Positions 1-64,000 of a stretch of DNA of 64,000 bases are shown here, piece after piece. The stretch is from an uncultured delta proteobacterium (GTDB lineage Bacteria > Desulfobacterota > Desulfomonilia > UBA1062). The notes below the pieces were generated by a model, which saw only the letters and a list, made by a program, of their open reading frames with translations, was not told the DNA's origin and searched no databases. The stretch covers positions 178,758 to 242,757 of the forward strand of contig CAWCTR010000030.1 in NCBI GenBank assembly GCA_963798485.1. The letters run 5' to 3'. Numbering within the stretch: position 1 is the first letter of the stretch; each line of letters begins with the position of its first letter. A program made the position numbers and the translations under genes.

Positions 1-1
1 A

Positions 2-664
2 CCGCACGGGGTCATCACCATGGAATTTCCTCACCTAATCAGGCTCATGGAAGAAAACCAGTTCGATACCATATACCACGAACATTTTTCTTATTTTTCA
101 TTCATTACTGTGGAAAAGATTTTCGCAGCACACGGTTTGACCCTATTTGATGTCGAGGAACTGCCGACCCATGGCGGCTCTCTTCGTATTTATGCACGGC
201 ACAGTGACGATTATTCCCGGGAAATCAACCCAAGGGTGAAAGAGCTCAAAGCCCGGGAAGAGACAGCTGGAATCATCAATCTTGAAACCTACAAAGATTT
301 TGCTGAAAAAGTCAAAGAGACTAAGCGGAATCTGCTCAATTTCCTGATTGAAGCCAAGCGGCAGGGAAAAAGAATTGTCGGTTATGGCGCTCCAGGTAAG
401 GGTAATACTTTGCTAAACTATTGTGGAATTCGTACTGACTTTCTCGATTATACGGTAGACCGAAATCCTTACAAACAAGGCAAGTTCCTTCCGGGAACTC
501 ATATTCCAATTTATAGTCCGGAAAAAATATGCGATACAAAACCCGACTTTCTTTTTATCCTTCCATGGAATTTCAAAGATGAAATTATGACACAGATGTC
601 CTGCATCCGCGACTGGGGTGGCCGATTTATTGTGCCGATTCCTGAAGTGAAGGTGTATGAATGA
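2..664 (+). CDS. NDP-hexose C-methyltransferase (class I SAM-dependent), 5' part outside the window
   Basis: Frame is open from the window edge; motifs FDTIYHEHFSYFS, THGGSLR, GYGAPGKGNTLLNYCG, KQGKFLPGTHIPI, ILPWN. Confidence 0.85.
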   Translation, partial: PHGVITMEFPHLIRLMEENQFDTIYHEHFSYFSFITVEKIFAAHGLTLFDVEELPTHGGSLRIYARHSDDYSREINPRVKELKAREETAGIINLETYKDFAEKVKETKRNLLNFLIEAKRQGKRIVGYGAPGKGNTLLNYCGIRTDFLDYTVDRNPYKQGKFLPGTHIPIYSPEKICDTKPDFLFILPWNFKDEIMTQMSCIRDWGGRFIVPIPEVKVYE

Positions 665-1200
665 TCTTTACCGAAACACCCCTCAAGGGTGCGTATATCA
701 TTGACATTGAGAAACTGGAGGACGAGCGCGGGTTTTTTGCCCGGTCCTGGTGTCGGCGCGAATTTAAAGCGCATGGGCTGAACCCGCAATTGGTGCAGTG
801 CAATATCTCTTTCAATACCCTCAAGGGAACTATGAGAGGGATGCATTACCAGGTAAAACCTTTTGAGGAGGCTAAACTGGTTCGATGCACAATGGGTTCA
901 ATATATGATGTCATTGTAGACATCCGCCCTGGTTCTCCCAGTTTTAAGCAATACCTGGGCGTTATTCTATCTGCTGAAAATCGGAAGATGCTCTATATCC
1001 CTGAAGGGTTTGCCCATGGTTTCTTGACCATCGAGGATAAGACCGAAGTCTTTTACCAGATGTCAGAGTTCTATGCTCCGGATCACGCAAGAGGTTTCCG
1101 GTGGAATGATCCGGGCTTCGGAATTGAGTGGCCGGCAAATGTTCATATAATATCTGATCGCGACCGGGATTATCCCAACTTCATTTTTGAGGAATTTTAA
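661..1200 (+). CDS. rfbC: dTDP-4-dehydrorhamnose 3,5-epimerase family
   Basis: DERGFF, RGMHYQ, KLVRC..G.IYDV.VDIR, YIPEGFAHGF, WNDP. Confidence 0.9.
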   Translation: MIFTETPLKGAYIIDIEKLEDERGFFARSWCRREFKAHGLNPQLVQCNISFNTLKGTMRGMHYQVKPFEEAKLVRCTMGSIYDVIVDIRPGSPSFKQYLGVILSAENRKMLYIPEGFAHGFLTIEDKTEVFYQMSEFYAPDHARGFRWNDPGFGIEWPANVHIISDRDRDYPNFIFEEF

Positions 1201-1205
1201 AGACC

Positions 1206-2504
1206 TTGAATTTTACCAACCTTAAAAGCTCAATCGCCCCAACTGTAGCTGGCCAGGAAATGTATGCATTGATAACAGAACTATACCCGCTTTGTCGCAG
1301 CATCACCGGGAATGGATTACGAAAGACCCTTGGATTTCTTCGCCGTCATATCCCCATTGAGGTTCATGAAGTTCCTACGGGAACAAAGGTGTTCGACTGG
1401 GTGGTGCCTAAAGAATGGAATATCAAAGACGCCTATATAAAGAATTCAAAAGGAGAGAAAGTAGTAGATTTCCAGGAATCCAACCTGCATGTCGTGAATT
1501 ATAGTGTGCCGGTTAAAAAAATTGTTTCCCTGAAAGAGTTGAAGGAACACCTTTTTACGCTTTCTAACCATCCGGACTGGATTCCCTACAGAACTTCCTA
1601 TTATAGAGAGGATTGGGGCTTTTGCATGAGCCATAACCGATTTTTGCAACTTGAAGAGGGAGAATATGAAATATTAATAGATTCAACCCTGGAGAATGGC
1701 TCACTGAGCTATGGGGAACTCTATCTTCACGGTGAAAGTGAGGAAGAAATCTTGATCTCCTGCCATGCCTGTCACCCATCATTGGCGAATGACAACCTCT
1801 CAGGTGTAAGTTTGGCTGCTTTATTGGCTAAACAAATCAGCTCTGTCAGGCGCAGGTATTCATATCGTTTCCTTTTCATCCCCGGAACCATCGGGGCAAT
1901 TACCTGGCTGGCCATGAATGAGGATAAAGCTTTTAAGATAAAGCATGGTCTGGTGATATCGGGTGTGGGCGATAGAGGGAATATTGCTTATAAGAAAAGC
2001 AGGCGTGGAGATACGGAAATTGATCGGGTTGCTTATCATGTTTTAAAGAATTCTGAAGATGCATTTGAAATAATAGATTTCTTTCCCTACGGATACGATG
2101 AACGCCAGTATTGTTCTCCGGGATTTAATCTTCCTGTCGGCTGTTTTTCAAGGACACCATATGGTAAATATCCTGAATATCATACTTCTGCCGATAATCT
2201 CGATTTTGTCCAGCCTGGTTTTCTGGGGGATAGTTTCGTTAAGGTCCTATCGATATTGGAAATGCTGGAAGAAAATTTTTCATATTTAAATCTTAATCCA
2301 AAATGTGAACCCCAATTGGGTAAAAGAGGATTATATAATACCATCGGGGTTAATGAGATGGCGATGCTCTGGGTTTTGAATTTATCGGATGGCAAGAACA
2401 CGTTGCTCGACATTGCGGAAAGATCTGAACTAAAGTTTGATGCAGTTCTTAGTGCTGCTAAAACTTTAAGCGAAAATGATCTTCTGGAGAAGGTTGCTCA
2501 ATAA
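1206..2504 (+). CDS. DUF4910 aminopeptidase-like polysaccharide biosynthesis protein
   Basis: RSITGNG.R.TL, VFDW.VP.EW, IPYRTSYY...WGFC, CHPSLANDNLSG, DERQYCSPGFNLPVG, YPEYHTSAD. Confidence 0.8.
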   Translation: MNFTNLKSSIAPTVAGQEMYALITELYPLCRSITGNGLRKTLGFLRRHIPIEVHEVPTGTKVFDWVVPKEWNIKDAYIKNSKGEKVVDFQESNLHVVNYSVPVKKIVSLKELKEHLFTLSNHPDWIPYRTSYYREDWGFCMSHNRFLQLEEGEYEILIDSTLENGSLSYGELYLHGESEEEILISCHACHPSLANDNLSGVSLAALLAKQISSVRRRYSYRFLFIPGTIGAITWLAMNEDKAFKIKHGLVISGVGDRGNIAYKKSRRGDTEIDRVAYHVLKNSEDAFEIIDFFPYGYDERQYCSPGFNLPVGCFSRTPYGKYPEYHTSADNLDFVQPGFLGDSFVKVLSILEMLEENFSYLNLNPKCEPQLGKRGLYNTIGVNEMAMLWVLNLSDGKNTLLDIAERSELKFDAVLSAAKTLSENDLLEKVAQ

Positions 2505-2549
2505 ATTGAAAAGATCCTTCTTTTTACTTAGATAAGGAAAGGGGCTGAG

Positions 2550-3326
2550 ATGAAAGTAGTATTATTCTGCGGCGGTTTGGGTACTCGTTTGAGTGATCAT
2601 TCTGGTGAGATTCCCAAACCGATGGTGAAGATCGGTTACAGGCCAATATTATGGCACGTTATGAAATATTATGCCCACTTTGGGCATAAGGATTTCATCC
2701 TGTGCCTTGGGTATAGAGCAGATGTAATTAAAGAATTCTTTTTGAATTACAATGAGTGTGTCTCCAATGATTTTACGCTATCAAATGGAGGCAAGGAACT
2801 TCGTCTTAAACAAAACGATATCGCCGATTGGAGCATCACCTGTGTAGATACCGGATTAAATTCCAATATCGGGCAGAGATTAAAGGCGGTGGAAAAATAC
2901 CTTGATGACGAGGAGTATTTCTTGGCTAATTATGCCGACGGGTTAACCGATCTCCACCTGCCGGACATGATTGATGACTTTAAGAAGAGTGGGAAGACAG
3001 GGGCCTTTATTTGCGTTAAGCCGTCACAGAGTTTTTCCGTTGTTTCGCTGGGTGAAGGAAATCGTGTTGAAAAAATAGACTATGTCAAAGATGCTGATAT
3101 GTATATCAACGGCGGATATTTTGTCTTCAGACATGAATTATTCCATTATATGAAAGATGGCGAGGAACTGGTAGTTGAACCATTCAATCGATTAATTCAA
3201 GAGAATAAATTGATGGGGTATAAATACGATAAATTTTGGCATTGTATGGACACCTTTAAAGAACAAAAAGAATTAAATGATATGTATGAGCGAGGTACTG
3301 CCCCTTGGGAATTGTGGAAAAAATAA
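2550..3326 (+). CDS. rfbF: Glucose-1-phosphate cytidylyltransferase
   Basis: CGGLGTRL, PKPMVKIG.RPILWH.MKYY, VDTG, INGGYFVF, FW.CMDT. Confidence 0.88.
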   Translation: MKVVLFCGGLGTRLSDHSGEIPKPMVKIGYRPILWHVMKYYAHFGHKDFILCLGYRADVIKEFFLNYNECVSNDFTLSNGGKELRLKQNDIADWSITCVDTGLNSNIGQRLKAVEKYLDDEEYFLANYADGLTDLHLPDMIDDFKKSGKTGAFICVKPSQSFSVVSLGEGNRVEKIDYVKDADMYINGGYFVFRHELFHYMKDGEELVVEPFNRLIQENKLMGYKYDKFWHCMDTFKEQKELNDMYERGTAPWELWKK

Positions 3327-3359
3327 CGATAAATATTAATTGTAATATAGGACAATGAT

Positions 3360-4013
3360 ATGCTCAAATTCAAATTTGCTATCAATAAGAATCGCCCCCT
3401 GAAAATATTGTGCATGGGTGCGCATAGTGATGATATCGAAATAGGCTGCGGAGGCACAATATTACGGCTATTATCAGAATATGATGATGTTGAAGTCTAT
3501 TGGGTAGTTTTAGGATCAAGCGGCCAAAGAGACAGTGAAGCATCTGCCAGTGCACATAAATTTTTATCGGGTACGAAGAAGAAAAAAATCATCATAAAAA
3601 ATTTCAAGGATGGTTTTTTCCCTTACATCGGAGAAGAAATTAAAATATTTTTTGAAGAGTTAAAAAAACAAGTATCGCCGGATGTTATCTTTACCCATTA
3701 CCGCAATGACCTGCACCAGGACCACCGGCTGATTTCTGAACTGACCTGGAATACCTTCAGGAATCATCTGATCCTCGAATACGAAATTATGAAATATGAC
3801 GGCGATATGGGTAACCCTAATTTTTTCGTTCATCTGGATCAACATACCTGCAAGATGAAGATAGAGCTGCTATTGGAGTCATTCAAGTCTCAGTCACACC
3901 ATCAATGGTTCAGCGAGGATGCCTTTTTTGCGCTGCTCAGGCTTAGAGGCATTGAAAGCAGCGCTTCCGGGAACTATGCTGAGGGTTTTTACTGTCGAAA
4001 AGTAGTTATCTGA
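3360..4013 (+). CDS. PIG-L/LmbE family deacetylase
   Basis: GAHSDDIEIGCGGT and D.HQDH metal-binding motifs. Confidence 0.85.
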   Translation: MLKFKFAINKNRPLKILCMGAHSDDIEIGCGGTILRLLSEYDDVEVYWVVLGSSGQRDSEASASAHKFLSGTKKKKIIIKNFKDGFFPYIGEEIKIFFEELKKQVSPDVIFTHYRNDLHQDHRLISELTWNTFRNHLILEYEIMKYDGDMGNPNFFVHLDQHTCKMKIELLLESFKSQSHHQWFSEDAFFALLRLRGIESSASGNYAEGFYCRKVVI

Positions 4014-4036
4014 AAGTTGATCTTTCTGGAGAATAG

Positions 4037-5518
4037 ATGGAGGATTTGAAGGAGCGAGTGGTTCGTGGAGGATTTACTAAACTCTGCGGTCAAGCCGCAA
4101 GTTTCGCTCTTTCCCTAGTCTCAATGGCGGTTTTGGGTCGTCTGTTGGACCCGAAAGACTTTGGGCTAGTAGCTATGGTAACTGCCGTCTCAGGGATTTA
4201 TACTATTTTCCTGTATGGTGGGCTTTCGTCGGCAACAATTCAAAATGCTAGCATCACAAACGAACAGATTTCGGTATTATTTTGGATCAATATACTGTTG
4301 GGGGCTATCCTCGGTTTTTTGTTACTTGTAACTGCTCCATTTCTTGTTTTATTTTATCATGAGCCTCGTCTCTTCTGGGTGTCAGTGGCAGTAGCGACAG
4401 GGTTCCTCATCAGCGCGGCAGGGGTGCAACACAATGCACTTCTTCAACGCCAATTACGCTTTGTTACAACGACAGTGATCACATTGCTGTCACAAGTGGT
4501 AAGTCTTTCTGTTGCCATCGGCATGGCTATTGGTGGTTTTGGTTATTGGGCTCTTGTTGCATCAACAATTTTTTCCACGGCTACTACAACCGTCTGTTCG
4601 TGGCTGACCACATCGTGGATTCCGGGGATACCACGAAGGGGAGTTGGGGTCCGCTCAATGGTGTATTATGGGGGTACGCTCACTTTGAATAACATCATTG
4701 TTTATATTGCTTATAATTTTGAAAAGGTACTCCTTGGGCGCTTTTGGGGAGCAAATGCTCTCGGTCTTTATGGAAGGGCATACAGCCTTATCAATATCCC
4801 GACTGATAATATTAATTCTGCGGTAGGCGGGGTGGCTTTTTCGGCATTATCACGGCTACAACATGACCCTAGCCGCTCAAAAAGTTACTTTCTTAAGGGA
4901 TACTCTCTGGTCTTGTCAATGACACTCCCAATTACTTTATTCTGCGCTTTGTGTGCCGATGATATAATAATGATTCTCCTTGGACCAAAATGGAAAGATG
5001 CGGTAGTTATTTTTCGCTTGTTGACCCCGACCATCTTGATATTCGGTATGATCAACCCATTTGGAGGATTGCTCCAAGCAATTGGATTTCAGGTGAGAAG
5101 CTTAAAAATTGCACTAGTCATCGCTCCTCTGGTAATTGGTTCTTATGTCATAGGATTGCCTTTTGGACCAAGAGGTGTTGCCTTAGCATATTCGACTGCA
5201 ATGAGTTTATGGCTTATTCCGCATATCATATGGTGCATACACGGCACAATGATTTCTCTAAGGGACATAATGCTAGCAATTAGCCGTCCTTTCATTTCGG
5301 GCATAGTATCTGCTTTAGTCACATTAAGTGTCCACCTGTTTTTCGTGGAATTGCTACCCCCTTTCCCTAGGCTTTTATTGGGGGGCTGTGTTATGCTTGG
5401 GACATACCTTTTGATGCTTTTATTTGTTATGGGACAGAAAGAGATGTACCTCAATCTTCTCCGAGGATTAAGGGGGAGTTCTTCAGTTGAGAAAGTGATA
5501 GAAGATGAGATTAGTTGA
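4037..5518 (+). CDS. wzx: Wzx (WzxC-like) polysaccharide flippase
   Basis: Multi-TM protein; LGRLLDPKDFGLVAM, LG.Y.RAY motifs. Confidence 0.85.
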   Translation: MEDLKERVVRGGFTKLCGQAASFALSLVSMAVLGRLLDPKDFGLVAMVTAVSGIYTIFLYGGLSSATIQNASITNEQISVLFWINILLGAILGFLLLVTAPFLVLFYHEPRLFWVSVAVATGFLISAAGVQHNALLQRQLRFVTTTVITLLSQVVSLSVAIGMAIGGFGYWALVASTIFSTATTTVCSWLTTSWIPGIPRRGVGVRSMVYYGGTLTLNNIIVYIAYNFEKVLLGRFWGANALGLYGRAYSLINIPTDNINSAVGGVAFSALSRLQHDPSRSKSYFLKGYSLVLSMTLPITLFCALCADDIIMILLGPKWKDAVVIFRLLTPTILIFGMINPFGGLLQAIGFQVRSLKIALVIAPLVIGSYVIGLPFGPRGVALAYSTAMSLWLIPHIIWCIHGTMISLRDIMLAISRPFISGIVSALVTLSVHLFFVELLPPFPRLLLGGCVMLGTYLLMLLFVMGQKEMYLNLLRGLRGSSSVEKVIEDEIS

Positions 5519-5660
5519 GGAAATTGATCGTTCTGATTAGTTTTATTCCGCTTGCTGTTAATTGAAATAAGATGTCTTTTCAATAGGCCCTCGATTCCTT
5601 TTCATAAATAACACCCGCTTTCCAGCAGCAGATGATAGCTGCTACCAGGTGATATAAAGA

Positions 5661-6116
5661 GAGATCTATGCACAACCAACTTACTCTTAGACGTAGACCT
5701 AGATTGAGTAGATATCTCGCGATGGAAGCGAATAACAAATTGATATTATTGATGATAAAAGGTAGTCTTTCCCTAGCAATTAAAGAGCAAGGGGAGACGC
5801 CATGTGTTTTAAGGAATACGAGAAGAACATGAGCTTCCTGGACATGGAACAGAACAAGACCCTGGGGATATCAAGGACAGAGAGGGGTTTGAAGGAGAGA
5901 TCCATCCCTTGCGTTCAACATCAAGCGAGCATACCTTGTGTGGTCAGGAAGACGGTTCCTGTGCATGTAACCTAGGGACAGGTGTGTCAGGAGGATGCGA
6001 ATGGCTACAGGGCAGAAGGGGGAGATCGGACACAAGAAGCAGCTCACATCCATGGGTTTTAAATGAAAAATGAACCATAGCGGTCTGATCTCAAACAGTG
6101 AATATGCAAAGGTTTC
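5661..6116 (+). mobile_element. Internally deleted IS5-family remnant (MITE-like)
   Basis: Imperfect terminal IRs GAGATCTATGCA (5661) and TGCAAAGGTTTC (ends 6116). Transposase-like N-terminus MCFKEYEKNMSFLD.. at 5802 with an RBS, joined out of frame to a C-terminus LAFNIKRA. Confidence 0.6.
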
Positions 6117-6142
6117 CATATTTGATATAAAAAGGGTAAAAT

Positions 6143-7117
6143 ATGACAAATCAACCATTAGTGTCTATTGTTACACCTGTTTACAATGGAGAAAAGTACT
6201 TATCTGAGTGCATAGAAAGTGTGCTCGATCAGCACTATTCTAATTGGGAGTATATTATTGTAAATAACTTTAGTATTGATAGTACCTTTGATATTGCTTC
6301 TACTTATGCAAAAAAAGATGCTCGTATTAGAATAATTAATAATACAAAATTTGTTGACGTTATTGAAAACCATAATATCGCTTTTAAGGCAATATCTCAT
6401 GAAAGCAAATACTGTAAGGTCGTATCTGCGGATGATTGGATTTACCCCGAGTGTATTGAGCGACTGGTTGAGGTTGCAGAGAAGTATCCATCAGTAGGAA
6501 TAGTAGGATGCTATATTATTAGTAACATGGGAGTTTTCGCGATTGATCTCCCTCTGAATACTACCTTTTTTACGGGCCAAGAGGTTTGTCGAAAGCAATT
6601 ACTAGGTGTACCTATATTTAAAGCACCATCCTCTCTTCTTTATCGCGCTGAAATGATTAGAGGAACGGAGCCTTATTTTGTAGGTTCTGCCCCAAATGCG
6701 GACTTGGATGCCTTTTTCAGAGATTTGCAATATAATGACTATGGCTGTGTGCATCAGATACTAAGTTTTGAAAGAGTACACAAAGAAGCTATAACTTGGG
6801 GATTGGTGAAATTTAATTCGTTCTTGGTCGATCGTTTAGAGTTTCTTGTTAGGTATGGGCCTATATATTTAAGCAAGCAAGAGTATGAGAAACGTATGAT
6901 ACTATTGCTAAATGAATATTATGAATATCTTGCTGAACGAAAGGTCAGTTTCGTGAATAGCCAATTCTGGGATTATCAAAAAAGAAGGCTTTCGGAGTTG
7001 GGATATCAGATTGATAATATCAGATTGGCTAAAGCTGTTTTCCATAAAATTATGGATTTGTTATTCAATCCTAAGCGGTCGATCGAGAAAATAATTAAAC
7101 GTCTGAATGCCGAATGA
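6143..7117 (+). CDS. Glycosyltransferase family 2
   Basis: PLVSIVTPVYNGEKYLSECIESVL, SADD (DxD-like). Confidence 0.9.
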   Translation: MTNQPLVSIVTPVYNGEKYLSECIESVLDQHYSNWEYIIVNNFSIDSTFDIASTYAKKDARIRIINNTKFVDVIENHNIAFKAISHESKYCKVVSADDWIYPECIERLVEVAEKYPSVGIVGCYIISNMGVFAIDLPLNTTFFTGQEVCRKQLLGVPIFKAPSSLLYRAEMIRGTEPYFVGSAPNADLDAFFRDLQYNDYGCVHQILSFERVHKEAITWGLVKFNSFLVDRLEFLVRYGPIYLSKQEYEKRMILLLNEYYEYLAERKVSFVNSQFWDYQKRRLSELGYQIDNIRLAKAVFHKIMDLLFNPKRSIEKIIKRLNAE

Positions 7118-7222
7118 CACATCACCCGGACTCAAAAGAATAAAAAATATCTTTCTAATTTTGTATCATCTGGAATAAAGGGTAAATGAAACTTCGAAAA
7201 AGAGTGTATCGGGAGAAGAATT

Positions 7223-8677
7223 ATGTACATTCAATGCTCCACAAAGCTGCAAATTATTTTAATTGTCCTGGTGGTCGCTGCTCTTTTTAGTGATTGCTCT
7301 AAATCTGCTTCTGTCGTTAGTATTAGGCCAACTTCAGTATCAAGTATAAATTGGCCTCTCCGGATTAATACAAAAGGGAGATATCTTGAGGATCAATCAA
7401 GTGTGCCATTTTTGTTGACTGCTGATGCCGGCTGGCTTGCAGCAGTGCAAATCAGTCAGGAAGATGTAATAACCTATCTTGATGATAGGGCTGCCAAGGG
7501 ATTCACTGCGGTTGAATTCATGGCTATAAGTAAATATGACCAATCTAACGCGCCCGACAATTATTATGGACAAGCCCCCTTTACGAATGGTTCCGGGGAT
7601 TGGTCTGTGAGGAATGAGGCTTATTGGACTAATGTGGATTTTTTTGTAGCAGCGGCAAAGGCCCGCAATATGGCCGTTCTTATGTTTCCCGCCTATTTAG
7701 GTTGGGGGTGTGGTTATGATGGTTGGTGTTCTGATATGCAGGCGCAAACAGATGAAGCCATGACCAGTTATGGAACGTGGATCGGGAATAGATATAAAGA
7801 TTATGGCAACATTATCTGGATGGCTGCTGGTGATGCTGACCCTTCAAGTTACCCTAATGTTCAAGCAAGAGAAGAGGCCCTCGTTTCAGGTATAAAGGCG
7901 GGTGATCCGGATGCATTCTTTTCTTGCGAACCACATTATGAACAGATAGGCGGGATAGATTCGTGCACTACATTGGTTGATATTAATAGTCTCTATACCT
8001 ATGGTTTTCAGGCATCAAAGGCGCAAATAGCATATGGAAATGCACGCCCATTCATGTTTCAAGAAGGACATTATGAAAATGAACATGGAAGTACACTTGT
8101 TCAGTGGGATTCTCAAACACTGGTAACCATATTAGGTGGTGGCCTTGTTGGTGCCGTATACGGGTGTTGTCCTTTGTGGAGTTTTGGGGCCCAGGTATCC
8201 CTATATTGTAATTCCACTTCAGCACCGTATGATTCATGGAAAGATGCTATGAACGCCTCTGGAGCAGTGTCCCAGGGAAACATAGGAAAATTGCTGAGGT
8301 CTCGCCAATGGTGGTCTTTTATACCTGATTATACAAATGTGGTAGTGACTTCAAATAAAAATACTGAGGAGCATTATCATGCAACGGCACGAGAGAGCAC
8401 TGGTGAAACGGTCATGGTATGGTGTCCTAATACAGATCAAGTCACGGTTGATATGACTAAGATCGCAGGTACTAATGCGAAAGTGTGGTGGTTTAATCCT
8501 GACGATGCATCGACTTCTTTGATAGGCACTTATCCAACTACTGGAATGAGAAACTTCACTCCAAATGCAAGGCGAGTCTTGGTTCTTGATAATGCGGATT
8601 TAGGATTTGCTGGACCTGGGACTACTGTTTATTCAAAGAAGAGTACTCTTTCTTTGTCTAAACGCCACCCACGATGA
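7223..8677 (+). CDS. Secreted DUF4038 (GH140/apiosidase-like) protein with C-terminal putative collagen-binding-type domain
   Basis: N-terminal signal peptide; RYL.DQ..VPF...AD..W, YLDDR..KGF, NIIWM.AGD, EGHYE, WWFNP. Confidence 0.7.
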   Translation: MYIQCSTKLQIILIVLVVAALFSDCSKSASVVSIRPTSVSSINWPLRINTKGRYLEDQSSVPFLLTADAGWLAAVQISQEDVITYLDDRAAKGFTAVEFMAISKYDQSNAPDNYYGQAPFTNGSGDWSVRNEAYWTNVDFFVAAAKARNMAVLMFPAYLGWGCGYDGWCSDMQAQTDEAMTSYGTWIGNRYKDYGNIIWMAAGDADPSSYPNVQAREEALVSGIKAGDPDAFFSCEPHYEQIGGIDSCTTLVDINSLYTYGFQASKAQIAYGNARPFMFQEGHYENEHGSTLVQWDSQTLVTILGGGLVGAVYGCCPLWSFGAQVSLYCNSTSAPYDSWKDAMNASGAVSQGNIGKLLRSRQWWSFIPDYTNVVVTSNKNTEEHYHATARESTGETVMVWCPNTDQVTVDMTKIAGTNAKVWWFNPDDASTSLIGTYPTTGMRNFTPNARRVLVLDNADLGFAGPGTTVYSKKSTLSLSKRHPR

Positions 8678-8900
8678 ATAGCTCTATGTTAAAACAGAAA
8701 GGTGTCAATTCAAAGATAAACGATAGGTAAACACAGTATCTCGGATAAAAGATAATATATTGGAGGCATGAGGAGCAGAGATTCGTAGGGTATCTGACTG
8801 AATATGAAATGTAGAGAAAACGGGATGCTTAACCAGGGTCCAAGTTAGTAACGGCCTTGGAAAGTATCTTAGAGAGTATGTATCAAACCAGAGAGGGCAT

Positions 8901-9980
8901 ATGATGAAACTGAAGGTAGGCGATTGGGTTGAGGTCCGAAGCAAGGGGGAGATCTTGAGGACGCTCGACAAGAAGGGCTGTTTGGAGGGACTCCCCTTTA
9001 TGCCGCAGATGTTTCAATACTGCGGTAAACAGTTCAAGGTATTTAAGCGCGCACACAAGACTTGTGATACAGTTACCAAGACAGGTGGTCGAAGACTTTC
9101 CAATGGAGTTCATCTCAATACTCGATGTGATGGACAGGCTTACGGAGGATGCCAGGCGGCATGCCTGATTTTTTGGAAAGAAGATTGGCTGAAGCCTGTT
9201 GATAATAGTAAGAGCCTCACAGCGTCATCATCGAGAAAAAAGTCTGCGCGGAAAGTTGAGTCACCCGCTGGTGAATGCTGCGCGGAGGAAGATGTCTTGG
9301 CTGGAACATATTCCGAAGACCAGCATGCCATCGAAGAAATGAGATATGTGTGTCAAGCGACCCAATTGCCTTACTTCACTACACTCCTTCCATGGTGGGA
9401 TATCAGGCAGTATCTTGAAGATTACTGCTCGGGTAATGTTTCTCTGAAACAAATGTTTAATGGGTTTATTTATGCTGGTTTTTATATGTTATGCTTTCGA
9501 ATATCCCGAATTTGGTGTAGCTTAAGTATCCTCCTTCGTTGGTTTTATGATAAGGTTCAAGCTCTTCGAGGTGGCCTTCCCTACCCACGAAAAGCAGGTA
9601 TAATTCCTGCCGGGCAACCCACTCCAACGTGTAGTTTGAATCTCCAGCCAGGTGAATTGGTGCGTATAAAATCATATGAAGAGATTATTGCAACACTGGA
9701 CACAAATAATAAGAACCACGGACTCTATTTTGACGCAGAAATGATGCCATATTGCGGCGGGACTTATCGAATAAGGACACGATTGAATAAGTTTATCAAC
9801 GAAAATACTGGTGAGTTGATAACGGTAAAGAATGCAGCCATAATCCTTGACGATGTCTGTTGCCAAGCCCGTTATAGCGATTGCCGTATGTTCTGTCCAA
9901 GGAGCATTTATCCATGGTGGCGTGAAGTTTGGCTTGAAAGGGTTACCGAAGTTAACTTGTATAATTATGGTCTTCAATAG
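8901..9980 (+). CDS. Hypothetical protein with two homologous Cys-containing domains
   Basis: Internal repeat G[DE].V.[VI][RK]S..EI..TLD...GL.F...M..YCG...C...C....W.E.WL; RBS GAGGG upstream. Confidence 0.75.
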   Translation: MMKLKVGDWVEVRSKGEILRTLDKKGCLEGLPFMPQMFQYCGKQFKVFKRAHKTCDTVTKTGGRRLSNGVHLNTRCDGQAYGGCQAACLIFWKEDWLKPVDNSKSLTASSSRKKSARKVESPAGECCAEEDVLAGTYSEDQHAIEEMRYVCQATQLPYFTTLLPWWDIRQYLEDYCSGNVSLKQMFNGFIYAGFYMLCFRISRIWCSLSILLRWFYDKVQALRGGLPYPRKAGIIPAGQPTPTCSLNLQPGELVRIKSYEEIIATLDTNNKNHGLYFDAEMMPYCGGTYRIRTRLNKFINENTGELITVKNAAIILDDVCCQARYSDCRMFCPRSIYPWWREVWLERVTEVNLYNYGLQ

Positions 9981-11391
9981 CCTTCAATTCCTTGTTTTTT
10001 TCATAGCTGTCTATTCGATCTATCTGGTGCTGGGTCACCGAGCTCAAAATAGGTTCTTGCTGGTCGCGAGTTATGCTTTTTATGCCGCCTGGGATTACAG
10101 ATTCCTTTCCTTGCTTATTATCTCAACCACTATCGACTATTTAATAGGTTTAAGAATTGCCGACAACAAAAGTCATATGGTCCGGAAACGACTGATTTCG
10201 AGCACTATCATTTTTCACCTAGGGCTGTTGGGCTTTTTCAAATACTTCAATTTTTTTGCTGATGGTCTAAGTGGATTGGTTGCCCTGATAGGCTTTTCAG
10301 CTTCACATTTTACCTTGGATGTAGTACTGCCGCTGGGCATCTCATTTTACACATTTGTATCCATGAGTTATGTGATTGATGTTTATCGTGATCGGATTAC
10401 ACCATGTCGTAATTTCTTAGACTTCGCCCTTTTTATAGCCTTTTTCCCTCCGTTGGTATCGGGTCCGATCGGACGGGGGCCTTTATTGATTCCTCAAATC
10501 CTAAAGCCTCGCGTAATAACCCCTGATAACTTGGCAGACGGCTTCTTTCTTATCATCTGGGGCTTATTCAAAAAGGTTGTTATTGCAGATAACCTGAGTT
10601 TCACAGTGAATGAAATCTTTGCCAAGAGCCATGGATTTGTTGATGGAGAGGTGTTCATTGCTGCACTATTTTTCACATTCCAGATCTACGCGGACTTCTC
10701 CGGATATACTGACATAGCACGTGGAATCTCGAAGCTGATGGGCTTTGATTTGATGCTGAACTTTAATCTGCCATATTTTGCCCGTAACCCTAGTGATTTC
10801 TGGCACCGATGGCATATAAGCTTATCCAGTTGGCTGAGAGATTACCTTTATATACCCCTGGGTGGTAACCGCTACGGAGAGATCAGGACGTACCGGAATC
10901 TAATCTTGACTATGACACTAGGGGGGCTTTGGCATGGGGCCGCCTGGAATTTTGTATGCTGGGGGTTTTATCATGGCATCGTACTGACCGCACATCGTTT
11001 TTTAGGCCGAGTCGGTTTTATTAACCCGGATCGTCAGCACGGGTTAATAATAGAGGAAGTAATTAAGTACAGTTCGATCGGTGTAATGTTCATATTCACC
11101 ATTTACGGCTGGCTGCTTTTTCGAGCGAATAGTTTAACACAGATTGCCAATATGACAGCAGCCATCATGAATCTATCGCTTAACAGTTTTGTTTTCAGCA
11201 AAATAGCAAAGCTGATATTTTATATATGGCCGCTGATATTTATTCAGATATGTCAATACTACTCTTCGGATCTCCGGATTGTAACCCGTAGCCCCAGACT
11301 GTTGCAGGCGGCTATGTATTTATTGTTGCTGTTTTTCCTTATGGTGTTAGGAAATTTCGATGGAACGTCATTTATCTATTCCCAGTTTTAG
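9967..11391 (+). CDS. MBOAT O-acyltransferase (AlgI/PatA-like)
   Basis: Start MVFNSLQF at 9967; LPLGISFYTF, DFSGYTDIA, NFNLPY, FWHRWHISLSSWLRDYLYIPLGGNR, GLWHGA. Confidence 0.92.
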   Translation: MVFNSLQFLVFFIAVYSIYLVLGHRAQNRFLLVASYAFYAAWDYRFLSLLIISTTIDYLIGLRIADNKSHMVRKRLISSTIIFHLGLLGFFKYFNFFADGLSGLVALIGFSASHFTLDVVLPLGISFYTFVSMSYVIDVYRDRITPCRNFLDFALFIAFFPPLVSGPIGRGPLLIPQILKPRVITPDNLADGFFLIIWGLFKKVVIADNLSFTVNEIFAKSHGFVDGEVFIAALFFTFQIYADFSGYTDIARGISKLMGFDLMLNFNLPYFARNPSDFWHRWHISLSSWLRDYLYIPLGGNRYGEIRTYRNLILTMTLGGLWHGAAWNFVCWGFYHGIVLTAHRFLGRVGFINPDRQHGLIIEEVIKYSSIGVMFIFTIYGWLLFRANSLTQIANMTAAIMNLSLNSFVFSKIAKLIFYIWPLIFIQICQYYSSDLRIVTRSPRLLQAAMYLLLLFFLMVLGNFDGTSFIYSQF

Positions 11392-12355
11392 AAGGCATCA
11401 CCCCACGCAGGCCATCGGTTTGTTTCTTGTGGGTGTTCTCGTACTGGAGCTGATTTGCCATACGTATTTGCCACGGAGCTACATGGAGCTCCAATTCAAT
11501 AAGATCCGCCAGTGTGTTGTGGGTGGCTCTGCTCCTGCAATCCAGATCATGGGAGATTCTGTCGCTGCAGGTGGCATACTGACGACTTTTCTGGGTTGCG
11601 ATGGTAAAACAATACGGAATGATGCCCTTGTCGGAAGCGGTCCAGCCTTCAGCTATTTTCTCTTGAAAGATGAGATTGCTGCTCATCGTAATCCAGCATA
11701 TCTGATTCTGGCTTATTCACCTCATACATTCAGCGGTATTCGTACCCCTGTCTTTATAGGTAGTTTCGCTTATTGGTCTGAGCTTCCGGAGCTTTTCTGG
11801 AATAGTGACGACCGCTTTTCTTTTCTCTATGGCATACTGACAAGGTTATCCTACATCCTTGCATATCGCGATCAGTTCAAAGCCCTCCTTACTAATGGAG
11901 ACTATCATTTTTTCATCAGCAAACCTGATACGGACAAGTCTGAAAAAAATCGGTTGAACGAATACAAGGCACTGCTTGATAAGAACAAATTTAAACCAAA
12001 ATCATTGGGGGATGGGCTCTGGGACATGTACAAGGAGCCATTTCGGGTGTCTCCGCTCAATGATCTTTACTTCTGCCGGTTGCTGCAACTGACTAAATCA
12101 CACGGTATCAAGGTGTACTGGATTACGATGCCAGTAACTCAGCGTGTACATAACTATCGACAAGGGATCAGTTATGAAAGCAACTTTATTAATTATTTGG
12201 ATCGGTTCGTAAAACGGGGTGAACTGAAGTATATACAGCGAGATTTTTTGGTTTACGAAGACAAATATTTTGACGATCTTTCCCACATAAACATGAACGG
12301 TGCTATCAAATTCAGTTCACGACTGTCTGAGATCCTGCCGGCGGAGGTTCAATAA
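11360..12355 (+). CDS. Membrane-anchored SGNH-like acyltransferase partner (AlgJ/DltD-like)
   Basis: N-terminal TM segment, GDS motif, C-terminal D..H (DDLSH); overlaps the MBOAT gene. Confidence 0.6.
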   Translation: MERHLSIPSFRRHHPTQAIGLFLVGVLVLELICHTYLPRSYMELQFNKIRQCVVGGSAPAIQIMGDSVAAGGILTTFLGCDGKTIRNDALVGSGPAFSYFLLKDEIAAHRNPAYLILAYSPHTFSGIRTPVFIGSFAYWSELPELFWNSDDRFSFLYGILTRLSYILAYRDQFKALLTNGDYHFFISKPDTDKSEKNRLNEYKALLDKNKFKPKSLGDGLWDMYKEPFRVSPLNDLYFCRLLQLTKSHGIKVYWITMPVTQRVHNYRQGISYESNFINYLDRFVKRGELKYIQRDFLVYEDKYFDDLSHINMNGAIKFSSRLSEILPAEVQ

Positions 12356-12369
12356 CTAACATTATTTAT

Positions 12370-12445
12370 TGGTGCCGAGGGACTGAGTTGAACCGCCGAC
12401 AGGAGGATTTTCAGTACGCTGCTCTACCTGCTGAGCTACTTCGGC
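12370..12445 (-). pseudogene. Degenerate tRNA-Phe(GAA)
   Basis: Reverse complement GCCGAAGTAGCTCAGCAGGTAGAGCAGCGTACTGAAAATCCTCCTGTCGGCGGTTCAACTCAGTCCCTCGGCACCA: cloverleaf with CCA, but mismatches in the acceptor (1), anticodon (2) and T (1) stems. Confidence 0.75.
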
Positions 12446-12461
12446 ACCGTTTGGATGTGTA

Positions 12462-12680
12462 GAGACCTTTGCACAACCGCTGACCTTTGAGGGTACGAAG
12501 AATCCCATGAAATTTGGTCGGGATCTGGAGTCTGAGTGGATGAAAAGGAAAGAGGTTCCGTTCTATGGGATGAAAGAGTACGCATCAATAGATGTGAACA
12601 GTGGGCTTGTGATGTCACGCTGCTATTGAAGGCATCCGAGAATGATACGAACTACTTTCAGTATACGGTGAGCATGAGAC
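12462..12680 (+). mobile_element. IS5-family remnant (IR plus internal transposase fragment)
   Basis: GAGACCTTTGCACAACC IR, then a frameshifted fragment NPMKFGRDLESEWMKRKEVPFYGMKEYASIDVNSGLV..KASENDTNY resembling the IS5 DDE region. Confidence 0.6.
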
Positions 12681-12698
12681 AGTAATGGAGGGGAAAAT

Positions 12699-13391
12699 AT
12701 GAATATCTTTGATTTTCAAATAATGACATTTTTTAATCAGTTTTCTCAGCATTCATTGATATTTGACAATGCCATTAATATATTACAAAGCAATAAATTA
12801 TTAAAGGGGGGCGTCCTATTAACTATTTATTGGTATGCATGGTTTAAAAGAGAAGAACGTCATTCACAAAATCGTGAACATATAATTTCAACTCTATCTA
12901 GTTCCGTTATCGCCCTAGCCTTGGCAAGAACTTTGGCAGTGACATTGCCATTTCGTATCAGGCCGCTACACGAAGCGGGTTTACATTTCTTGCTTCCATT
13001 TGGTACTGAACCAGGTGCGTTAATGGGATGGAGTTCATTTCCGAGTGACCATGCTGTATTATTTATTACTCTCTCTACGGGACTTTTATATATATCGAGA
13101 CGGATAGGTGCATTTTCACTTTGTTATACTTTATTATTTATTGAATTTCCACGATTATATTTAGGATTTCATTACCCAACTGACATTATCGCAGGTTCAA
13201 TTATCGGAATGGTGGTTGCATTATTGGGAAATATCTACCTTGTAAAGAGCAAAGTTATACAATCTATCACGAACTTGTCATATTCGAAACCTCATTTTTT
13301 TTATCCATTGTTTTTCCTGTTTACTTATCAACTTGTGGATCTGTTTAATGAAAGTAGGGTGATTGTTATTGAGGGGGTAAAATTACTCTGA
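12699..13391 (+). CDS. PAP2 family phosphatase
   Basis: R.RP, SFPSDH, PRLYLGFHYPTDI. Confidence 0.88.
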   Translation: MNIFDFQIMTFFNQFSQHSLIFDNAINILQSNKLLKGGVLLTIYWYAWFKREERHSQNREHIISTLSSSVIALALARTLAVTLPFRIRPLHEAGLHFLLPFGTEPGALMGWSSFPSDHAVLFITLSTGLLYISRRIGAFSLCYTLLFIEFPRLYLGFHYPTDIIAGSIIGMVVALLGNIYLVKSKVIQSITNLSYSKPHFFYPLFFLFTYQLVDLFNESRVIVIEGVKLL

Positions 13392-13413
13392 CATATTAAT
13401 CTCGTTTGGGGTT

Positions 13414-13494
13414 GATTCCCCTTAGCTTGCTACGGAATGTCTATTCCTTATTGAGGCTTTTGATACCCAGTAGCTTGCAGCGGGGTAGTTCATT
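13414..13494. repeat. IS200/IS605-type subterminal palindromes (non-autonomous remnant)
   Basis: GATTCCCCTTAGCTTGCTACGG and GATACCCAGTAGCTTGCAGCGGGGTAGTTCATT resemble GATACCCCGCAGCTTGCTGCGGGGTAGTTCATT-type ends. Confidence 0.5.
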
Positions 13495-13561
13495 TCCTAA
13501 AAAATATCCTGCGGACGCTTTACTGATGATTTTTTTCGTAATCCAAATGAGGTTTGTAGGC

Positions 13562-13589
13562 TTGAAAATCATGTTTTGATGTGTATAAT
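13562..13589 (+). promoter_or_regulatory. sigma70-type promoter for the C1 peptidase
   Basis: TTGAAA-N16-TATAAT. Confidence 0.5.
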
Positions 13590-13679
13590 GATCACAGTCT
13601 TTCACCGTGGAATTTCTCATCGAATAAAATCATCTTTGATGTTGCTGCTATTTTTATAAATCCTTTGAGGAGGTACAGA

Positions 13680-14613
13680 ATGGAAAAGTTTCAGGAGAAG
13701 AATTGTTCGTGTTTGGCCATGGGGTGGCTTCCCGATTACCCGGATTTCCGAGATTACACGGCTTGGGACAAAACGTGTTTCGCAAAGGCTTTTAGACCTG
13801 AACCAGAAGGATTCGCCGCATGCCATGCTGGTAAAGGCCGGAGTTTCTGAGCCGGTAAAGGTGAAAGAGCCTGCAAAGGTTGATCTCAGGAGGTGGTGCT
13901 CGCCGGTGGAGGACCAGGGGGACTTGGGTTCATGCACTGCCAATGCGGGTGTCGGGCTCTTGGAGTATTACGAGCGCAAGGCATTCGGAAAACACATCGA
14001 TGCATCACGCCTCTTTCTCTACAAGACCACACGCAACCTCATCCATATGAAGGGTGATACCGGGGCATATCTGAGATCCACTATGGAGGCCATGGCACTC
14101 TTCGGCATACCGCCGGAAGAATACTGGCAGTATGACATCAGCAAATTCGATGATGAGCCGAGTGCTTTTTGCTATTCGTTTGCACAAAATTACCAGACAT
14201 TGCAGTACATCAGGCTTGACCCTCCGGGAACTGCGAAAGATCTTCTTCTCAAGACCATTAAGACCAACCTTGCTGCCAAGATCCCTTCCATGTTCGGTTT
14301 CACGGTGTATGACTCCGTCTCTGAAGCAGACGAGAACGGCAGAATACCATTCCCCGGGCCGAAGGAGAAGGTGCTTGGGGGGCATGCGATAATGGCTGCA
14401 GGGTATGATGACAAGATGAAGATCGAGAACACACACAGCGGTGCATCCACAACCGGGGCACTGCTTATCAGAAATTCCTGGGGCAAGGGCTGGGGTGAAA
14501 AGGGCTATGGCTGGCTTCCGTACGACTATGTGCTCCAGGGTCTGGCTGAGGACTGGTGGGTCATGCTCAAAAATGAATGGATCGATACCGGAGAGTTCAG
14601 ATTGGACGAGTAG
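13680..14613 (+). CDS. Papain-like (C1A) cysteine protease, split by a frameshift near 13760
   Basis: RBS GAGGAGG plus ATG at 13680 gives MGWLPDYPDFRDYT; the catalytic part QGDLGSCTANA, GGHAI, IRNSWG..WGEKGY is in the next frame (13825..14613). Confidence 0.85.
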
Positions 14614-14635
14614 GCCAGGATATTAAGAGACGTAT

Positions 14636-14684
14636 AATGGTGGCCGCCTAAGATGTGGAAATCTTAGGGCGGCCACCATTTTTT
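14636..14684. terminator. Intrinsic terminator between convergent genes
   Basis: AATGGTGGCCGCC..GGCGGCCACCATT stem followed by a T run. Confidence 0.75.
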
Positions 14685-14691
14685 GTAGGAG

Positions 14692-15372
14692 CTAACCCCT
14701 TTTTTCCATGGCTTTACTGTCTAAGGCGGGCCTGATGTAGAGGGGCTGCACATCTTGAGAAAGGCTTTCAACAGGGAAGCTCTGTGCAATACCGGCGAGC
14801 ACGGAGGCCCTTGGGTGCCAGAGAAGGGGAGGTCCTTCGTGGTAGAGCCCGCCAAGGTCTTTGATAAGCATATCCCGATAGATGTCGCAGCCGTTGCCCA
14901 CGAACAGGGTGCCTTCCCTCACAAGTGCGGCAATGCCTTCGGGGCGAAGGTCCATGAAATCAGTCAGACGTGAGCCATCCTTATTATATAATGCGCAGAA
15001 GACCTCTGACTTTTTGGCATCGAGAATGGGCATGATGTGCATGGATGAGGGCAGGGCTGAGTGAGCAATGATATCAAGGGTGGGTATGCCTACAAGGGGG
15101 CAGCCAATGGCTTTGGCAAGCCCTTTTGCAGTTGCAATACCGATCCTGAGGCCGGTGAATGAGCCGGGGCCGGTGCCTGTGGCAATGAACGTTATATCAT
15201 CCTTACTGGTAGAGCTCTTGGTCAGGACTTCGTCGATTACCGACAGGATCATGCCCGCATGCCCCACCTTGACAGCGAGGTTGATCTCGCAGATAGTTGC
15301 CTTGTCCCTCATCAGTGCAACGGACAGGCAGCTTGTGGATGTGTCCAGGGCGAGGACATTCACCTTGGTCAT
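14692..15372 (-). CDS. tsaB: tRNA threonylcarbamoyladenosine biosynthesis protein TsaB
   Basis: LALDTS, GPGSFTGLRIG, DA[KR]K.EV, P.YIR. Confidence 0.93.
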   Translation of the reverse strand: MTKVNVLALDTSTSCLSVALMRDKATICEINLAVKVGHAGMILSVIDEVLTKSSTSKDDITFIATGTGPGSFTGLRIGIATAKGLAKAIGCPLVGIPTLDIIAHSALPSSMHIMPILDAKKSEVFCALYNKDGSRLTDFMDLRPEGIAALVREGTLFVGNGCDIYRDMLIKDLGGLYHEGPPLLWHPRASVLAGIAQSFPVESLSQDVQPLYIRPALDSKAMEKRG

Positions 15373-16721
15373 CCTTTAAATATGCGGGTGATGTCGTTGT
15401 AAAAGGCAAAGAGCATGAGCATGATCAGGATGAAGAGTCCGATCTGCTGGGCTAACTCCCGGGGTTTGCCTTCAACGGGTTTACCGGTGATTCCCTCGAT
15501 AAGGAAGAGCAGCAGGTAGCCGCCGTCAAGTACGGGGATGGGCATCAGGTTGATAATGGCAAGGTTGATGCTGATGAAGGCTATCAGAGAGATAAACGCA
15601 AGCGGGCCTTCCCTGAAGGTCTGCCCGGAGACCTGTGCTATCTGGATGGGCCCTCCAAGGCTATCCTTGGCACTGATGGTACCCTTAATCATCTTTCCAA
15701 AGGCTATACCTGTGAGTTCTATGATCTTATAACACCGGCCGAACCCATAGCCGATACCGGCTAATGGTCCGTATCTCTTTTTGCCTACTTCTCTCTCCTT
15801 GGGACTGATCCCTATTATCACCTGAGAATGTTTTTTACCGAAGAAGCTCGTACTTACTTGCATTTCAGGCACGACATGGAGCGTTGTAGGCTTGCCGTCC
15901 CTGGTTACTTCAATCTCAATATTCTTACCTGCGCCTATGTCTTGGAGTTTCTGCTGTATATCCTCCCAGTTGTCCATAGGGGTCTGTGCAACTGCCACGA
16001 CCCTGTCACCGGATTTCAATCCAGCCTTATCTGCGGGAGAACCCTTATCTATCTCCCCCAAGACAGTATCATAAGGGCTGATTCCGATTATAAACCTGGG
16101 AATCTGTTCGCCGAAGAGGTTCTTCTGCATTTTTATGATAGGGGTTACGTGCAGAACGTATACCTTGGAATCCCGCATGAGTTCGATCTCAACACTCTTA
16201 CCCACAACCGAGTTTTGAAGAGAGGTCGATATATCTTCAAAAGCGAATATCTGTTTATTCTCTATAGTCTGTATCCGGTCACCAGGTAATAATCCTGCCT
16301 TATCGGCAGGAGAGTCCTTCTGTACCCCGCCTACAACCGGCAGGAGATAGGGCACGCCCACCCAGGCAATAACCGTTAAGATCACTACTGCTAACAGAAA
16401 GTTGAAGAAAGGGCCTGAAAAGACAATTGCCGCCTTAGCGCCGAGCCCTTTGCGCGAGAAGGACTTCTCCGGGTCGATGTGGGTAAGCTGATCCTTGTCA
16501 TCCGGGTCTTCACCGAGCATCTTGACATAACCGCCAAGTGGAAATGCCGCCAGTTGGTATTCCGTCTCACCGAATCTCATTTTAATGAGCGCCGGACCGA
16601 AGCCTAACGAGAACTTCAGCACCCCGACCCCGCTTGCCTTTGCCATGAGAAAATGGCCGAGTTCGTGGAAGAAGATCAGGATTCCAAGGACGATAATGAA
16701 TGCTAGGATTGTTATTATCAT
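15369..16721 (-). CDS. rseP: RIP metalloprotease RseP (two PDZ domains)
   Basis: HELGH, FSLGFG, PLGGYVKM, NLMPIPVLDGG. Confidence 0.95.
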   Translation of the reverse strand: MIITILAFIIVLGILIFFHELGHFLMAKASGVGVLKFSLGFGPALIKMRFGETEYQLAAFPLGGYVKMLGEDPDDKDQLTHIDPEKSFSRKGLGAKAAIVFSGPFFNFLLAVVILTVIAWVGVPYLLPVVGGVQKDSPADKAGLLPGDRIQTIENKQIFAFEDISTSLQNSVVGKSVEIELMRDSKVYVLHVTPIIKMQKNLFGEQIPRFIIGISPYDTVLGEIDKGSPADKAGLKSGDRVVAVAQTPMDNWEDIQQKLQDIGAGKNIEIEVTRDGKPTTLHVVPEMQVSTSFFGKKHSQVIIGISPKEREVGKKRYGPLAGIGYGFGRCYKIIELTGIAFGKMIKGTISAKDSLGGPIQIAQVSGQTFREGPLAFISLIAFISINLAIINLMPIPVLDGGYLLLFLIEGITGKPVEGKPRELAQQIGLFILIMLMLFAFYNDITRIFKG

Positions 16722-17845
16722 GGAATGAATGCCTCTGCAGTCTTTCTGGATTTTCTGTCAAGTCTCATTATATCTTGCGGTCCTTCTACCGCGGAATCAG
16801 TAAGTGTGTCCATGGTCTTTTTCACCACCTGCGTAATCTCATCAAAGCGGAGCCTGCCTTTCAGGAAGGCACCTACGGCCACCTCGTCGGCAGCGTTCAT
16901 GATGCAGGGCAGCACTTCCGGCCTGCTCATGGCATGCCTGGCTATGGAAAGCGCCGGGAAATTATTTGTATCCGGCGGCAGAAAGTCCATATGCAGGGTT
17001 TCAGCAAGGGGCAGGGGCTCAAGCGGCAGCTCCATGCGTTCAGGCCAGGAAAGGGCATACGCGATGGCCCCGCGCATATCCGGCAATGAGAGCTGGGCCT
17101 TGATGCTCCTGTCCATGAACTCTACCATGGAGTGGACAATGCTTTGTGGGTGGATTGTCACTTCGATTCTCTCTATGTCCACACCAAAGAGCCAGCATGC
17201 CTCGATGATCTCGAGGCCTTTGTTCATCATGGTTGCAGAGTCGATGGTTATCCTTTTGCCCATAGACCAGGTGGGGTGGTCCAATGCCTCTTCAGGGGTG
17301 ATATCCTTGAAAGTCCCTGCTGGCCTGTTTCTAAAAGGGCCGCCTGATGCGGTGAGGATGATGCGGCGGACAGAAGAACGGTTTTCTCCGTTCAGGCACT
17401 GAAACACTGCCGAGTGCTCCGAGTCCACAGGGATGATGGGCACACTAAAGTTTTTTGCCTCTTGAAGCAGAAATCTTCCACCTATGACCAGCGATTCCTT
17501 GTTGGCAAGGGCGAGCGTTGCCCCTGATCTGACCGCCTCCAAGGAAGGAAGGAAGCCTGCAGCGCCTGATATGCCGTTCACCACGATATCCGGCTCAGAG
17601 CGCCTGATTACCTCAATCGATGAAGACTCGCCGGTAAGGATTTCAAGTCCTGAAGTAACCGTGAAAGAAGGGGAAGTTGCTCCAAGGACCTTCACACCGA
17701 ATTCTGCAGCCTGGCTTTCAAGGAGCCTGTTGTTGAAACCCGTAGACAACCCCACGACCTTGAATTTGCCTGGATGCATACGTATGACATCCAGGGTTGA
17801 CTCCCCGATGGAGCCGGTTGATCCGAGAACAACAATCCGTTTCAT
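16718..17845 (-). CDS. dxr: 1-deoxy-D-xylulose-5-phosphate reductoisomerase
   Basis: LGSTGSIG, ALANKESLV, PVDSEHSA, HPTWSMG..ITIDSATMMNKGLE. Confidence 0.96.
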   Translation of the reverse strand: MKRIVVLGSTGSIGESTLDVIRMHPGKFKVVGLSTGFNNRLLESQAAEFGVKVLGATSPSFTVTSGLEILTGESSSIEVIRRSEPDIVVNGISGAAGFLPSLEAVRSGATLALANKESLVIGGRFLLQEAKNFSVPIIPVDSEHSAVFQCLNGENRSSVRRIILTASGGPFRNRPAGTFKDITPEEALDHPTWSMGKRITIDSATMMNKGLEIIEACWLFGVDIERIEVTIHPQSIVHSMVEFMDRSIKAQLSLPDMRGAIAYALSWPERMELPLEPLPLAETLHMDFLPPDTNNFPALSIARHAMSRPEVLPCIMNAADEVAVGAFLKGRLRFDEITQVVKKTMDTLTDSAVEGPQDIMRLDRKSRKTAEAFIP

Positions 17846-18330
17846 GGGCCCACACTTTTTCTTGAGTATGTCTGGTTGCCAAGAGTCCGGGGGGCAGTGC
17901 TCCCCCCTTTTATAACATGGGGTTGGGGGGTAAGGGGGGCAGAACTCCCCCCTTTTATAAAGGGGGGGCGGGGGGGATTTTGAACTAAAAAATTATATAT
18001 ACTCTCCACTACCCCATCGATATGAGTAAGCACTTCATTATTGTTGAACCTCATTACAGTAAATCCTAATTTGGAAAGATAGGTATCTCTTATACGATCA
18101 GCTGATTTTTCTTCTTCAATAAAATGTTGTGAGCCATCAACTTCAATGATAAGACGGGCACGAGGGCAATAAAAATCGACAATGTAGTTGCCGATGTTTT
18201 TCTGTCTGTAAAAATGAACACCGTTGACCTGCTTATTTCTAAGCTTTGACCAGAGTTTAATTTCCGCATTGGTCATGTCCTTTCTCAAACATCTGGAGAT
18301 ATTTTTGAGATCCCTCCTGTATGGAAGCAT
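17842..18330 (-). CDS. DUF559 (Vsr-like) endonuclease
   Basis: Likely start MLPYRRDLK; LRK.MT.AE..LW..LR, FYRQ..IG.YIVDFYC....LIIEVDGSQH, D..RD.YL..LGF.V.RF.N; stop overlaps the dxr start (ATGA). Confidence 0.9.
   Translation of the reverse strand: MLPYRRDLKNISRCLRKDMTNAEIKLWSKLRNKQVNGVHFYRQKNIGNYIVDFYCPRARLIIEVDGSQHFIEEEKSADRIRDTYLSKLGFTVMRFNNNEVLTHIDGVVESIYNFLVQNPPRPPFIKGGSSAPLTPQPHVIKGGSTAPRTLGNQTYSRKSVGP
17889..17980. repeat. Palindromic C6T3/A3G6 repeat at the 3' end of DUF559, plus a partial tandem duplicate
   Basis: 17945-17980 reverse complement is AAATCCCCCCCGCCCCCCCTTTATAAAAGGGGGGAG; GGGGGGCAG..CTCCCCCCTTTTATAA occurs at 17889 and 17934. Confidence 0.8.
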
Positions 18331-18332
18331 GA

Positions 18333-18369
18333 AAATCCCCCCTATCCCCCCTTTAGAAAAAGGGGGGAA
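18333..18369 (+). repeat. Palindromic repeat at the 5' end of DUF559 (inverted relative to 17945-17980)
   Basis: AAATCCCCCCTATCCCCCCTTTAGAAAAAGGGGGGAA. Confidence 0.8.
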
Positions 18370-18446
18370 TTCTGATGACAGCTTAAAATTATGTGCACAA
18401 CCATTGTCCCTATTTAAAAAGTGGATGTATTCATGGTTGTCCATCT

Positions 18447-19275
18447 TTATGTTGCTATTTTGAGGATACAATAGAGCACACACCCTACAGGGATGATGCC
18501 GTCCATCCGGTCCAGCATACCGCCATGGCCGGGGATAAGGTTTCCCATGTCTTTGATCTGGAACTCCCGTTTGAAGAGCGAGGCGGTGAGGTCTCCTGCC
18601 AGGTCAAGAACACCGATGCATGCCGACAGAAGAACCAGGAGCCACAAGGGGTAAACGCCCTGGAGGGGGTCGAGCTGATAGGCGATGACTACCTTATTAT
18701 ATAATACAAAGGTAACATAGCCCAACGCGATGCTCGAACATATGCCCCCGATAAAGCCCTCAAGGGTCTTTTTAGGACTGAGCCTGGGTGCGATTTTTCG
18801 GCTCCCCAAGTTCTTGCCCACATAGTATGCCCCGGTATCCGATCCGAAGACACCGACAAGACAATAGATCATCCAGAACCTACCGTCCGTACCTACCCTG
18901 AGAAGCACCCAGAAGCCGATCAGGGCCATGGGGTAGATCAGGCCGGTAATGGAATAGACAAGGTCTTTGGCCCCGGCCTTGTTTTTTTCAAAGAGGAAGA
19001 GTGAGGTGATCATCAGGATAACGCTCGTGATGCCGATGGTGAGGAAGCACCCGTCCGTATCGCCTCTGTTGGCAAGAATGAGGAAAGGTACCGATGCAGC
19101 CATGGATATAAAGGCAAGGGCCATGGCGGATGGGTCGATGGCTACCCGGAACAGCTCATACATGCACATGGGCACGACCAACAGGGCAATAAGCAGCAAT
19201 GCCCAGGCAGGGCCGAAGACGGCCGGGATTGCGAACAGAACAACCAGGATCAGTGCCCCCTATGATACGTTTCAT
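18447..19275 (-). CDS. cdsA: Phosphatidate cytidylyltransferase, apparent +1 frameshift at 19256-19260
   Basis: SDTGAYYVG, SPKKTLEG, GDL..S.FKR...IKD.G.LIPGHGG.LDR.D; ATG at 19275 abuts the uppS stop but is out of frame by one G. Confidence 0.9.
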
Positions 19276-19989
19276 CTATCTTGTGCCCTCCACCTGTTCA
19301 CCGGTCATACCGAAGCGCCTCTGCCGGGTATCGAACCAATGGATCGCCTCATCCAGGGCCTTTTCGTCGAAATCAGGCCAGAGGGTATCAGTGAAGTAGA
19401 TCTCGGTATAGGCCAGCTGCCACAACAGAAAGTTGCTCACCCGCCACTCCCCGCCTGTCCTTATGAGAAGGTCGGGGTCCGGCATAAAGGCCGTATCCAG
19501 TTGATCTGAAAAAATCCGTTCATTGATCTCTTCCGGGCCAATTCCTAGGTTCAAGAGTTTCTTTACTGTCCGGATGATCTCATCACGGCCCCCATAGTTC
19601 AATGCTATGGCCAGGTGCAGATCGGTATTATCCCTCGTCTCTTCAAGGGTCATCCTGATCTTGTCCTGGAGGCTCTCAGAAAATCGTGACATATCCCCAA
19701 TGATATGGATGCACACCCCGCTTGTCTTGAGACGAAGGACCTCCTCTTCGATGAACCGCTCCAGCAGCCTGAAAAGACCTTCGATCTCCTCTTTCGGCCT
19801 GCTCCAGTTTTCCGAGGAAAAGGCATAGAGGGTGAGGTATTTGATGGAACGGGCTTTGGCAGCCTCCACGATCCGCTTTGCCGCCCTGGCCCCCATGTCA
19901 TGGCCCTTCAGTCTTGGGAGAGACCTTTTTTGCGCCCACCTCCCATTGCCATCCATGATGATGGCAAGGTGGTTGATCTTATTCTGCAT
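19276..19989 (-). CDS. uppS: Undecaprenyl diphosphate synthase
   Basis: HLAIIMDGNGRWA, YAFSSENW.RP, LNYGGR, DLLIRTGGE.RVSNFLLWQ. Confidence 0.96.
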   Translation of the reverse strand: MQNKINHLAIIMDGNGRWAQKRSLPRLKGHDMGARAAKRIVEAAKARSIKYLTLYAFSSENWSRPKEEIEGLFRLLERFIEEEVLRLKTSGVCIHIIGDMSRFSESLQDKIRMTLEETRDNTDLHLAIALNYGGRDEIIRTVKKLLNLGIGPEEINERIFSDQLDTAFMPDPDLLIRTGGEWRVSNFLLWQLAYTEIYFTDTLWPDFDEKALDEAIHWFDTRQRRFGMTGEQVEGTR

Positions 19990-20041
19990 GGAAAAGCTTG
20001 TTAACACAGGGGGTATGGAGGGTCAACAATGGTTACATGGG

Positions 20042-20074
20042 TTCCCCTTAATAAGGAGGGAACAGGGAAGATTT
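20042..20074 (-). repeat. Divergent solo copy of the DUF559-flanking palindrome family
   Basis: Reverse complement AAATCTTCCCTGTTCCCTCCTTATTAAGGGGAA has the same AAATC-pyrimidine-hairpin architecture. Confidence 0.45.
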
Positions 20075-20092
20075 GCCCAAACGCATAGCATT

Positions 20093-20147
20093 GTAGGTTG
20101 GGTTGAGCCTGCGAAACCCAACAATACCAATTTCATCATGGTATCAT
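20093..20147 (+). repeat. GTAG-type REP plus half of a REPIN spacer
   Basis: GTAGGTTGGGTTGAGCCTGCGAAACCCAACAATACCAATTTCATCATGGTATCAT, homologous to the reverse complement of 52794-52848. Confidence 0.8.
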
Positions 20148-20305
20148 GTAAAAGGAATGACGTTCGGGGTGTTTTGCAATTGTCTCAACTTTGCAGCTCA
20201 ATTGCTCAATTGCTCAATTGCTTTTTTGTTATTTTGCCCCTTGACTTTTCCCTGACCATTGAGATACAGACTCCTGGTGCGTAAGCTATGGGTGCGCCAA
20301 GAAAG

Positions 20306-20381
20306 GCTGGAGTAGCTCAATCGGTAGAGCAGCTGATTTGTAATCAGCAGGTTGCGGGTTCGAGTCCCATCTCCAGCTCCA
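20306..20381 (+). tRNA. tRNA-Thr(TGT)
   Basis: Cloverleaf, anticodon loop TTTGTAA, CCA end. Confidence 0.95.
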
Positions 20382-20394
20382 GAAAGAGACACCG

Positions 20395-20479
20395 GGAGGG
20401 GTTCCCGAGCGGCCAAAGGGAACAGACTGTAAATCTGTCGGCGAAGCCTTCGGAGGTTCGAATCCTCCCCCCTCCACCA
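20395..20479 (+). tRNA. tRNA-Tyr(GTA)
   Basis: Cloverleaf with long variable arm, CTGTAAA loop, CCA. Confidence 0.95.
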
Positions 20480-20541
20480 TAAGTATGAGGGATTGCAGGA
20501 GACGTGAGTCTTTAAGACTGCACAATCCTAAAAAAGATGAT

Positions 20542-20618
20542 GCGGGAGTAGCTCAGTTGGCTAGAGCGTCAGCCTTCCAAGCTGAGGGTCGCGGGTTCGA
20601 ATCCCGTTTCCCGCTCCA
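20542..20618 (+). tRNA. tRNA-Gly(TCC)
   Basis: Cloverleaf, CTTCCAA loop, CCA. Confidence 0.95.
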
Positions 20619-20645
20619 TATCCCCTCTTAATTATGTGGAGACAT

Positions 20646-20723
20646 GCCCACGTAGCTCAGTAGGTAGAGCACTTCCTTGGTAAGGAAGAGGTTTCCCCGG
20701 TTCGATCCCGGGCGTGGGCTCCA
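20646..20723 (+). tRNA. tRNA-Thr(GGT)
   Basis: Cloverleaf, TTGGTAA loop, CCA. Confidence 0.93.
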
Positions 20724-20770
20724 CTTTAAGGGCTTGTGCGGAGAAAAAATATTACAAAAGGGGGAAGTAC

Positions 20771-21967
<1,197 letters not shown>

Positions 21968-21983
21968 ATTAAGGTAGACATCC

Positions 21984-22133
21984 ATGAGAGACATTATTAC
22001 TTTGGCATGTTCCGACTGCAAGAGGCGTAATTATATGTCCACGCGGAACAAGAAGAAAACCACGGACAAGTTGGAGGTGAAGAAGTACTGTTCTTCTTGC
22101 AGGGTTCACACGCTCCACAAAGAGACAAAGTAA
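21984..22133 (+). CDS. rpmG: 50S ribosomal protein L33 (Zn-ribbon type)
   Basis: Manually translated [49 protein letters not shown]. Confidence 0.95.
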
Positions 22134-22143
22134 AAAATAATGC

Positions 22144-22219
22144 AGGCCAGTAGCTCTAATGGCAGAGCGCCGGACTCCAAATCCGGATGCTGGGGGTTCG
22201 AGTCCCTCCTGGCCTGCCA
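22144..22219 (+). tRNA. tRNA-Trp(CCA)
   Basis: Cloverleaf, CTCCAAA loop, position between rpmG and secE. Confidence 0.95.
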
Positions 22220-22239
22220 ATCGAGTTGGTAAGGAAGGT

Positions 22240-22452
22240 ATGGAAGACGAAAAATTAGCGGTTATCCTGACGATCAAACAGTTCTTCAGGGAGATCAAGG
22301 CCGAATTGAAGAAGGTTACCTGGTCCGGCAGGAAACAGGTCATGAGCGGGACAATTGCCGTGATTATCTTGAGTATAATCATAGCGGTGTTCCTCTCGGT
22401 TATCGACGCAGGCCTGTCCCAGGTGGTCAAGCTCTTGTTGGGGCTCGGGTAA
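22240..22452 (+). CDS. secE: Preprotein translocase SecE
   Basis: FFREIKAELKKVTW plus a single TM segment. Confidence 0.93.
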   Translation: MEDEKLAVILTIKQFFREIKAELKKVTWSGRKQVMSGTIAVIILSIIIAVFLSVIDAGLSQVVKLLLGLG

Positions 22453-22457
22453 AGAAC

Positions 22458-23003
22458 ATGGACGAGCAGTTGGAACATAAGTGGTATGTGGTTCACACCC
22501 ACTCCAATTACGAGCACAAGGCGAAACTGTCCTTGGAGGAACGGATAAAGGCTTACAACTGCGAGGATTATTTCTCCGGTATCCTCGTCCCTTCCGAGCA
22601 GATCAAGAAGGCAACAGCTGCGGGCAAGAAGAAGACCTCGGCCAGGAAGTACTTCCCCGGGTATATTTTGGTCAGGATGGCCCTGACCGACAAGACCTGG
22701 CATGTGGTCATGAGTACGCCCAAGGTAACAGGCTTCGTCGGCGGGAGGATCACCCCGTCCACCATCCCGGATAGCGAGGTGGAGACGCTCCGATCCCAGC
22801 TCGAAGGAGGCATGGAGTCACAGTCCTTGCGGTGTGAATTTTCCGTAGGGGACCAGGTGATCGTCAATGAAGGACCGTTCCAGAACTTCAGCGGTGTCGT
22901 GGATGACTGCAAGCCCGACAAAGGCAAGGTACGCGTGCTTGTAAGCATATTCGGGCGTTCGACGCCCGTGGAGCTCAGCTTCGACCAGATAACCAAGAAA
23001 TAG
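22458..23003 (+). CDS. nusG: Transcription factor NusG
   Basis: WYVVHTHS, FPGYILV, KOW motif GPF.NF.G, IFGRSTPVEL. Confidence 0.96.
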   Translation: MDEQLEHKWYVVHTHSNYEHKAKLSLEERIKAYNCEDYFSGILVPSEQIKKATAAGKKKTSARKYFPGYILVRMALTDKTWHVVMSTPKVTGFVGGRITPSTIPDSEVETLRSQLEGGMESQSLRCEFSVGDQVIVNEGPFQNFSGVVDDCKPDKGKVRVLVSIFGRSTPVELSFDQITKK

Positions 23004-23021
23004 ACCTTTTAGAGGTAACAT

Positions 23022-23447
23022 ATGGCAAAGAAACTACTGGCAAAGATTAAGATTCATATACCCGCAGGCGAGGCAAAGCCGTCGCCTCCCGTCGGACCCG
23101 CTCTGGGTCAGCACGGGGTGAACATTATGGAGTTCTGCAAGGCATTCAATGCAGCCACGGACAAACAGCGCGGATACAAGATCCCTGTGGAGATCTCCGT
23201 TTTTGCAGATCGCTCGTTTACCTTTATCACCAAGAGCCCCCCGGCCTCCACACTGCTTATCAAGGCCGCAGGAATCGAGAAGGGATCATCGGTGCCCAAC
23301 AAGGACAAGGTGGGTAAGGTTACCAGAGACCAGCTGATCGAAATCGCGAAACAGAAGATGAAAGACCTCAATGCTGGGGATATGGACAATGCCGTCAACA
23401 TCATTGCCGGCACTGCCCGCAGCATGGGAATCGAGATTGTTGACTGA
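23022..23447 (+). CDS. rplK: 50S ribosomal protein L11
   Basis: [21 protein letters not shown]. Confidence 0.97.
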
Positions 23448-23461
23448 AGGAGATGCACGCT

Positions 23462-24166
23462 ATGGCGAGGTGTGGCAAGAAATATGCTGAGGCGAGGAAC
23501 AAGGTAGACCCTCAGAAGAAATACGTACTGACTGACGCAGTTGCCCTGGTGATCGACAATGCCTTTGCCAAGTTCGACGAGAGTATTGATGTGGCATTAA
23601 GGCTCGGTGTCGATCCCCGGCATGCCGACCAGATGGTGAGAGGCTCCGTGGTCCTTCCGCATGGTACGGGCAAGACCACCCGTGTCCTTGTATTCGCCAA
23701 GGGCGAGAAGGAAAAAGAGGCCAAAGAGGCCGGGGCGGACCATGTAGGGGCCGAGGACATCGCCGAGAAGATCCAGGGCGGTTGGCTCGATTTCGACAAG
23801 GTCATCGCTACGCCCGACATGATGGGCACTGTCGGCAAGCTGGGCAAGGTCTTAGGACCTCGCGGCATGATGCCGAACCCCAAGCTGGGCACCGTCACCT
23901 TTGATGTGGCCAAGGCCGTGACCGACATGAAGGCCGGACGGGTGGATTTCCGGGTCGACAAGGTGGGCATCGTTCACTGTAGCGTCGGAAAGGTGTCCTT
24001 CGGTCTGGATAAGATCCTTGACAATCTGAAGGTCTTGCTTGAGATGATCATGAAGCTCAAACCCTCGGGTTCCAAGGGGACGTATGTCAAGGGCGTGGCC
24101 GTATCTTCCACCATGGGGCCGGGAGTGAGGATCGATCCGTCCGAGGTTTCGAGCTTTATTAAATAA
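23462..24166 (+). CDS. rplA: 50S ribosomal protein L1
   Basis: [25 protein letters not shown]. Confidence 0.97.
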
Positions 24167-24177
24167 AGTAAACAAGT

Positions 24178-24241
24178 CCTGGTCAAAGACAGCGGGGGCG
24201 CATAATAACTATGCGCTTAATATTCCCGCCGAGATCCGGGT
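24178..24241 (+). promoter_or_regulatory. L10 leader (autogenous control RNA)
   Basis: AAGACAGCGGG...TTAA..CCCGCCGAG pattern between rplA and rplJ. Confidence 0.7.
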
Positions 24242-24299
24242 ATCTCATAGGCACCCTTTGACAGGATTAATCTAAAAAAGAAAGGGGTGAGGTGTTTCA

Positions 24300-24824
24300 T
24301 TGAAAAGGGATGAAAAAGAACAGTTAGTGCAGGTCCTGCACGATGAGCTGGGTAAATCGCAGGCGGTCTTCGTAACCGATTATATGGGGCTGACCGTTGA
24401 AAGGATTACCAAGCTCAGGAGAGAGATTAAAGGCGTAGGTGGTTCCTATCAGGTCGTAAAGAATACCCTTCTCAGGAGGGCGACTGAAGGAACGCCTGCA
24501 AAGGGCATTGAGCGGTTTTTCGTTGGTCCCACGGCCATTGCCATTGCCAAGACCGATGCAGTGGCCGTTGCCAAGGCGCTGGTGAACTTCGCCAAGGACA
24601 ACGAAAAATTTGAGATCCAGGCGGGTATGCTGGGGAATCGAGCCATTACCGCCGCAGATATCCAGGAACTCTCAAAGATGCCGCCTAGGGAAGTGCTGCT
24701 GGCGAGGATGCTCGGCTCATTGAACGCCCCGGTTTCAAACTTTGTGGGCGTACTGTCGGCCATCGTCTCCCAGTTGGTTTATGTGCTCAAAGCAATTGAA
24801 AACAAAAAGAGTCAAGGAGAGTAG
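24300..24824 (+). CDS. rplJ: 50S ribosomal protein L10
   Basis: DY.GLTV, VVKNTLL; synteny. Confidence 0.96.
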
Positions 24825-24826
24825 AA

Positions 24827-25213
24827 ATGTCACAGATCACGCGTGAAGATGTTATAAAATTTATCGAGAGCATGACCGTTCTCGATTTGTCCGAGTTCGT
24901 CAAGGAGCTTGAAGAGAAATTCGGTGTCACGGCAGCCGCTCCCGTAGCGGCTATGGCAGCCATGCCGGGCGCAGCAGCCCCTGCAGAAGCAGCCGAAGAG
25001 AAGACCACCTTTGATGTGGTTCTCAAGGATGTGGGTCCGCAGAAGATCCAGGTGATCAAGGTTGTGCGCGCTCTCACCGACCTGGGCCTCAAAGAGGCCA
25101 AGGATGCGGTTGAGGGAGCGCCCAAGACACTGAAGGAGGGTATATCCAAAGAAGACGCCGAAGACGCCAAGAAGAAGCTTGAGGAAGTAGGCGCCGTCGT
25201 CGAGATTAAGTAG
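24827..25213 (+). CDS. rplL: 50S ribosomal protein L7/L12
   Basis: [26 protein letters not shown]. Confidence 0.97.
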
Positions 25214-25241
25214 TTTAAGAAAAAATCGGACACCGAAAAGC

Positions 25242-25273
25242 AGGGGGGAAGGCGCCGCCTGTCCCCCTTTCTT
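25242..25273 (+). terminator. Hairpin (possible attenuator) between rplL and rpoB
   Basis: AGGGGGGAAGGCG..GCCTGTCCCCCTTTCTT. Confidence 0.4.
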
Positions 25274-25319
25274 ACCTAGTGTATGGATCACAACTCACTA
25301 AAAGAGGAAGACCCAAAAG

Positions 25320-28300
25320 ATGATAGAAAGCATCCTTTTAAATCCCCAGTTAAGGCGGAAAAACTTCGGAAAGAGACAGACCATCCTGGACATCCCCGAT
25401 CTGGTCGAACTCCCGAAGTCGTCCTATAGAGCATTTCTGCAAAAGGACATCCCGCCGGAAAAAAGGAAGAACGCAGGTCTTCAGCAGGTGTTCAAATCCG
25501 TATTCCCCATCAAGGATTTCAATGAGGACGCGTCCTTGGAATTCGTGGAATACCGGCTGGGTGAATCGAAGTATGACATGGATGAGTGCCTTCAGAAAGG
25601 CCTCACCTACGCCGCCCCGGTGAACCTGAAGGTACGTCTTGTCGTCTATGACCGCGATGAAGAGTCCGGCACACAGAGCATCAGGGACATCAAGGAGCAG
25701 GAGGTCTACTTCGGAGAGATCCCGCTTATGACCCCGAGCTCCACCTTTATCATTAACGGCACGGAGCGGGTCATTGTAAGCCAACTCCACCGCTCCCCGG
25801 GTATCTTTTTTGACAAGACCACGGCCCGGGCGGCTACAGGCGGAAGAGTCCTCTACTCGGCCAGGATCATCCCTGCACGCGGTTCCTGGCTCGATCTGGA
25901 CTTTGACGCCAAGAACATCCTCTATCTGAGGATCGACCGCCGCAGAAAGATGCCGGTCACCACGCTCATGAAGGCCATGGGGTTTAGTAACCAGGATGTC
26001 CTTGCCATATACTACCCAAAGGAACGCTACACCTTCGAGAAGAAAGCGGTCCACAAGCACATCGACATAGAGAACCTCCTGGGGCTGAAGGTTGACTTCG
26101 ATATTAAGCTCAAGGGTTCCGATGAGGCGGTGGTCAAGGCGGGACGCAAGGTCACGGCCAAGATCGCGAGCAAGTACAGGGGCAAGATCTTCGAGCCCAT
26201 TATCATGGAAGAGAGCGAGCTCATCGGCAAGATCATAGCCGATGATATCGTTAACATGGAAACAGGCGAGATCATCGTGGACGCCAATGAAGAGATCACC
26301 GAAGAGCTGCTCGAAAAGATCCATGAACACGGCATCAAAGAATTCAAGGCCATCTATTTCGATGAGATGAACTACAGCAGTTCGCTCTCTAAGACACTGG
26401 CGCTGGACAAGGTAGACACGCCCGAAGAGGCGCTTATTGAAATATACCGCCGCCTGCGTCCCTCTAACCCGCCGACGCTGGAGATCGCGACCCATTTTTT
26501 TGACAACCTGTTCTTCAACGCCAGCTATTATGACCTCTCCCGCGTGGGCAGGATGAAGATCAACCAGAAGCTCTCTATCAGTGTGGAAGAGGCATCGCTT
26601 GATTTTACCGTGCTTCGCAAGGAGGACATCCTCTTCACTGTGAAGTACCTCCTGCAACTCAGAGACGGCATGCCCGGCAGGACCGTGGATGATATCGACC
26701 ATATGTCCAACCGCCGGGTACGCTCCGTAGGTGAGCTCCTTGAGAACCAGTACCGTATCGGCCTGGTTCGTATGGAGAGGGCCATTAAGGAGCGCATGAG
26801 CCTCCAGGACGTTGAGACCATGATGCCCAACAACCTTATCAACCCCAAGCCCGTCTCTGCCGTGATCCGCGAATTTTTCGGCTCAGGCCAGCTGAGCCAG
26901 TTCATGGACCAGACCAATCCGCTGTCCGCCATCACCCACAAGCGCAGGCTTTCGGCCTTGGGCCCCGGCGGTCTCACCAGGGAGCGGGCCGTATTCGAGG
27001 TGCGCGACGTGCATCCCTCACATTACGGCCGAGTATGTCCCATAGAGACCCCTGAAGGTCCGAACATCGGTCTCATTGTGTCCCTTTCCACCTACGGTCG
27101 CGTGAACGAGTTCGGGTTTATCGAGACCCCGTACTATATAGTAAAGAACGGGGTGGTCACCGACGAAATCCGCTACTTAAGCGCCATTGAAGAAGATGAG
27201 CAGGTCATCGTCCAGGCCACCGAGCCCTTGGATGACGATTCCAAGATCATTGCCGATCTGGTGCGTGTCCGGGTGCGTAACGGCCAGTACAGCATTGTCT
27301 CACGCTCCCAGGTCACCTATATGGATGTGGCGACGAACCAGCTCTTTAGCGTTTCTGCGAACCTTATCCCGTTTTTGGAGCACGATGATGCCAACAGGGC
27401 GCTCATGGGCTCCAACATGCAGCGCCAGGCAGTGCCGCTGCTCTTCTCCATGCCTCCTATGGTGGGAACAGGAATGGAACAGCTCGTGGCAAGGGACTCA
27501 GGCGTATGTGTGGTGGCCCACCGGCCGGGGACAGTGCAGGATGTGGACAGCCAGCGCATCGTTCTCAAGGCGGACTCCATGGGCAAGGATAGGGAAGACA
27601 CCGGCATCGACATCTACCGGCTCACCAAGTTCAAGCGCGCCAATCAGAACACGTCATTCAATCAGAAGCCTATCGTGCACAAGGGCCAGCACGTGGCCAG
27701 AAACGAGATCATCGCCGATGGGCCCGCTACCAAAAGCGGCGAACTGGCCTTGGGCAGGAACCTCATCGTGGCCTTTATGCCCTGGGGCGGCTATAACTAT
27801 GAAGACGCCATCCTCATAAGCGAGCGCGTGGTGAAAGAAGACTTCTACACCTCGGTGCATATCGAGGAATTCGAGGTCATGGCCCGTGACGTAAAGCTCG
27901 GCAGTGAAGAGATCACCCGCGACATCCCCAATGCCGGTGAAGAGGCACTCAAAGACCTCGACGACTCGGGCATCATCCGGATAGGAGCCGAGGTCAAACC
28001 CGGTTATATCCTTGTGGGCAAGGTCACCCCCAAGGGTGAGACCCAGCTCTCCCCCGAGGAGAAGCTGCTCCGCGCCATCTTCGGCGAGAAGGCAAGCGAG
28101 GTGAAGGACAGTTCTCTGCGCGTTCCGCCGGGCATCGAGGGCACCATCATCGACGCGCGCGTCTTCAACCGGCGCGGCCAGGAAAAGGATGAACGGACAC
28201 TCCAGATAGAGCATACCGAGATCGAGCAACTCAGAAAAGACCAGGAAGACGAGATGGCCATCATCATGGAAGGCGGCCGGACCAGGCTTGAAGACCTGCT

Positions 28301-29462
28301 TGTGGGCAAGAAGCTCTCAGGACCCATGCTCTCCCACCTGGGCGACACCATCATCGCCAAGAAGGGAAGCCATATCACCAAGGAAATGCTCGACCAGCTC
28401 AGGATCGACGACTTCAAGGACATCCGGGTCGCAAACAGCGAGGATATCGAGCAGGAGATCGAGAAGGTCATTTCGCGCATCGACCATCAGAAGAAGCTTA
28501 TTCTGGACTTCTATGACTCGAAGATCGAGAAACTCTCGGCGGGCGACGACCTGCCGCCCGGCGTCAACAAGATGGTAAAGGTCTATGTCGCCATCAAACG
28601 CAAGCTCTCGGTGGGTGACAAGATGGCGGGCCGCCACGGCAACAAGGGTGTCATCTCGCGCATACTGCCCGAGGAGGACATGCCCTTCTTTGCCGACGGA
28701 AGGCCGGTGGACATCGTGCTCAATCCGTTGGGCGTGCCTTCGCGCATGAATGTGGGCCAGATCCTGGAGACCCACCTCGGTTGGGCCATGCACGGCATCG
28801 GCGAACTCATAAATAAAATGGTGGAAGAAAAGTTCCCGGATGAAGAACTCAAGGCAATGCTCAAGAAGGTCTATGCCTCAAAGAAGATCAGCAGGATCAT
28901 TGAAAAGGCCTCCCGCGAGGATCTCATGGAGCTTGCCCACAAGATCAAGGAAAACGGGCTGACCGTTGCGGTCCCGGTGTTCGATAGCGCAACCGAGGCC
29001 GATATCGCGGGCGTGCTCAAGCTCTCCGGCGTCACCGATGGCGGTCGTGTCACCCTGTACGACGGCAGGTCCGGAGAGTCCTTTGACAGCAAGGTGACGG
29101 TAGGCATCATGTACATGCTCAAACTGCACCACCTGGTGGATGACAAGATCCATGCGCGGTCCATCGGCCCCTACTCGCTGGTCACCCAGCAGCCGCTGGG
29201 AGGCAAGGCGCAGTTCGGCGGTCAGCGCCTCGGAGAGATGGAGGTCTGGGCGATAGAGGCCTACGGGGCGGCGTATTCCCTGCAGGAATTCCTCACGGTC
29301 AAGTCCGACGACGTGGCCGGCAGGACCAGGATGTACGAATCCATCGTTAAGGGACAGCACGAGCTGGAACCCGGAATACCCGAGTCATTCAACGTTCTCA
29401 CCAGAGAACTCAAGAGCTTAGGTCTCGACATCTCGTTGATCGAGGGTCAGGGCCAACACTAA
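25320..29462 (+). CDS. rpoB: RNA polymerase beta subunit
   Basis: [34 protein letters not shown]. Confidence 0.98.
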
Positions 29463-29474
29463 GGGGAGATAACA

Positions 29475-33806
<4,332 letters not shown>

Positions 33807-33915
33807 AAAGTCCTTGACAGAACAAGGCTCGGATTGTTAGAAGACTGCGGCTATCCGAGCACGGATTAAGAAAATTTTATTATTTTCTATTGATGAAATA
33901 AAAAGGATAAAAGCA

Positions 33916-34287
33916 ATGCCCACACTGAATCAGCTTGTGAGGAAAGGCAGAAAGACCATCGAGAAGCGGCAGAAGACGAGGGCCCTCCAGGCATGCCCCC
34001 AGAAGAGGGGCGTATGCGTGAGGGTGTACACCACGACCCCGAAGAAGCCCAACTCGGCCCTGAGGAAGGTTGCCCGTGTGCGCCTTACCAACGGCTATGA
34101 AGTGACCTCGTACATCCCGGGCGAGGGACATAACCTGCAGGAGCACTCGGTGGTGCTGATCAGGGGCGGTCGTGTCAAGGACCTTCCCGGTGTTCGCTAT
34201 CACATTGTCCGTGGCGTAATGGACTCCGAAGGCGTATCCGAACGCCGTAAGGGCCGGTCCAAATACGGCACGAAGAGACCGAAGTAG
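33916..34287 (+). CDS. rpsL: 30S ribosomal protein S12
   Basis: [22 protein letters not shown]. Confidence 0.98.
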
Positions 34288-34297
34288 AGGAATCGCC

Positions 34298-34771
34298 ATG
34301 CCGAGGAAAAAAAGAGGAAGCCTTAAGAGAGACATCTCACCGGACCCAAAGTTCGGCGACCTGAATGTAGCAAAGTTCATCAACTGCCTCATGTGGGACG
34401 GCAAGAAGTCCGTGAGCGAGATAGTCTTCTACGAGACCCTGGAGATACTTGGAGCCAGGACCAAAGAAGACCCGCTGATGGTCTTTACCAAGGGCTTTGA
34501 CAATATAAAGCCCTCCCTTGAGGTCCGGTCCCGCAGGATAGGCGGCGCCACCTACCAGGTGCCGCAAGAGGTGAGGCCCGACAGGAGAGACATGCTGGCG
34601 CGCCGCTGGATCATCAACGCAGCCCGCGATCGTTCGGAGCACACCATGAGCGAACGCCTGGCCGCCGAGATCCTGGATGCGTACAACAACAGGGGAACAT
34701 CCATTAAAAAGAAAGAAGACACGCACAAGATGGCGGAGGCCAACAAGGCGTTTGCTCATTATCGCTGGTAA
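34298..34771 (+). CDS. rpsG: 30S ribosomal protein S7
   Basis: [26 protein letters not shown]. Confidence 0.98.
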
Positions 34772-34782
34772 GGATCATAACG

Positions 34783-36862
34783 GTGAAAAGATCAGTTCCG
34801 ATAGAGAGACTCAGGAACATCGGTATCATGGCCCATATCGATGCGGGCAAGACCACGACTACCGAGCGTATCCTTTTCTATACGGGGCGGAGCTACAAGA
34901 TCGGCGAGGTGCATGACGGCCAGGCCACCATGGATTGGATGGAGCAGGAGAAGGAACGCGGCATCACCATCACGTCCGCCGCCACCACCTGTTTCTGGAA
35001 AGATCATATCATCAACATCATCGACACCCCGGGCCATGTCGACTTCACCATTGAAGTAGAGCGGTCCTTAAGGGTCCTTGACGGTGCCGTCGCGGTATTC
35101 TGCGCCGTAGGGGGCGTTGAGCCCCAGTCCGAGACGGTCTGGAGGCAGGCTGAGCGCTATAAGGTGCCCAGGCTGGCCTTTATAAACAAGATGGACCGCA
35201 CCGGCGCGGATTTCCTGAAGGTAGTGGGCCAGATCAAGGACAAGCTTGGCGCCAAACCCATTGCGCTGCAGCTTCCCATGGGTCAAGAAGAGAACTTCGC
35301 CGGTGTAGTGGACCTGGTGGAGATGAAGGCCGTCACCTTTGATGAATCCAGCAAGGGTGCAAGCTATAACTTCGTTGAGTTACCTCCCGAATACAAAGAC
35401 CTTGCCGAAGAGTACCGCGAGCGCCTCATCGAATCGCTGTGCGACGTGGATGATGCCATCATGGAGGCATACCTGGCCGGCAAACAGATCGCCAATGACG
35501 CCATCAAGACCGCTATTAAGAAGGGCACCTTGCTGGGTCTGATCACGCCGGTGCTGTGCGGGTCCGCCTTCAAGAACAAGGGCGTGCAGCCTATGCTGGA
35601 TGCGGTTGTCGACTATTTGCCTTCACCTGTCGAGGTAGGGGCCATCAAGGGCAAGACCGTCTCCGGAGAGGAAGCCAGCCGCAATCCCAGGGATGACGAA
35701 CCCTTCGCCGCCTTGGCGTTCAAGGTGATGAACGACACCTATGTAGGCCAGCTCACCTTTATCCGCGTATACTCCGGCGTGCTCAATAGCGGCGATACCA
35801 TCTACAACTGCTCTACCACCAAGAAAGAGCGTATAGGCAGGCTCGTGCGCATGTATGCGGATAAGCGCGAGGAGATCAAGACGCTGTGCGCCGGTGAGAT
35901 CGCTGCAGTGCTGGGGCTCAAAAATACCATCACGGGCCATAGCCTGTGTGATCCGGACAAACCCATAATCCTGGAGTCCATGGACTTCCCCGAGCCGGTC
36001 ATTTCCATTGCCATAGAGCCCAAGAGCAAATCGGACCAGGAACGCCTGGGTTTTGCCCTTTCCAGGCTTGCAATGGAAGACCCGTCCTTCAGGGTGCAGT
36101 CCAATCACGAGACGGGCGACACGCTCATCTCCGGCATGGGCGAGCTCCATCTTGAGATCATTGTGGACAGGCTGAAACGGGAATTCAGCGTGGATGCCAA
36201 TGTCGGCAAGCCGCAGGTGGCATACCGCGAGACCATCAGCAAGACCGTCCAGGAAACCGTAAAGTACGTCAAACAGACCGGCGGCCATGGCCAGTATGCA
36301 CACGTGGTCATCTCCGTGGAGCCCTTGGAGCCGGCATCCGGTTTTGAGTTTGTGAATAAGATCGTAGGCGGCGTGATACCAAGGGAATACATCCCTGCAG
36401 TAAAGAAGGGGATTGAAGAGTCCCTGGATATCGGCCCCATTGCAGGCTACCCTTTGCAGGATATGCGGGTGTCCCTGCTGGACGGGTCGTTCCACGAGGT
36501 GGATTCCTCCGAGCTCGCCTTCAAGATCGCAGGCTCCATGGCACTCAAGAACGCAGTGAAAAAGGCAGGCCCCATCATGCTCGAACCTATTATGGACGTC
36601 GAGTCGGTCTGCCCGGTGGATTATGTCGGAGACGTGATCAGCGACCTCTCTTCACGCAGAGGCAAGGTGCTCGGGATGGACACCCGCTCTGATGTCAGGG
36701 TGGTGGCCGCCCAGGTTCCGCTCGCAGAGATGTTCGGTTACGCAACATCGATACGCTCACTCACCCAGGGCCGCGCAACGTTTACCATGCAGGTATCGCA
36801 TTATGAGCCGGTGCCGAGCAGCATCTCCGAGACCTTAAAAGTTTCCAGAGGAGGACAGCTCT

Positions 36863-36870
<8 letters not shown>
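34783..36870 (+). CDS. fusA: Elongation factor G
   Basis: [25 protein letters not shown]. Confidence 0.98.
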
Positions 36871-38059
<1,189 letters not shown>

Positions 38060-38098
38060 TAAAGGGCTTACCCAGAAGAAAACAGGAGTATAAAAAGC

Positions 38099-38407
38099 AT
38101 GGAGACCCAACGGATTCGCATACGACTGAAAGGATATGACCACAAGCTTATCGACCAGTCCGTTCAGGAGATTGTTGATGCAGCCAGAAGGACGGGGGCC
38201 CACGTGGCCGGTCCCATCCCTTTACCCACCAAGATCGAGAAGTATTGTGTCCTTAGGTCTCCTCACGTTGACAAGAAATCAAGGGACCAGTTTGAGATTC
38301 GAACCTTTAAGCGTCTCCTGGACATCCTTGACCCCACCCAGCAGACCGTAGACTCTTTGATGAAACTGGATCTCTCGGCCGGGGTGGATGTAGAGATCAA
38401 GCTCTAA
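38099..38407 (+). CDS. rpsJ: 30S ribosomal protein S10
   Basis: [24 protein letters not shown]. Confidence 0.97.
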
Positions 38408-38425
38408 AGCTTTGTGGAGACAGCC

Positions 38426-39055
38426 ATGATCAAGGGTATAATCGGGAAAAAACTTGGCATGACCCAGGTGTTCAATGAAAACGGGGATATGGTGCCGGTG
38501 ACGCTCATTCAGGTTGGGCCATGCTATATTGTCCAGAAGAAGTTCAAGGACAGAGACGGCTACGATGCGCTGCAGATCGGATTCGGCGAGAAGAAGGAAT
38601 CGCGCGTCAGCAAGCCGGATAAAGGCCACCAGGATAAGGCCGGCAAGGGTTATTTCTATAACCTGCGCGAAGTTCCTTGCGATGATGTGAGTGCCGTGGA
38701 AGAAGGCTCTGAGATCAAGGCGGGCGAAATCTTCGTCAAGGGTGAGAAGATAAAGATCACCGGTATCTCCAAGGGTAAGGGCTTTGCCAATGTTATCCGC
38801 AGGCACGGTTTCGGCGGCCTGCCGGGGAGCCATGGCTCGCTCATCCTGAACGAAACAGGTTCCATAGGCACCAACACCTCGCCGGGCAAGGTCATCAAGA
38901 ACAAGAAGATGCCCGGCCATATGGGTTGCAGACAAGTCACGGTTAAGGGCTTGAGGGTTATCGATATCTTGGAAGAGAAGAACATGATCGCTATCCGTGG
39001 GGCAGTCCCCGGTAGCAAGGGACAGCTCGTTATATTGAGGAAGCAAGAGGGTTAA
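38426..39055 (+). CDS. rplC: 50S ribosomal protein L3
   Basis: GKKLGMTQ, DGYDALQ, SKGKGF, KKMPGHMG. Confidence 0.96.
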   Translation: MIKGIIGKKLGMTQVFNENGDMVPVTLIQVGPCYIVQKKFKDRDGYDALQIGFGEKKESRVSKPDKGHQDKAGKGYFYNLREVPCDDVSAVEEGSEIKAGEIFVKGEKIKITGISKGKGFANVIRRHGFGGLPGSHGSLILNETGSIGTNTSPGKVIKNKKMPGHMGCRQVTVKGLRVIDILEEKNMIAIRGAVPGSKGQLVILRKQEG

Positions 39056-39058
39056 GCC

Positions 39059-39682
39059 ATGCCGGTTGTTGATGTGTTCAACATTGCAGGTGAAAAGGTT
39101 CGTGAGATAGAGCTTGATGATTGTGTGTTCGGGTGTGAGGTGAAACCTCACCTGATCCATGATGTTATCATCTGGCAGAGGGCCAATAAAAGGGCTGCTA
39201 CGGCCAAGACCAAGACAAGGGCCGAGGTCAGTGGCGGCGGGAAGAAACCATGGCGCCAGAAGGGCACAGGACGTGCGCGCTCCGGCACCAACCGATCCCC
39301 CATATGGAGGCACGGCGGCGTGATCTTCGGACCGAACAACAGAAATTATGTCATAAGCCTGCCCAAAAAGGTCAGGAAACAGGCCCTGTGCTCGGCTCTC
39401 TCCATGAAGGCGAACGAAAACATGCTTAAGGTCGTGGACGCTTTTGCTTTCAGCGAGCCCAAAACCAAACAGTATGCAAAGGCACTTGGCTCTTTGGGTA
39501 TGGTGAACTCTCTGGTGATAGTAGGCGATGCCGGGATGAATGTGGCGCTTGCTTCCAGGAACCATGCAAAGAGCAAACTTCTGGATGTCAAAGGACTGAA
39601 TGTCTATGACATCCTTAAATACAAAGGCCTTCTCATTGACGTCAAGGCTGTTGAGCTTATTCAAGAGAGGCTGAAGCCATGA
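39059..39682 (+). CDS. rplD: 50S ribosomal protein L4
   Basis: KPWRQKGTGRAR. Confidence 0.97.
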   Translation: MPVVDVFNIAGEKVREIELDDCVFGCEVKPHLIHDVIIWQRANKRAATAKTKTRAEVSGGGKKPWRQKGTGRARSGTNRSPIWRHGGVIFGPNNRNYVISLPKKVRKQALCSALSMKANENMLKVVDAFAFSEPKTKQYAKALGSLGMVNSLVIVGDAGMNVALASRNHAKSKLLDVKGLNVYDILKYKGLLIDVKAVELIQERLKP

Positions 39683-39966
39683 AGACCTTAAGCATACTGA
39701 GGCGGCCCCTCGTTACGGAAAAAGGGACCATGCTCAAAGAGAAGGGCAACAAGGTGATCTTCTCCGTGGCGCCGGACGCCAACAAGATACAGATTAAAAA
39801 GGCTGTCGAAGAGATGTTTGGCGTGCACGTCGAAGACGTGAAGACCATGAATTTCAAGGGCAAGATCAAGCGTTGGGGATACCGTCCCTACCAGCGCTCC
39901 GACTGGAAGAAGGCGATTGTCACGCTGAAAACGGGCGAGTCTATCGACTTTATTGAAGGGGTATAA
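39679..39966 (+). CDS. rplW: 50S ribosomal protein L23
   Basis: PLVTEK, ANKIQIK, WKKAIVTL. Confidence 0.96.
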   Translation: MKTLSILRRPLVTEKGTMLKEKGNKVIFSVAPDANKIQIKKAVEEMFGVHVEDVKTMNFKGKIKRWGYRPYQRSDWKKAIVTLKTGESIDFIEGV

Positions 39967-39969
39967 CCC

Positions 39970-40791
39970 ATGAGCATACGCGGCTTCAAACCAACATCGG
40001 CCGGCAGGCGGTCCATGACGGTCTCCACCTTTGAGGAGATCACGGTAACTGCGCCCGAGAAATCGCTGACGTTGCGCCTCAAGAAGAACAGCGGCCGGAA
40101 CAATCTGGGCCGTGTCACGGTGCGGCATCAGGGCGGCGGAAGCACAAGGCTCTACCGTATCGTTGATTTCAGGCGCGACAAACAGGGCGTGCCCGGCAAG
40201 ATCATGACCATTGAATACGATCCCAACCGTACCGCCAGGATTTCTCTCGTGCAGTATGCGGACGGAGAGAAGCGTTATATGCTCTGGCCCGAAGGGCTCG
40301 CCGTCGGCAGCATGGTCCTTGCATCGGAAGAAGCCGAAATCAGAACGGGAAATGTCCTGAGTTTGAAGGCCATGCCCCTTGGCACGTTCGTCCATAACGT
40401 CGAGTGCAAGATGGGCAAGGGCGGGCAGCTCATCCGTTCCGCCGGCACATACGGTCAGGTGCTTGCAAAAGAAGGCACATACGTTCAGATCAAGATGCCG
40501 TCCGGCGAAGTACGCAAGGTCTTTGCCGAGTGCAAGGCCACCATCGGCCAGGTCGGCAACGTAAGTCACCAGAACATCACGTATGGCAAGGCGGGCAGGA
40601 AACGCTGGCTCGGCATCAGGCCTACCGTGCGCGGCGTTGCCATGAACCCGGTTGATCATCCGCACGGAGGGGGCGAAGGCAGGGTTAAGGGCAATCATCC
40701 TGTTACGCCGTGGGGCGTTTCCACCAAGGGTCACAAGACCAGGAACCGCACCAAGGACTCCAATAAGTATATAGTAAAGAGGAGGAAGTAA
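39970..40791 (+). CDS. rplB: 50S ribosomal protein L2
   Basis: [25 protein letters not shown]. Confidence 0.97.
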
Positions 40792-40794
40792 GCC

Positions 40795-41076
40795 GTGGCA
40801 CGCTCACTGAAGAAAGGGCCGTTTGTTGATGAACACCTGCTGAAAAAGGTTCTCCAGGCCCAGGAGTCAGGCAGTCGTAAGGTTATCAAGACCTGGTCGA
40901 GGCGCTCGGTCATCCTCCCTGAGTCCGTAGGGCTTACCTTTGCCGTGCATAACGGCAAGAAGTTCGTCCCTGTCTACTGCACCGAGGAGATGGTGGGGCA
41001 CAAGCTCGGGGAATTCTCGCCCACACGGACCTTCTTCGGCCATGCAGCCGACAGAAAGTCATCGAGGAAGGGGTAG
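40795..41076 (+). CDS. rpsS: 30S ribosomal protein S19
   Basis: [17 protein letters not shown]. Confidence 0.97.
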
Positions 41077-41079
41077 GCC

Positions 41080-41412
41080 ATGGAGTCAAAGGCAGTCTTA
41101 AAACATTCCAGGGTTTCGCCGCAGAAGACGAGGCTCCTGGCCGACCAGGTGAGAAGCAAGCAGATTGCTGATGCGTTACGTATGCTTAATCTCTTAGGCA
41201 CCAAGCGCGCCCGTATCATTGCCAAGGTCCTGAACTCGGCCGTGGCCAATGCCATGCATACGGGTATGATGGATGTGGATAATCTCTATGTGAAATCCAT
41301 CCAGATTGATGAAGGCCCAACCATGAAGAGGTTTCGCCCGCGCGCACAAGGCAAGGCGAACCGCATCATCAAGAGGACTTCTCACATAGCCGTGGTCTTA
41401 GAAGAGCTTTAG
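41080..41412 (+). CDS. rplV: 50S ribosomal protein L22
   Basis: SPQK.RL.AD, PRAQG.A..I.KRTSH. Confidence 0.96.
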   Translation: MESKAVLKHSRVSPQKTRLLADQVRSKQIADALRMLNLLGTKRARIIAKVLNSAVANAMHTGMMDVDNLYVKSIQIDEGPTMKRFRPRAQGKANRIIKRTSHIAVVLEEL

Positions 41413-41427
41413 GAAAGGGGTCGATAA

Positions 41428-42075
41428 GTGGGACAGAAGATTCATCCGTACGGATTTCGGCTTGGGGTTACCAAGGACTGGAAGGCCAAGTGGTACGCAG
41501 AGAAAAGTTTTGGCATTCTCTTCGTTGAAGATCGCAAAATCCGCAATTTTATTCATAAGAACTTAAGCCATGCAGGGATCTCGAATATCATTATCGAGCG
41601 GGCAGCCAACAAGGTGAAGCTTGTCATCTTCACCGGCAGGCCCGGTCTTGTGATCGGCAGGAAGGGCCAGGGCGCAGAGACGATAAAGAACGACCTGGCC
41701 AAATTCGTGAACAAAGAGATCATGCTGGAGATCAAGGAAGTCAGACGTCCCGAGACCGATGCCCAGATCGTGGCGGAAGGCATTGCGAGCCAGCTTGAGC
41801 GCCGCGTCGCATACCGTCGCGCCATGAAGAGGGCGGTGAGTCAGGCCATCAGGATGGGTGCCCAGGGCATAAAGGTTGCCTGTGCGGGCAGGCTTGCAGG
41901 GGCTGAGATCGCGCGCAGGGAGTGGTACCGCGAAGGCAGGGTGCCTTTGCATACACTTCGCAGCGACGTTGACTACGGCTTCAAGGAAGCATTCACTATC
42001 TATGGGGTCATCGGTGTGAAGGTGTGGGTATACCACGGTGACATCATGAAGAAAGCCGAACAGGCAACCGCTTAA
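41428..42075 (+). CDS. rpsC: 30S ribosomal protein S3
   Basis: [22 protein letters not shown]. Confidence 0.97.
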
Positions 42076-42089
42076 GGGAGATTGTGGCC

Positions 42090-42506
42090 ATGTTGATGCC
42101 GAACAAGGTAAAACATAGAAAACAGATGCGGGGACGCATGAAGGGCAGCCCGGAGCGTGGGTCAAGGGTTGCCTTTGGGACATACGGGCTGCAGACATTG
42201 GAGCCCCACTGGATCACTGCAAGACAGATAGAAGCGGCACGCGTCGCTATCACGCGCTTTATAAAAAGAGGCGGCAAGGTATGGATCAGGCTTTTCCCTG
42301 ATAAACCCATTACGAAGAAGCCCGCTGAGACGCGTATGGGAAAGGGGAAAGGCGCCCCGGAGGAGTGGGTAGCACCGGTAAGACCCGGCAGGATACTCTT
42401 CGAGATCGACGGAGTGAGTTTGGAACAGGCCAAGGAGGCCTTCCGACTTGCATCCCACAAGCTGCCCGTGAAGACCAGGTTTGTTGCACGTGAGGGGGCC
42501 GTATGA
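42090..42506 (+). CDS. rplP: 50S ribosomal protein L16
   Basis: RQIEAAR, RMGKGKG. Confidence 0.97.
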
Positions 42507-42688
42507 AGGTAAAGGAAATACGCGAGAAGTCTGCCGGAGAGATCTCCCTGCTCAAGACAAAACTCGAGCGCGAACTGATGGACACACGCTTTAAGAAGGC
42601 CATGAGCCAGCTCAAGGACAAGACCCTTATCGGCAAGCTGCGTCGTGATATTGCGCGGATCAATACGATCACCCGGGAGAAACAGTAA
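42503..42688 (+). CDS. rpmC: 50S ribosomal protein L29
   Basis: RRDIARINT; synteny. Confidence 0.94.
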
Positions 42689-42945
42689 TGGCAGAAAAAT
42701 CAAGAAAGCTCGAGTTGCAAGGAGTGGTCACGAGCGACAAGATGGACAAGACCGCTGTAGTGACCGTTGAACGGCTTGAGAAGCACCCCGTCTTTGAGAA
42801 GTATATACGCAGACGCGCCAGGTTCAAGGCCCATGATGAACGCAATGAGTGCAAACCCGGTGATAAGGTTCTTATCCGTGAGTGCAGGCCCATCAGCAAA
42901 GACAAGAGCTGGAGGATTGTGAAGATCCTCGAGAGACAGGAATAA
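42688..42945 (+). CDS. rpsQ: 30S ribosomal protein S17
   Basis: SDKMDKT, ECRPISKDK.W. Confidence 0.96.
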   Translation: MAEKSRKLELQGVVTSDKMDKTAVVTVERLEKHPVFEKYIRRRARFKAHDERNECKPGDKVLIRECRPISKDKSWRIVKILERQE

Positions 42946-42974
42946 GAGTTAAGGTTTAGTGGCGGAGGCTACCC

Positions 42975-43343
42975 ATGGTCCAACAGCAGACAAGGCTCAA
43001 GGTTGCGGATAATTCAGGCGCAAAAGAGATAATGTGCATTAAGGTATTGGGCGGAACCAGGCGCAGATATGCATATCTGGGCGACGTGATCGTCGCGAGT
43101 GTGAAAGAGGCAATTCCCCGTTCCAAGGTTAAGAAGGGCGATGTGGTCAAGGCCGTGGTCGTAAGGACCAAGAAGACACAGAAACGCCCTGACGGGACGA
43201 GCATCAGGTTCGATGAGAACTCGGCCGTGATCCTCTCTAACCAGAATGAGCCCATCGGCACGCGCATATTCGGACCCGTCGCCCGCGAGCTCAGGGCCAA
43301 GAATTTTATGAAGATAGTCTCGCTGGCACCGGAAGTGCTTTAA
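42975..43343 (+). CDS. rplN: 50S ribosomal protein L14
   Basis: [20 protein letters not shown]. Confidence 0.97.
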
Positions 43344-43357
43344 TGAGGAGTTGACAG

Positions 43358-43693
43358 ATGGCAGTGGTAAACTACGAGACAGGCAGAATAAAAAAGGGCG
43401 ACACGGTAATAGTCCTTGCCGGCAAGAACAAGGGCAAGCAGGGGCAGGTAATGCGTCTCATACACAAGAAGGATAAGCTTCTTGTCGAGCGGGTGAATAT
43501 CATCAAGAAGCACACCAAGCCCACACAGACCTCGCAAGGCGGTATCGTGGAGAAAGAGGCGGGTATCCATAAATCCAATGTGGCCCTTGTCTGCCCCAAA
43601 TGCAGAAAAGGCGTGCGCATCGGATACAAGGCACATGAAGACGGCACCAAGGTCAGGGTCTGCAAGCGCTGCGGCGAGGAATTGGATAAGTGA
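43358..43693 (+). CDS. rplX: 50S ribosomal protein L24
   Basis: KKGDTVIVLAGKNKG, IHKSNV. Confidence 0.96.
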   Translation: MAVVNYETGRIKKGDTVIVLAGKNKGKQGQVMRLIHKKDKLLVERVNIIKKHTKPTQTSQGGIVEKEAGIHKSNVALVCPKCRKGVRIGYKAHEDGTKVRVCKRCGEELDK

Positions 43694-43701
43694 GGTTATA
43701 G

Positions 43702-44241
43702 ATGGCAAGGCTCAAGGATTATTATATAAAAGAGATCGTGCCTGCACTGAAGGCGGAATTCGGATATAGCAATATCCACCAGATCCCCAAGATAGTAAAG
43801 GTCGTCTTGAACATGGGTCTGGGTGAGGCGGTCGCCGACGTCAAGATCATCGACAAGGCGGCCCAAGAACTCACGCTCATCACCGGGCAAAAGCCCATTG
43901 TCAGGAAGGCGCGTAAATCTATTGCCGCATTTAAGCTCAGGGAAGGCATGCCTGTGGGGTGTGCCGTTACTCTGCGCGGCAGTCAGATGTTTGAGTTTCT
44001 CGACAGGCTCATCAATGCGGTGCTCCCACGTGTAAGGGACTTTCGCGGTATCTCCGCGAAGGGTTTTGACGGACGCGGAAATTACACCATGGGCCTTACG
44101 GACCAGACCGTGTTCCCGGAGATAGACTTCGATGCGGTTGAAAAGCTCCGGGGTATGAATATAACCATTGTGACCACTGCTAAGAGCGATGACGAGAGTA
44201 AGAGCCTGCTCAGCGCTTTTGGTATGCCATTTCGGAAGTAA
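43702..44241 (+). CDS. rplE: 50S ribosomal protein L5
   Basis: [21 protein letters not shown]. Confidence 0.97.
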
Positions 44242-44250
44242 GGGGATGCT

Positions 44251-44436
44251 ATGGCGAAAAAATCTTTGATCGCAAAACAGAAAAGGACACCGAAGTTCAA
44301 GGTGAGAGAATACAACAGGTGCATGCTGTGCGGCAGGCCGCACGCATATTACCGCAAGTTCGGCATCTGTCGAATATGCCTGCGGAATCACGCCATGAAG
44401 GGCGAGATCCCGGGCTTAAAGAAATCAAGCTGGTAA
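44251..44436 (+). CDS. rpsZ: 30S ribosomal protein S14 (type Z, Zn-binding)
   Basis: RCMLCGR..CRIC, 61 aa. Confidence 0.95.
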
Positions 44437-44450
44437 GAGAGGAACATCAG

Positions 44451-44843
44451 ATGCATACCGATCCCATTGCGGACATGATCACCAGGATTCGTAACGCAGC
44501 GCTGGCCATGAAGGAGAGCGTTGACATCCCGGCATCAAAACTCAAGATCGAAATCGCCGACATCCTCATGAAAGAGGGATATATCAAGGCGTACAGGGTT
44601 ATCGATGACGGCAAGCAGGGCATGCTGCGGGTGAGCCTGAAATATTTCAACTCCCGTCACGTCATAAGCGGCATCCAGAGGGTCTCGCGGCCCGGGAGAA
44701 GGGTTTACAAAAGGTCGGACGAGATCCCGAATATACGGGGAGGACTAGGCATATCCATCGTGAGCACCTCTACCGGACTCATGACCGACCTTAAGGCAAA
44801 GGCCGGCAACGTGGGCGGAGAAGTCCTGATCAAGGTCTGGTAA
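44451..44843 (+). CDS. rpsH: 30S ribosomal protein S8
   Basis: [20 protein letters not shown]; start at 44451. Confidence 0.97.
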
Positions 44844-44856
44844 GGAGATTAGAGCC

Positions 44857-45405
44857 ATGTCGATATCAAGGATTGGAAAACTGCCCATAGCAATACCAAA
44901 GGGCGTCACGATAAAGGTGGAGAACGGAATCCTCAAGGTGAAGGGGCCAAAGGGCGAGCTGGAAAAGAAGTGCGTGGGCAATATCGAGGTGAAGATTGAG
45001 GCGGGCGAGCTCTCCTTCAGCACGCTTGATGATGAACGCACGACAAAGGCCTTTCATGGGCTCATGCGCTCTCTTGCCAATAACATGGTGACGGGCGTTA
45101 CGGATGGTTTCACCAGGAAGCTCAGGATAGTGGGTATCGGATACCGCGGTGAGGGCAAGGGAAACACGTTGGTCTTGAGCGTAGGTTACTCGCATCCGGT
45201 AGAGTTCCCTCTTCCCAAGGGGATCAGCGGCACGGTGAGTAAAGACGGGCTCATCGAACTTACAGGGATAGACAACGAGCTTTTAGGGGATGTAGCCGCA
45301 CGTATTCGCAAGGTGCGCAAGCCTGATTCCTATGCGGGCAAAGGCATCCGGTACGACGGTGAAGTGGTGAGGATCAAGCCCGGCAAGAGCGCTGCCAAAG
45401 GCTAA
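44857..45405 (+). CDS. rplF: 50S ribosomal protein L6
   Basis: SRIGKLPI, GYSHP, Y.GKGIRY. Confidence 0.97.
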   Translation: MSISRIGKLPIAIPKGVTIKVENGILKVKGPKGELEKKCVGNIEVKIEAGELSFSTLDDERTTKAFHGLMRSLANNMVTGVTDGFTRKLRIVGIGYRGEGKGNTLVLSVGYSHPVEFPLPKGISGTVSKDGLIELTGIDNELLGDVAARIRKVRKPDSYAGKGIRYDGEVVRIKPGKSAAKG

Positions 45406-45439
45406 GGCTTGATTGATATTGATAAGGAGTAGGTAAACC

Positions 45440-45802
45440 GTGAGCAAGAAGAGTGCGAAGGAAGCCTGGGTTCTCAGGAAAGAGCGGGTCAGGAAGACAA
45501 TAAGCGGCACACCGGAGAGGCTCCGCCTGAGCGTGTACCGGGGCAACAATAACATCTATACACAGATCATCGACGACACCAAGGGCACGACGCTGGTGGC
45601 TGCATCCAGCCTGAGCCCTGAGATTCGCGGAAAGGTGAAGGGCTTCAGCATCGAGACCGCGAAGCAGGTAGGTTCGCTTTTGGCCGCAAAGGCCAAGGAG
45701 AAGGGTATTGAAAAGGTGGTCTTTGACCGCTCGGGTTACAAGTATCACGGCAAGATTAAGGCCCTCTCAGATGCCGCACGTGAGGGCGGGCTGAAGTTCT
45801 AA
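45440..45802 (+). CDS. rplR: 50S ribosomal protein L18
   Basis: VVFDR.GYKYHG. Confidence 0.96.
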
Positions 45803-45820
45803 TAACAGCGAGGTGGTGAA

Positions 45821-46327
45821 TTGGCGAGATTTGATAAGTTCGAAGAAGATAAAGATCAGTTGATCGACAAGGTTGTCTACATCAACCGTGTCGCCAAGGT
45901 CGTTAAGGGCGGCAAACGCTTCCGTTTCAGTGCGCTCGTTGTGGTGGGCGACGGCAACGGCAAGGTCGGTCACGGGCTTGGCAAGGCCAAGGAAGTATCG
46001 GTAAGCATACGCAAGGGGGTTGATGCCGCCAAGAAATCAATGGTGGATGTGCCCATCATAAAAGGCACGATCCCCCATGCCATAACCGGAGAGTTCGGGT
46101 CGTCCAAGGTATATGTGAAACCGGCCCCCGAGGGTACGGGCATCATTGCAGGAAACGCTGTTCGCGCCGTCATGGAGGCTGCAGGGTATAAGAACGTTGT
46201 GGCCAAGACCTTAGGCTCCAGGAACCATAACAACGTCATCCGCGCCACCCTTGATGCGCTGGCGCGCATGGAAACGAAAGAGGCCGTCGAGGCCAAGCGC
46301 GGCAAGTCGCTTGACGTGGCATCGTAA
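45821..46327 (+). CDS. rpsE: 30S ribosomal protein S5
   Basis: NRVAKVVKGG.RF.FSALVVVGD. Confidence 0.97.
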   Translation: MARFDKFEEDKDQLIDKVVYINRVAKVVKGGKRFRFSALVVVGDGNGKVGHGLGKAKEVSVSIRKGVDAAKKSMVDVPIIKGTIPHAITGEFGSSKVYVKPAPEGTGIIAGNAVRAVMEAAGYKNVVAKTLGSRNHNNVIRATLDALARMETKEAVEAKRGKSLDVAS

Positions 46328-46353
46328 ACATAAAAAGGGATGGATAAGAAATC

Positions 46354-46536
46354 ATGGCTGGTAAGATAAAGGTGACATTGAGCCGTTCGGTGATACACAG
46401 CACACATAAGCAGAGGGCTGTCGTTACGGCGTTGGGTCTGAAGAGGCGCGGCAGGTCGAGGGTACTGCCCGACAACGATGCAACACGTGGCGCCATCAAG
46501 AAGGTGCCTCATCTTTTAACCTGGGAGGAGGCATAA
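46354..46536 (+). CDS. rpmD: 50S ribosomal protein L30
   Basis: KVTL.RS.I, ALGLKR; synteny. Confidence 0.94.
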   Translation: MAGKIKVTLSRSVIHSTHKQRAVVTALGLKRRGRSRVLPDNDATRGAIKKVPHLLTWEEA

Positions 46537-46537
46537 C

Positions 46538-46984
46538 ATGCTCGATCTATCGAACCTGAAACCGGCGGCAGGATCACGGAAGAAAAAGAAGAGGGTGGGA
46601 AGAGGAAATGCATCGGGTATGGGCACCACCAGCGGTCGAGGCGCAAAAGGCCAGAAGGCCCGCTCCGGTGGCAGCGTGCCCCAGTGGTTTGAAGGCGGGC
46701 AGATGCCTATCTACCGCAGGCTCCCCAAGAGAGGGTTCAAGAACTTCCTGTTCAAGAAAGAATATGCAGTGGTGAATATCAGGGACCTTTCCCTATTCGA
46801 AAAGGGCGCAGTGGTTGACCGCAAGGCCTTGAAGGACAAGGGTAAGATCCCGAATTTGGGTGTGGCCGTCAAATTGTTGGGCCAAGGCGTTATAGATTTT
46901 CCTTTGACAGTGAAGCTGGACAAGGCATCCCAGGCGGCGCTCGACAAGATTGCGAAGGCCGGTGGGACCTTCGAAGCTCTTTAG
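46538..46984 (+). CDS. rplO: 50S ribosomal protein L15
   Basis: RVGRG, FEGGQMP..RRLPKRGF. Confidence 0.97.
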   Translation: MLDLSNLKPAAGSRKKKKRVGRGNASGMGTTSGRGAKGQKARSGGSVPQWFEGGQMPIYRRLPKRGFKNFLFKKEYAVVNIRDLSLFEKGAVVDRKALKDKGKIPNLGVAVKLLGQGVIDFPLTVKLDKASQAALDKIAKAGGTFEAL

Positions 46985-46993
46985 GGGTTAAAC

Positions 46994-48301
46994 GTGAGCT
47001 ACGGATTCGACAATATCGCAAAGGTGCCCGAGCTTCAGAAGCGGATTATCTTTACCCTGCTCATGCTCTTTGTCTATCGCATGGGCATACACATACCCAC
47101 CCCGGGGATAGACTCTCTTATCATGAAGGAGTGGTTTGATCAGCAGCAGGGTACACTGCTCGGCATGTTCGATATGTTCACAGGCGGTGGGTTCAGAAGC
47201 CTTTCCATCTTTGCTTTAGGCGTCATGCCCTACATCAGTTCATCCATTATCGTGCAGCTGTTGTGCATGATCTATCCACCCTTTGAGCAGCTCCAGAAAG
47301 AGGGCGCGGCAGGTAAACACAAGCTCACCGTATATACCAGATACGGCACGGTATTCCTCTGTCTGGTCCAGAGCTATTTCATGTCATTCGGTGTCGAGCA
47401 GATGAGCGTGGCCGGACAGTCGGTGGTTATTTCTCCGGGCTGGGGATTCCGCATGGTGGCCATGATCACCATGACCACAGGGACCTGCTTCCTCATGTGG
47501 CTTGGCGAGCAGATTACGGAACGGGGTATCGGCAACGGCATCTCACTCATCATTTTTGCAGGTATCGTGGCAAGACTGCCGGTTGCGGCTTACAACACCT
47601 GGCGGCTCGCGAGTACGGGAGAGCTGTCCTACTTCGTGCTGATCCTGGTAATAGCCTTGGTATTTGCAGTTGTCGCGGGTATCGTTTTTATGGAGACGGC
47701 TCAGCGGAGGGTCCCCATCCAGTATCCAAAGCAGATCAGGGGTCGAAAAGTTTACGGCGGGCAGAGCACGCACATGCCCTTGAAGATCAACATCTCGGGC
47801 GTTATTCCCCCCATCTTTGCATCCTCCATCATCGTGTTCCCGGCCACTATCGCCCAATTTTTTCCGAATGTGGGCTTTATGAAGTCGGTGGCAAATGCAC
47901 TGCATCCCAGCGGGATTATCTACAACCTGATCTATATCTTGGCGATCATCTTCTTCACGTATTTCTATACGGCGGTCATCTTCAATCCGGTTGACGTTGC
48001 AGACAACCTTAAAAAGAACGGCGGATATATCCCCGGCATCAGGCCGGGCAAGTCAACCTCCGAGTATCTCGACAAGGTACTGTCCAGGCTTACCTTTATA
48101 GGGGCCATATACCTGTGCATCGTCTGCGTGCTGCCCATAATGCTTACTTCAAAGGCAAACGTGCCGTTCTATTTCGGCGGCACCTCGCTTTTAATCGTCA
48201 TCGGCGTTTCCTTGGACACCATGAGCCAGATAGAATCGCATCTGATCAGCAGGCAGTATGACGGGCTTTTGAAGACAGGCAGGATACAAGGCAGAAGATA
48301 G
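46994..48301 (+). CDS. secY: Preprotein translocase SecY
   Basis: SIFALGVMPYI, GIGNGISL, IPGIRPG, GGTSLLI. Confidence 0.97.
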   Translation: MSYGFDNIAKVPELQKRIIFTLLMLFVYRMGIHIPTPGIDSLIMKEWFDQQQGTLLGMFDMFTGGGFRSLSIFALGVMPYISSSIIVQLLCMIYPPFEQLQKEGAAGKHKLTVYTRYGTVFLCLVQSYFMSFGVEQMSVAGQSVVISPGWGFRMVAMITMTTGTCFLMWLGEQITERGIGNGISLIIFAGIVARLPVAAYNTWRLASTGELSYFVLILVIALVFAVVAGIVFMETAQRRVPIQYPKQIRGRKVYGGQSTHMPLKINISGVIPPIFASSIIVFPATIAQFFPNVGFMKSVANALHPSGIIYNLIYILAIIFFTYFYTAVIFNPVDVADNLKKNGGYIPGIRPGKSTSEYLDKVLSRLTFIGAIYLCIVCVLPIMLTSKANVPFYFGGTSLLIVIGVSLDTMSQIESHLISRQYDGLLKTGRIQGRR

Positions 48302-48330
48302 ATTATACAACCTTAAGAGGGGGAATTCTC

Positions 48331-48975
48331 ATGAATATTATTTTAATAGGACCACCGGGCGCCGGCAAGGGAACACAGGCCACAAGGATGATCGAAAGAC
48401 TTAAGGTCCCCCAGATCTCCACAGGCGATATGTTCAGGGCCGCAGTCAAAGAAGGCACGCCCATGGGCAAGAAGGCCAAGGAATATATGGATAAGGGCGC
48501 ACTCGTGCCGGATGAGGTTGTCATCGGCGTAGTCAAAGAGAGATTCGGCAAACCCGACTGCAAGAAGGGATTCATCCTGGACGGTTTTCCCAGGACCCTT
48601 GATCAGGCCAAGGCTCTTGATGAGCTCTTGAAAAATCTGGGAACAAAGCTTGATCACGTGGTTGTCATCGAAGTTCCTGATGATTACCTGGTGGAAAGGC
48701 TTACCGGCCGCAGGACCTGCAAGGGCTGCAACTACATGCACCATATAAAGTTTGACCCGCCAAAGAAGGCGGGCGTATGCGACAAGTGCGGCGCAGAGCT
48801 CTACCAGCGGGATGACGACAAGGAAGAGACCATCCGGCAGAGACTGACCAACTATCATAACCAGACCTCTCCCCTTATCGAGTACTACGGCAAGCAGAAC
48901 GTCGTACGGATGATCAAAGGGACCGGGAGCATGGAGCAGGTACAGGACGCCGTCAAGGCAGCAATAGGTGCGTGA
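48331..48975 (+). CDS. adk: Adenylate kinase (Zn-lid type)
   Basis: [26 protein letters not shown]. Confidence 0.97.
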
Positions 48976-48982
48976 CGAACGT

Positions 48983-49198
48983 ATGGCAAAGGATGTAATC
49001 GAGGCTGAAGGAAAGGTACTGGAACCGCTGCCGAATGCCATGTTCAAGGTGGAGCTGGCCAACGGGCACCAGATACTCGCGCATATCTCGGGCAAGATGA
49101 GAATGCATTACATCCGGATATTACCAGGTGATAAAGTACAGGTGGAGATTTCGCCCTATGATCTGACAAAGGGCAGGATCGTCTACCGATCAAAGTAA
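48983..49198 (+). CDS. infA: Translation initiation factor IF-1
   Basis: [25 protein letters not shown]. Confidence 0.97.
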
Positions 49199-49211
49199 TG
49201 ATGAGGCGGAT

Positions 49212-49325
49212 ATGAAGGTAAGCGCATCAGTCAAAAAGCGGTGCAGGAAGTGCAAGATTATCAGAAGAAGCGGAGTTGTCAGGGTAATCTGCGATAATCC
49301 GCGTCATAACCAGAGACAGGGTTAA
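49212..49325 (+). CDS. rpmJ: 50S ribosomal protein L36
   Basis: Manually translated [37 protein letters not shown]. Confidence 0.95.
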
Positions 49326-49340
49326 AAGGAGGCATGAGTC

Positions 49341-49709
49341 TTGGCTAGGATTGCAGGAGTAGACTTACCACGGAACAAGCGCATCGATATCGCACTGACC
49401 TACATCTTCGGTATCGGCAGGACAAAGGCCTCCGAGATCATCGCCGCGGTGGGCATCGACCCGGCAAAGAAGAGCGATGACCTGACGGAACATGACATAT
49501 CTCTGATGAGGGATTATATCGACAAGACCCTGGTGGTTGAGGGAGACCTCCGCAGAGAGGTCACCATGAACATCAGGCGCCTCATGGACATCGCCTCCTA
49601 TCGGGGGATAAGGCACCGCAAGGGTCTGCCCTGCCGGGGACAGCATACCCATAACAATGCCCGGACCAGGAAAGGCCCGAGAAGAGCCGTGGTCGGCAAG
49701 AAGAAATAA
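49341..49709 (+). CDS. rpsM: 30S ribosomal protein S13
   Basis: [22 protein letters not shown]. Confidence 0.97.
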
Positions 49710-49729
49710 CCGCTAAGGAGCGCTTTATA

Positions 49730-50122
49730 ATGGCGAAAGCTAGACAGAAAACAGGACGGAAAAAGGCCAGGAAAGAGGTGAGCGAGGGTATCGTTCACAT
49801 CCAGGCCACCTTCAATAATACCATTGTGACCATCACTGACCAGCAGGGCAATACGCTGGGCTGGTCGTCTGCAGGGTCTCAGGGATTTAAGGGTTCCCGC
49901 AAATCCACCCCGTTTGCAGCCCAGACCGCAGCCCAGGAGGCGTGCAAGAAGGCATCCGAATTCGGGGTCAGGAGCGCGTTTGCCTATATTAAGGGGCCGG
50001 GCAGCGGCCGGGAGTCGGCTCTCCGCGCGATAAATGCCAGCGGTATCCGTATCACCGGCATTAGGGATATTACCCCGATCCCGCACAACGGGTGCAGGCC
50101 GCCGAAGAGAAGAAGGGTATAA
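49730..50122 (+). CDS. rpsK: 30S ribosomal protein S11
   Basis: [24 protein letters not shown]. Confidence 0.97.
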
Positions 50123-50140
50123 CAAGAAGGAGGAATAATC

Positions 50141-50767
50141 TTGTCGAGATATACAGGACCTGTTTGTAAGATCTGTCGCAGAGAAGGAATGAAGCTCTTC
50201 TTAAAGGGTGAGCGGTGCTTTACGGATAAGTGCGCCATTGAGCAGCGGGAATATCCTCCAGGGCAGCACGGCCAGGGAAGAGTCAGGACTACCGAATATA
50301 GGATCCACCTGAGGGAAAAGCAGAAGGTCAGGTGCACCTATGGGGTATCCGAGGCCCAGTTCCGTAAGTACTATGATATGGCCAAGCGCCGTAAAGGCGT
50401 CACCGGCGAGCAACTCCTGCAGCTTCTGGAGAGGAGGCTCGACAATATCGTATATCGTCTTGGACTCTCGGGCTCGCGTAACGGCGCACGCCAGCTCATC
50501 AGCCATGGACATATCGTAGTGAACGGGCACAAAGTGAATATTCCTTCATTTCTTGTGAAGGCCGGGGACGAGATCGAGGTAAAGGAAAAGAGCAAGAAGA
50601 TCGAGGGCATCACGGCGTCGCTGGAGAACCGTGAACAGCGGGGCTTGACTGAATGGCTCGAAATGAACAAAGATGCCAAGAAGGGCACGGTAAAGGCGCT
50701 GCCGGAGCGCAAGGATATGCCAATGTCGGTCCAGGAGACCTTGATCATTGAGTACTATTCGAAATAA
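50141..50767 (+). CDS. rpsD: 30S ribosomal protein S4
   Basis: CKICRREG, PPGQHG, LERRLDNIVYR. Confidence 0.97.
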   Translation: MSRYTGPVCKICRREGMKLFLKGERCFTDKCAIEQREYPPGQHGQGRVRTTEYRIHLREKQKVRCTYGVSEAQFRKYYDMAKRRKGVTGEQLLQLLERRLDNIVYRLGLSGSRNGARQLISHGHIVVNGHKVNIPSFLVKAGDEIEVKEKSKKIEGITASLENREQRGLTEWLEMNKDAKKGTVKALPERKDMPMSVQETLIIEYYSK

Positions 50768-50789
50768 GACTTAGAACTTGGGGTGAGGG

Positions 50790-51827
50790 ATGATTGAGAA
50801 GAACTGGAAAGAGATTATTAAGCCGTCAAAGTTGGAGATCGTAGAAGATACGTACACGGATACCTATGGCCGCTTTAATGCACAGCCTCTGGAGCGGGGT
50901 TTCGGCGTCACTATAGGGAATTCGCTACGACGGATACTGCTTTCATCCATATACGGCTCTGCCATCATTGGGGTGAGGTTTGAAGAAAGCGTAGGCGTTC
51001 TCCATGAATTCTCCAGCATCTCGGGTGTTTACGAGGATGTAACCGACATAATCCTTAACCTCAAGAAGGTGGTTATGCGCATGCATACGGATAAGCCCCA
51101 GACCGTGACGTTGGAGAAAAAGGGGCCGTGCGAGGTTAAGGCAGGAGACATCGAGGCCGGGGGCAAGATTGATGTAATCAACCCGGACCAGATTATCGCC
51201 ACCATCCAGAGCACTATTAAGCTCAAGATGGAACTGCGGTTGGACTGGGGGAGAGGTTATGTGCCTGCCGAACTCATCAAGGAGAAGCTGGACACCCATG
51301 GCTGGATACCCATTGACGCCATCTTTTCTCCGGTGAGGAGGGTGTCTTTCAACGTCACGCCCACCATTGTCGGGAGAAGGACGGACTATGACAGGCTTTC
51401 GCTGGAGATCTGGACGAACGGCGTAGTAACCCCGGATGATGCGCTGGCATTTGCCGCCAAGATCCAGAAAGAGTATATGGATGTGTTCATCAACTTCCAG
51501 GAGGAAGAGATCGAGCACGAGTACAGGGAAGAAGAGAAGGATAAGGAACTGAACAATAATCTCTTCAGGACCGTTGAAGAGCTCGAACTTTCCGTCCGTT
51601 CAGCCAACTGCCTGAAAAATGCGAATATGACCTATATCTATGAACTCGTACAGAAGACCGAGGCCGAGCTGTTAAAGACCAAGAACTTCGGCAGGAAGTC
51701 TCTGGAAGAGATCAAGGAAAAGCTCTCCAAGATGGGGCTGCATATCGGGATGAAGCTCCCGGATCTGCCCTCGATTGATGAGATAGAGGCCCGGCGCAAG
51801 CGGATGGAAGAAGAGGAAAGCAAGTAG
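50790..51827 (+). CDS. rpoA: RNA polymerase alpha subunit
   Basis: [31 protein letters not shown]. Confidence 0.97.
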
Positions 51828-51842
51828 GATCGGAGTGGAGAC

Positions 51843-52352
51843 ATGAATCATCATATTGCAGGAAGAAAACTCGGACGGACAACGGATCATAAGCTGGCGA
51901 TGCTCAGGAACCTGGTGACATCGCTGATCACTCATGACAGGCTCACCACTACCGAGGCAAAGGCAAAAGAACTTAAGAGGATTGCAGACCGGATGATCAC
52001 ACTGGGGAAAAAAGGGAACCTCGCCGCGATCCGCAAGGCCGCCCAGACAGTCAGGACAAAAGAAGCCCTCGGCAAGCTCTTCAATGACCTTGCACCGCTT
52101 TTTGCCGCCCGTAACGGCGGCTATACCCGTATTATCCACTATAAGAACCGCCACGGCGATCATGCGCCCATGGCGATAATCGAATGGACGGAGTCGGCTG
52201 CGGTAATAGAACCTGAGAAGAAGACAACAGAGAAAAAGGCATCCGCAAAGAAGACTTCTGAAAAGAAAGCCCCTGAAAAGAAGGCCGCGCCGAAGAAAAA
52301 GCCGGCAGCAAAGAAGACCGGCGAGAACAAGGCCGACAAGAACAAAGATTGA
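51843..52352 (+). CDS. rplQ: 50S ribosomal protein L17 with a Lys/Ala-rich tail
   Basis: GRKLGR, TT.AKAKEL, GGYTRI. Confidence 0.96.
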   Translation: MNHHIAGRKLGRTTDHKLAMLRNLVTSLITHDRLTTTEAKAKELKRIADRMITLGKKGNLAAIRKAAQTVRTKEALGKLFNDLAPLFAARNGGYTRIIHYKNRHGDHAPMAIIEWTESAAVIEPEKKTTEKKASAKKTSEKKAPEKKAAPKKKPAAKKTGENKADKNKD

Positions 52353-52424
52353 TCAGGAAGGAAACATCTCCAAGCGCGCTCACGCTGACATGAGCAACAT
52401 TTTCCTATCCCCGAACAAACGCCC

Positions 52425-52464
52425 TGGCGGGCATCGATCCGACGGTGCCCGCCGGTTCTTATTT
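52425..52464 (+). terminator. GC-rich hairpin after rplQ
   Basis: GGCGGGCATCG-loop-CGGTGCCCGCC followed by GGTTCTTATTT. Confidence 0.5.
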
Positions 52465-52688
52465 AGGCATCGTGGGGTCAAAAATAAAAGTTCTTTCGAT
52501 AATCTCAAGCTTTTCTATTGTGAAAAGTTCATTCAGAGATTTCTACAAGTCTTTAAGGCAGTCACAGTATAGATTTATCAAATCGTTAACGCCCCCACAT
52601 TGACCTTCTTTTTCTGCCGAATCCTCGATATGTTGAATTAGATGATTGATTATCTCCTTCGGAATCCTGTGAGAACAGTTTGTAGTTT

Positions 52689-52848
52689 GTAGGTTGGGTT
52701 GGGCCTGCGAAACCCAACACCTACGGGGGTTGGTTGTAAAAGCGTGTTTGAATAAAGCTGCCCAAGGGCAGTGAGGGGGTTGGTATCTTTAAGATGATAT
52801 CATAATGAAATTGATATTGTTGGGTTTTGCAGGCCCAACCCAACCTAC
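52689..52848. repeat. REP doublet (REPIN-like) made of inverted GTAG-type REPs
   Basis: GTAGGTTGGGTTGGGCCTGCGAAACCCAACA ... TGTTGGGTTTTGCAGGCCCAACCCAACCTAC. Confidence 0.85.
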
Positions 52849-52988
52849 TGACTCCCAACAATAAAGAACTGACTCAAATGCAGGCCAAGGCATACAGGAA
52901 ACGCATCACCTGATAATGCCTCTGTTCATTCTGAAGATCCGGTGGTATATTTTAAGTTCACTCCAAAACAGGGGGAGGGGGGATTCGT

Positions 52989-53285
52989 ATGCACTATCTC
53001 ATCATCGCACATGACGGGTCTGATGAGAAAGCCCTGGAACGAAGGCTCGCCGCCCGTGAGCGGCATCTCGGATCCATCACGAAGCTCAAGGAAGCGGGCA
53101 AGGCGCTGTATGGCGCCGCGCTCATCGATGATACCGGTATCATGAAGGGTTCCATGCTTATCATGAATTTCGAATCACAGGGCGAGCTGGAACATTACCT
53201 CGCAACAGAGCCGTATATAACCGGCAAGGTCTGGCAGACCGTCGATGTAAAACCGTGCAGGGTGCCTGATTTATTCCTCTGTTAA
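52989..53285 (+). CDS. YciI family protein
   Basis: R.AARE.HL, GS.LI..FES, EPY..G.VW. Confidence 0.85.
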   Translation: MHYLIIAHDGSDEKALERRLAARERHLGSITKLKEAGKALYGAALIDDTGIMKGSMLIMNFESQGELEHYLATEPYITGKVWQTVDVKPCRVPDLFLC

Positions 53286-53287
53286 TC

Positions 53288-53324
53288 TGGGGAAAAAGTC
53301 CCCATAGTGGGGAATTATGCTCCG
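53288..53324. promoter_or_regulatory. Putative upstream activator sites for a sigma54 enhancer-binding protein
   Basis: Palindrome TGGGGA-N5-TCCCCA followed by a degenerate copy TGGGGAATTATGCTCCGA, 70-100 bp upstream of the -24/-12 promoter. Confidence 0.5.
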
Positions 53325-53390
53325 ATTATTCTATGAATATACCATGGGCCTGATTGTCTAACCTTCTAAATTAAAACTACTTAATACCAG

Positions 53391-53405
53391 TGGCACTGTA
53401 ATTGC
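53391..53405 (+). promoter_or_regulatory. sigma54 (-24/-12) promoter of the hydrogenase operon
   Basis: TGGCAC-TGTAA-TTGC is a perfect consensus match. Confidence 0.75.
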
Positions 53406-53488
53406 CTTCTCATATTCCAGCGGTTTATCGAGTGCAGCTTTATTTATACGCTGCTCTTGCAAAACAGTAATGAGGGAGGGTTTACAAA

Positions 53489-55300
53489 ATGTGGGTGACA
53501 ACCTGCCAGGGAAGCGCCTGTGTAGAACCGGCTATCAAGCAGTTCCTGCCGCCGTGCCAGGTCAGATGTCCTATCAACGAGGACATCCAGCGGACAAATG
53601 TGCTCATCTCCATGCTGCCTGCGGACCCGAAGCAGGCTAAAGAAGGGCTTTTTCAGATCGGAGACCATCTTTACGACAACAATCCGTTCTTCCCTGTCTG
53701 CGGTTATGTATGCGGCATATGCGAGCTCGGCTGCAACTACAAGAGCAAGGGGGGGTCCATCAGAAGAAGGTTGCTCAAGCGGTTCGTATCGGACAATTAT
53801 CTGAACCATCTCGAAAAGAAGGATGAGTTCGACGTCGTCAAGGGCAAGGAAAATGTCGCCGTCATCGGCGGCGGTCCTGCAGGACTCATGTGCGCCTTTG
53901 AACTGGGGAGGAGAGGCTTCCGGGTTACGATATATGAGGCGCTCAACCGGTTGGGAGGGGCACTATGGCTCATTCCTCACTACCGTCTCCCCAAGGATGT
54001 GCTCCAAAGGGTAATCCAGAACATGCTCCGCATAGCCGGGATCGATGTGAAACTGAATACCAGTGCGGGCGATGGCAAGCTCACCATTGAAAGGCTGAAG
54101 AAAGAAGGCTATCAGGCGGTATTCATCGCCAAGGGGACGCCTTCGCCCAGGATCCTCACCTTCGGCAAGGATGCCGTTGAAAACCAGGACCTTGCCGGGG
54201 TCATGTACGGCCAGTCATTCCTCTATGAGGTAAGCAGGGGAATACTGCCCATTGATTACTTCAGCGGGAAAAAGATCATTGTCATCGGGGGAGGCAATGT
54301 GGCCTTCGATGTGGCGCGCTCTGCACGGCGGCTCGGCGGGGATGTCACGGTCGTGTCGCTGGAATCCGAGGATAAATCGAGTAAAGACGGCATACCGGCC
54401 GACCATGAAGAAATAAAGGGGGCATGGGAAGAGGGCATAAACCTTGTCTGCTCGAGGGGGGTAAGTCATATCAACGGGAAGAGTGGAAAGTTCACCGGCA
54501 TCCAGACCCCTCTGTGTACGTGCGTATTTGATAAGGAAGGAAGGTTTAATCCTGCCTTTGATACGACAGATGTCATGACCATTGATGGCGATGTGCTCAT
54601 AATCACGGTCGGTCAGGGTCCTGACCGCTCGTTCCTCCAGAGAGAGGGTCTGCTGGATGAGCAGGGAAGGTTGAATGTCGACCCTGTGACTCTCCAGAGC
54701 AAAAGCAAAGACTGGGTCTTTATCGGGGGCGATGTGAGACGAATCGGATACATGGTGGACGCCCTGAAGGAAGGCAAGGAGGCCGCCGTATCCATCGAGC
54801 GCTATCTCAAGGGGATTGATATTGCAATAGGCAGAAAACGTGAATTCGAGGCCTTGGATATCCCGCAGCTCAAGGATGAGGATTATAAGGATGAACCCGA
54901 GACCGTGTGGATACCGCCTGAGAAGCGCATGCACTTCCAGCTCTTTGAGCGGGGGTTCACTCTTGAAGAGGCCATTGAGGAGGCAAAGCGGTGTCTTTGC
55001 TGCGGACCGTGCATATCCTGCAAGGCATGCGTTTCCATCGGCCTGCAGGAAAACATACCGAATGTGGTTGTAAACCAGAATCTGTGCAGCGGATGCGGGA
55101 TCTGTGTTTCATCCTGCCATTACGGCGCTGCATATCTGAGGCAGGAAGACGGCTCACTGCTCTCGGCAATAGACACCTACCGGTGCAAGGCCTGCGGGAT
55201 GTGCGTCTCGGCGTGTCCGGCAGAGGCCAGGGAGCTGGTGGGTTCGGACATGAAAAAACATATAGCTGAATGCTTTTCGGCATTGCAGGAGGCCCGATGA
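53489..55300 (+). CDS. GltD/NfnB/HdrL-like FAD- and NAD-binding Fe-S oxidoreductase with a C-terminal 2x[4Fe-4S] ferredoxin domain
   Basis: PPCQ..CP and CGYVC..CE..C Fe-S domain; GGGPAG (FAD); GGGNVA.D (NAD(P)); RCLCCGPC..C..C; CSGCGICVSSC and CKACGMCVSACP. Confidence 0.8.
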   Translation: MWVTTCQGSACVEPAIKQFLPPCQVRCPINEDIQRTNVLISMLPADPKQAKEGLFQIGDHLYDNNPFFPVCGYVCGICELGCNYKSKGGSIRRRLLKRFVSDNYLNHLEKKDEFDVVKGKENVAVIGGGPAGLMCAFELGRRGFRVTIYEALNRLGGALWLIPHYRLPKDVLQRVIQNMLRIAGIDVKLNTSAGDGKLTIERLKKEGYQAVFIAKGTPSPRILTFGKDAVENQDLAGVMYGQSFLYEVSRGILPIDYFSGKKIIVIGGGNVAFDVARSARRLGGDVTVVSLESEDKSSKDGIPADHEEIKGAWEEGINLVCSRGVSHINGKSGKFTGIQTPLCTCVFDKEGRFNPAFDTTDVMTIDGDVLIITVGQGPDRSFLQREGLLDEQGRLNVDPVTLQSKSKDWVFIGGDVRRIGYMVDALKEGKEAAVSIERYLKGIDIAIGRKREFEALDIPQLKDEDYKDEPETVWIPPEKRMHFQLFERGFTLEEAIEEAKRCLCCGPCISCKACVSIGLQENIPNVVVNQNLCSGCGICVSSCHYGAAYLRQEDGSLLSAIDTYRCKACGMCVSACPAEARELVGSDMKKHIAECFSALQEAR

Positions 55301-55713
55301 TGGAAAAGGAAAAAACCAAGACAATATTCTCTCCGAGGCTTGTATGCTTTACCTGCAGGTTCGGGTGGGGATATCTTAACTCAGGTGAATTCAGCAAAGA
55401 GTTCAAGAATATCATCCCGGTCATGTGCAGTGGGAAGGTGGATACCCTTCATATCGTGGATGCATTCAGAAATGGTGCGGATGGGGTTCTTATCCTGGGA
55501 TGCGCGGACGGGAGCTGCCACTTCCAGAACGGCAACTATCAGGCGAGGAAGAGGGTTCTCCTTATGCGCAAGACGCTTCATGAATTCGGCATTGAGCCTG
55601 AGCGCGTTATGATCAAGCTGGATATGGACCCTGAAGGGGTAACGATCCCTTCTCTTATTAATCAGATGCATGAGAATCTGGCCAAACTCGGGCCGGTCTC
55701 ACCGACCGTTTAG
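55297..55713 (+). CDS. mvhD: [2Fe-2S] subunit MvhD
   Basis: F.C, V.CSGKVD, AF..GADGVLILGC..GSCHF..GNY. Confidence 0.85.
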   Translation: MMEKEKTKTIFSPRLVCFTCRFGWGYLNSGEFSKEFKNIIPVMCSGKVDTLHIVDAFRNGADGVLILGCADGSCHFQNGNYQARKRVLLMRKTLHEFGIEPERVMIKLDMDPEGVTIPSLINQMHENLAKLGPVSPTV

Positions 55714-55736
55714 AAATCTACGTTTAAGGAGATGGT

Positions 55737-56714
55737 ATGGCTGAAAAACCGAAAGTCGCCATTTATTGGCTGACAGCCTGTGGAGGTTGCGATGAGACCA
55801 TTGTGGATCTCAACGAGGCGATCCTCCAGGTGGCTGATGCAGTGGATATCGTTTTGTGGCCCGTGGCCATGGATTTCAAGTACAAAGGCATCAAGGCCAT
55901 GAAGAAGGGCGAGATCACCCTTTCCATCATCCATGGATCGGTCAGAAACTCCGAACAGGAGGAGATGGCAAAGGTGCTTCGCGAAAAATCACAGATCGTG
56001 CTGGCTTTCGGTGCTTGCGCCTGCTTCGGAGGAACGCCGGGAATGGCGAATTTCAGGACCAAAAAGGACATCTTCGACTGGGTATACCGTGACGCGCCGA
56101 CCGTGGTGAACCCGAAAAAGAACTATCCCCAGACAGAGACGATCATCAACGGGAACAAGCTGACGCTGCCTGAATTCTATGAAAGGGTCTATAAACTCGA
56201 TGACATCATCGATGTGGAATATTATCTACCCGGGTGCCCGCCTCCGCCTGAGCTCGTAGCGCAGGCGGTGTTCGCCGTGGTGGAGGGAAAACTCCCCCCC
56301 CGCGGCACTACGCTGACCCCGCGGAAGCCTCTGTGTGATGTTTGTCCCCGGAACCAGTCGAAACCCATCAAGATGGAGATCAACGAGATAAAACGGATCC
56401 ATGCCGTAGAGGCTGATCCGGACAAGTGTTTTCTGGCCCAAGGGATATTGTGCATGGGGCCGGCCATTAGATCAGGGTGCGGAGAGACGTGCATACGGAT
56501 AAACATGCCCTGCAGGGGCTGCTTCGGCCCGGTGGAAGGGGTGGCGGATGCGGGGACCAAGTTCATTTCCGGTCTTGCGGCGCTCCTGGGCGCTGAAAGC
56601 GAGTCTGATGCCTCAAAGGCCATTGACGGCATTGCCGACCTTGCCGGGTACTGCTACCGCTTCAGCCTTCCTTCAGTTTCCTTGAAGAACAAATCATCCC
56701 AGAAGACGAGGTAA
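55737..56714 (+). CDS. mvhG: Group 3c [NiFe]-hydrogenase small subunit
   Basis: W..ACGGC, GSVRN, FGACA.FGG, LPGCPP, C.GP..RSGC...C....PCRGCFG. Confidence 0.88.
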   Translation: MAEKPKVAIYWLTACGGCDETIVDLNEAILQVADAVDIVLWPVAMDFKYKGIKAMKKGEITLSIIHGSVRNSEQEEMAKVLREKSQIVLAFGACACFGGTPGMANFRTKKDIFDWVYRDAPTVVNPKKNYPQTETIINGNKLTLPEFYERVYKLDDIIDVEYYLPGCPPPPELVAQAVFAVVEGKLPPRGTTLTPRKPLCDVCPRNQSKPIKMEINEIKRIHAVEADPDKCFLAQGILCMGPAIRSGCGETCIRINMPCRGCFGPVEGVADAGTKFISGLAALLGAESESDASKAIDGIADLAGYCYRFSLPSVSLKNKSSQKTR

Positions 56715-56719
56715 GAACC

Positions 56720-58180
56720 ATGACCCAGAAGATATCCATTGATCCCATAACCAGGCTTGAAGGGCACGGCAAGATAGAGATCTTCCTTGACGACAAAGGC
56801 AACGTGGCCGACGCATACTGGCAGGTGGTGGAGCTGCGCGGGTTCGAGCGCTTCTGCATCGGCAGGCCGGTAGAAGAGATGACAAGGATTGTCCCAAATA
56901 TCTGCGGTGTGTGCCCTTCCGCACACCATATGGCGGCAACCAAGGCCCTTGACGATCTTTACAGCGTTGAACCTACACCTGCAGCCAGGCTCATCAGAGA
57001 GCTCGAGTTCAATGCCTTCTATATCGAAGACCACTATATCCATTTCTTCTTCCTGGCCGCCCCGGACTTTATCATGGGCCCGGATGCCGATCCTAAGGAG
57101 CGCAATATCCTGGGTGTGATCGGCAAGGTCGGCAAGGAGATAGGGCAAAGGGTAATAGAGGTCCGCAAGCGCAACCGTGATATCATCAGGCATATCTTCA
57201 GCAAGGCGCCGCACCCGGAAGGAGGCCTTCCCGGAGGCGTACCCAGAGGCTTCACCGAGGATGACCGGAAGTGGGTCAAGGATACGGCCGCCTTCTCCCT
57301 GGACTTTGCAAAATTCGCCATACAGCTTTTCAAGGACGCCGTGTTATCGAACAAATCCTATGTCGATCTCATCCTGAACGATGCCTACAGCCTTAAAACC
57401 TATTACATGTCGCTCGTGGACGAGAATAACAGGACTACCTTCTATGACGGGGCCGTGCGGGTCGTGGACCAGAAAGGGAAAGAATACGTCAAATTCCATC
57501 CTAGGGACTATGACCAGTACATAGGTGAATGGGTGGAGCCCTGGACCTATATCAAGCTCAACCACCTGAAGCAGCTCGGCTGGCACGGCCTCAAGGATGG
57601 TGAAGGCACCTCGCTGTACCGGGTGGCCCCGCTTGCGAGGTTGAACGTGGGAGACTCCATGCAGACGCCCCTTGCCCAAAAGGAGGCACAGATCATGTTC
57701 GATACCCTGGGCGGAAAGCCTGCGCACCAGACCCTTGCGACCCACTGGGCGCGCCTCATCTGCGCGCTGCAGGCGGCCGAGAACAATGTAATGATCGCCG
57801 ACGCACCTTTGCTTACGAGCAAGGACCTGCGCAATATGAACCTGAAGCTCAGGAACAAAGGGGTCGGTTGTGTTGAGGCCCCGAGGGGCACGCTGTTCCA
57901 CCACTACGAGACCGATGATGAAGGCATCCTTACCAAGGTGAACCTGATCGTTGCAACCCAGAATAATGCAGCACCCATCTGCCTGTCGGTTAAAAAGGCT
58001 GCGCAGGCCTTTGTGAAAGGGCCTGACGTGAAAGAGGGGTTCCTCAATATGGTGGAAATGGCGTTTCGGGCCTATGACCCTTGCCTTTCATGCGCCACCC
58101 ACTCACTGCCGGGCACCATGCCCATGACCGTGACTATCCGCAATAACCAGGGCGCAGTCATACGGCAGATCAAAAGGTGA
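56720..58180 (+). CDS. mvhA: Group 3c [NiFe]-hydrogenase large subunit
   Basis: IDPITRLEGHG, ICGVCP, EAPRGTL.HHY, RAYDPCLSCATH plus a cleavable C-terminal tail. Confidence 0.9.
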   Translation: MTQKISIDPITRLEGHGKIEIFLDDKGNVADAYWQVVELRGFERFCIGRPVEEMTRIVPNICGVCPSAHHMAATKALDDLYSVEPTPAARLIRELEFNAFYIEDHYIHFFFLAAPDFIMGPDADPKERNILGVIGKVGKEIGQRVIEVRKRNRDIIRHIFSKAPHPEGGLPGGVPRGFTEDDRKWVKDTAAFSLDFAKFAIQLFKDAVLSNKSYVDLILNDAYSLKTYYMSLVDENNRTTFYDGAVRVVDQKGKEYVKFHPRDYDQYIGEWVEPWTYIKLNHLKQLGWHGLKDGEGTSLYRVAPLARLNVGDSMQTPLAQKEAQIMFDTLGGKPAHQTLATHWARLICALQAAENNVMIADAPLLTSKDLRNMNLKLRNKGVGCVEAPRGTLFHHYETDDEGILTKVNLIVATQNNAAPICLSVKKAAQAFVKGPDVKEGFLNMVEMAFRAYDPCLSCATHSLPGTMPMTVTIRNNQGAVIRQIKR

Positions 58181-58187
58181 TCCTTAA

Positions 58188-58670
58188 GTGAAGGTCCTCG
58201 TACTCGGCATGGGCAATCCCATCCTGTCGGACGATGGGGTAGGCATTGTTATAGCCAATGCCCTTGAAGGAAAGGTCAAGGGGGCCGATGTTGCGACAAG
58301 CGCCATGATCGGGCTTGATCTGCTTGATGCCGTTACCGGGTACGATAAAGTATACCTCATCGATGCCATGTGCACCCGGGATGGGAAGATAGGGGAGGTG
58401 AAGAAGATCTCAGAGGAAGGTGGCGCCGGGACCATGCATCTGTTCACCTCCCACGGGATCCATTTCTTTGAACTCATGGAGCTTGGTAAGCGCTGCGGCC
58501 TGAACATGCCCGAAATCGGCACGGTCTATGGCATTGAGATCGGTGACAATGTCAGTTTCGGTAACTCGCTTACCCTGGAACTCCAAAAAAAAATAGCACC
58601 TATCATGGATATGATATTAGGCGACATACGCACAACAGACACTATGAGTTTTATGCTTAAGGCAACATAG
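58188..58670 (+). CDS. Hydrogenase maturation protease
   Basis: VLGMGNPILSDDGVG, IDA, SH motifs. Confidence 0.88.
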   Translation: MKVLVLGMGNPILSDDGVGIVIANALEGKVKGADVATSAMIGLDLLDAVTGYDKVYLIDAMCTRDGKIGEVKKISEEGGAGTMHLFTSHGIHFFELMELGKRCGLNMPEIGTVYGIEIGDNVSFGNSLTLELQKKIAPIMDMILGDIRTTDTMSFMLKAT

Positions 58671-58802
58671 CGTCAAGAAAAATTATCATCTTTTGGAGAG
58701 AGCTACAGAGATGAGCACTTCATATGATTCATTCTGTTCATGTTTCATAAGCATTGGAAGAAAGGCTTGCCTTATGCTCGACCAACCCCTTGCTGAGTGA
58801 CC

Positions 58803-59326
58803 TTATAACAACCCATGCACCAAATAGATAAGACCGATCAGTCCCAAAGCACCGGCACCATACCATAGCCATTTCCTTCTGGTCAGAACGGCAATCGCCG
58901 AGAGGGCAATGGCAATCTGAAAGGCGGTGACACCTTTGGCCAGCATGTTGTGCGCCAACAGATGCAGGGAAGAGGCCTTCTCTTTCTCGCGCGCCATTTC
59001 CTCGATCTGCTGCTGTTCCTGTTTATAGGCCGCAACCTTTTCCTGGTCTTTGGCAGAGGCCTGTCTACCGAGGGCCTGCAGCGTTTCGATTCGACTTTCA
59101 AGCACCGCGGATTTGACGCCCTTCGCTTGATAATACGCCCATTGATCCGATGCCTGAATCTGCTCGATCAAGGCTTCATTGGAATGGTGGCCCGCCAGGA
59201 GCGAAGACACGGCGGCAAGTAGGCGAGGATGGCCGTGCTGAGAGCCACCCCAAGCACCCACTGTTCCCTCGCCTCCCGCGCTTCCTCTTGGATTGCTTCA
59301 TGCAATTTTTCGGTCGGATCTTCGAT
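58803..59326 (-). pseudogene. DUF4337-like membrane protein, frameshifted and lacking its start
   Basis: IEDPTEKLHEAIQEEARE..WVLGVALSTAILA, a frameshift at ~59221, then LAAVSSLLAGHHSNEA...ASDQWAYYQAKGVK; in-frame TAG upstream with no ATG. Confidence 0.6.
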
Positions 59327-59384
59327 CCGGAGGGGAACCCCCTATATCGAATTTACAAATATCAATATTTGTGGTGTCGGTATT

Positions 59385-60200
59385 GTTAGAAGTTTTCGAG
59401 TATAGGAGGGATATATGAAGCGAGCCATTGTAATTGGGGCAAGTTCTGGAATTGGCAAAGAACTCGCAACAGTCCTTTCCCGGAACGGTTACGCGGTTGG
59501 CCTTACGGGAAGACGGATTGATCTTCTGGAGGAACTGAAAAGCAATCTTCCGAATCCTGGTTTTACAAAGCAGATGGATATCTCCGATCATTCCAAGGCA
59601 ATGGATCTCTTAGAGAATCTCATTGTGGATATGGGAGGAGTTGACCTGATTGTCATTTCCGCTGGTATCGGGTTTATCAATTCCGATCTTAACTGGGGGG
59701 ATGAGAAGAAGACGATCGATGTAAATGTCTCTGGGTTCACAGCCATGGCAAATGTCGCTTTTCGTTACTTTGTTCAATCTGGTCGAGGACATCTGGTTGG
59801 CATATCCTCTATCGCTGCATTACGCGGGAGTAGAGAGGCTCCGGCCTACAATGCGTCAAAAGCATTCATCTCAAACTATATGGAAGGCCTCAGATTCAGA
59901 GCTTTAAAGGCTGGTTTACCCATCGTGATAACAGATATAAAGCCAGGCTTTGTTGATACTGCTATGGCCAAAGGAGAGGGGCTTTTCTGGGTAGCCCCAA
60001 CACAAAAAGCTGCACGCCAGATTCAGGAGGCAATTCAGAAGAAGGCAAGTCATGCCTATATCACAAAAAGGTGGGCTCTTATTGGTTGCCTGTTAAGAGT
60101 GCTGCCGGATTTCCTCTACTCCAAATTATGAAATTTTCTAACCTCCGGATCAACCGGACGCGCAGGGATAACGGCGAGGTGTTACCTGTAGGCCCTTAAG
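59385..60200 (+). mobile_element. Possible integron-type gene cassette carrying the SDR gene
   Basis: GTTAGAA core 30 bp before the ATG and the complementary TTCTAAC 4 bp after the stop, followed by an attC-like CTCCGGATCAACCGGACGCG and a hairpin. Confidence 0.45.
59415..60131 (+). CDS. SDR family oxidoreductase
   Basis: GASSGIG, SS, YNASK, PGFVDT. Confidence 0.9.
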   Translation: MKRAIVIGASSGIGKELATVLSRNGYAVGLTGRRIDLLEELKSNLPNPGFTKQMDISDHSKAMDLLENLIVDMGGVDLIVISAGIGFINSDLNWGDEKKTIDVNVSGFTAMANVAFRYFVQSGRGHLVGISSIAALRGSREAPAYNASKAFISNYMEGLRFRALKAGLPIVITDIKPGFVDTAMAKGEGLFWVAPTQKAARQIQEAIQKKASHAYITKRWALIGCLLRVLPDFLYSKL

Positions 60201-60475
60201 GCCGGCCATTGAAGTTTATGTTGTCTTAATGAATATCTGCGATAGATGAGGGCCACATTGCTCCCAGGAAAACTGTGATCTCCAGATCGGATCTATAGAA
60301 ATAGCCTCCCAAATCGATACTCTATATAGTCGCACGATATGTGTTAAAAAATCGTATCGATAGAAACCGAGCTTTTGTACCAAACTCGTCAAACCGAGTA
60401 TGTTGTGTGCCTAGCATAGATCTCTTCCTGCAATCTTCAGTTTGCTTGATTGCCTCATGATGTTATTATTATTTT

Positions 60476-60922
60476 ATGAAAGGAAGGTTCACTATTCGGA
60501 GTGCGGGTACACTTTTCTTATTGTCAGCTGCCTTCGAAATTTTGTCCATAACCTCTTCAATCCCGCTTTTCGGCGCAATTCGTTCAGGAGCCTTAGCAAT
60601 AACTTATCATTTTCTCTATATAGCTCTCTTTCTGATTATAGGTATTGGGCTACTGGTTCCAAGGCAATGGGGTTATAAAGCTGCTTTTATTGGTGCGTTT
60701 TTTTCCACTCTAGATAAAGTTCTTTTTCTATTAGATCGCAAATCTATGGATACATATTTGTTGCAGCAGTTGGGAAGTTACAACTCAATTATACAGATAA
60801 TAGGCACTCGCACCATATTCCAGGTTTTAATACTTACAACATTGATGTCCATAGCCTCTTGGTGGGGATTCATATTGTATTTACATATTCGTAAAGATTA
60901 TTTTTATTCTCAGAAAAAATAG
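60476..60922 (+). CDS. Hypothetical membrane protein (about 4 TM segments)
   Basis: 148-aa hydrophobic ORF. Confidence 0.6.
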   Translation: MKGRFTIRSAGTLFLLSAAFEILSITSSIPLFGAIRSGALAITYHFLYIALFLIIGIGLLVPRQWGYKAAFIGAFFSTLDKVLFLLDRKSMDTYLLQQLGSYNSIIQIIGTRTIFQVLILTTLMSIASWWGFILYLHIRKDYFYSQKK

Positions 60923-61177
60923 TTTAGAATGAAGTTCTCCTTTACTTGATAAGGGAAAAACACAAGATTCGGGGCTTTTGTAGAGATGCAAGGATACGAA
61001 TGATAAGTGAGCAGCTCAAATGACCTGCCTATATGCGTCCTGAGCAAGAGTTCAATCATGACCTCGCCAAATAATTGGATAGAGGGGACAATCAAAACCA
61101 CTCCTGCGCGAATAAGGCGATCTCATCTTGGGATTGGTCCCTGGTATGAATGCCCATTCCGTAAATATTTGTAATAG

Positions 61178-61648
61178 TCAGACGGTCTCATCTATCTGTG
61201 ATGAGGGTGTGGTCGTGGTTGTTGAGCTTGAGGACTTATTGTAACTATTTATGATAGACATGAGGTCATTCGGGCTCATAGTAAGCAGGTTTATATCTTG
61301 AATGCCAGAGGTGGAAGAGGATGAGGTGCTATCCGTTGAATTCGTCTGATTTTCTGATAAGATCATATTCACCAGATTAGGATTATTTTGAATAAGCTTC
61401 GTATTTTCTGCGGAAAGTAAGATATCATACATAGAACGGCTTGATACATTTGATGCCGAAGAATCATTGCTCGAGGAACTGAGAAGTGTCTGCAGCATGT
61501 CCAGGGATTGACTCGAGAGACTGACAGTATCCGCTGCACTCAAATCCGAGGTCAGCGTAGAAGTATCACTATTATTGGTTGAAGATGATCCCTGACTGTT
61601 GAGGAGAAGGCTGGAGAGGAGAGAATTGACACTGCTGACACTTGACAT
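61178..61648 (-). CDS. Ser/Thr-rich hypothetical protein
   Basis: RBS AGGAGG before MSSVSSVNSLL; low-complexity Ser/Thr/Asn composition. Confidence 0.6.
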   Translation of the reverse strand: MSSVSSVNSLLSSLLLNSQGSSSTNNSDTSTLTSDLSAADTVSLSSQSLDMLQTLLSSSSNDSSASNVSSRSMYDILLSAENTKLIQNNPNLVNMILSENQTNSTDSTSSSSTSGIQDINLLTMSPNDLMSIINSYNKSSSSTTTTTPSSQIDETV

Positions 61649-61671
61649 GCATGATCCTCCTTGTTCATATC

Positions 61672-61698
61672 TTATCGGCAAGTTGAAGAAAACTTCAA
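61672..61698 (-). promoter_or_regulatory. Possible sigma28 (FliA) promoter
   Basis: TTGAAGTT-N11-GCCGATAA upstream of the Ser-rich ORF. Confidence 0.4.
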
Positions 61699-61723
61699 CA
61701 ATTTAATGGTATATTCACGACAT

Positions 61724-62140
61724 CTAATGCAACCTAGTACTCCATGGCATAAGAGGATTCTGAAGGGCACTAAGATCCATTCGGATATAAGAATCATCAA
61801 CTGTATGGGAAATAACCGTGGCCCCGTCTATGGTGATAGGATATAATCCATTGTAGCTATAGGCATCCGTGCGAGGCCCTATGTGAAGGATAGTGATATT
61901 AAAATTAGTTACCCCGAAATAACCACCAGTAGTTTTTTCTCCCCAGATGTTGTTTGAACCAAGACCATCAGAGTCTCCCCAAGCAATGACATCGAAGTGT
62001 ATATCCATTGTGATATTAGGCATGATACTCACACCAGTCTGTCCGCTGACATCAGAAAGCTCGGAGTCAGTAAGAGGTGTCATTGCCCAAGTGGAAAATG
62101 GGAGTGAAAAGATAATAAAAAACAGCAGTGCTCTTTTCAT
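61724..62140 (-). CDS. Secreted DUF6160-like protein
   Basis: Signal peptide followed by AMTPLTDSELSDVSGQTGVSI..WGDSDG. Confidence 0.6.
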   Translation of the reverse strand: MKRALLFFIIFSLPFSTWAMTPLTDSELSDVSGQTGVSIMPNITMDIHFDVIAWGDSDGLGSNNIWGEKTTGGYFGVTNFNITILHIGPRTDAYSYNGLYPITIDGATVISHTVDDSYIRMDLSALQNPLMPWSTRLH

Positions 62141-62176
62141 AACTCTTTACCTCAGTATTATTATATTCCTGTCGTC

Positions 62177-62193
62177 AGCAAAGGCAATGCCTA
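62177..62193 (-). promoter_or_regulatory. sigma54-type promoter
   Basis: Reverse complement TAGGCATTGCCTTTGCT (GG-N10-GC). Confidence 0.5.
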
Positions 62194-62208
62194 TATTAGA
62201 AAGGATAT

Positions 62209-62440
62209 GCTGACATTACAAAACCGGCCTTATGCCTACTCCATGAGAGACTGAAGGGTTCCGTTATTATGATCATTGCTTGCATCCACGACGAGATTAT
62301 TCTTTGAGGCTCCTGGTGAAGAAACAGATATGGCGGCAGCGATTTTGCAGGAATCCATGATCGTAACTGGGCAGCACTATCTGAAAAGTGTCCCGATCGA
62401 GGTGGAGGTAAGCGTGGCCGATACCTGGGCTGAAAAGTAG
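62209..62440 (+). pseudogene. Family A DNA polymerase C-terminal fragment
   Basis: ADITKPALCLLHERLKGS..IIACIHDEIIL, +1 shift, EAPGEE..AAAILQESM...GQHYLKSVPIEVEVSVADTWAEK-stop. Confidence 0.7.
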
Positions 62441-62839
62441 AGCTGTTTCAGGTAGTAACAGAAAGAGATATATTGGCTGCTACTCCTTCTGGAATCACTC
62501 ATGTTTATTCATTTTGGGTAAGGTTCATCTGCCAGGCCTGTCCTGAGATAATACATTATATTCCAAGATCTCTGGTTGAGGGCAAGGAGATGTGACCGAG
62601 GATTTATTGCGTGACTGTCGAAAAACTCCGACAAGCTCTAGAACTACCAAATTTGGACCATTAAAAACACAAGCCTGGAGAAAATCCAGAAACAGATCGA
62701 AGCGGCGGCAGGTGGCCAGTAATTCGCCCCAAATCCGGGCTCAAGCTTCAACTGGATTTGATCGGGATGGCGCAACGGTACTTGACTTCTATTCGCAAGC
62801 TCTTACCAAACTACTATCCTGCTTGCAAGGAGGTGCGCC

Positions 62840-63052
62840 ATGAGCAGTGCTGAAGCTTTCAATCGTTCGGGGTTTTCACGATTCATCAATAGCCAGGCCG
62901 GCCGCGTTTTTCGCCTGGTCGCCGGTACGGGATTTCTCGTAGTTGGTTATTTGTTCCGGGATCACCCGCTCGGCGTGATCTCCATGGCGTTCAGCGTTCT
63001 CCCGTTGAGCGCCAATTTATCGCAGTTATCTATACAAGCTTTAAAACTTTAA
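62840..63052 (+). pseudogene. YgaP/DUF2892-like small membrane protein, probably 3'-truncated
   Basis: RBS AAGGAGG; F.RFINS.AGR.FRLVAG...LPLSA followed by an unrelated AT-rich tail. Confidence 0.4.
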
Positions 63053-63097
63053 AAGCGAACTCTAGCTTCCCCTCTTAGATACATCAAGGGTTATGAT

Positions 63098-63790
63098 TTA
63101 GTGAGATCTAATGTTTAACCAGCTGCCAGTCTGGATGGTTGTACTAGTATTATTGATGTAGGTGTCCCGCATTTCGGTATTACCAGACATTATAGGATAA
63201 CTCAAAGGACTATTTGAACTATGTGTGTCATCCTTGGGATATGAATATGGTATAGTTGGTGTATCTGTCGTTTGAGTATAGTTATAGGTTTCATTATTAA
63301 TGTCTTCAGCATTGACTGCTTTACCATTGATGGTTGTAAAGTAATTTTTCCAAAAAGATGGATTAATCGAAAAGATCTGATATTGGTTAAAAATAGCATC
63401 TTCATAAAATAAAGTAGTCCAATCTTTCCCAGTAGCTGGATCAATCATAAAGATCTGAACGTTGTTAAGAATATTATTATTACCCCCTAACCAGGGGAAT
63501 GAGGAGAACTGTTTATTAGTTGCATATCTTTCTGCGGTCTCGTCAGGGTCTTCAAATAGATTCACGTCAAAATGCAACATTAAGCCTGATGAGGTTGGTA
63601 ATAATTGGCTGAGACTCTCAGAAGAATCCGACGAATTGGGTTTATTAGTTGTCTTTATTATCTGCTCGATATTGATGCTTAAGCTGAGAGGGTTGCTAAC
63701 ATTGGAGAGATCAGATTCAGTGAGTGGAGTCATTGCACACAGGGGGAACGGTAATATGAGTACTGCTAAAAACGTTAAAAATTTCCCCAT
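63098..63790 (-). CDS. Secreted hypothetical protein with a DUF6160-like N-terminus
   Basis: MGKFLTFLAVLILPFPLCAMTPLTESDLSNVS; RBS GAGG. Confidence 0.55.
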   Translation of the reverse strand: MGKFLTFLAVLILPFPLCAMTPLTESDLSNVSNPLSLSINIEQIIKTTNKPNSSDSSESLSQLLPTSSGLMLHFDVNLFEDPDETAERYATNKQFSSFPWLGGNNNILNNVQIFMIDPATGKDWTTLFYEDAIFNQYQIFSINPSFWKNYFTTINGKAVNAEDINNETYNYTQTTDTPTIPYSYPKDDTHSSNSPLSYPIMSGNTEMRDTYINNTSTTIQTGSWLNIRSH

Positions 63791-64000
63791 AAGATTACCT
63801 CTATTTAATCCAAGATGAATCATTTCATAACAAGATACCCCCCTTAATTTAATGCAAAGAATGTGCTAAATGAAACATGCTATAAATTCAATTGATTTGC
63901 AATTGATATGAATTAAAAAACGAAAGTTATGTGAAATATGATTCCATTTATATGGAATAAGTATCCTGTTTTAATGATATCCTGATTATGCATTAGACCC

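Follow-up and report, generated by a model that had tools for sequence, protein, structure and literature searches.

The operon at positions 53489-58670 on the forward strand of the 64,000-nucleotide stretch of DNA analysed here (the window) raises the question of what takes the place of heterodisulfide reductase (Hdr) as the partner of an Mvh-type hydrogenase. The evidence points to an NADH-type iron-sulfur flavoprotein as the most likely partner, in an enzyme interconverting H2 and NADH. The operon is real and widely conserved, and it encodes a soluble Mvh-type [NiFe] hydrogenase; its five open reading frames lie as an earlier note on this DNA had placed them. The first gene (53489-55300) codes for a 603-aa iron-sulfur flavoprotein of the GltD/NfnB fold, with matches in Pfam and NCBIfam, which we propose to be the NAD(H) port (diaphorase). 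It is followed by mvhD (55297-55713; a [2Fe-2S] connector of 138 aa belonging to a divergent subfamily), mvhG (55737-56714; the hydrogenase small subunit, 325 aa with 14 cysteines), mvhA (56720-58180; the [NiFe] large subunit, 486 aa) and a gene with a GTG start for a 160-aa hydrogenase maturation endopeptidase (58188-58670). For mvhD, an alignment of 28 sequences favours the start at ATG 55297 (with ATG 55300 as an alternative) over the ATG 55270 of the open reading frame list. The flavoprotein stop (TGA 55298-55300) thus overlaps the mvhD start, as previously remarked, or abuts it if ATG 55300 is used. Together with an AGGAGG ribosome-binding site read within the end of the flavoprotein gene (55287-55292), this overlap indicates that the two genes are translationally coupled.

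MvhA carries the motifs N-I-C-G-V-C and DPCLSCATH and a 25-residue C-terminal extension; N[IV]CG[IV]C recurs in 67/67 MvhA proteins of related cassettes and DPCxxCxxH in 65 of these 67. The best NCBIfam matches of MvhA and MvhG are VhuA (371 bits) and VhuG (200.9 bits), each under its cut-off (800 and 450, respectively), and MvhG also matches Pfam Oxidored_q6. In the PDB, MvhA matches 7t2r_D (357.7 bits), 5odc_F (348.4 bits) and 5xf9_D (322.7 bits), scoring as high against HydL of the bifurcating A. mobile enzyme (7t2r_D) as against MvhA itself. MvhD matches PF02662 with 108 bits over profile positions 29-123 only, and the cassette MvhD copies of five other genomes show the same partial match, starting at position 29 or 30. 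Its C20, C44, C69 and C74 are invariant in the 28-sequence alignment, and its closest solved relatives are 8rvu_F and 5odc_D. The protease is recognized by TIGR00072 (81.6 bits; cut-off 47.45); among 64 complete related loci, 31 have it downstream and 3 upstream, and in 30 it is outside the locus.

The four-gene synteny for which the earlier note had suggested searching was recovered in related loci from Desulfobacterota, Chloroflexota and Acidobacteriota: flavoprotein, mvhD, mvhG and mvhA are complete, in this order and on the same strand in all 64 loci whose contig runs on far enough to hold them (3.9 kb or more beyond the flavoprotein gene), and in the other 18 of the 82 contig ends interrupt, leaving only the genes that fit. 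The flanks of these loci share no further conserved redox gene, and no ferredoxin gene is conserved nearby; homologues of hdrB/C occur in the flanks of a single locus (1/82), which has hdrCBA just downstream. About ten loci have a NuoG-like gene upstream, and in L113, the one neighbourhood that was read, the cassette immediately follows a NiFe hydrogenase cluster of the NuoEFG type, an odd arrangement if both enzymes merely serve NADH.

The description of the locus as Hdr-free stands for the operon and for its contig, where searches for CCG and HdrA gave no match, but not for the whole genome: another contig (C21) carries a 1499-aa HdrL-like gene, hdrB, hdrC, two further mvhD copies and MetF. 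Accordingly, one can envisage the flavoprotein and MvhDGA as an input module docking on an Hdr-type core from another locus, for instance this HdrL-HdrBC, and passing electrons from H2 and NADH to a bifurcating disulfide or methylene-THF reductase. Besides the content of C21, further MvhD copies in all five other genomes checked, the single locus with hdrCBA and the acceptance of several input modules by Hdr cores, as described in an excerpt of PMC13518236, are in keeping with such docking. We nevertheless hold it to be very unlikely: hdrB/C are absent nearby in 81/82 loci, with no conserved linkage; the cassette MvhD belongs to the divergent subfamily with the truncated Pfam match; and its fusion to the flavoprotein in relatives (below) implies that its docking face is taken by the latter. 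Moreover, complete hdrA-mvhD-mvhG-mvhA sets are present, separate from the cassette, in two Chloroflexota genomes that carry it, so that Hdr-linked Mvh there has its own mvhDGA beside hdrA. The MvhA proteins of those sets are 54-58% identical to the MvhA of the window, and a tree groups the 34 MvhAs from cassettes in a clade of their own, separate from the three hdrA-linked ones (SH-aLRT 90). As genomes with Hdr-linked Mvh carry this separate set, a dedicated HdrABC partner for MvhD elsewhere, which the earlier note had named as a result that would speak against its reading, is unlikely; cross-talk with HdrL-HdrBC or the further MvhD copies may occur.

The flavoprotein begins with a GltD-type Fe-S domain (aa 21-105, 53549-53803; Fer4_20, 29.0 bits; cut-off 25.8), in which C23, C27, C71, C75, C78, C82 and Lys97 are each invariant in 81/81 family members. 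Within the following Pyr_redox_2 domain (aa 122-429) lie an FAD-binding Rossmann motif (aa 122-160, 53852-53968; GGGPAG...E150), matched by NAD_binding_8, DAO and FAD_binding_2 and with invariant G127, G129, P130, G132 and E150, and a second Rossmann or nucleotide site (aa 262-305, 54272-54403) reading GGGNVAFD...VVSL-E292-SEDKSSKDGIPAD. The protein has one flavin site. A conceivable reading is that the FAD site reduces a non-pyridine substrate such as polysulfide or a disulfide, an activity reported for NfnB homologues of the SudA type, with the second Rossmann domain being structural; in the excerpt of PMC5736913, NfnBA homologues are said to be often annotated as SudBA, a polysulfide reductase. 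The invariance of GGGNVAxD and E292 in 81/81 members argues for a site that is used. We rate this the most improbable of the readings considered.

Further along, the motif EAKRC-LC-C-GP-C-IS-C-KA-C (aa 499-514, 54983-55030) retains its five cysteines (C502, C505, C508, C511 and C514) in 81/81 proteins. It had been taken for an extra cluster; the motif is present, but in the alignment with NfnL (5jca_L, domain 1) it pairs with the N-terminal EAxRCLxC..PC and is at least partly that motif relocated, so that it need not all represent a further cluster. The HdrL of this genome has the same RCxxCxxCxxC motif after its GltD insert. The protein ends in a 2x[4Fe-4S] ferredoxin domain (aa 526-581, 55064-55231; Fer4_10 and Fer4_7) with all eight cysteines kept in 81/81 members. 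Its assignment to the HdrA C-terminal type is borne out by alignment to HdrA 578-633 of 5odc_A (51.8 bits), and we propose that it acts as a docking adaptor for MvhD. Altogether 20 cysteines are invariant, exceeding the needs of a two-cluster wire, and these could mean a ferredoxin branch. An AF2 model of the flavoprotein (pLDDT 89.7) finds its best fold matches in the GltD-like regions of NfnA (9n5u_A, TMq 0.72) and StnC (8oh5_C, 0.71), followed by NfnL (5jca_L, TMt 0.77). The family is tight, at 596-605 aa, which rules out the idea that the protein is a fragment of a split hdrL.

That the flavoprotein and MvhD associate is suggested by gene fusions: in an own-phylum sample, all four matches at 54-55% identity are flavoprotein-MvhD fusions of 724-727 aa followed by mvhG-mvhA. 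A C-terminal MvhD domain is present in 27 of the nearest 150 representatives of clusters made at 50% identity, and in 6/10 of those checked with Pfam. Modelling of the complex, proposed in the earlier note, supports the contact, with an ipSAE of 0.70 (runs 0.69, 0.72 and 0.70; best of three controls 0.00), a mark reached by 58/80 solved complexes and 2/110 mismatched pairs. Contacts are shared between the runs to 90% or more, partner pLDDT is no lower than 81, and residues 567-603 of the flavoprotein fall within the MvhD interface. The model may owe its score to solved HdrA-MvhD complexes on which the predictor was trained.

The ligand of the proximal cluster bears on whether the enzyme bifurcates. 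Lys97 (81/81) corresponds to the Lys in the LKRF sequence of NfnA (9n5u_A, 9bov_A; K165 of Tsi NfnA), a position occupied by the Glu of LERF in NfnL/NfnB (5jca_L, 4ylf_B). Excerpts of PMC10482914 and PMC12018979 describe Lys-type modules, namely the StnC and NfnA NADPH ports, as non-bifurcating and bifurcating NfnL/NfnB as having the Glu ligand; it is the former that the flavoprotein matches best in both sequence and fold. An Hdr-independent complex that bifurcates or confurcates, coupling H2 oxidation to reduction of NAD+ and ferredoxin at the same time, or running in reverse, with the extra clusters or ferredoxin domain as the ferredoxin site, would accord with the fold shared with NfnL/NfnB and its bifurcating FAD (TMt 0.77), the 20 invariant cysteines and surface dicluster domain, and the likeness of MvhA to the large subunit of bifurcating NiFe-HydABCSL (7t2r_D, the top PDB match). 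Confurcation, according to an excerpt of PMC5606693, benefits syntrophs. We think such coupling unlikely. Apart from the Lys, the sole flavin must give hydride to NAD+ and so, in the classical scheme, could not double as a one-electron splitter; with NADH as donor (-320 mV), H+ (-414 mV) and ferredoxin both lie below NADH, per an excerpt of PMC9430772; and no ferredoxin gene is conserved near the cassette.

As to the nucleotide, the earlier reading of VSLES instead of YRR after the second Rossmann strand holds throughout the family: L291-E292 is present in 81/81 members, Glu292 taking the place of the first Arg in the YRR of NADPH-type relatives. An acidic residue ending strand 2 normally repels the 2'-phosphate of NADP(H). 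Two GltD-type paralogues in the same genome (C32_475 and C2_1013) retain Y-RR, the former a separate NfnB-like protein that also has the Glu cluster ligand, and HdrL has LEG. A linear complex that is specific for NADP(H) or uses both nucleotides, and so performs a group-3b-like function with Mvh parts, is left as a rather improbable alternative by these acidic and paralogue patterns. It draws on the conservation after E292 of basic K296 (80/81) and K/R299 (74/81), on the use of NADPH by all solved relatives (NfnL, NfnA, StnC, DPD and GltD), and on the GxGxxA fingerprint, treated as an NADP-type form in an excerpt of PMC12054007.

Of the two readings offered by the earlier note, the NfnB-type bifurcating hydrogenase is thus disfavoured by Lys97 and the single flavin site, whereas the direct NADH-H2 oxidoreductase made from Mvh parts is favoured by the hdr-free synteny, the fusions, the modelled interface and Glu292. 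We therefore regard an Hdr-independent, non-bifurcating H2:NAD(H) oxidoreductase as somewhat probable, with the choice of nucleotide and the lack of ferredoxin coupling being the parts that we infer. The flavoprotein, MvhD, MvhG and MvhA would form a single soluble complex catalysing the reversible reaction H2 + NAD+ = NADH + H+. H2 would be split at the NiFe site of MvhA, and single electrons would travel along the clusters of MvhG to the [2Fe-2S] centre of MvhD, which would be seated on the HdrA-type C-terminal ferredoxin domain of the flavoprotein. From there the [4Fe-4S] chain, with Lys97 ligating its last cluster, would lead to the single FAD, which would pass a hydride to NAD+. No DsrA was found in the source genome; this suggests a fermentative or syntrophic host, in which the enzyme might either use NADH to release H2 when H2 is low or take H2 up.

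In the literature, we found neither a biochemical study of this cassette nor an already characterised subtype matching it. The cytoplasmic Mvh1 (Sfum_3535-37) and Mvh2 (Sfum_3954-57) hydrogenases described from Syntrophobacter fumaroxidans, whose complexes are classified as not detected in the source description, have three- and four-gene sizes fitting the fused and split cassette forms, a likeness at the level of annotation only. The group 3c MvhADG-HdrABC and VhuADG-Hdr complexes of methanogens (5ODC, 9SW2) share the same three subunits in the order D-G-A (348 bits for MvhA to 5odc_F, 111 bits for MvhD to 5odc_D) and the dicluster domain of HdrA; the cassette lacks the HdrA flavin domain, HdrB and HdrC, having a GltD-fold NAD(H)-type flavoprotein as partner. 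Its MvhD has CxxC in place of the CCxxC of solved MvhD, and its N-x-C-G-x-C motif in MvhA has Asn in 67/67 members as against Arg in HdrA-linked and HydL-like comparators. The HdrL of the source genome has a GltD insert 35% identical to the flavoprotein, with common LE and RCxxCxxCxxC motifs, and each is followed by mvhD; unlike HdrL, the flavoprotein lacks the thioredoxin-reductase-like flavin domain of HdrA, forms its own family and has no linked hdrBC. An excerpt of PMC12054007 suggests that HdrL-type proteins use NADH, and mentions that in Bathyarchaeota mvhADG occurs next to a type III hdrA. The NfnAB/NfnSL transhydrogenase (4YLF, 5JCA) has in common the large-subunit fold, the FAD and nucleotide sites and the N-terminal Fe-S domain, but the flavoprotein differs in its Lys ligand, its Glu for the first Arg of YRR, the lack of an NfnA/NfnS partner gene and its extra C-terminal clusters. 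The top matches, which extend over up to 641 aligned columns and take in the part beyond the Rossmann domains, are the GltD-like NADPH ports StnC (S. ovata StnABC, 8OH5) and NfnA (Bfu-type NfnABC, 9N5U, 9BOV), with which it shares the Lys-ligated proximal cluster and the proposed role of a non-bifurcating converter of hydride to single electrons for a cluster chain. Those ports bind NADPH, lie as inserts within a NuoG-like subunit and supply a bifurcating core of the HydBC type. The flavoprotein, by contrast, is a separate protein with Glu where the 2'-phosphate would bind, and it would be wired through MvhD to a NiFe hydrogenase. In its proposed reaction the cassette equals the group 3d NAD+-reducing soluble hydrogenase HoxFUYH (5XF9), whose large subunit is clearly related (322.7 bits); however, the diaphorase of the latter is NuoE/F/G-like with FMN, and the counterpart of HoxFU here would be a GltD-fold FAD protein together with MvhD.

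Five tightly packed genes occupy 53489-58670 on the forward strand of the window, and the ORFs together with Pfam and NCBIfam domain searches confirm the earlier note's observation of an FP-mvhD-mvhG-mvhA-protease operon. FP is a 603-aa GltD/NfnB-fold iron-sulfur flavoprotein (53489-55300, forward strand) with a Fer4_20 domain (aa 21-105, Pfam), a Pyr_redox_2 domain (aa 122-429, Pfam) and a dicluster domain (aa 526-581, Pfam and NCBIfam searches); its best NCBIfam model, NF009410, scores 329 bits against a cut-off of 516. The product of mvhD is recognized by PF02662 (108 bits), while mvhG (55737-56714, forward strand) and mvhA (56720-58180, forward strand) find their best NCBIfam matches in VhuG (200.9 bits, under the cut-off) and VhuA (371 bits against a cut-off of 800), and the maturation endopeptidase (58188-58670, forward strand) is over the cut-off of TIGR00072 with 81.6 bits. 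The FP stop codon TGA (55298-55300) overlaps the mvhD ATG at 55297, with an AGGAGG at 55287-55292; a 28-row alignment favors this start over the ATG at 55270 of the ORF lister. The intergenic gaps of the operon are 23, 5 and 7 nt. FP is preceded by the tail of a ribosomal-protein operon (rplQ, to 52352), a hairpin resembling a terminator (52424-52455) and a 98-aa ORF; no Rex-type operator was seen by eye in 53300-53488, and promoter and terminator scans returned chance-level results only. One DNA sequencing run contains 0.62 of the sampled words and most others small shares, with no RNA run listed.

Between rplQ and the small ORF lies a 42-nt inverted repeat (52678-52859), 88% complementary and with 98 nt between its arms. 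An arm of about 35 nt (GTAGGTTGGGTTGGGCC...) recurs on contigs C1, C21 and C31 of the same genome and once more on the window's own contig, C30, with weaker matches elsewhere, a pattern suggestive of a REP or MITE-like family of repeats. The G+C content is 0.39-0.44 at 1-14000 and 60000-64000 of the window as against 0.50-0.58 mid-window, and at the right, low-GC end lie genes for proteins that are rich in Ser/Thr and have signal-like N-termini (61178-61681, 61724-62140 and 63098-63823).

Database clusters of FP relatives number more than 120, with 62-94% identity and near-full coverage; when they bear a name at all, it is no more than 'FAD-dependent oxidoreductase' or 'glutamate synthase beta-like'. 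Scanning species-representative genomes yielded 208 relatives, of which the best 80, plus those from a further search, furnished 82 loci spanning Desulfomonilia, Syntrophales, Smithella, Syntrophobacteraceae, Geobacteraceae, Desulfobacterales, Acidobacteriota and many Dehalococcoidia; there are no named cultures among the best 80 of the 208, the records being MAGs or single-cell genomes (SAGs), and the clusters of 10 relatives likewise gave MAG names or no name. A check for the same synteny in other genomes found the four-gene order of the cassette (FP-mvhD-mvhG-mvhA) kept throughout: mvhD, mvhG and mvhA follow FP in this order and on the same strand in all 64 loci with at least 3.9 kb past FP. 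The remaining 18 of the 82 are interrupted by contig ends and show what fits, two of them ending inside FP. Clustering of the flanks of the 82 loci revealed no conserved redox gene beyond mvhDGA; the conserved neighbors are the protease (32 loci), a ~478-aa protein (37) and a ~128-aa receiver-like protein (30), the latter two located after mvhA in 30-37 related loci, and hdrB/C homologues are seen in the flanks of a single locus. In an even sample of the host phylum, 10 of 301 genomes (the host, G000, included) have an FP match at E <= 1e-150, and two same-genus genomes and one same-family genome of this sample have none; the cassette is therefore patchy and accessory. The possibility that FP is a fragment of a split hdrL was rejected, as the FP family is full-length and uniform. 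Two variants were observed: P0126, a representative protein of 724 aa that is 52% identical to FP, has a C-terminal response-regulator receiver domain instead of MvhD, and a Desulfatiglandales locus (L092; G003:C2:974564-976017) has a broken cassette mvhA, with one match of 393 residues and another, for residues 387-485, in a different frame, the break being a frameshift, an assembly error or recoding.

The association of FP with MvhD is supported by gene fusion and by modelling. Four of the ten own-phylum matches are 54-55% identical, and all four are FP::MvhD fusions of 724-727 aa with mvhG and mvhA directly after them. A custom HMM detected a C-terminal MvhD domain in 27 of the 150 nearest 50%-identity representatives, and Pfam in 6 of 10 representatives checked. 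Complex modelling, a check proposed by the earlier note, supports a predicted FP-MvhD contact with a score of 0.70 (runs 0.69, 0.72 and 0.70) against 0.00 for the best of three controls; of the reference pairs, 58 of 80 solved complexes and 2 of 110 mismatched ones attain that mark. At least 90% of contacts are common to the runs, the partner pLDDT is at least 81, and the modelled interface brings FP residues 38-49, 500-520, 567-575 and 583-603 against MvhD residues 12-29, 37-61 and 72-82. Because FP 527-582 aligns to HdrA 578-633, the score of the model may reflect memorised HdrA-MvhD structures; in HdrA it is the N- and C-terminal regions, plus a VhuD helix, that bind input modules, according to an excerpt of PMC13518236. 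On the fusions and the predicted complex, FP and MvhD belong together.

MvhA scores 357.7 bits with 7t2r_D, 348.4 with 5odc_F and 322.7 with 5xf9_D from the PDB, and shares 54-58% identity with the HdrA-linked MvhA of bacteria and 42% with HydL-like subunits. A quick maximum-likelihood tree with 41 rows unites the 34 cassette MvhAs in a single clade (SH-aLRT 90), separate from three HdrA-linked sequences and the HydL-like ones, and this clade splits into a Chloroflexota and a Desulfobacterota-plus-Acidobacteriota subclade (SH-aLRT 97 each); the root is not reliable because it is placed on long branches. The motif N-[IV]-C-G-[IV]-C is present in 67 of 67 cassette MvhAs (the comparators have Arg), and in the cassette MvhD the Pfam match starts only at position 29 or 30, and CxxC stands in place of the CCxxC of solved MvhD. 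Two cassette-bearing Chloroflexota genomes also hold complete hdrC-hdrB-hdrA...hdrA-mvhD-mvhG-mvhA sets, in which MvhA is 54-58% identical to the cassette MvhA and MvhD matches the full Pfam profile. Judged by its sequences, the cassette is a paralogue of the Hdr-linked Mvh and not a stray piece of the same. In the HdrA-linked mvhA paralogues of one Chloroflexota genome (L111:4200-5666, reverse strand; L112:11754-13220, forward strand) a TGA stands in frame where R-I-C-G-V-C has its second Cys; it would specify selenocysteine, at a position that is unusual among NiFeSe enzymes; nearby mvhD and hdrA copies in that genome also have single TGAs.

The host genome (4.3 Mb, 97.5% complete) has the window at the end of contig C30, and the description of the hydrogenase as Hdr-free holds for the operon and for C30, which has no CCG-domain or HdrA match, but fails for the genome. 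On contig C21 there is a 1499-aa HdrL-like gene, in which a GltD module 35% identical to FP interrupts an HdrA; hdrB, hdrC, two additional mvhD copies and metF-like genes accompany it. The HdrA parts of this HdrL have no match in FP beyond the dicluster domain. A missing Hdr was discarded as proof of independence, further MvhD copies being present in all five other genomes checked. The genome also encodes a second soluble NiFe large subunit (40% identical) adjoining a NuoG-like gene, two further NiFe large subunits and three FeFe-hydrogenase-type genes; DsrA was not found in it. Flank clustering places a NuoG-like gene upstream of the cassette in some 10 related loci. In L113, the one neighborhood read for this type of cluster, NuoE/NuoF/NuoG-like genes with small and large NiFe subunits (8473-16185, reverse strand) are directly upstream of the cassette on the same strand. 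Its large subunit is 42% identical to MvhA and HydABCSL-like, and the cluster belongs to a separate hydrogenase; this adjacency in L113, with the NuoG-like genes of the other loci, suggests that the cassette and the NuoEFG-type NiFe hydrogenase do different jobs. The host has a reduced version of the L113 cluster with the NuoG-like gene only (C14:273272-277329). On its contig C2 (27457-32049, reverse strand), the gene of a 1013-aa protein with an NADPH-type GltD module (Y-RR, LKRY) as its C-terminal half is closely followed by an FeFe-hydrogenase-type gene (593-aa frame), and the pair may be an FeFe counterpart of the cassette's design.

An AlphaFold model of FP from a 70-row alignment reached pLDDT 89.7 and pTM 0.87, and was used instead of an unusable one from a 15-row alignment (pLDDT 51.5). 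Foldseek places the GltD-like parts of NfnA (9n5u_A, TMq 0.72; 9bov_A) and StnC (8oh5_C, 0.71) at the top, with alignments covering 613-641 columns, followed by NfnL/NfnB, DPD and GltD, and phmmer ranks the relatives in the same order. At the end of strand 2 of the nucleotide Rossmann fold, where the earlier note had read VSLES instead of YRR, L291-E292-(S/C) is found in 81 of 81 aligned members of the FP family, and Y-R-R in NADPH-type paralogues. An acidic residue at this place normally means NAD(H). Against NAD(H) stand the glycine fingerprint GxGxxA and the conserved K296 and K/R299 (excerpt of PMC12054007). FP has 20 invariant Cys; its five-Cys motif (502-514) corresponds in alignment to the RCxxC..PC motif at the N-terminus of NfnL and for this reason probably serves in part to complete GltD-type clusters, not to add one, so that the RCLCCGPC motif of the earlier note may represent an extra cluster only in part, if at all. 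We estimate from the sequence that FP carries four or five [4Fe-4S] clusters.

The best-supported path would run from the NiFe site of MvhA through the MvhG clusters to the [2Fe-2S] of MvhD, from there to the C-terminal dicluster domain and five-Cys region of FP, and through the GltD-type clusters to FAD and NAD+, the whole being reversible. The interpretation of the earlier note is partly supported: of its two readings, the evidence favors the first, an NADH-H2 oxidoreductase, over the second, an NfnB-type bifurcating hydrogenase. Bifurcation by FP-MvhDGA would agree with the many clusters of FP and with an MvhA that matches the bifurcating A. mobile enzyme (7t2r_D, 357.7 bits) no less well than MvhA itself (348.4 bits), but is disfavored by the single flavin site of FP, by its Lys cluster ligand and by the potentials, protons (-414 mV) and ferredoxin both being lower than NADH as donor (-320 mV; values for protons and NADH as quoted in a part of PMC9430772). 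The ligand in question, Lys97 of the proximal cluster (LKRF), is present in 81 of 81 FP members and aligns with the Lys of LKRF in NfnA (9n5u_A, 9bov_A; by our own count residue 173 of the 963-residue PDB chain, K165 of the 955-aa protein), whereas NfnL/NfnB have Glu (5jca_L, 5vj7_A and 4ylf_B alignments); the host's separate NfnB-like gene also has Glu. In the available portions of PMC12018979 and PMC10482914, the Lys-type cluster adjoins the non-bifurcating FAD and the Glu type occurs in bifurcating NfnSL. We regard it as improbable that the cassette represents a third, structurally independent H2-based bifurcation, with one GltD-type FAD between the MvhD [2Fe-2S] and four or five [4Fe-4S] clusters coupling H2, NAD(H) and ferredoxin with neither Hdr nor a HydBC/Bfu core; if true, syntrophs and Dehalococcoidia would have a previously uncounted confurcating NiFe hydrogenase. 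The cassette hydrogenase is probably linked to NADH.

Full-text searches of the open literature found no biochemical or structural study of the FP-MvhDGA enzyme. The nearest literature concerns S. fumaroxidans Mvh1 (Sfum_3535-37) and Mvh2 (Sfum_3954-57) and, in excerpts, HdrL (PMC2702500), the Bathyarchaeota 'type III HdrA', which contains a GltD insert and is encoded next to mvhADG (PMC12054007), and the large HdrA of M. thermoacetica, which oxidizes NADH (PMC9430772). Both S. fumaroxidans loci and Geobacter GSU2416-2423 are candidate members of a putative FP-MvhDGA family. The cassette enzyme is uncharacterised yet widespread, and the kind of enzyme itself is already known. Hydrogen-metabolism surveys usually read MvhA-type genes as heterodisulfide-reductase-linked, electron-bifurcating hydrogenases (a part of PMC6085437); on the large subunit alone the cassette resembles that type, but its partner is different. 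Its carriers are Syntrophales and Smithella relatives, Desulfobacterales, Acidobacteriota and many Dehalococcoidia. Models of syntrophy, of H2 cycling in peat and sediment and of the NADH balance of these organisms are distorted where the cassette is miscalled. It is also a clean natural module swap, in which an HdrA-type docking domain and MvhD join a GltD-type nucleotide port to a NiFe hydrogenase, and a compact four-subunit candidate for an oxygen-sensitive H2:NAD+ catalyst, of which the fused three-gene form should express easily.

With group 3c hydrogenases the cassette shares the large-subunit motifs NICGVC and DPCLSCATH, the 25-residue extension and the protease, and here too MvhD and MvhG are encoded with MvhA (D-G-A order in 64 of 64 loci); the group 3c partner HdrABC appears to have no gene linkage, with hdrB/C near 1 of 82 loci and none on C30. 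HdrL and type III HdrA have a thioredoxin-reductase-like FAD domain, whereas FP matches HdrA models only at aa 525-594, the dicluster. NfnB/NfnL have in common with FP the GltD fold with FAD, nucleotide Rossmann site and N-terminal Fe-S domain (TMt 0.77 for 5jca_L and 4ylf_B), but show the NADPH-type YRR after strand 2, which FP lacks; NfnAB and NfnSL further include a PyrK-like NfnA/NfnS partner, and no such gene is among the conserved neighbors of FP in the flank clustering of the 82 loci. In the Bfu-type NfnA and StnC, the port is inserted in a NuoG-like subunit partnering a HydBC-like bifurcating core, whereas FP is a stand-alone protein without the NuoG part.
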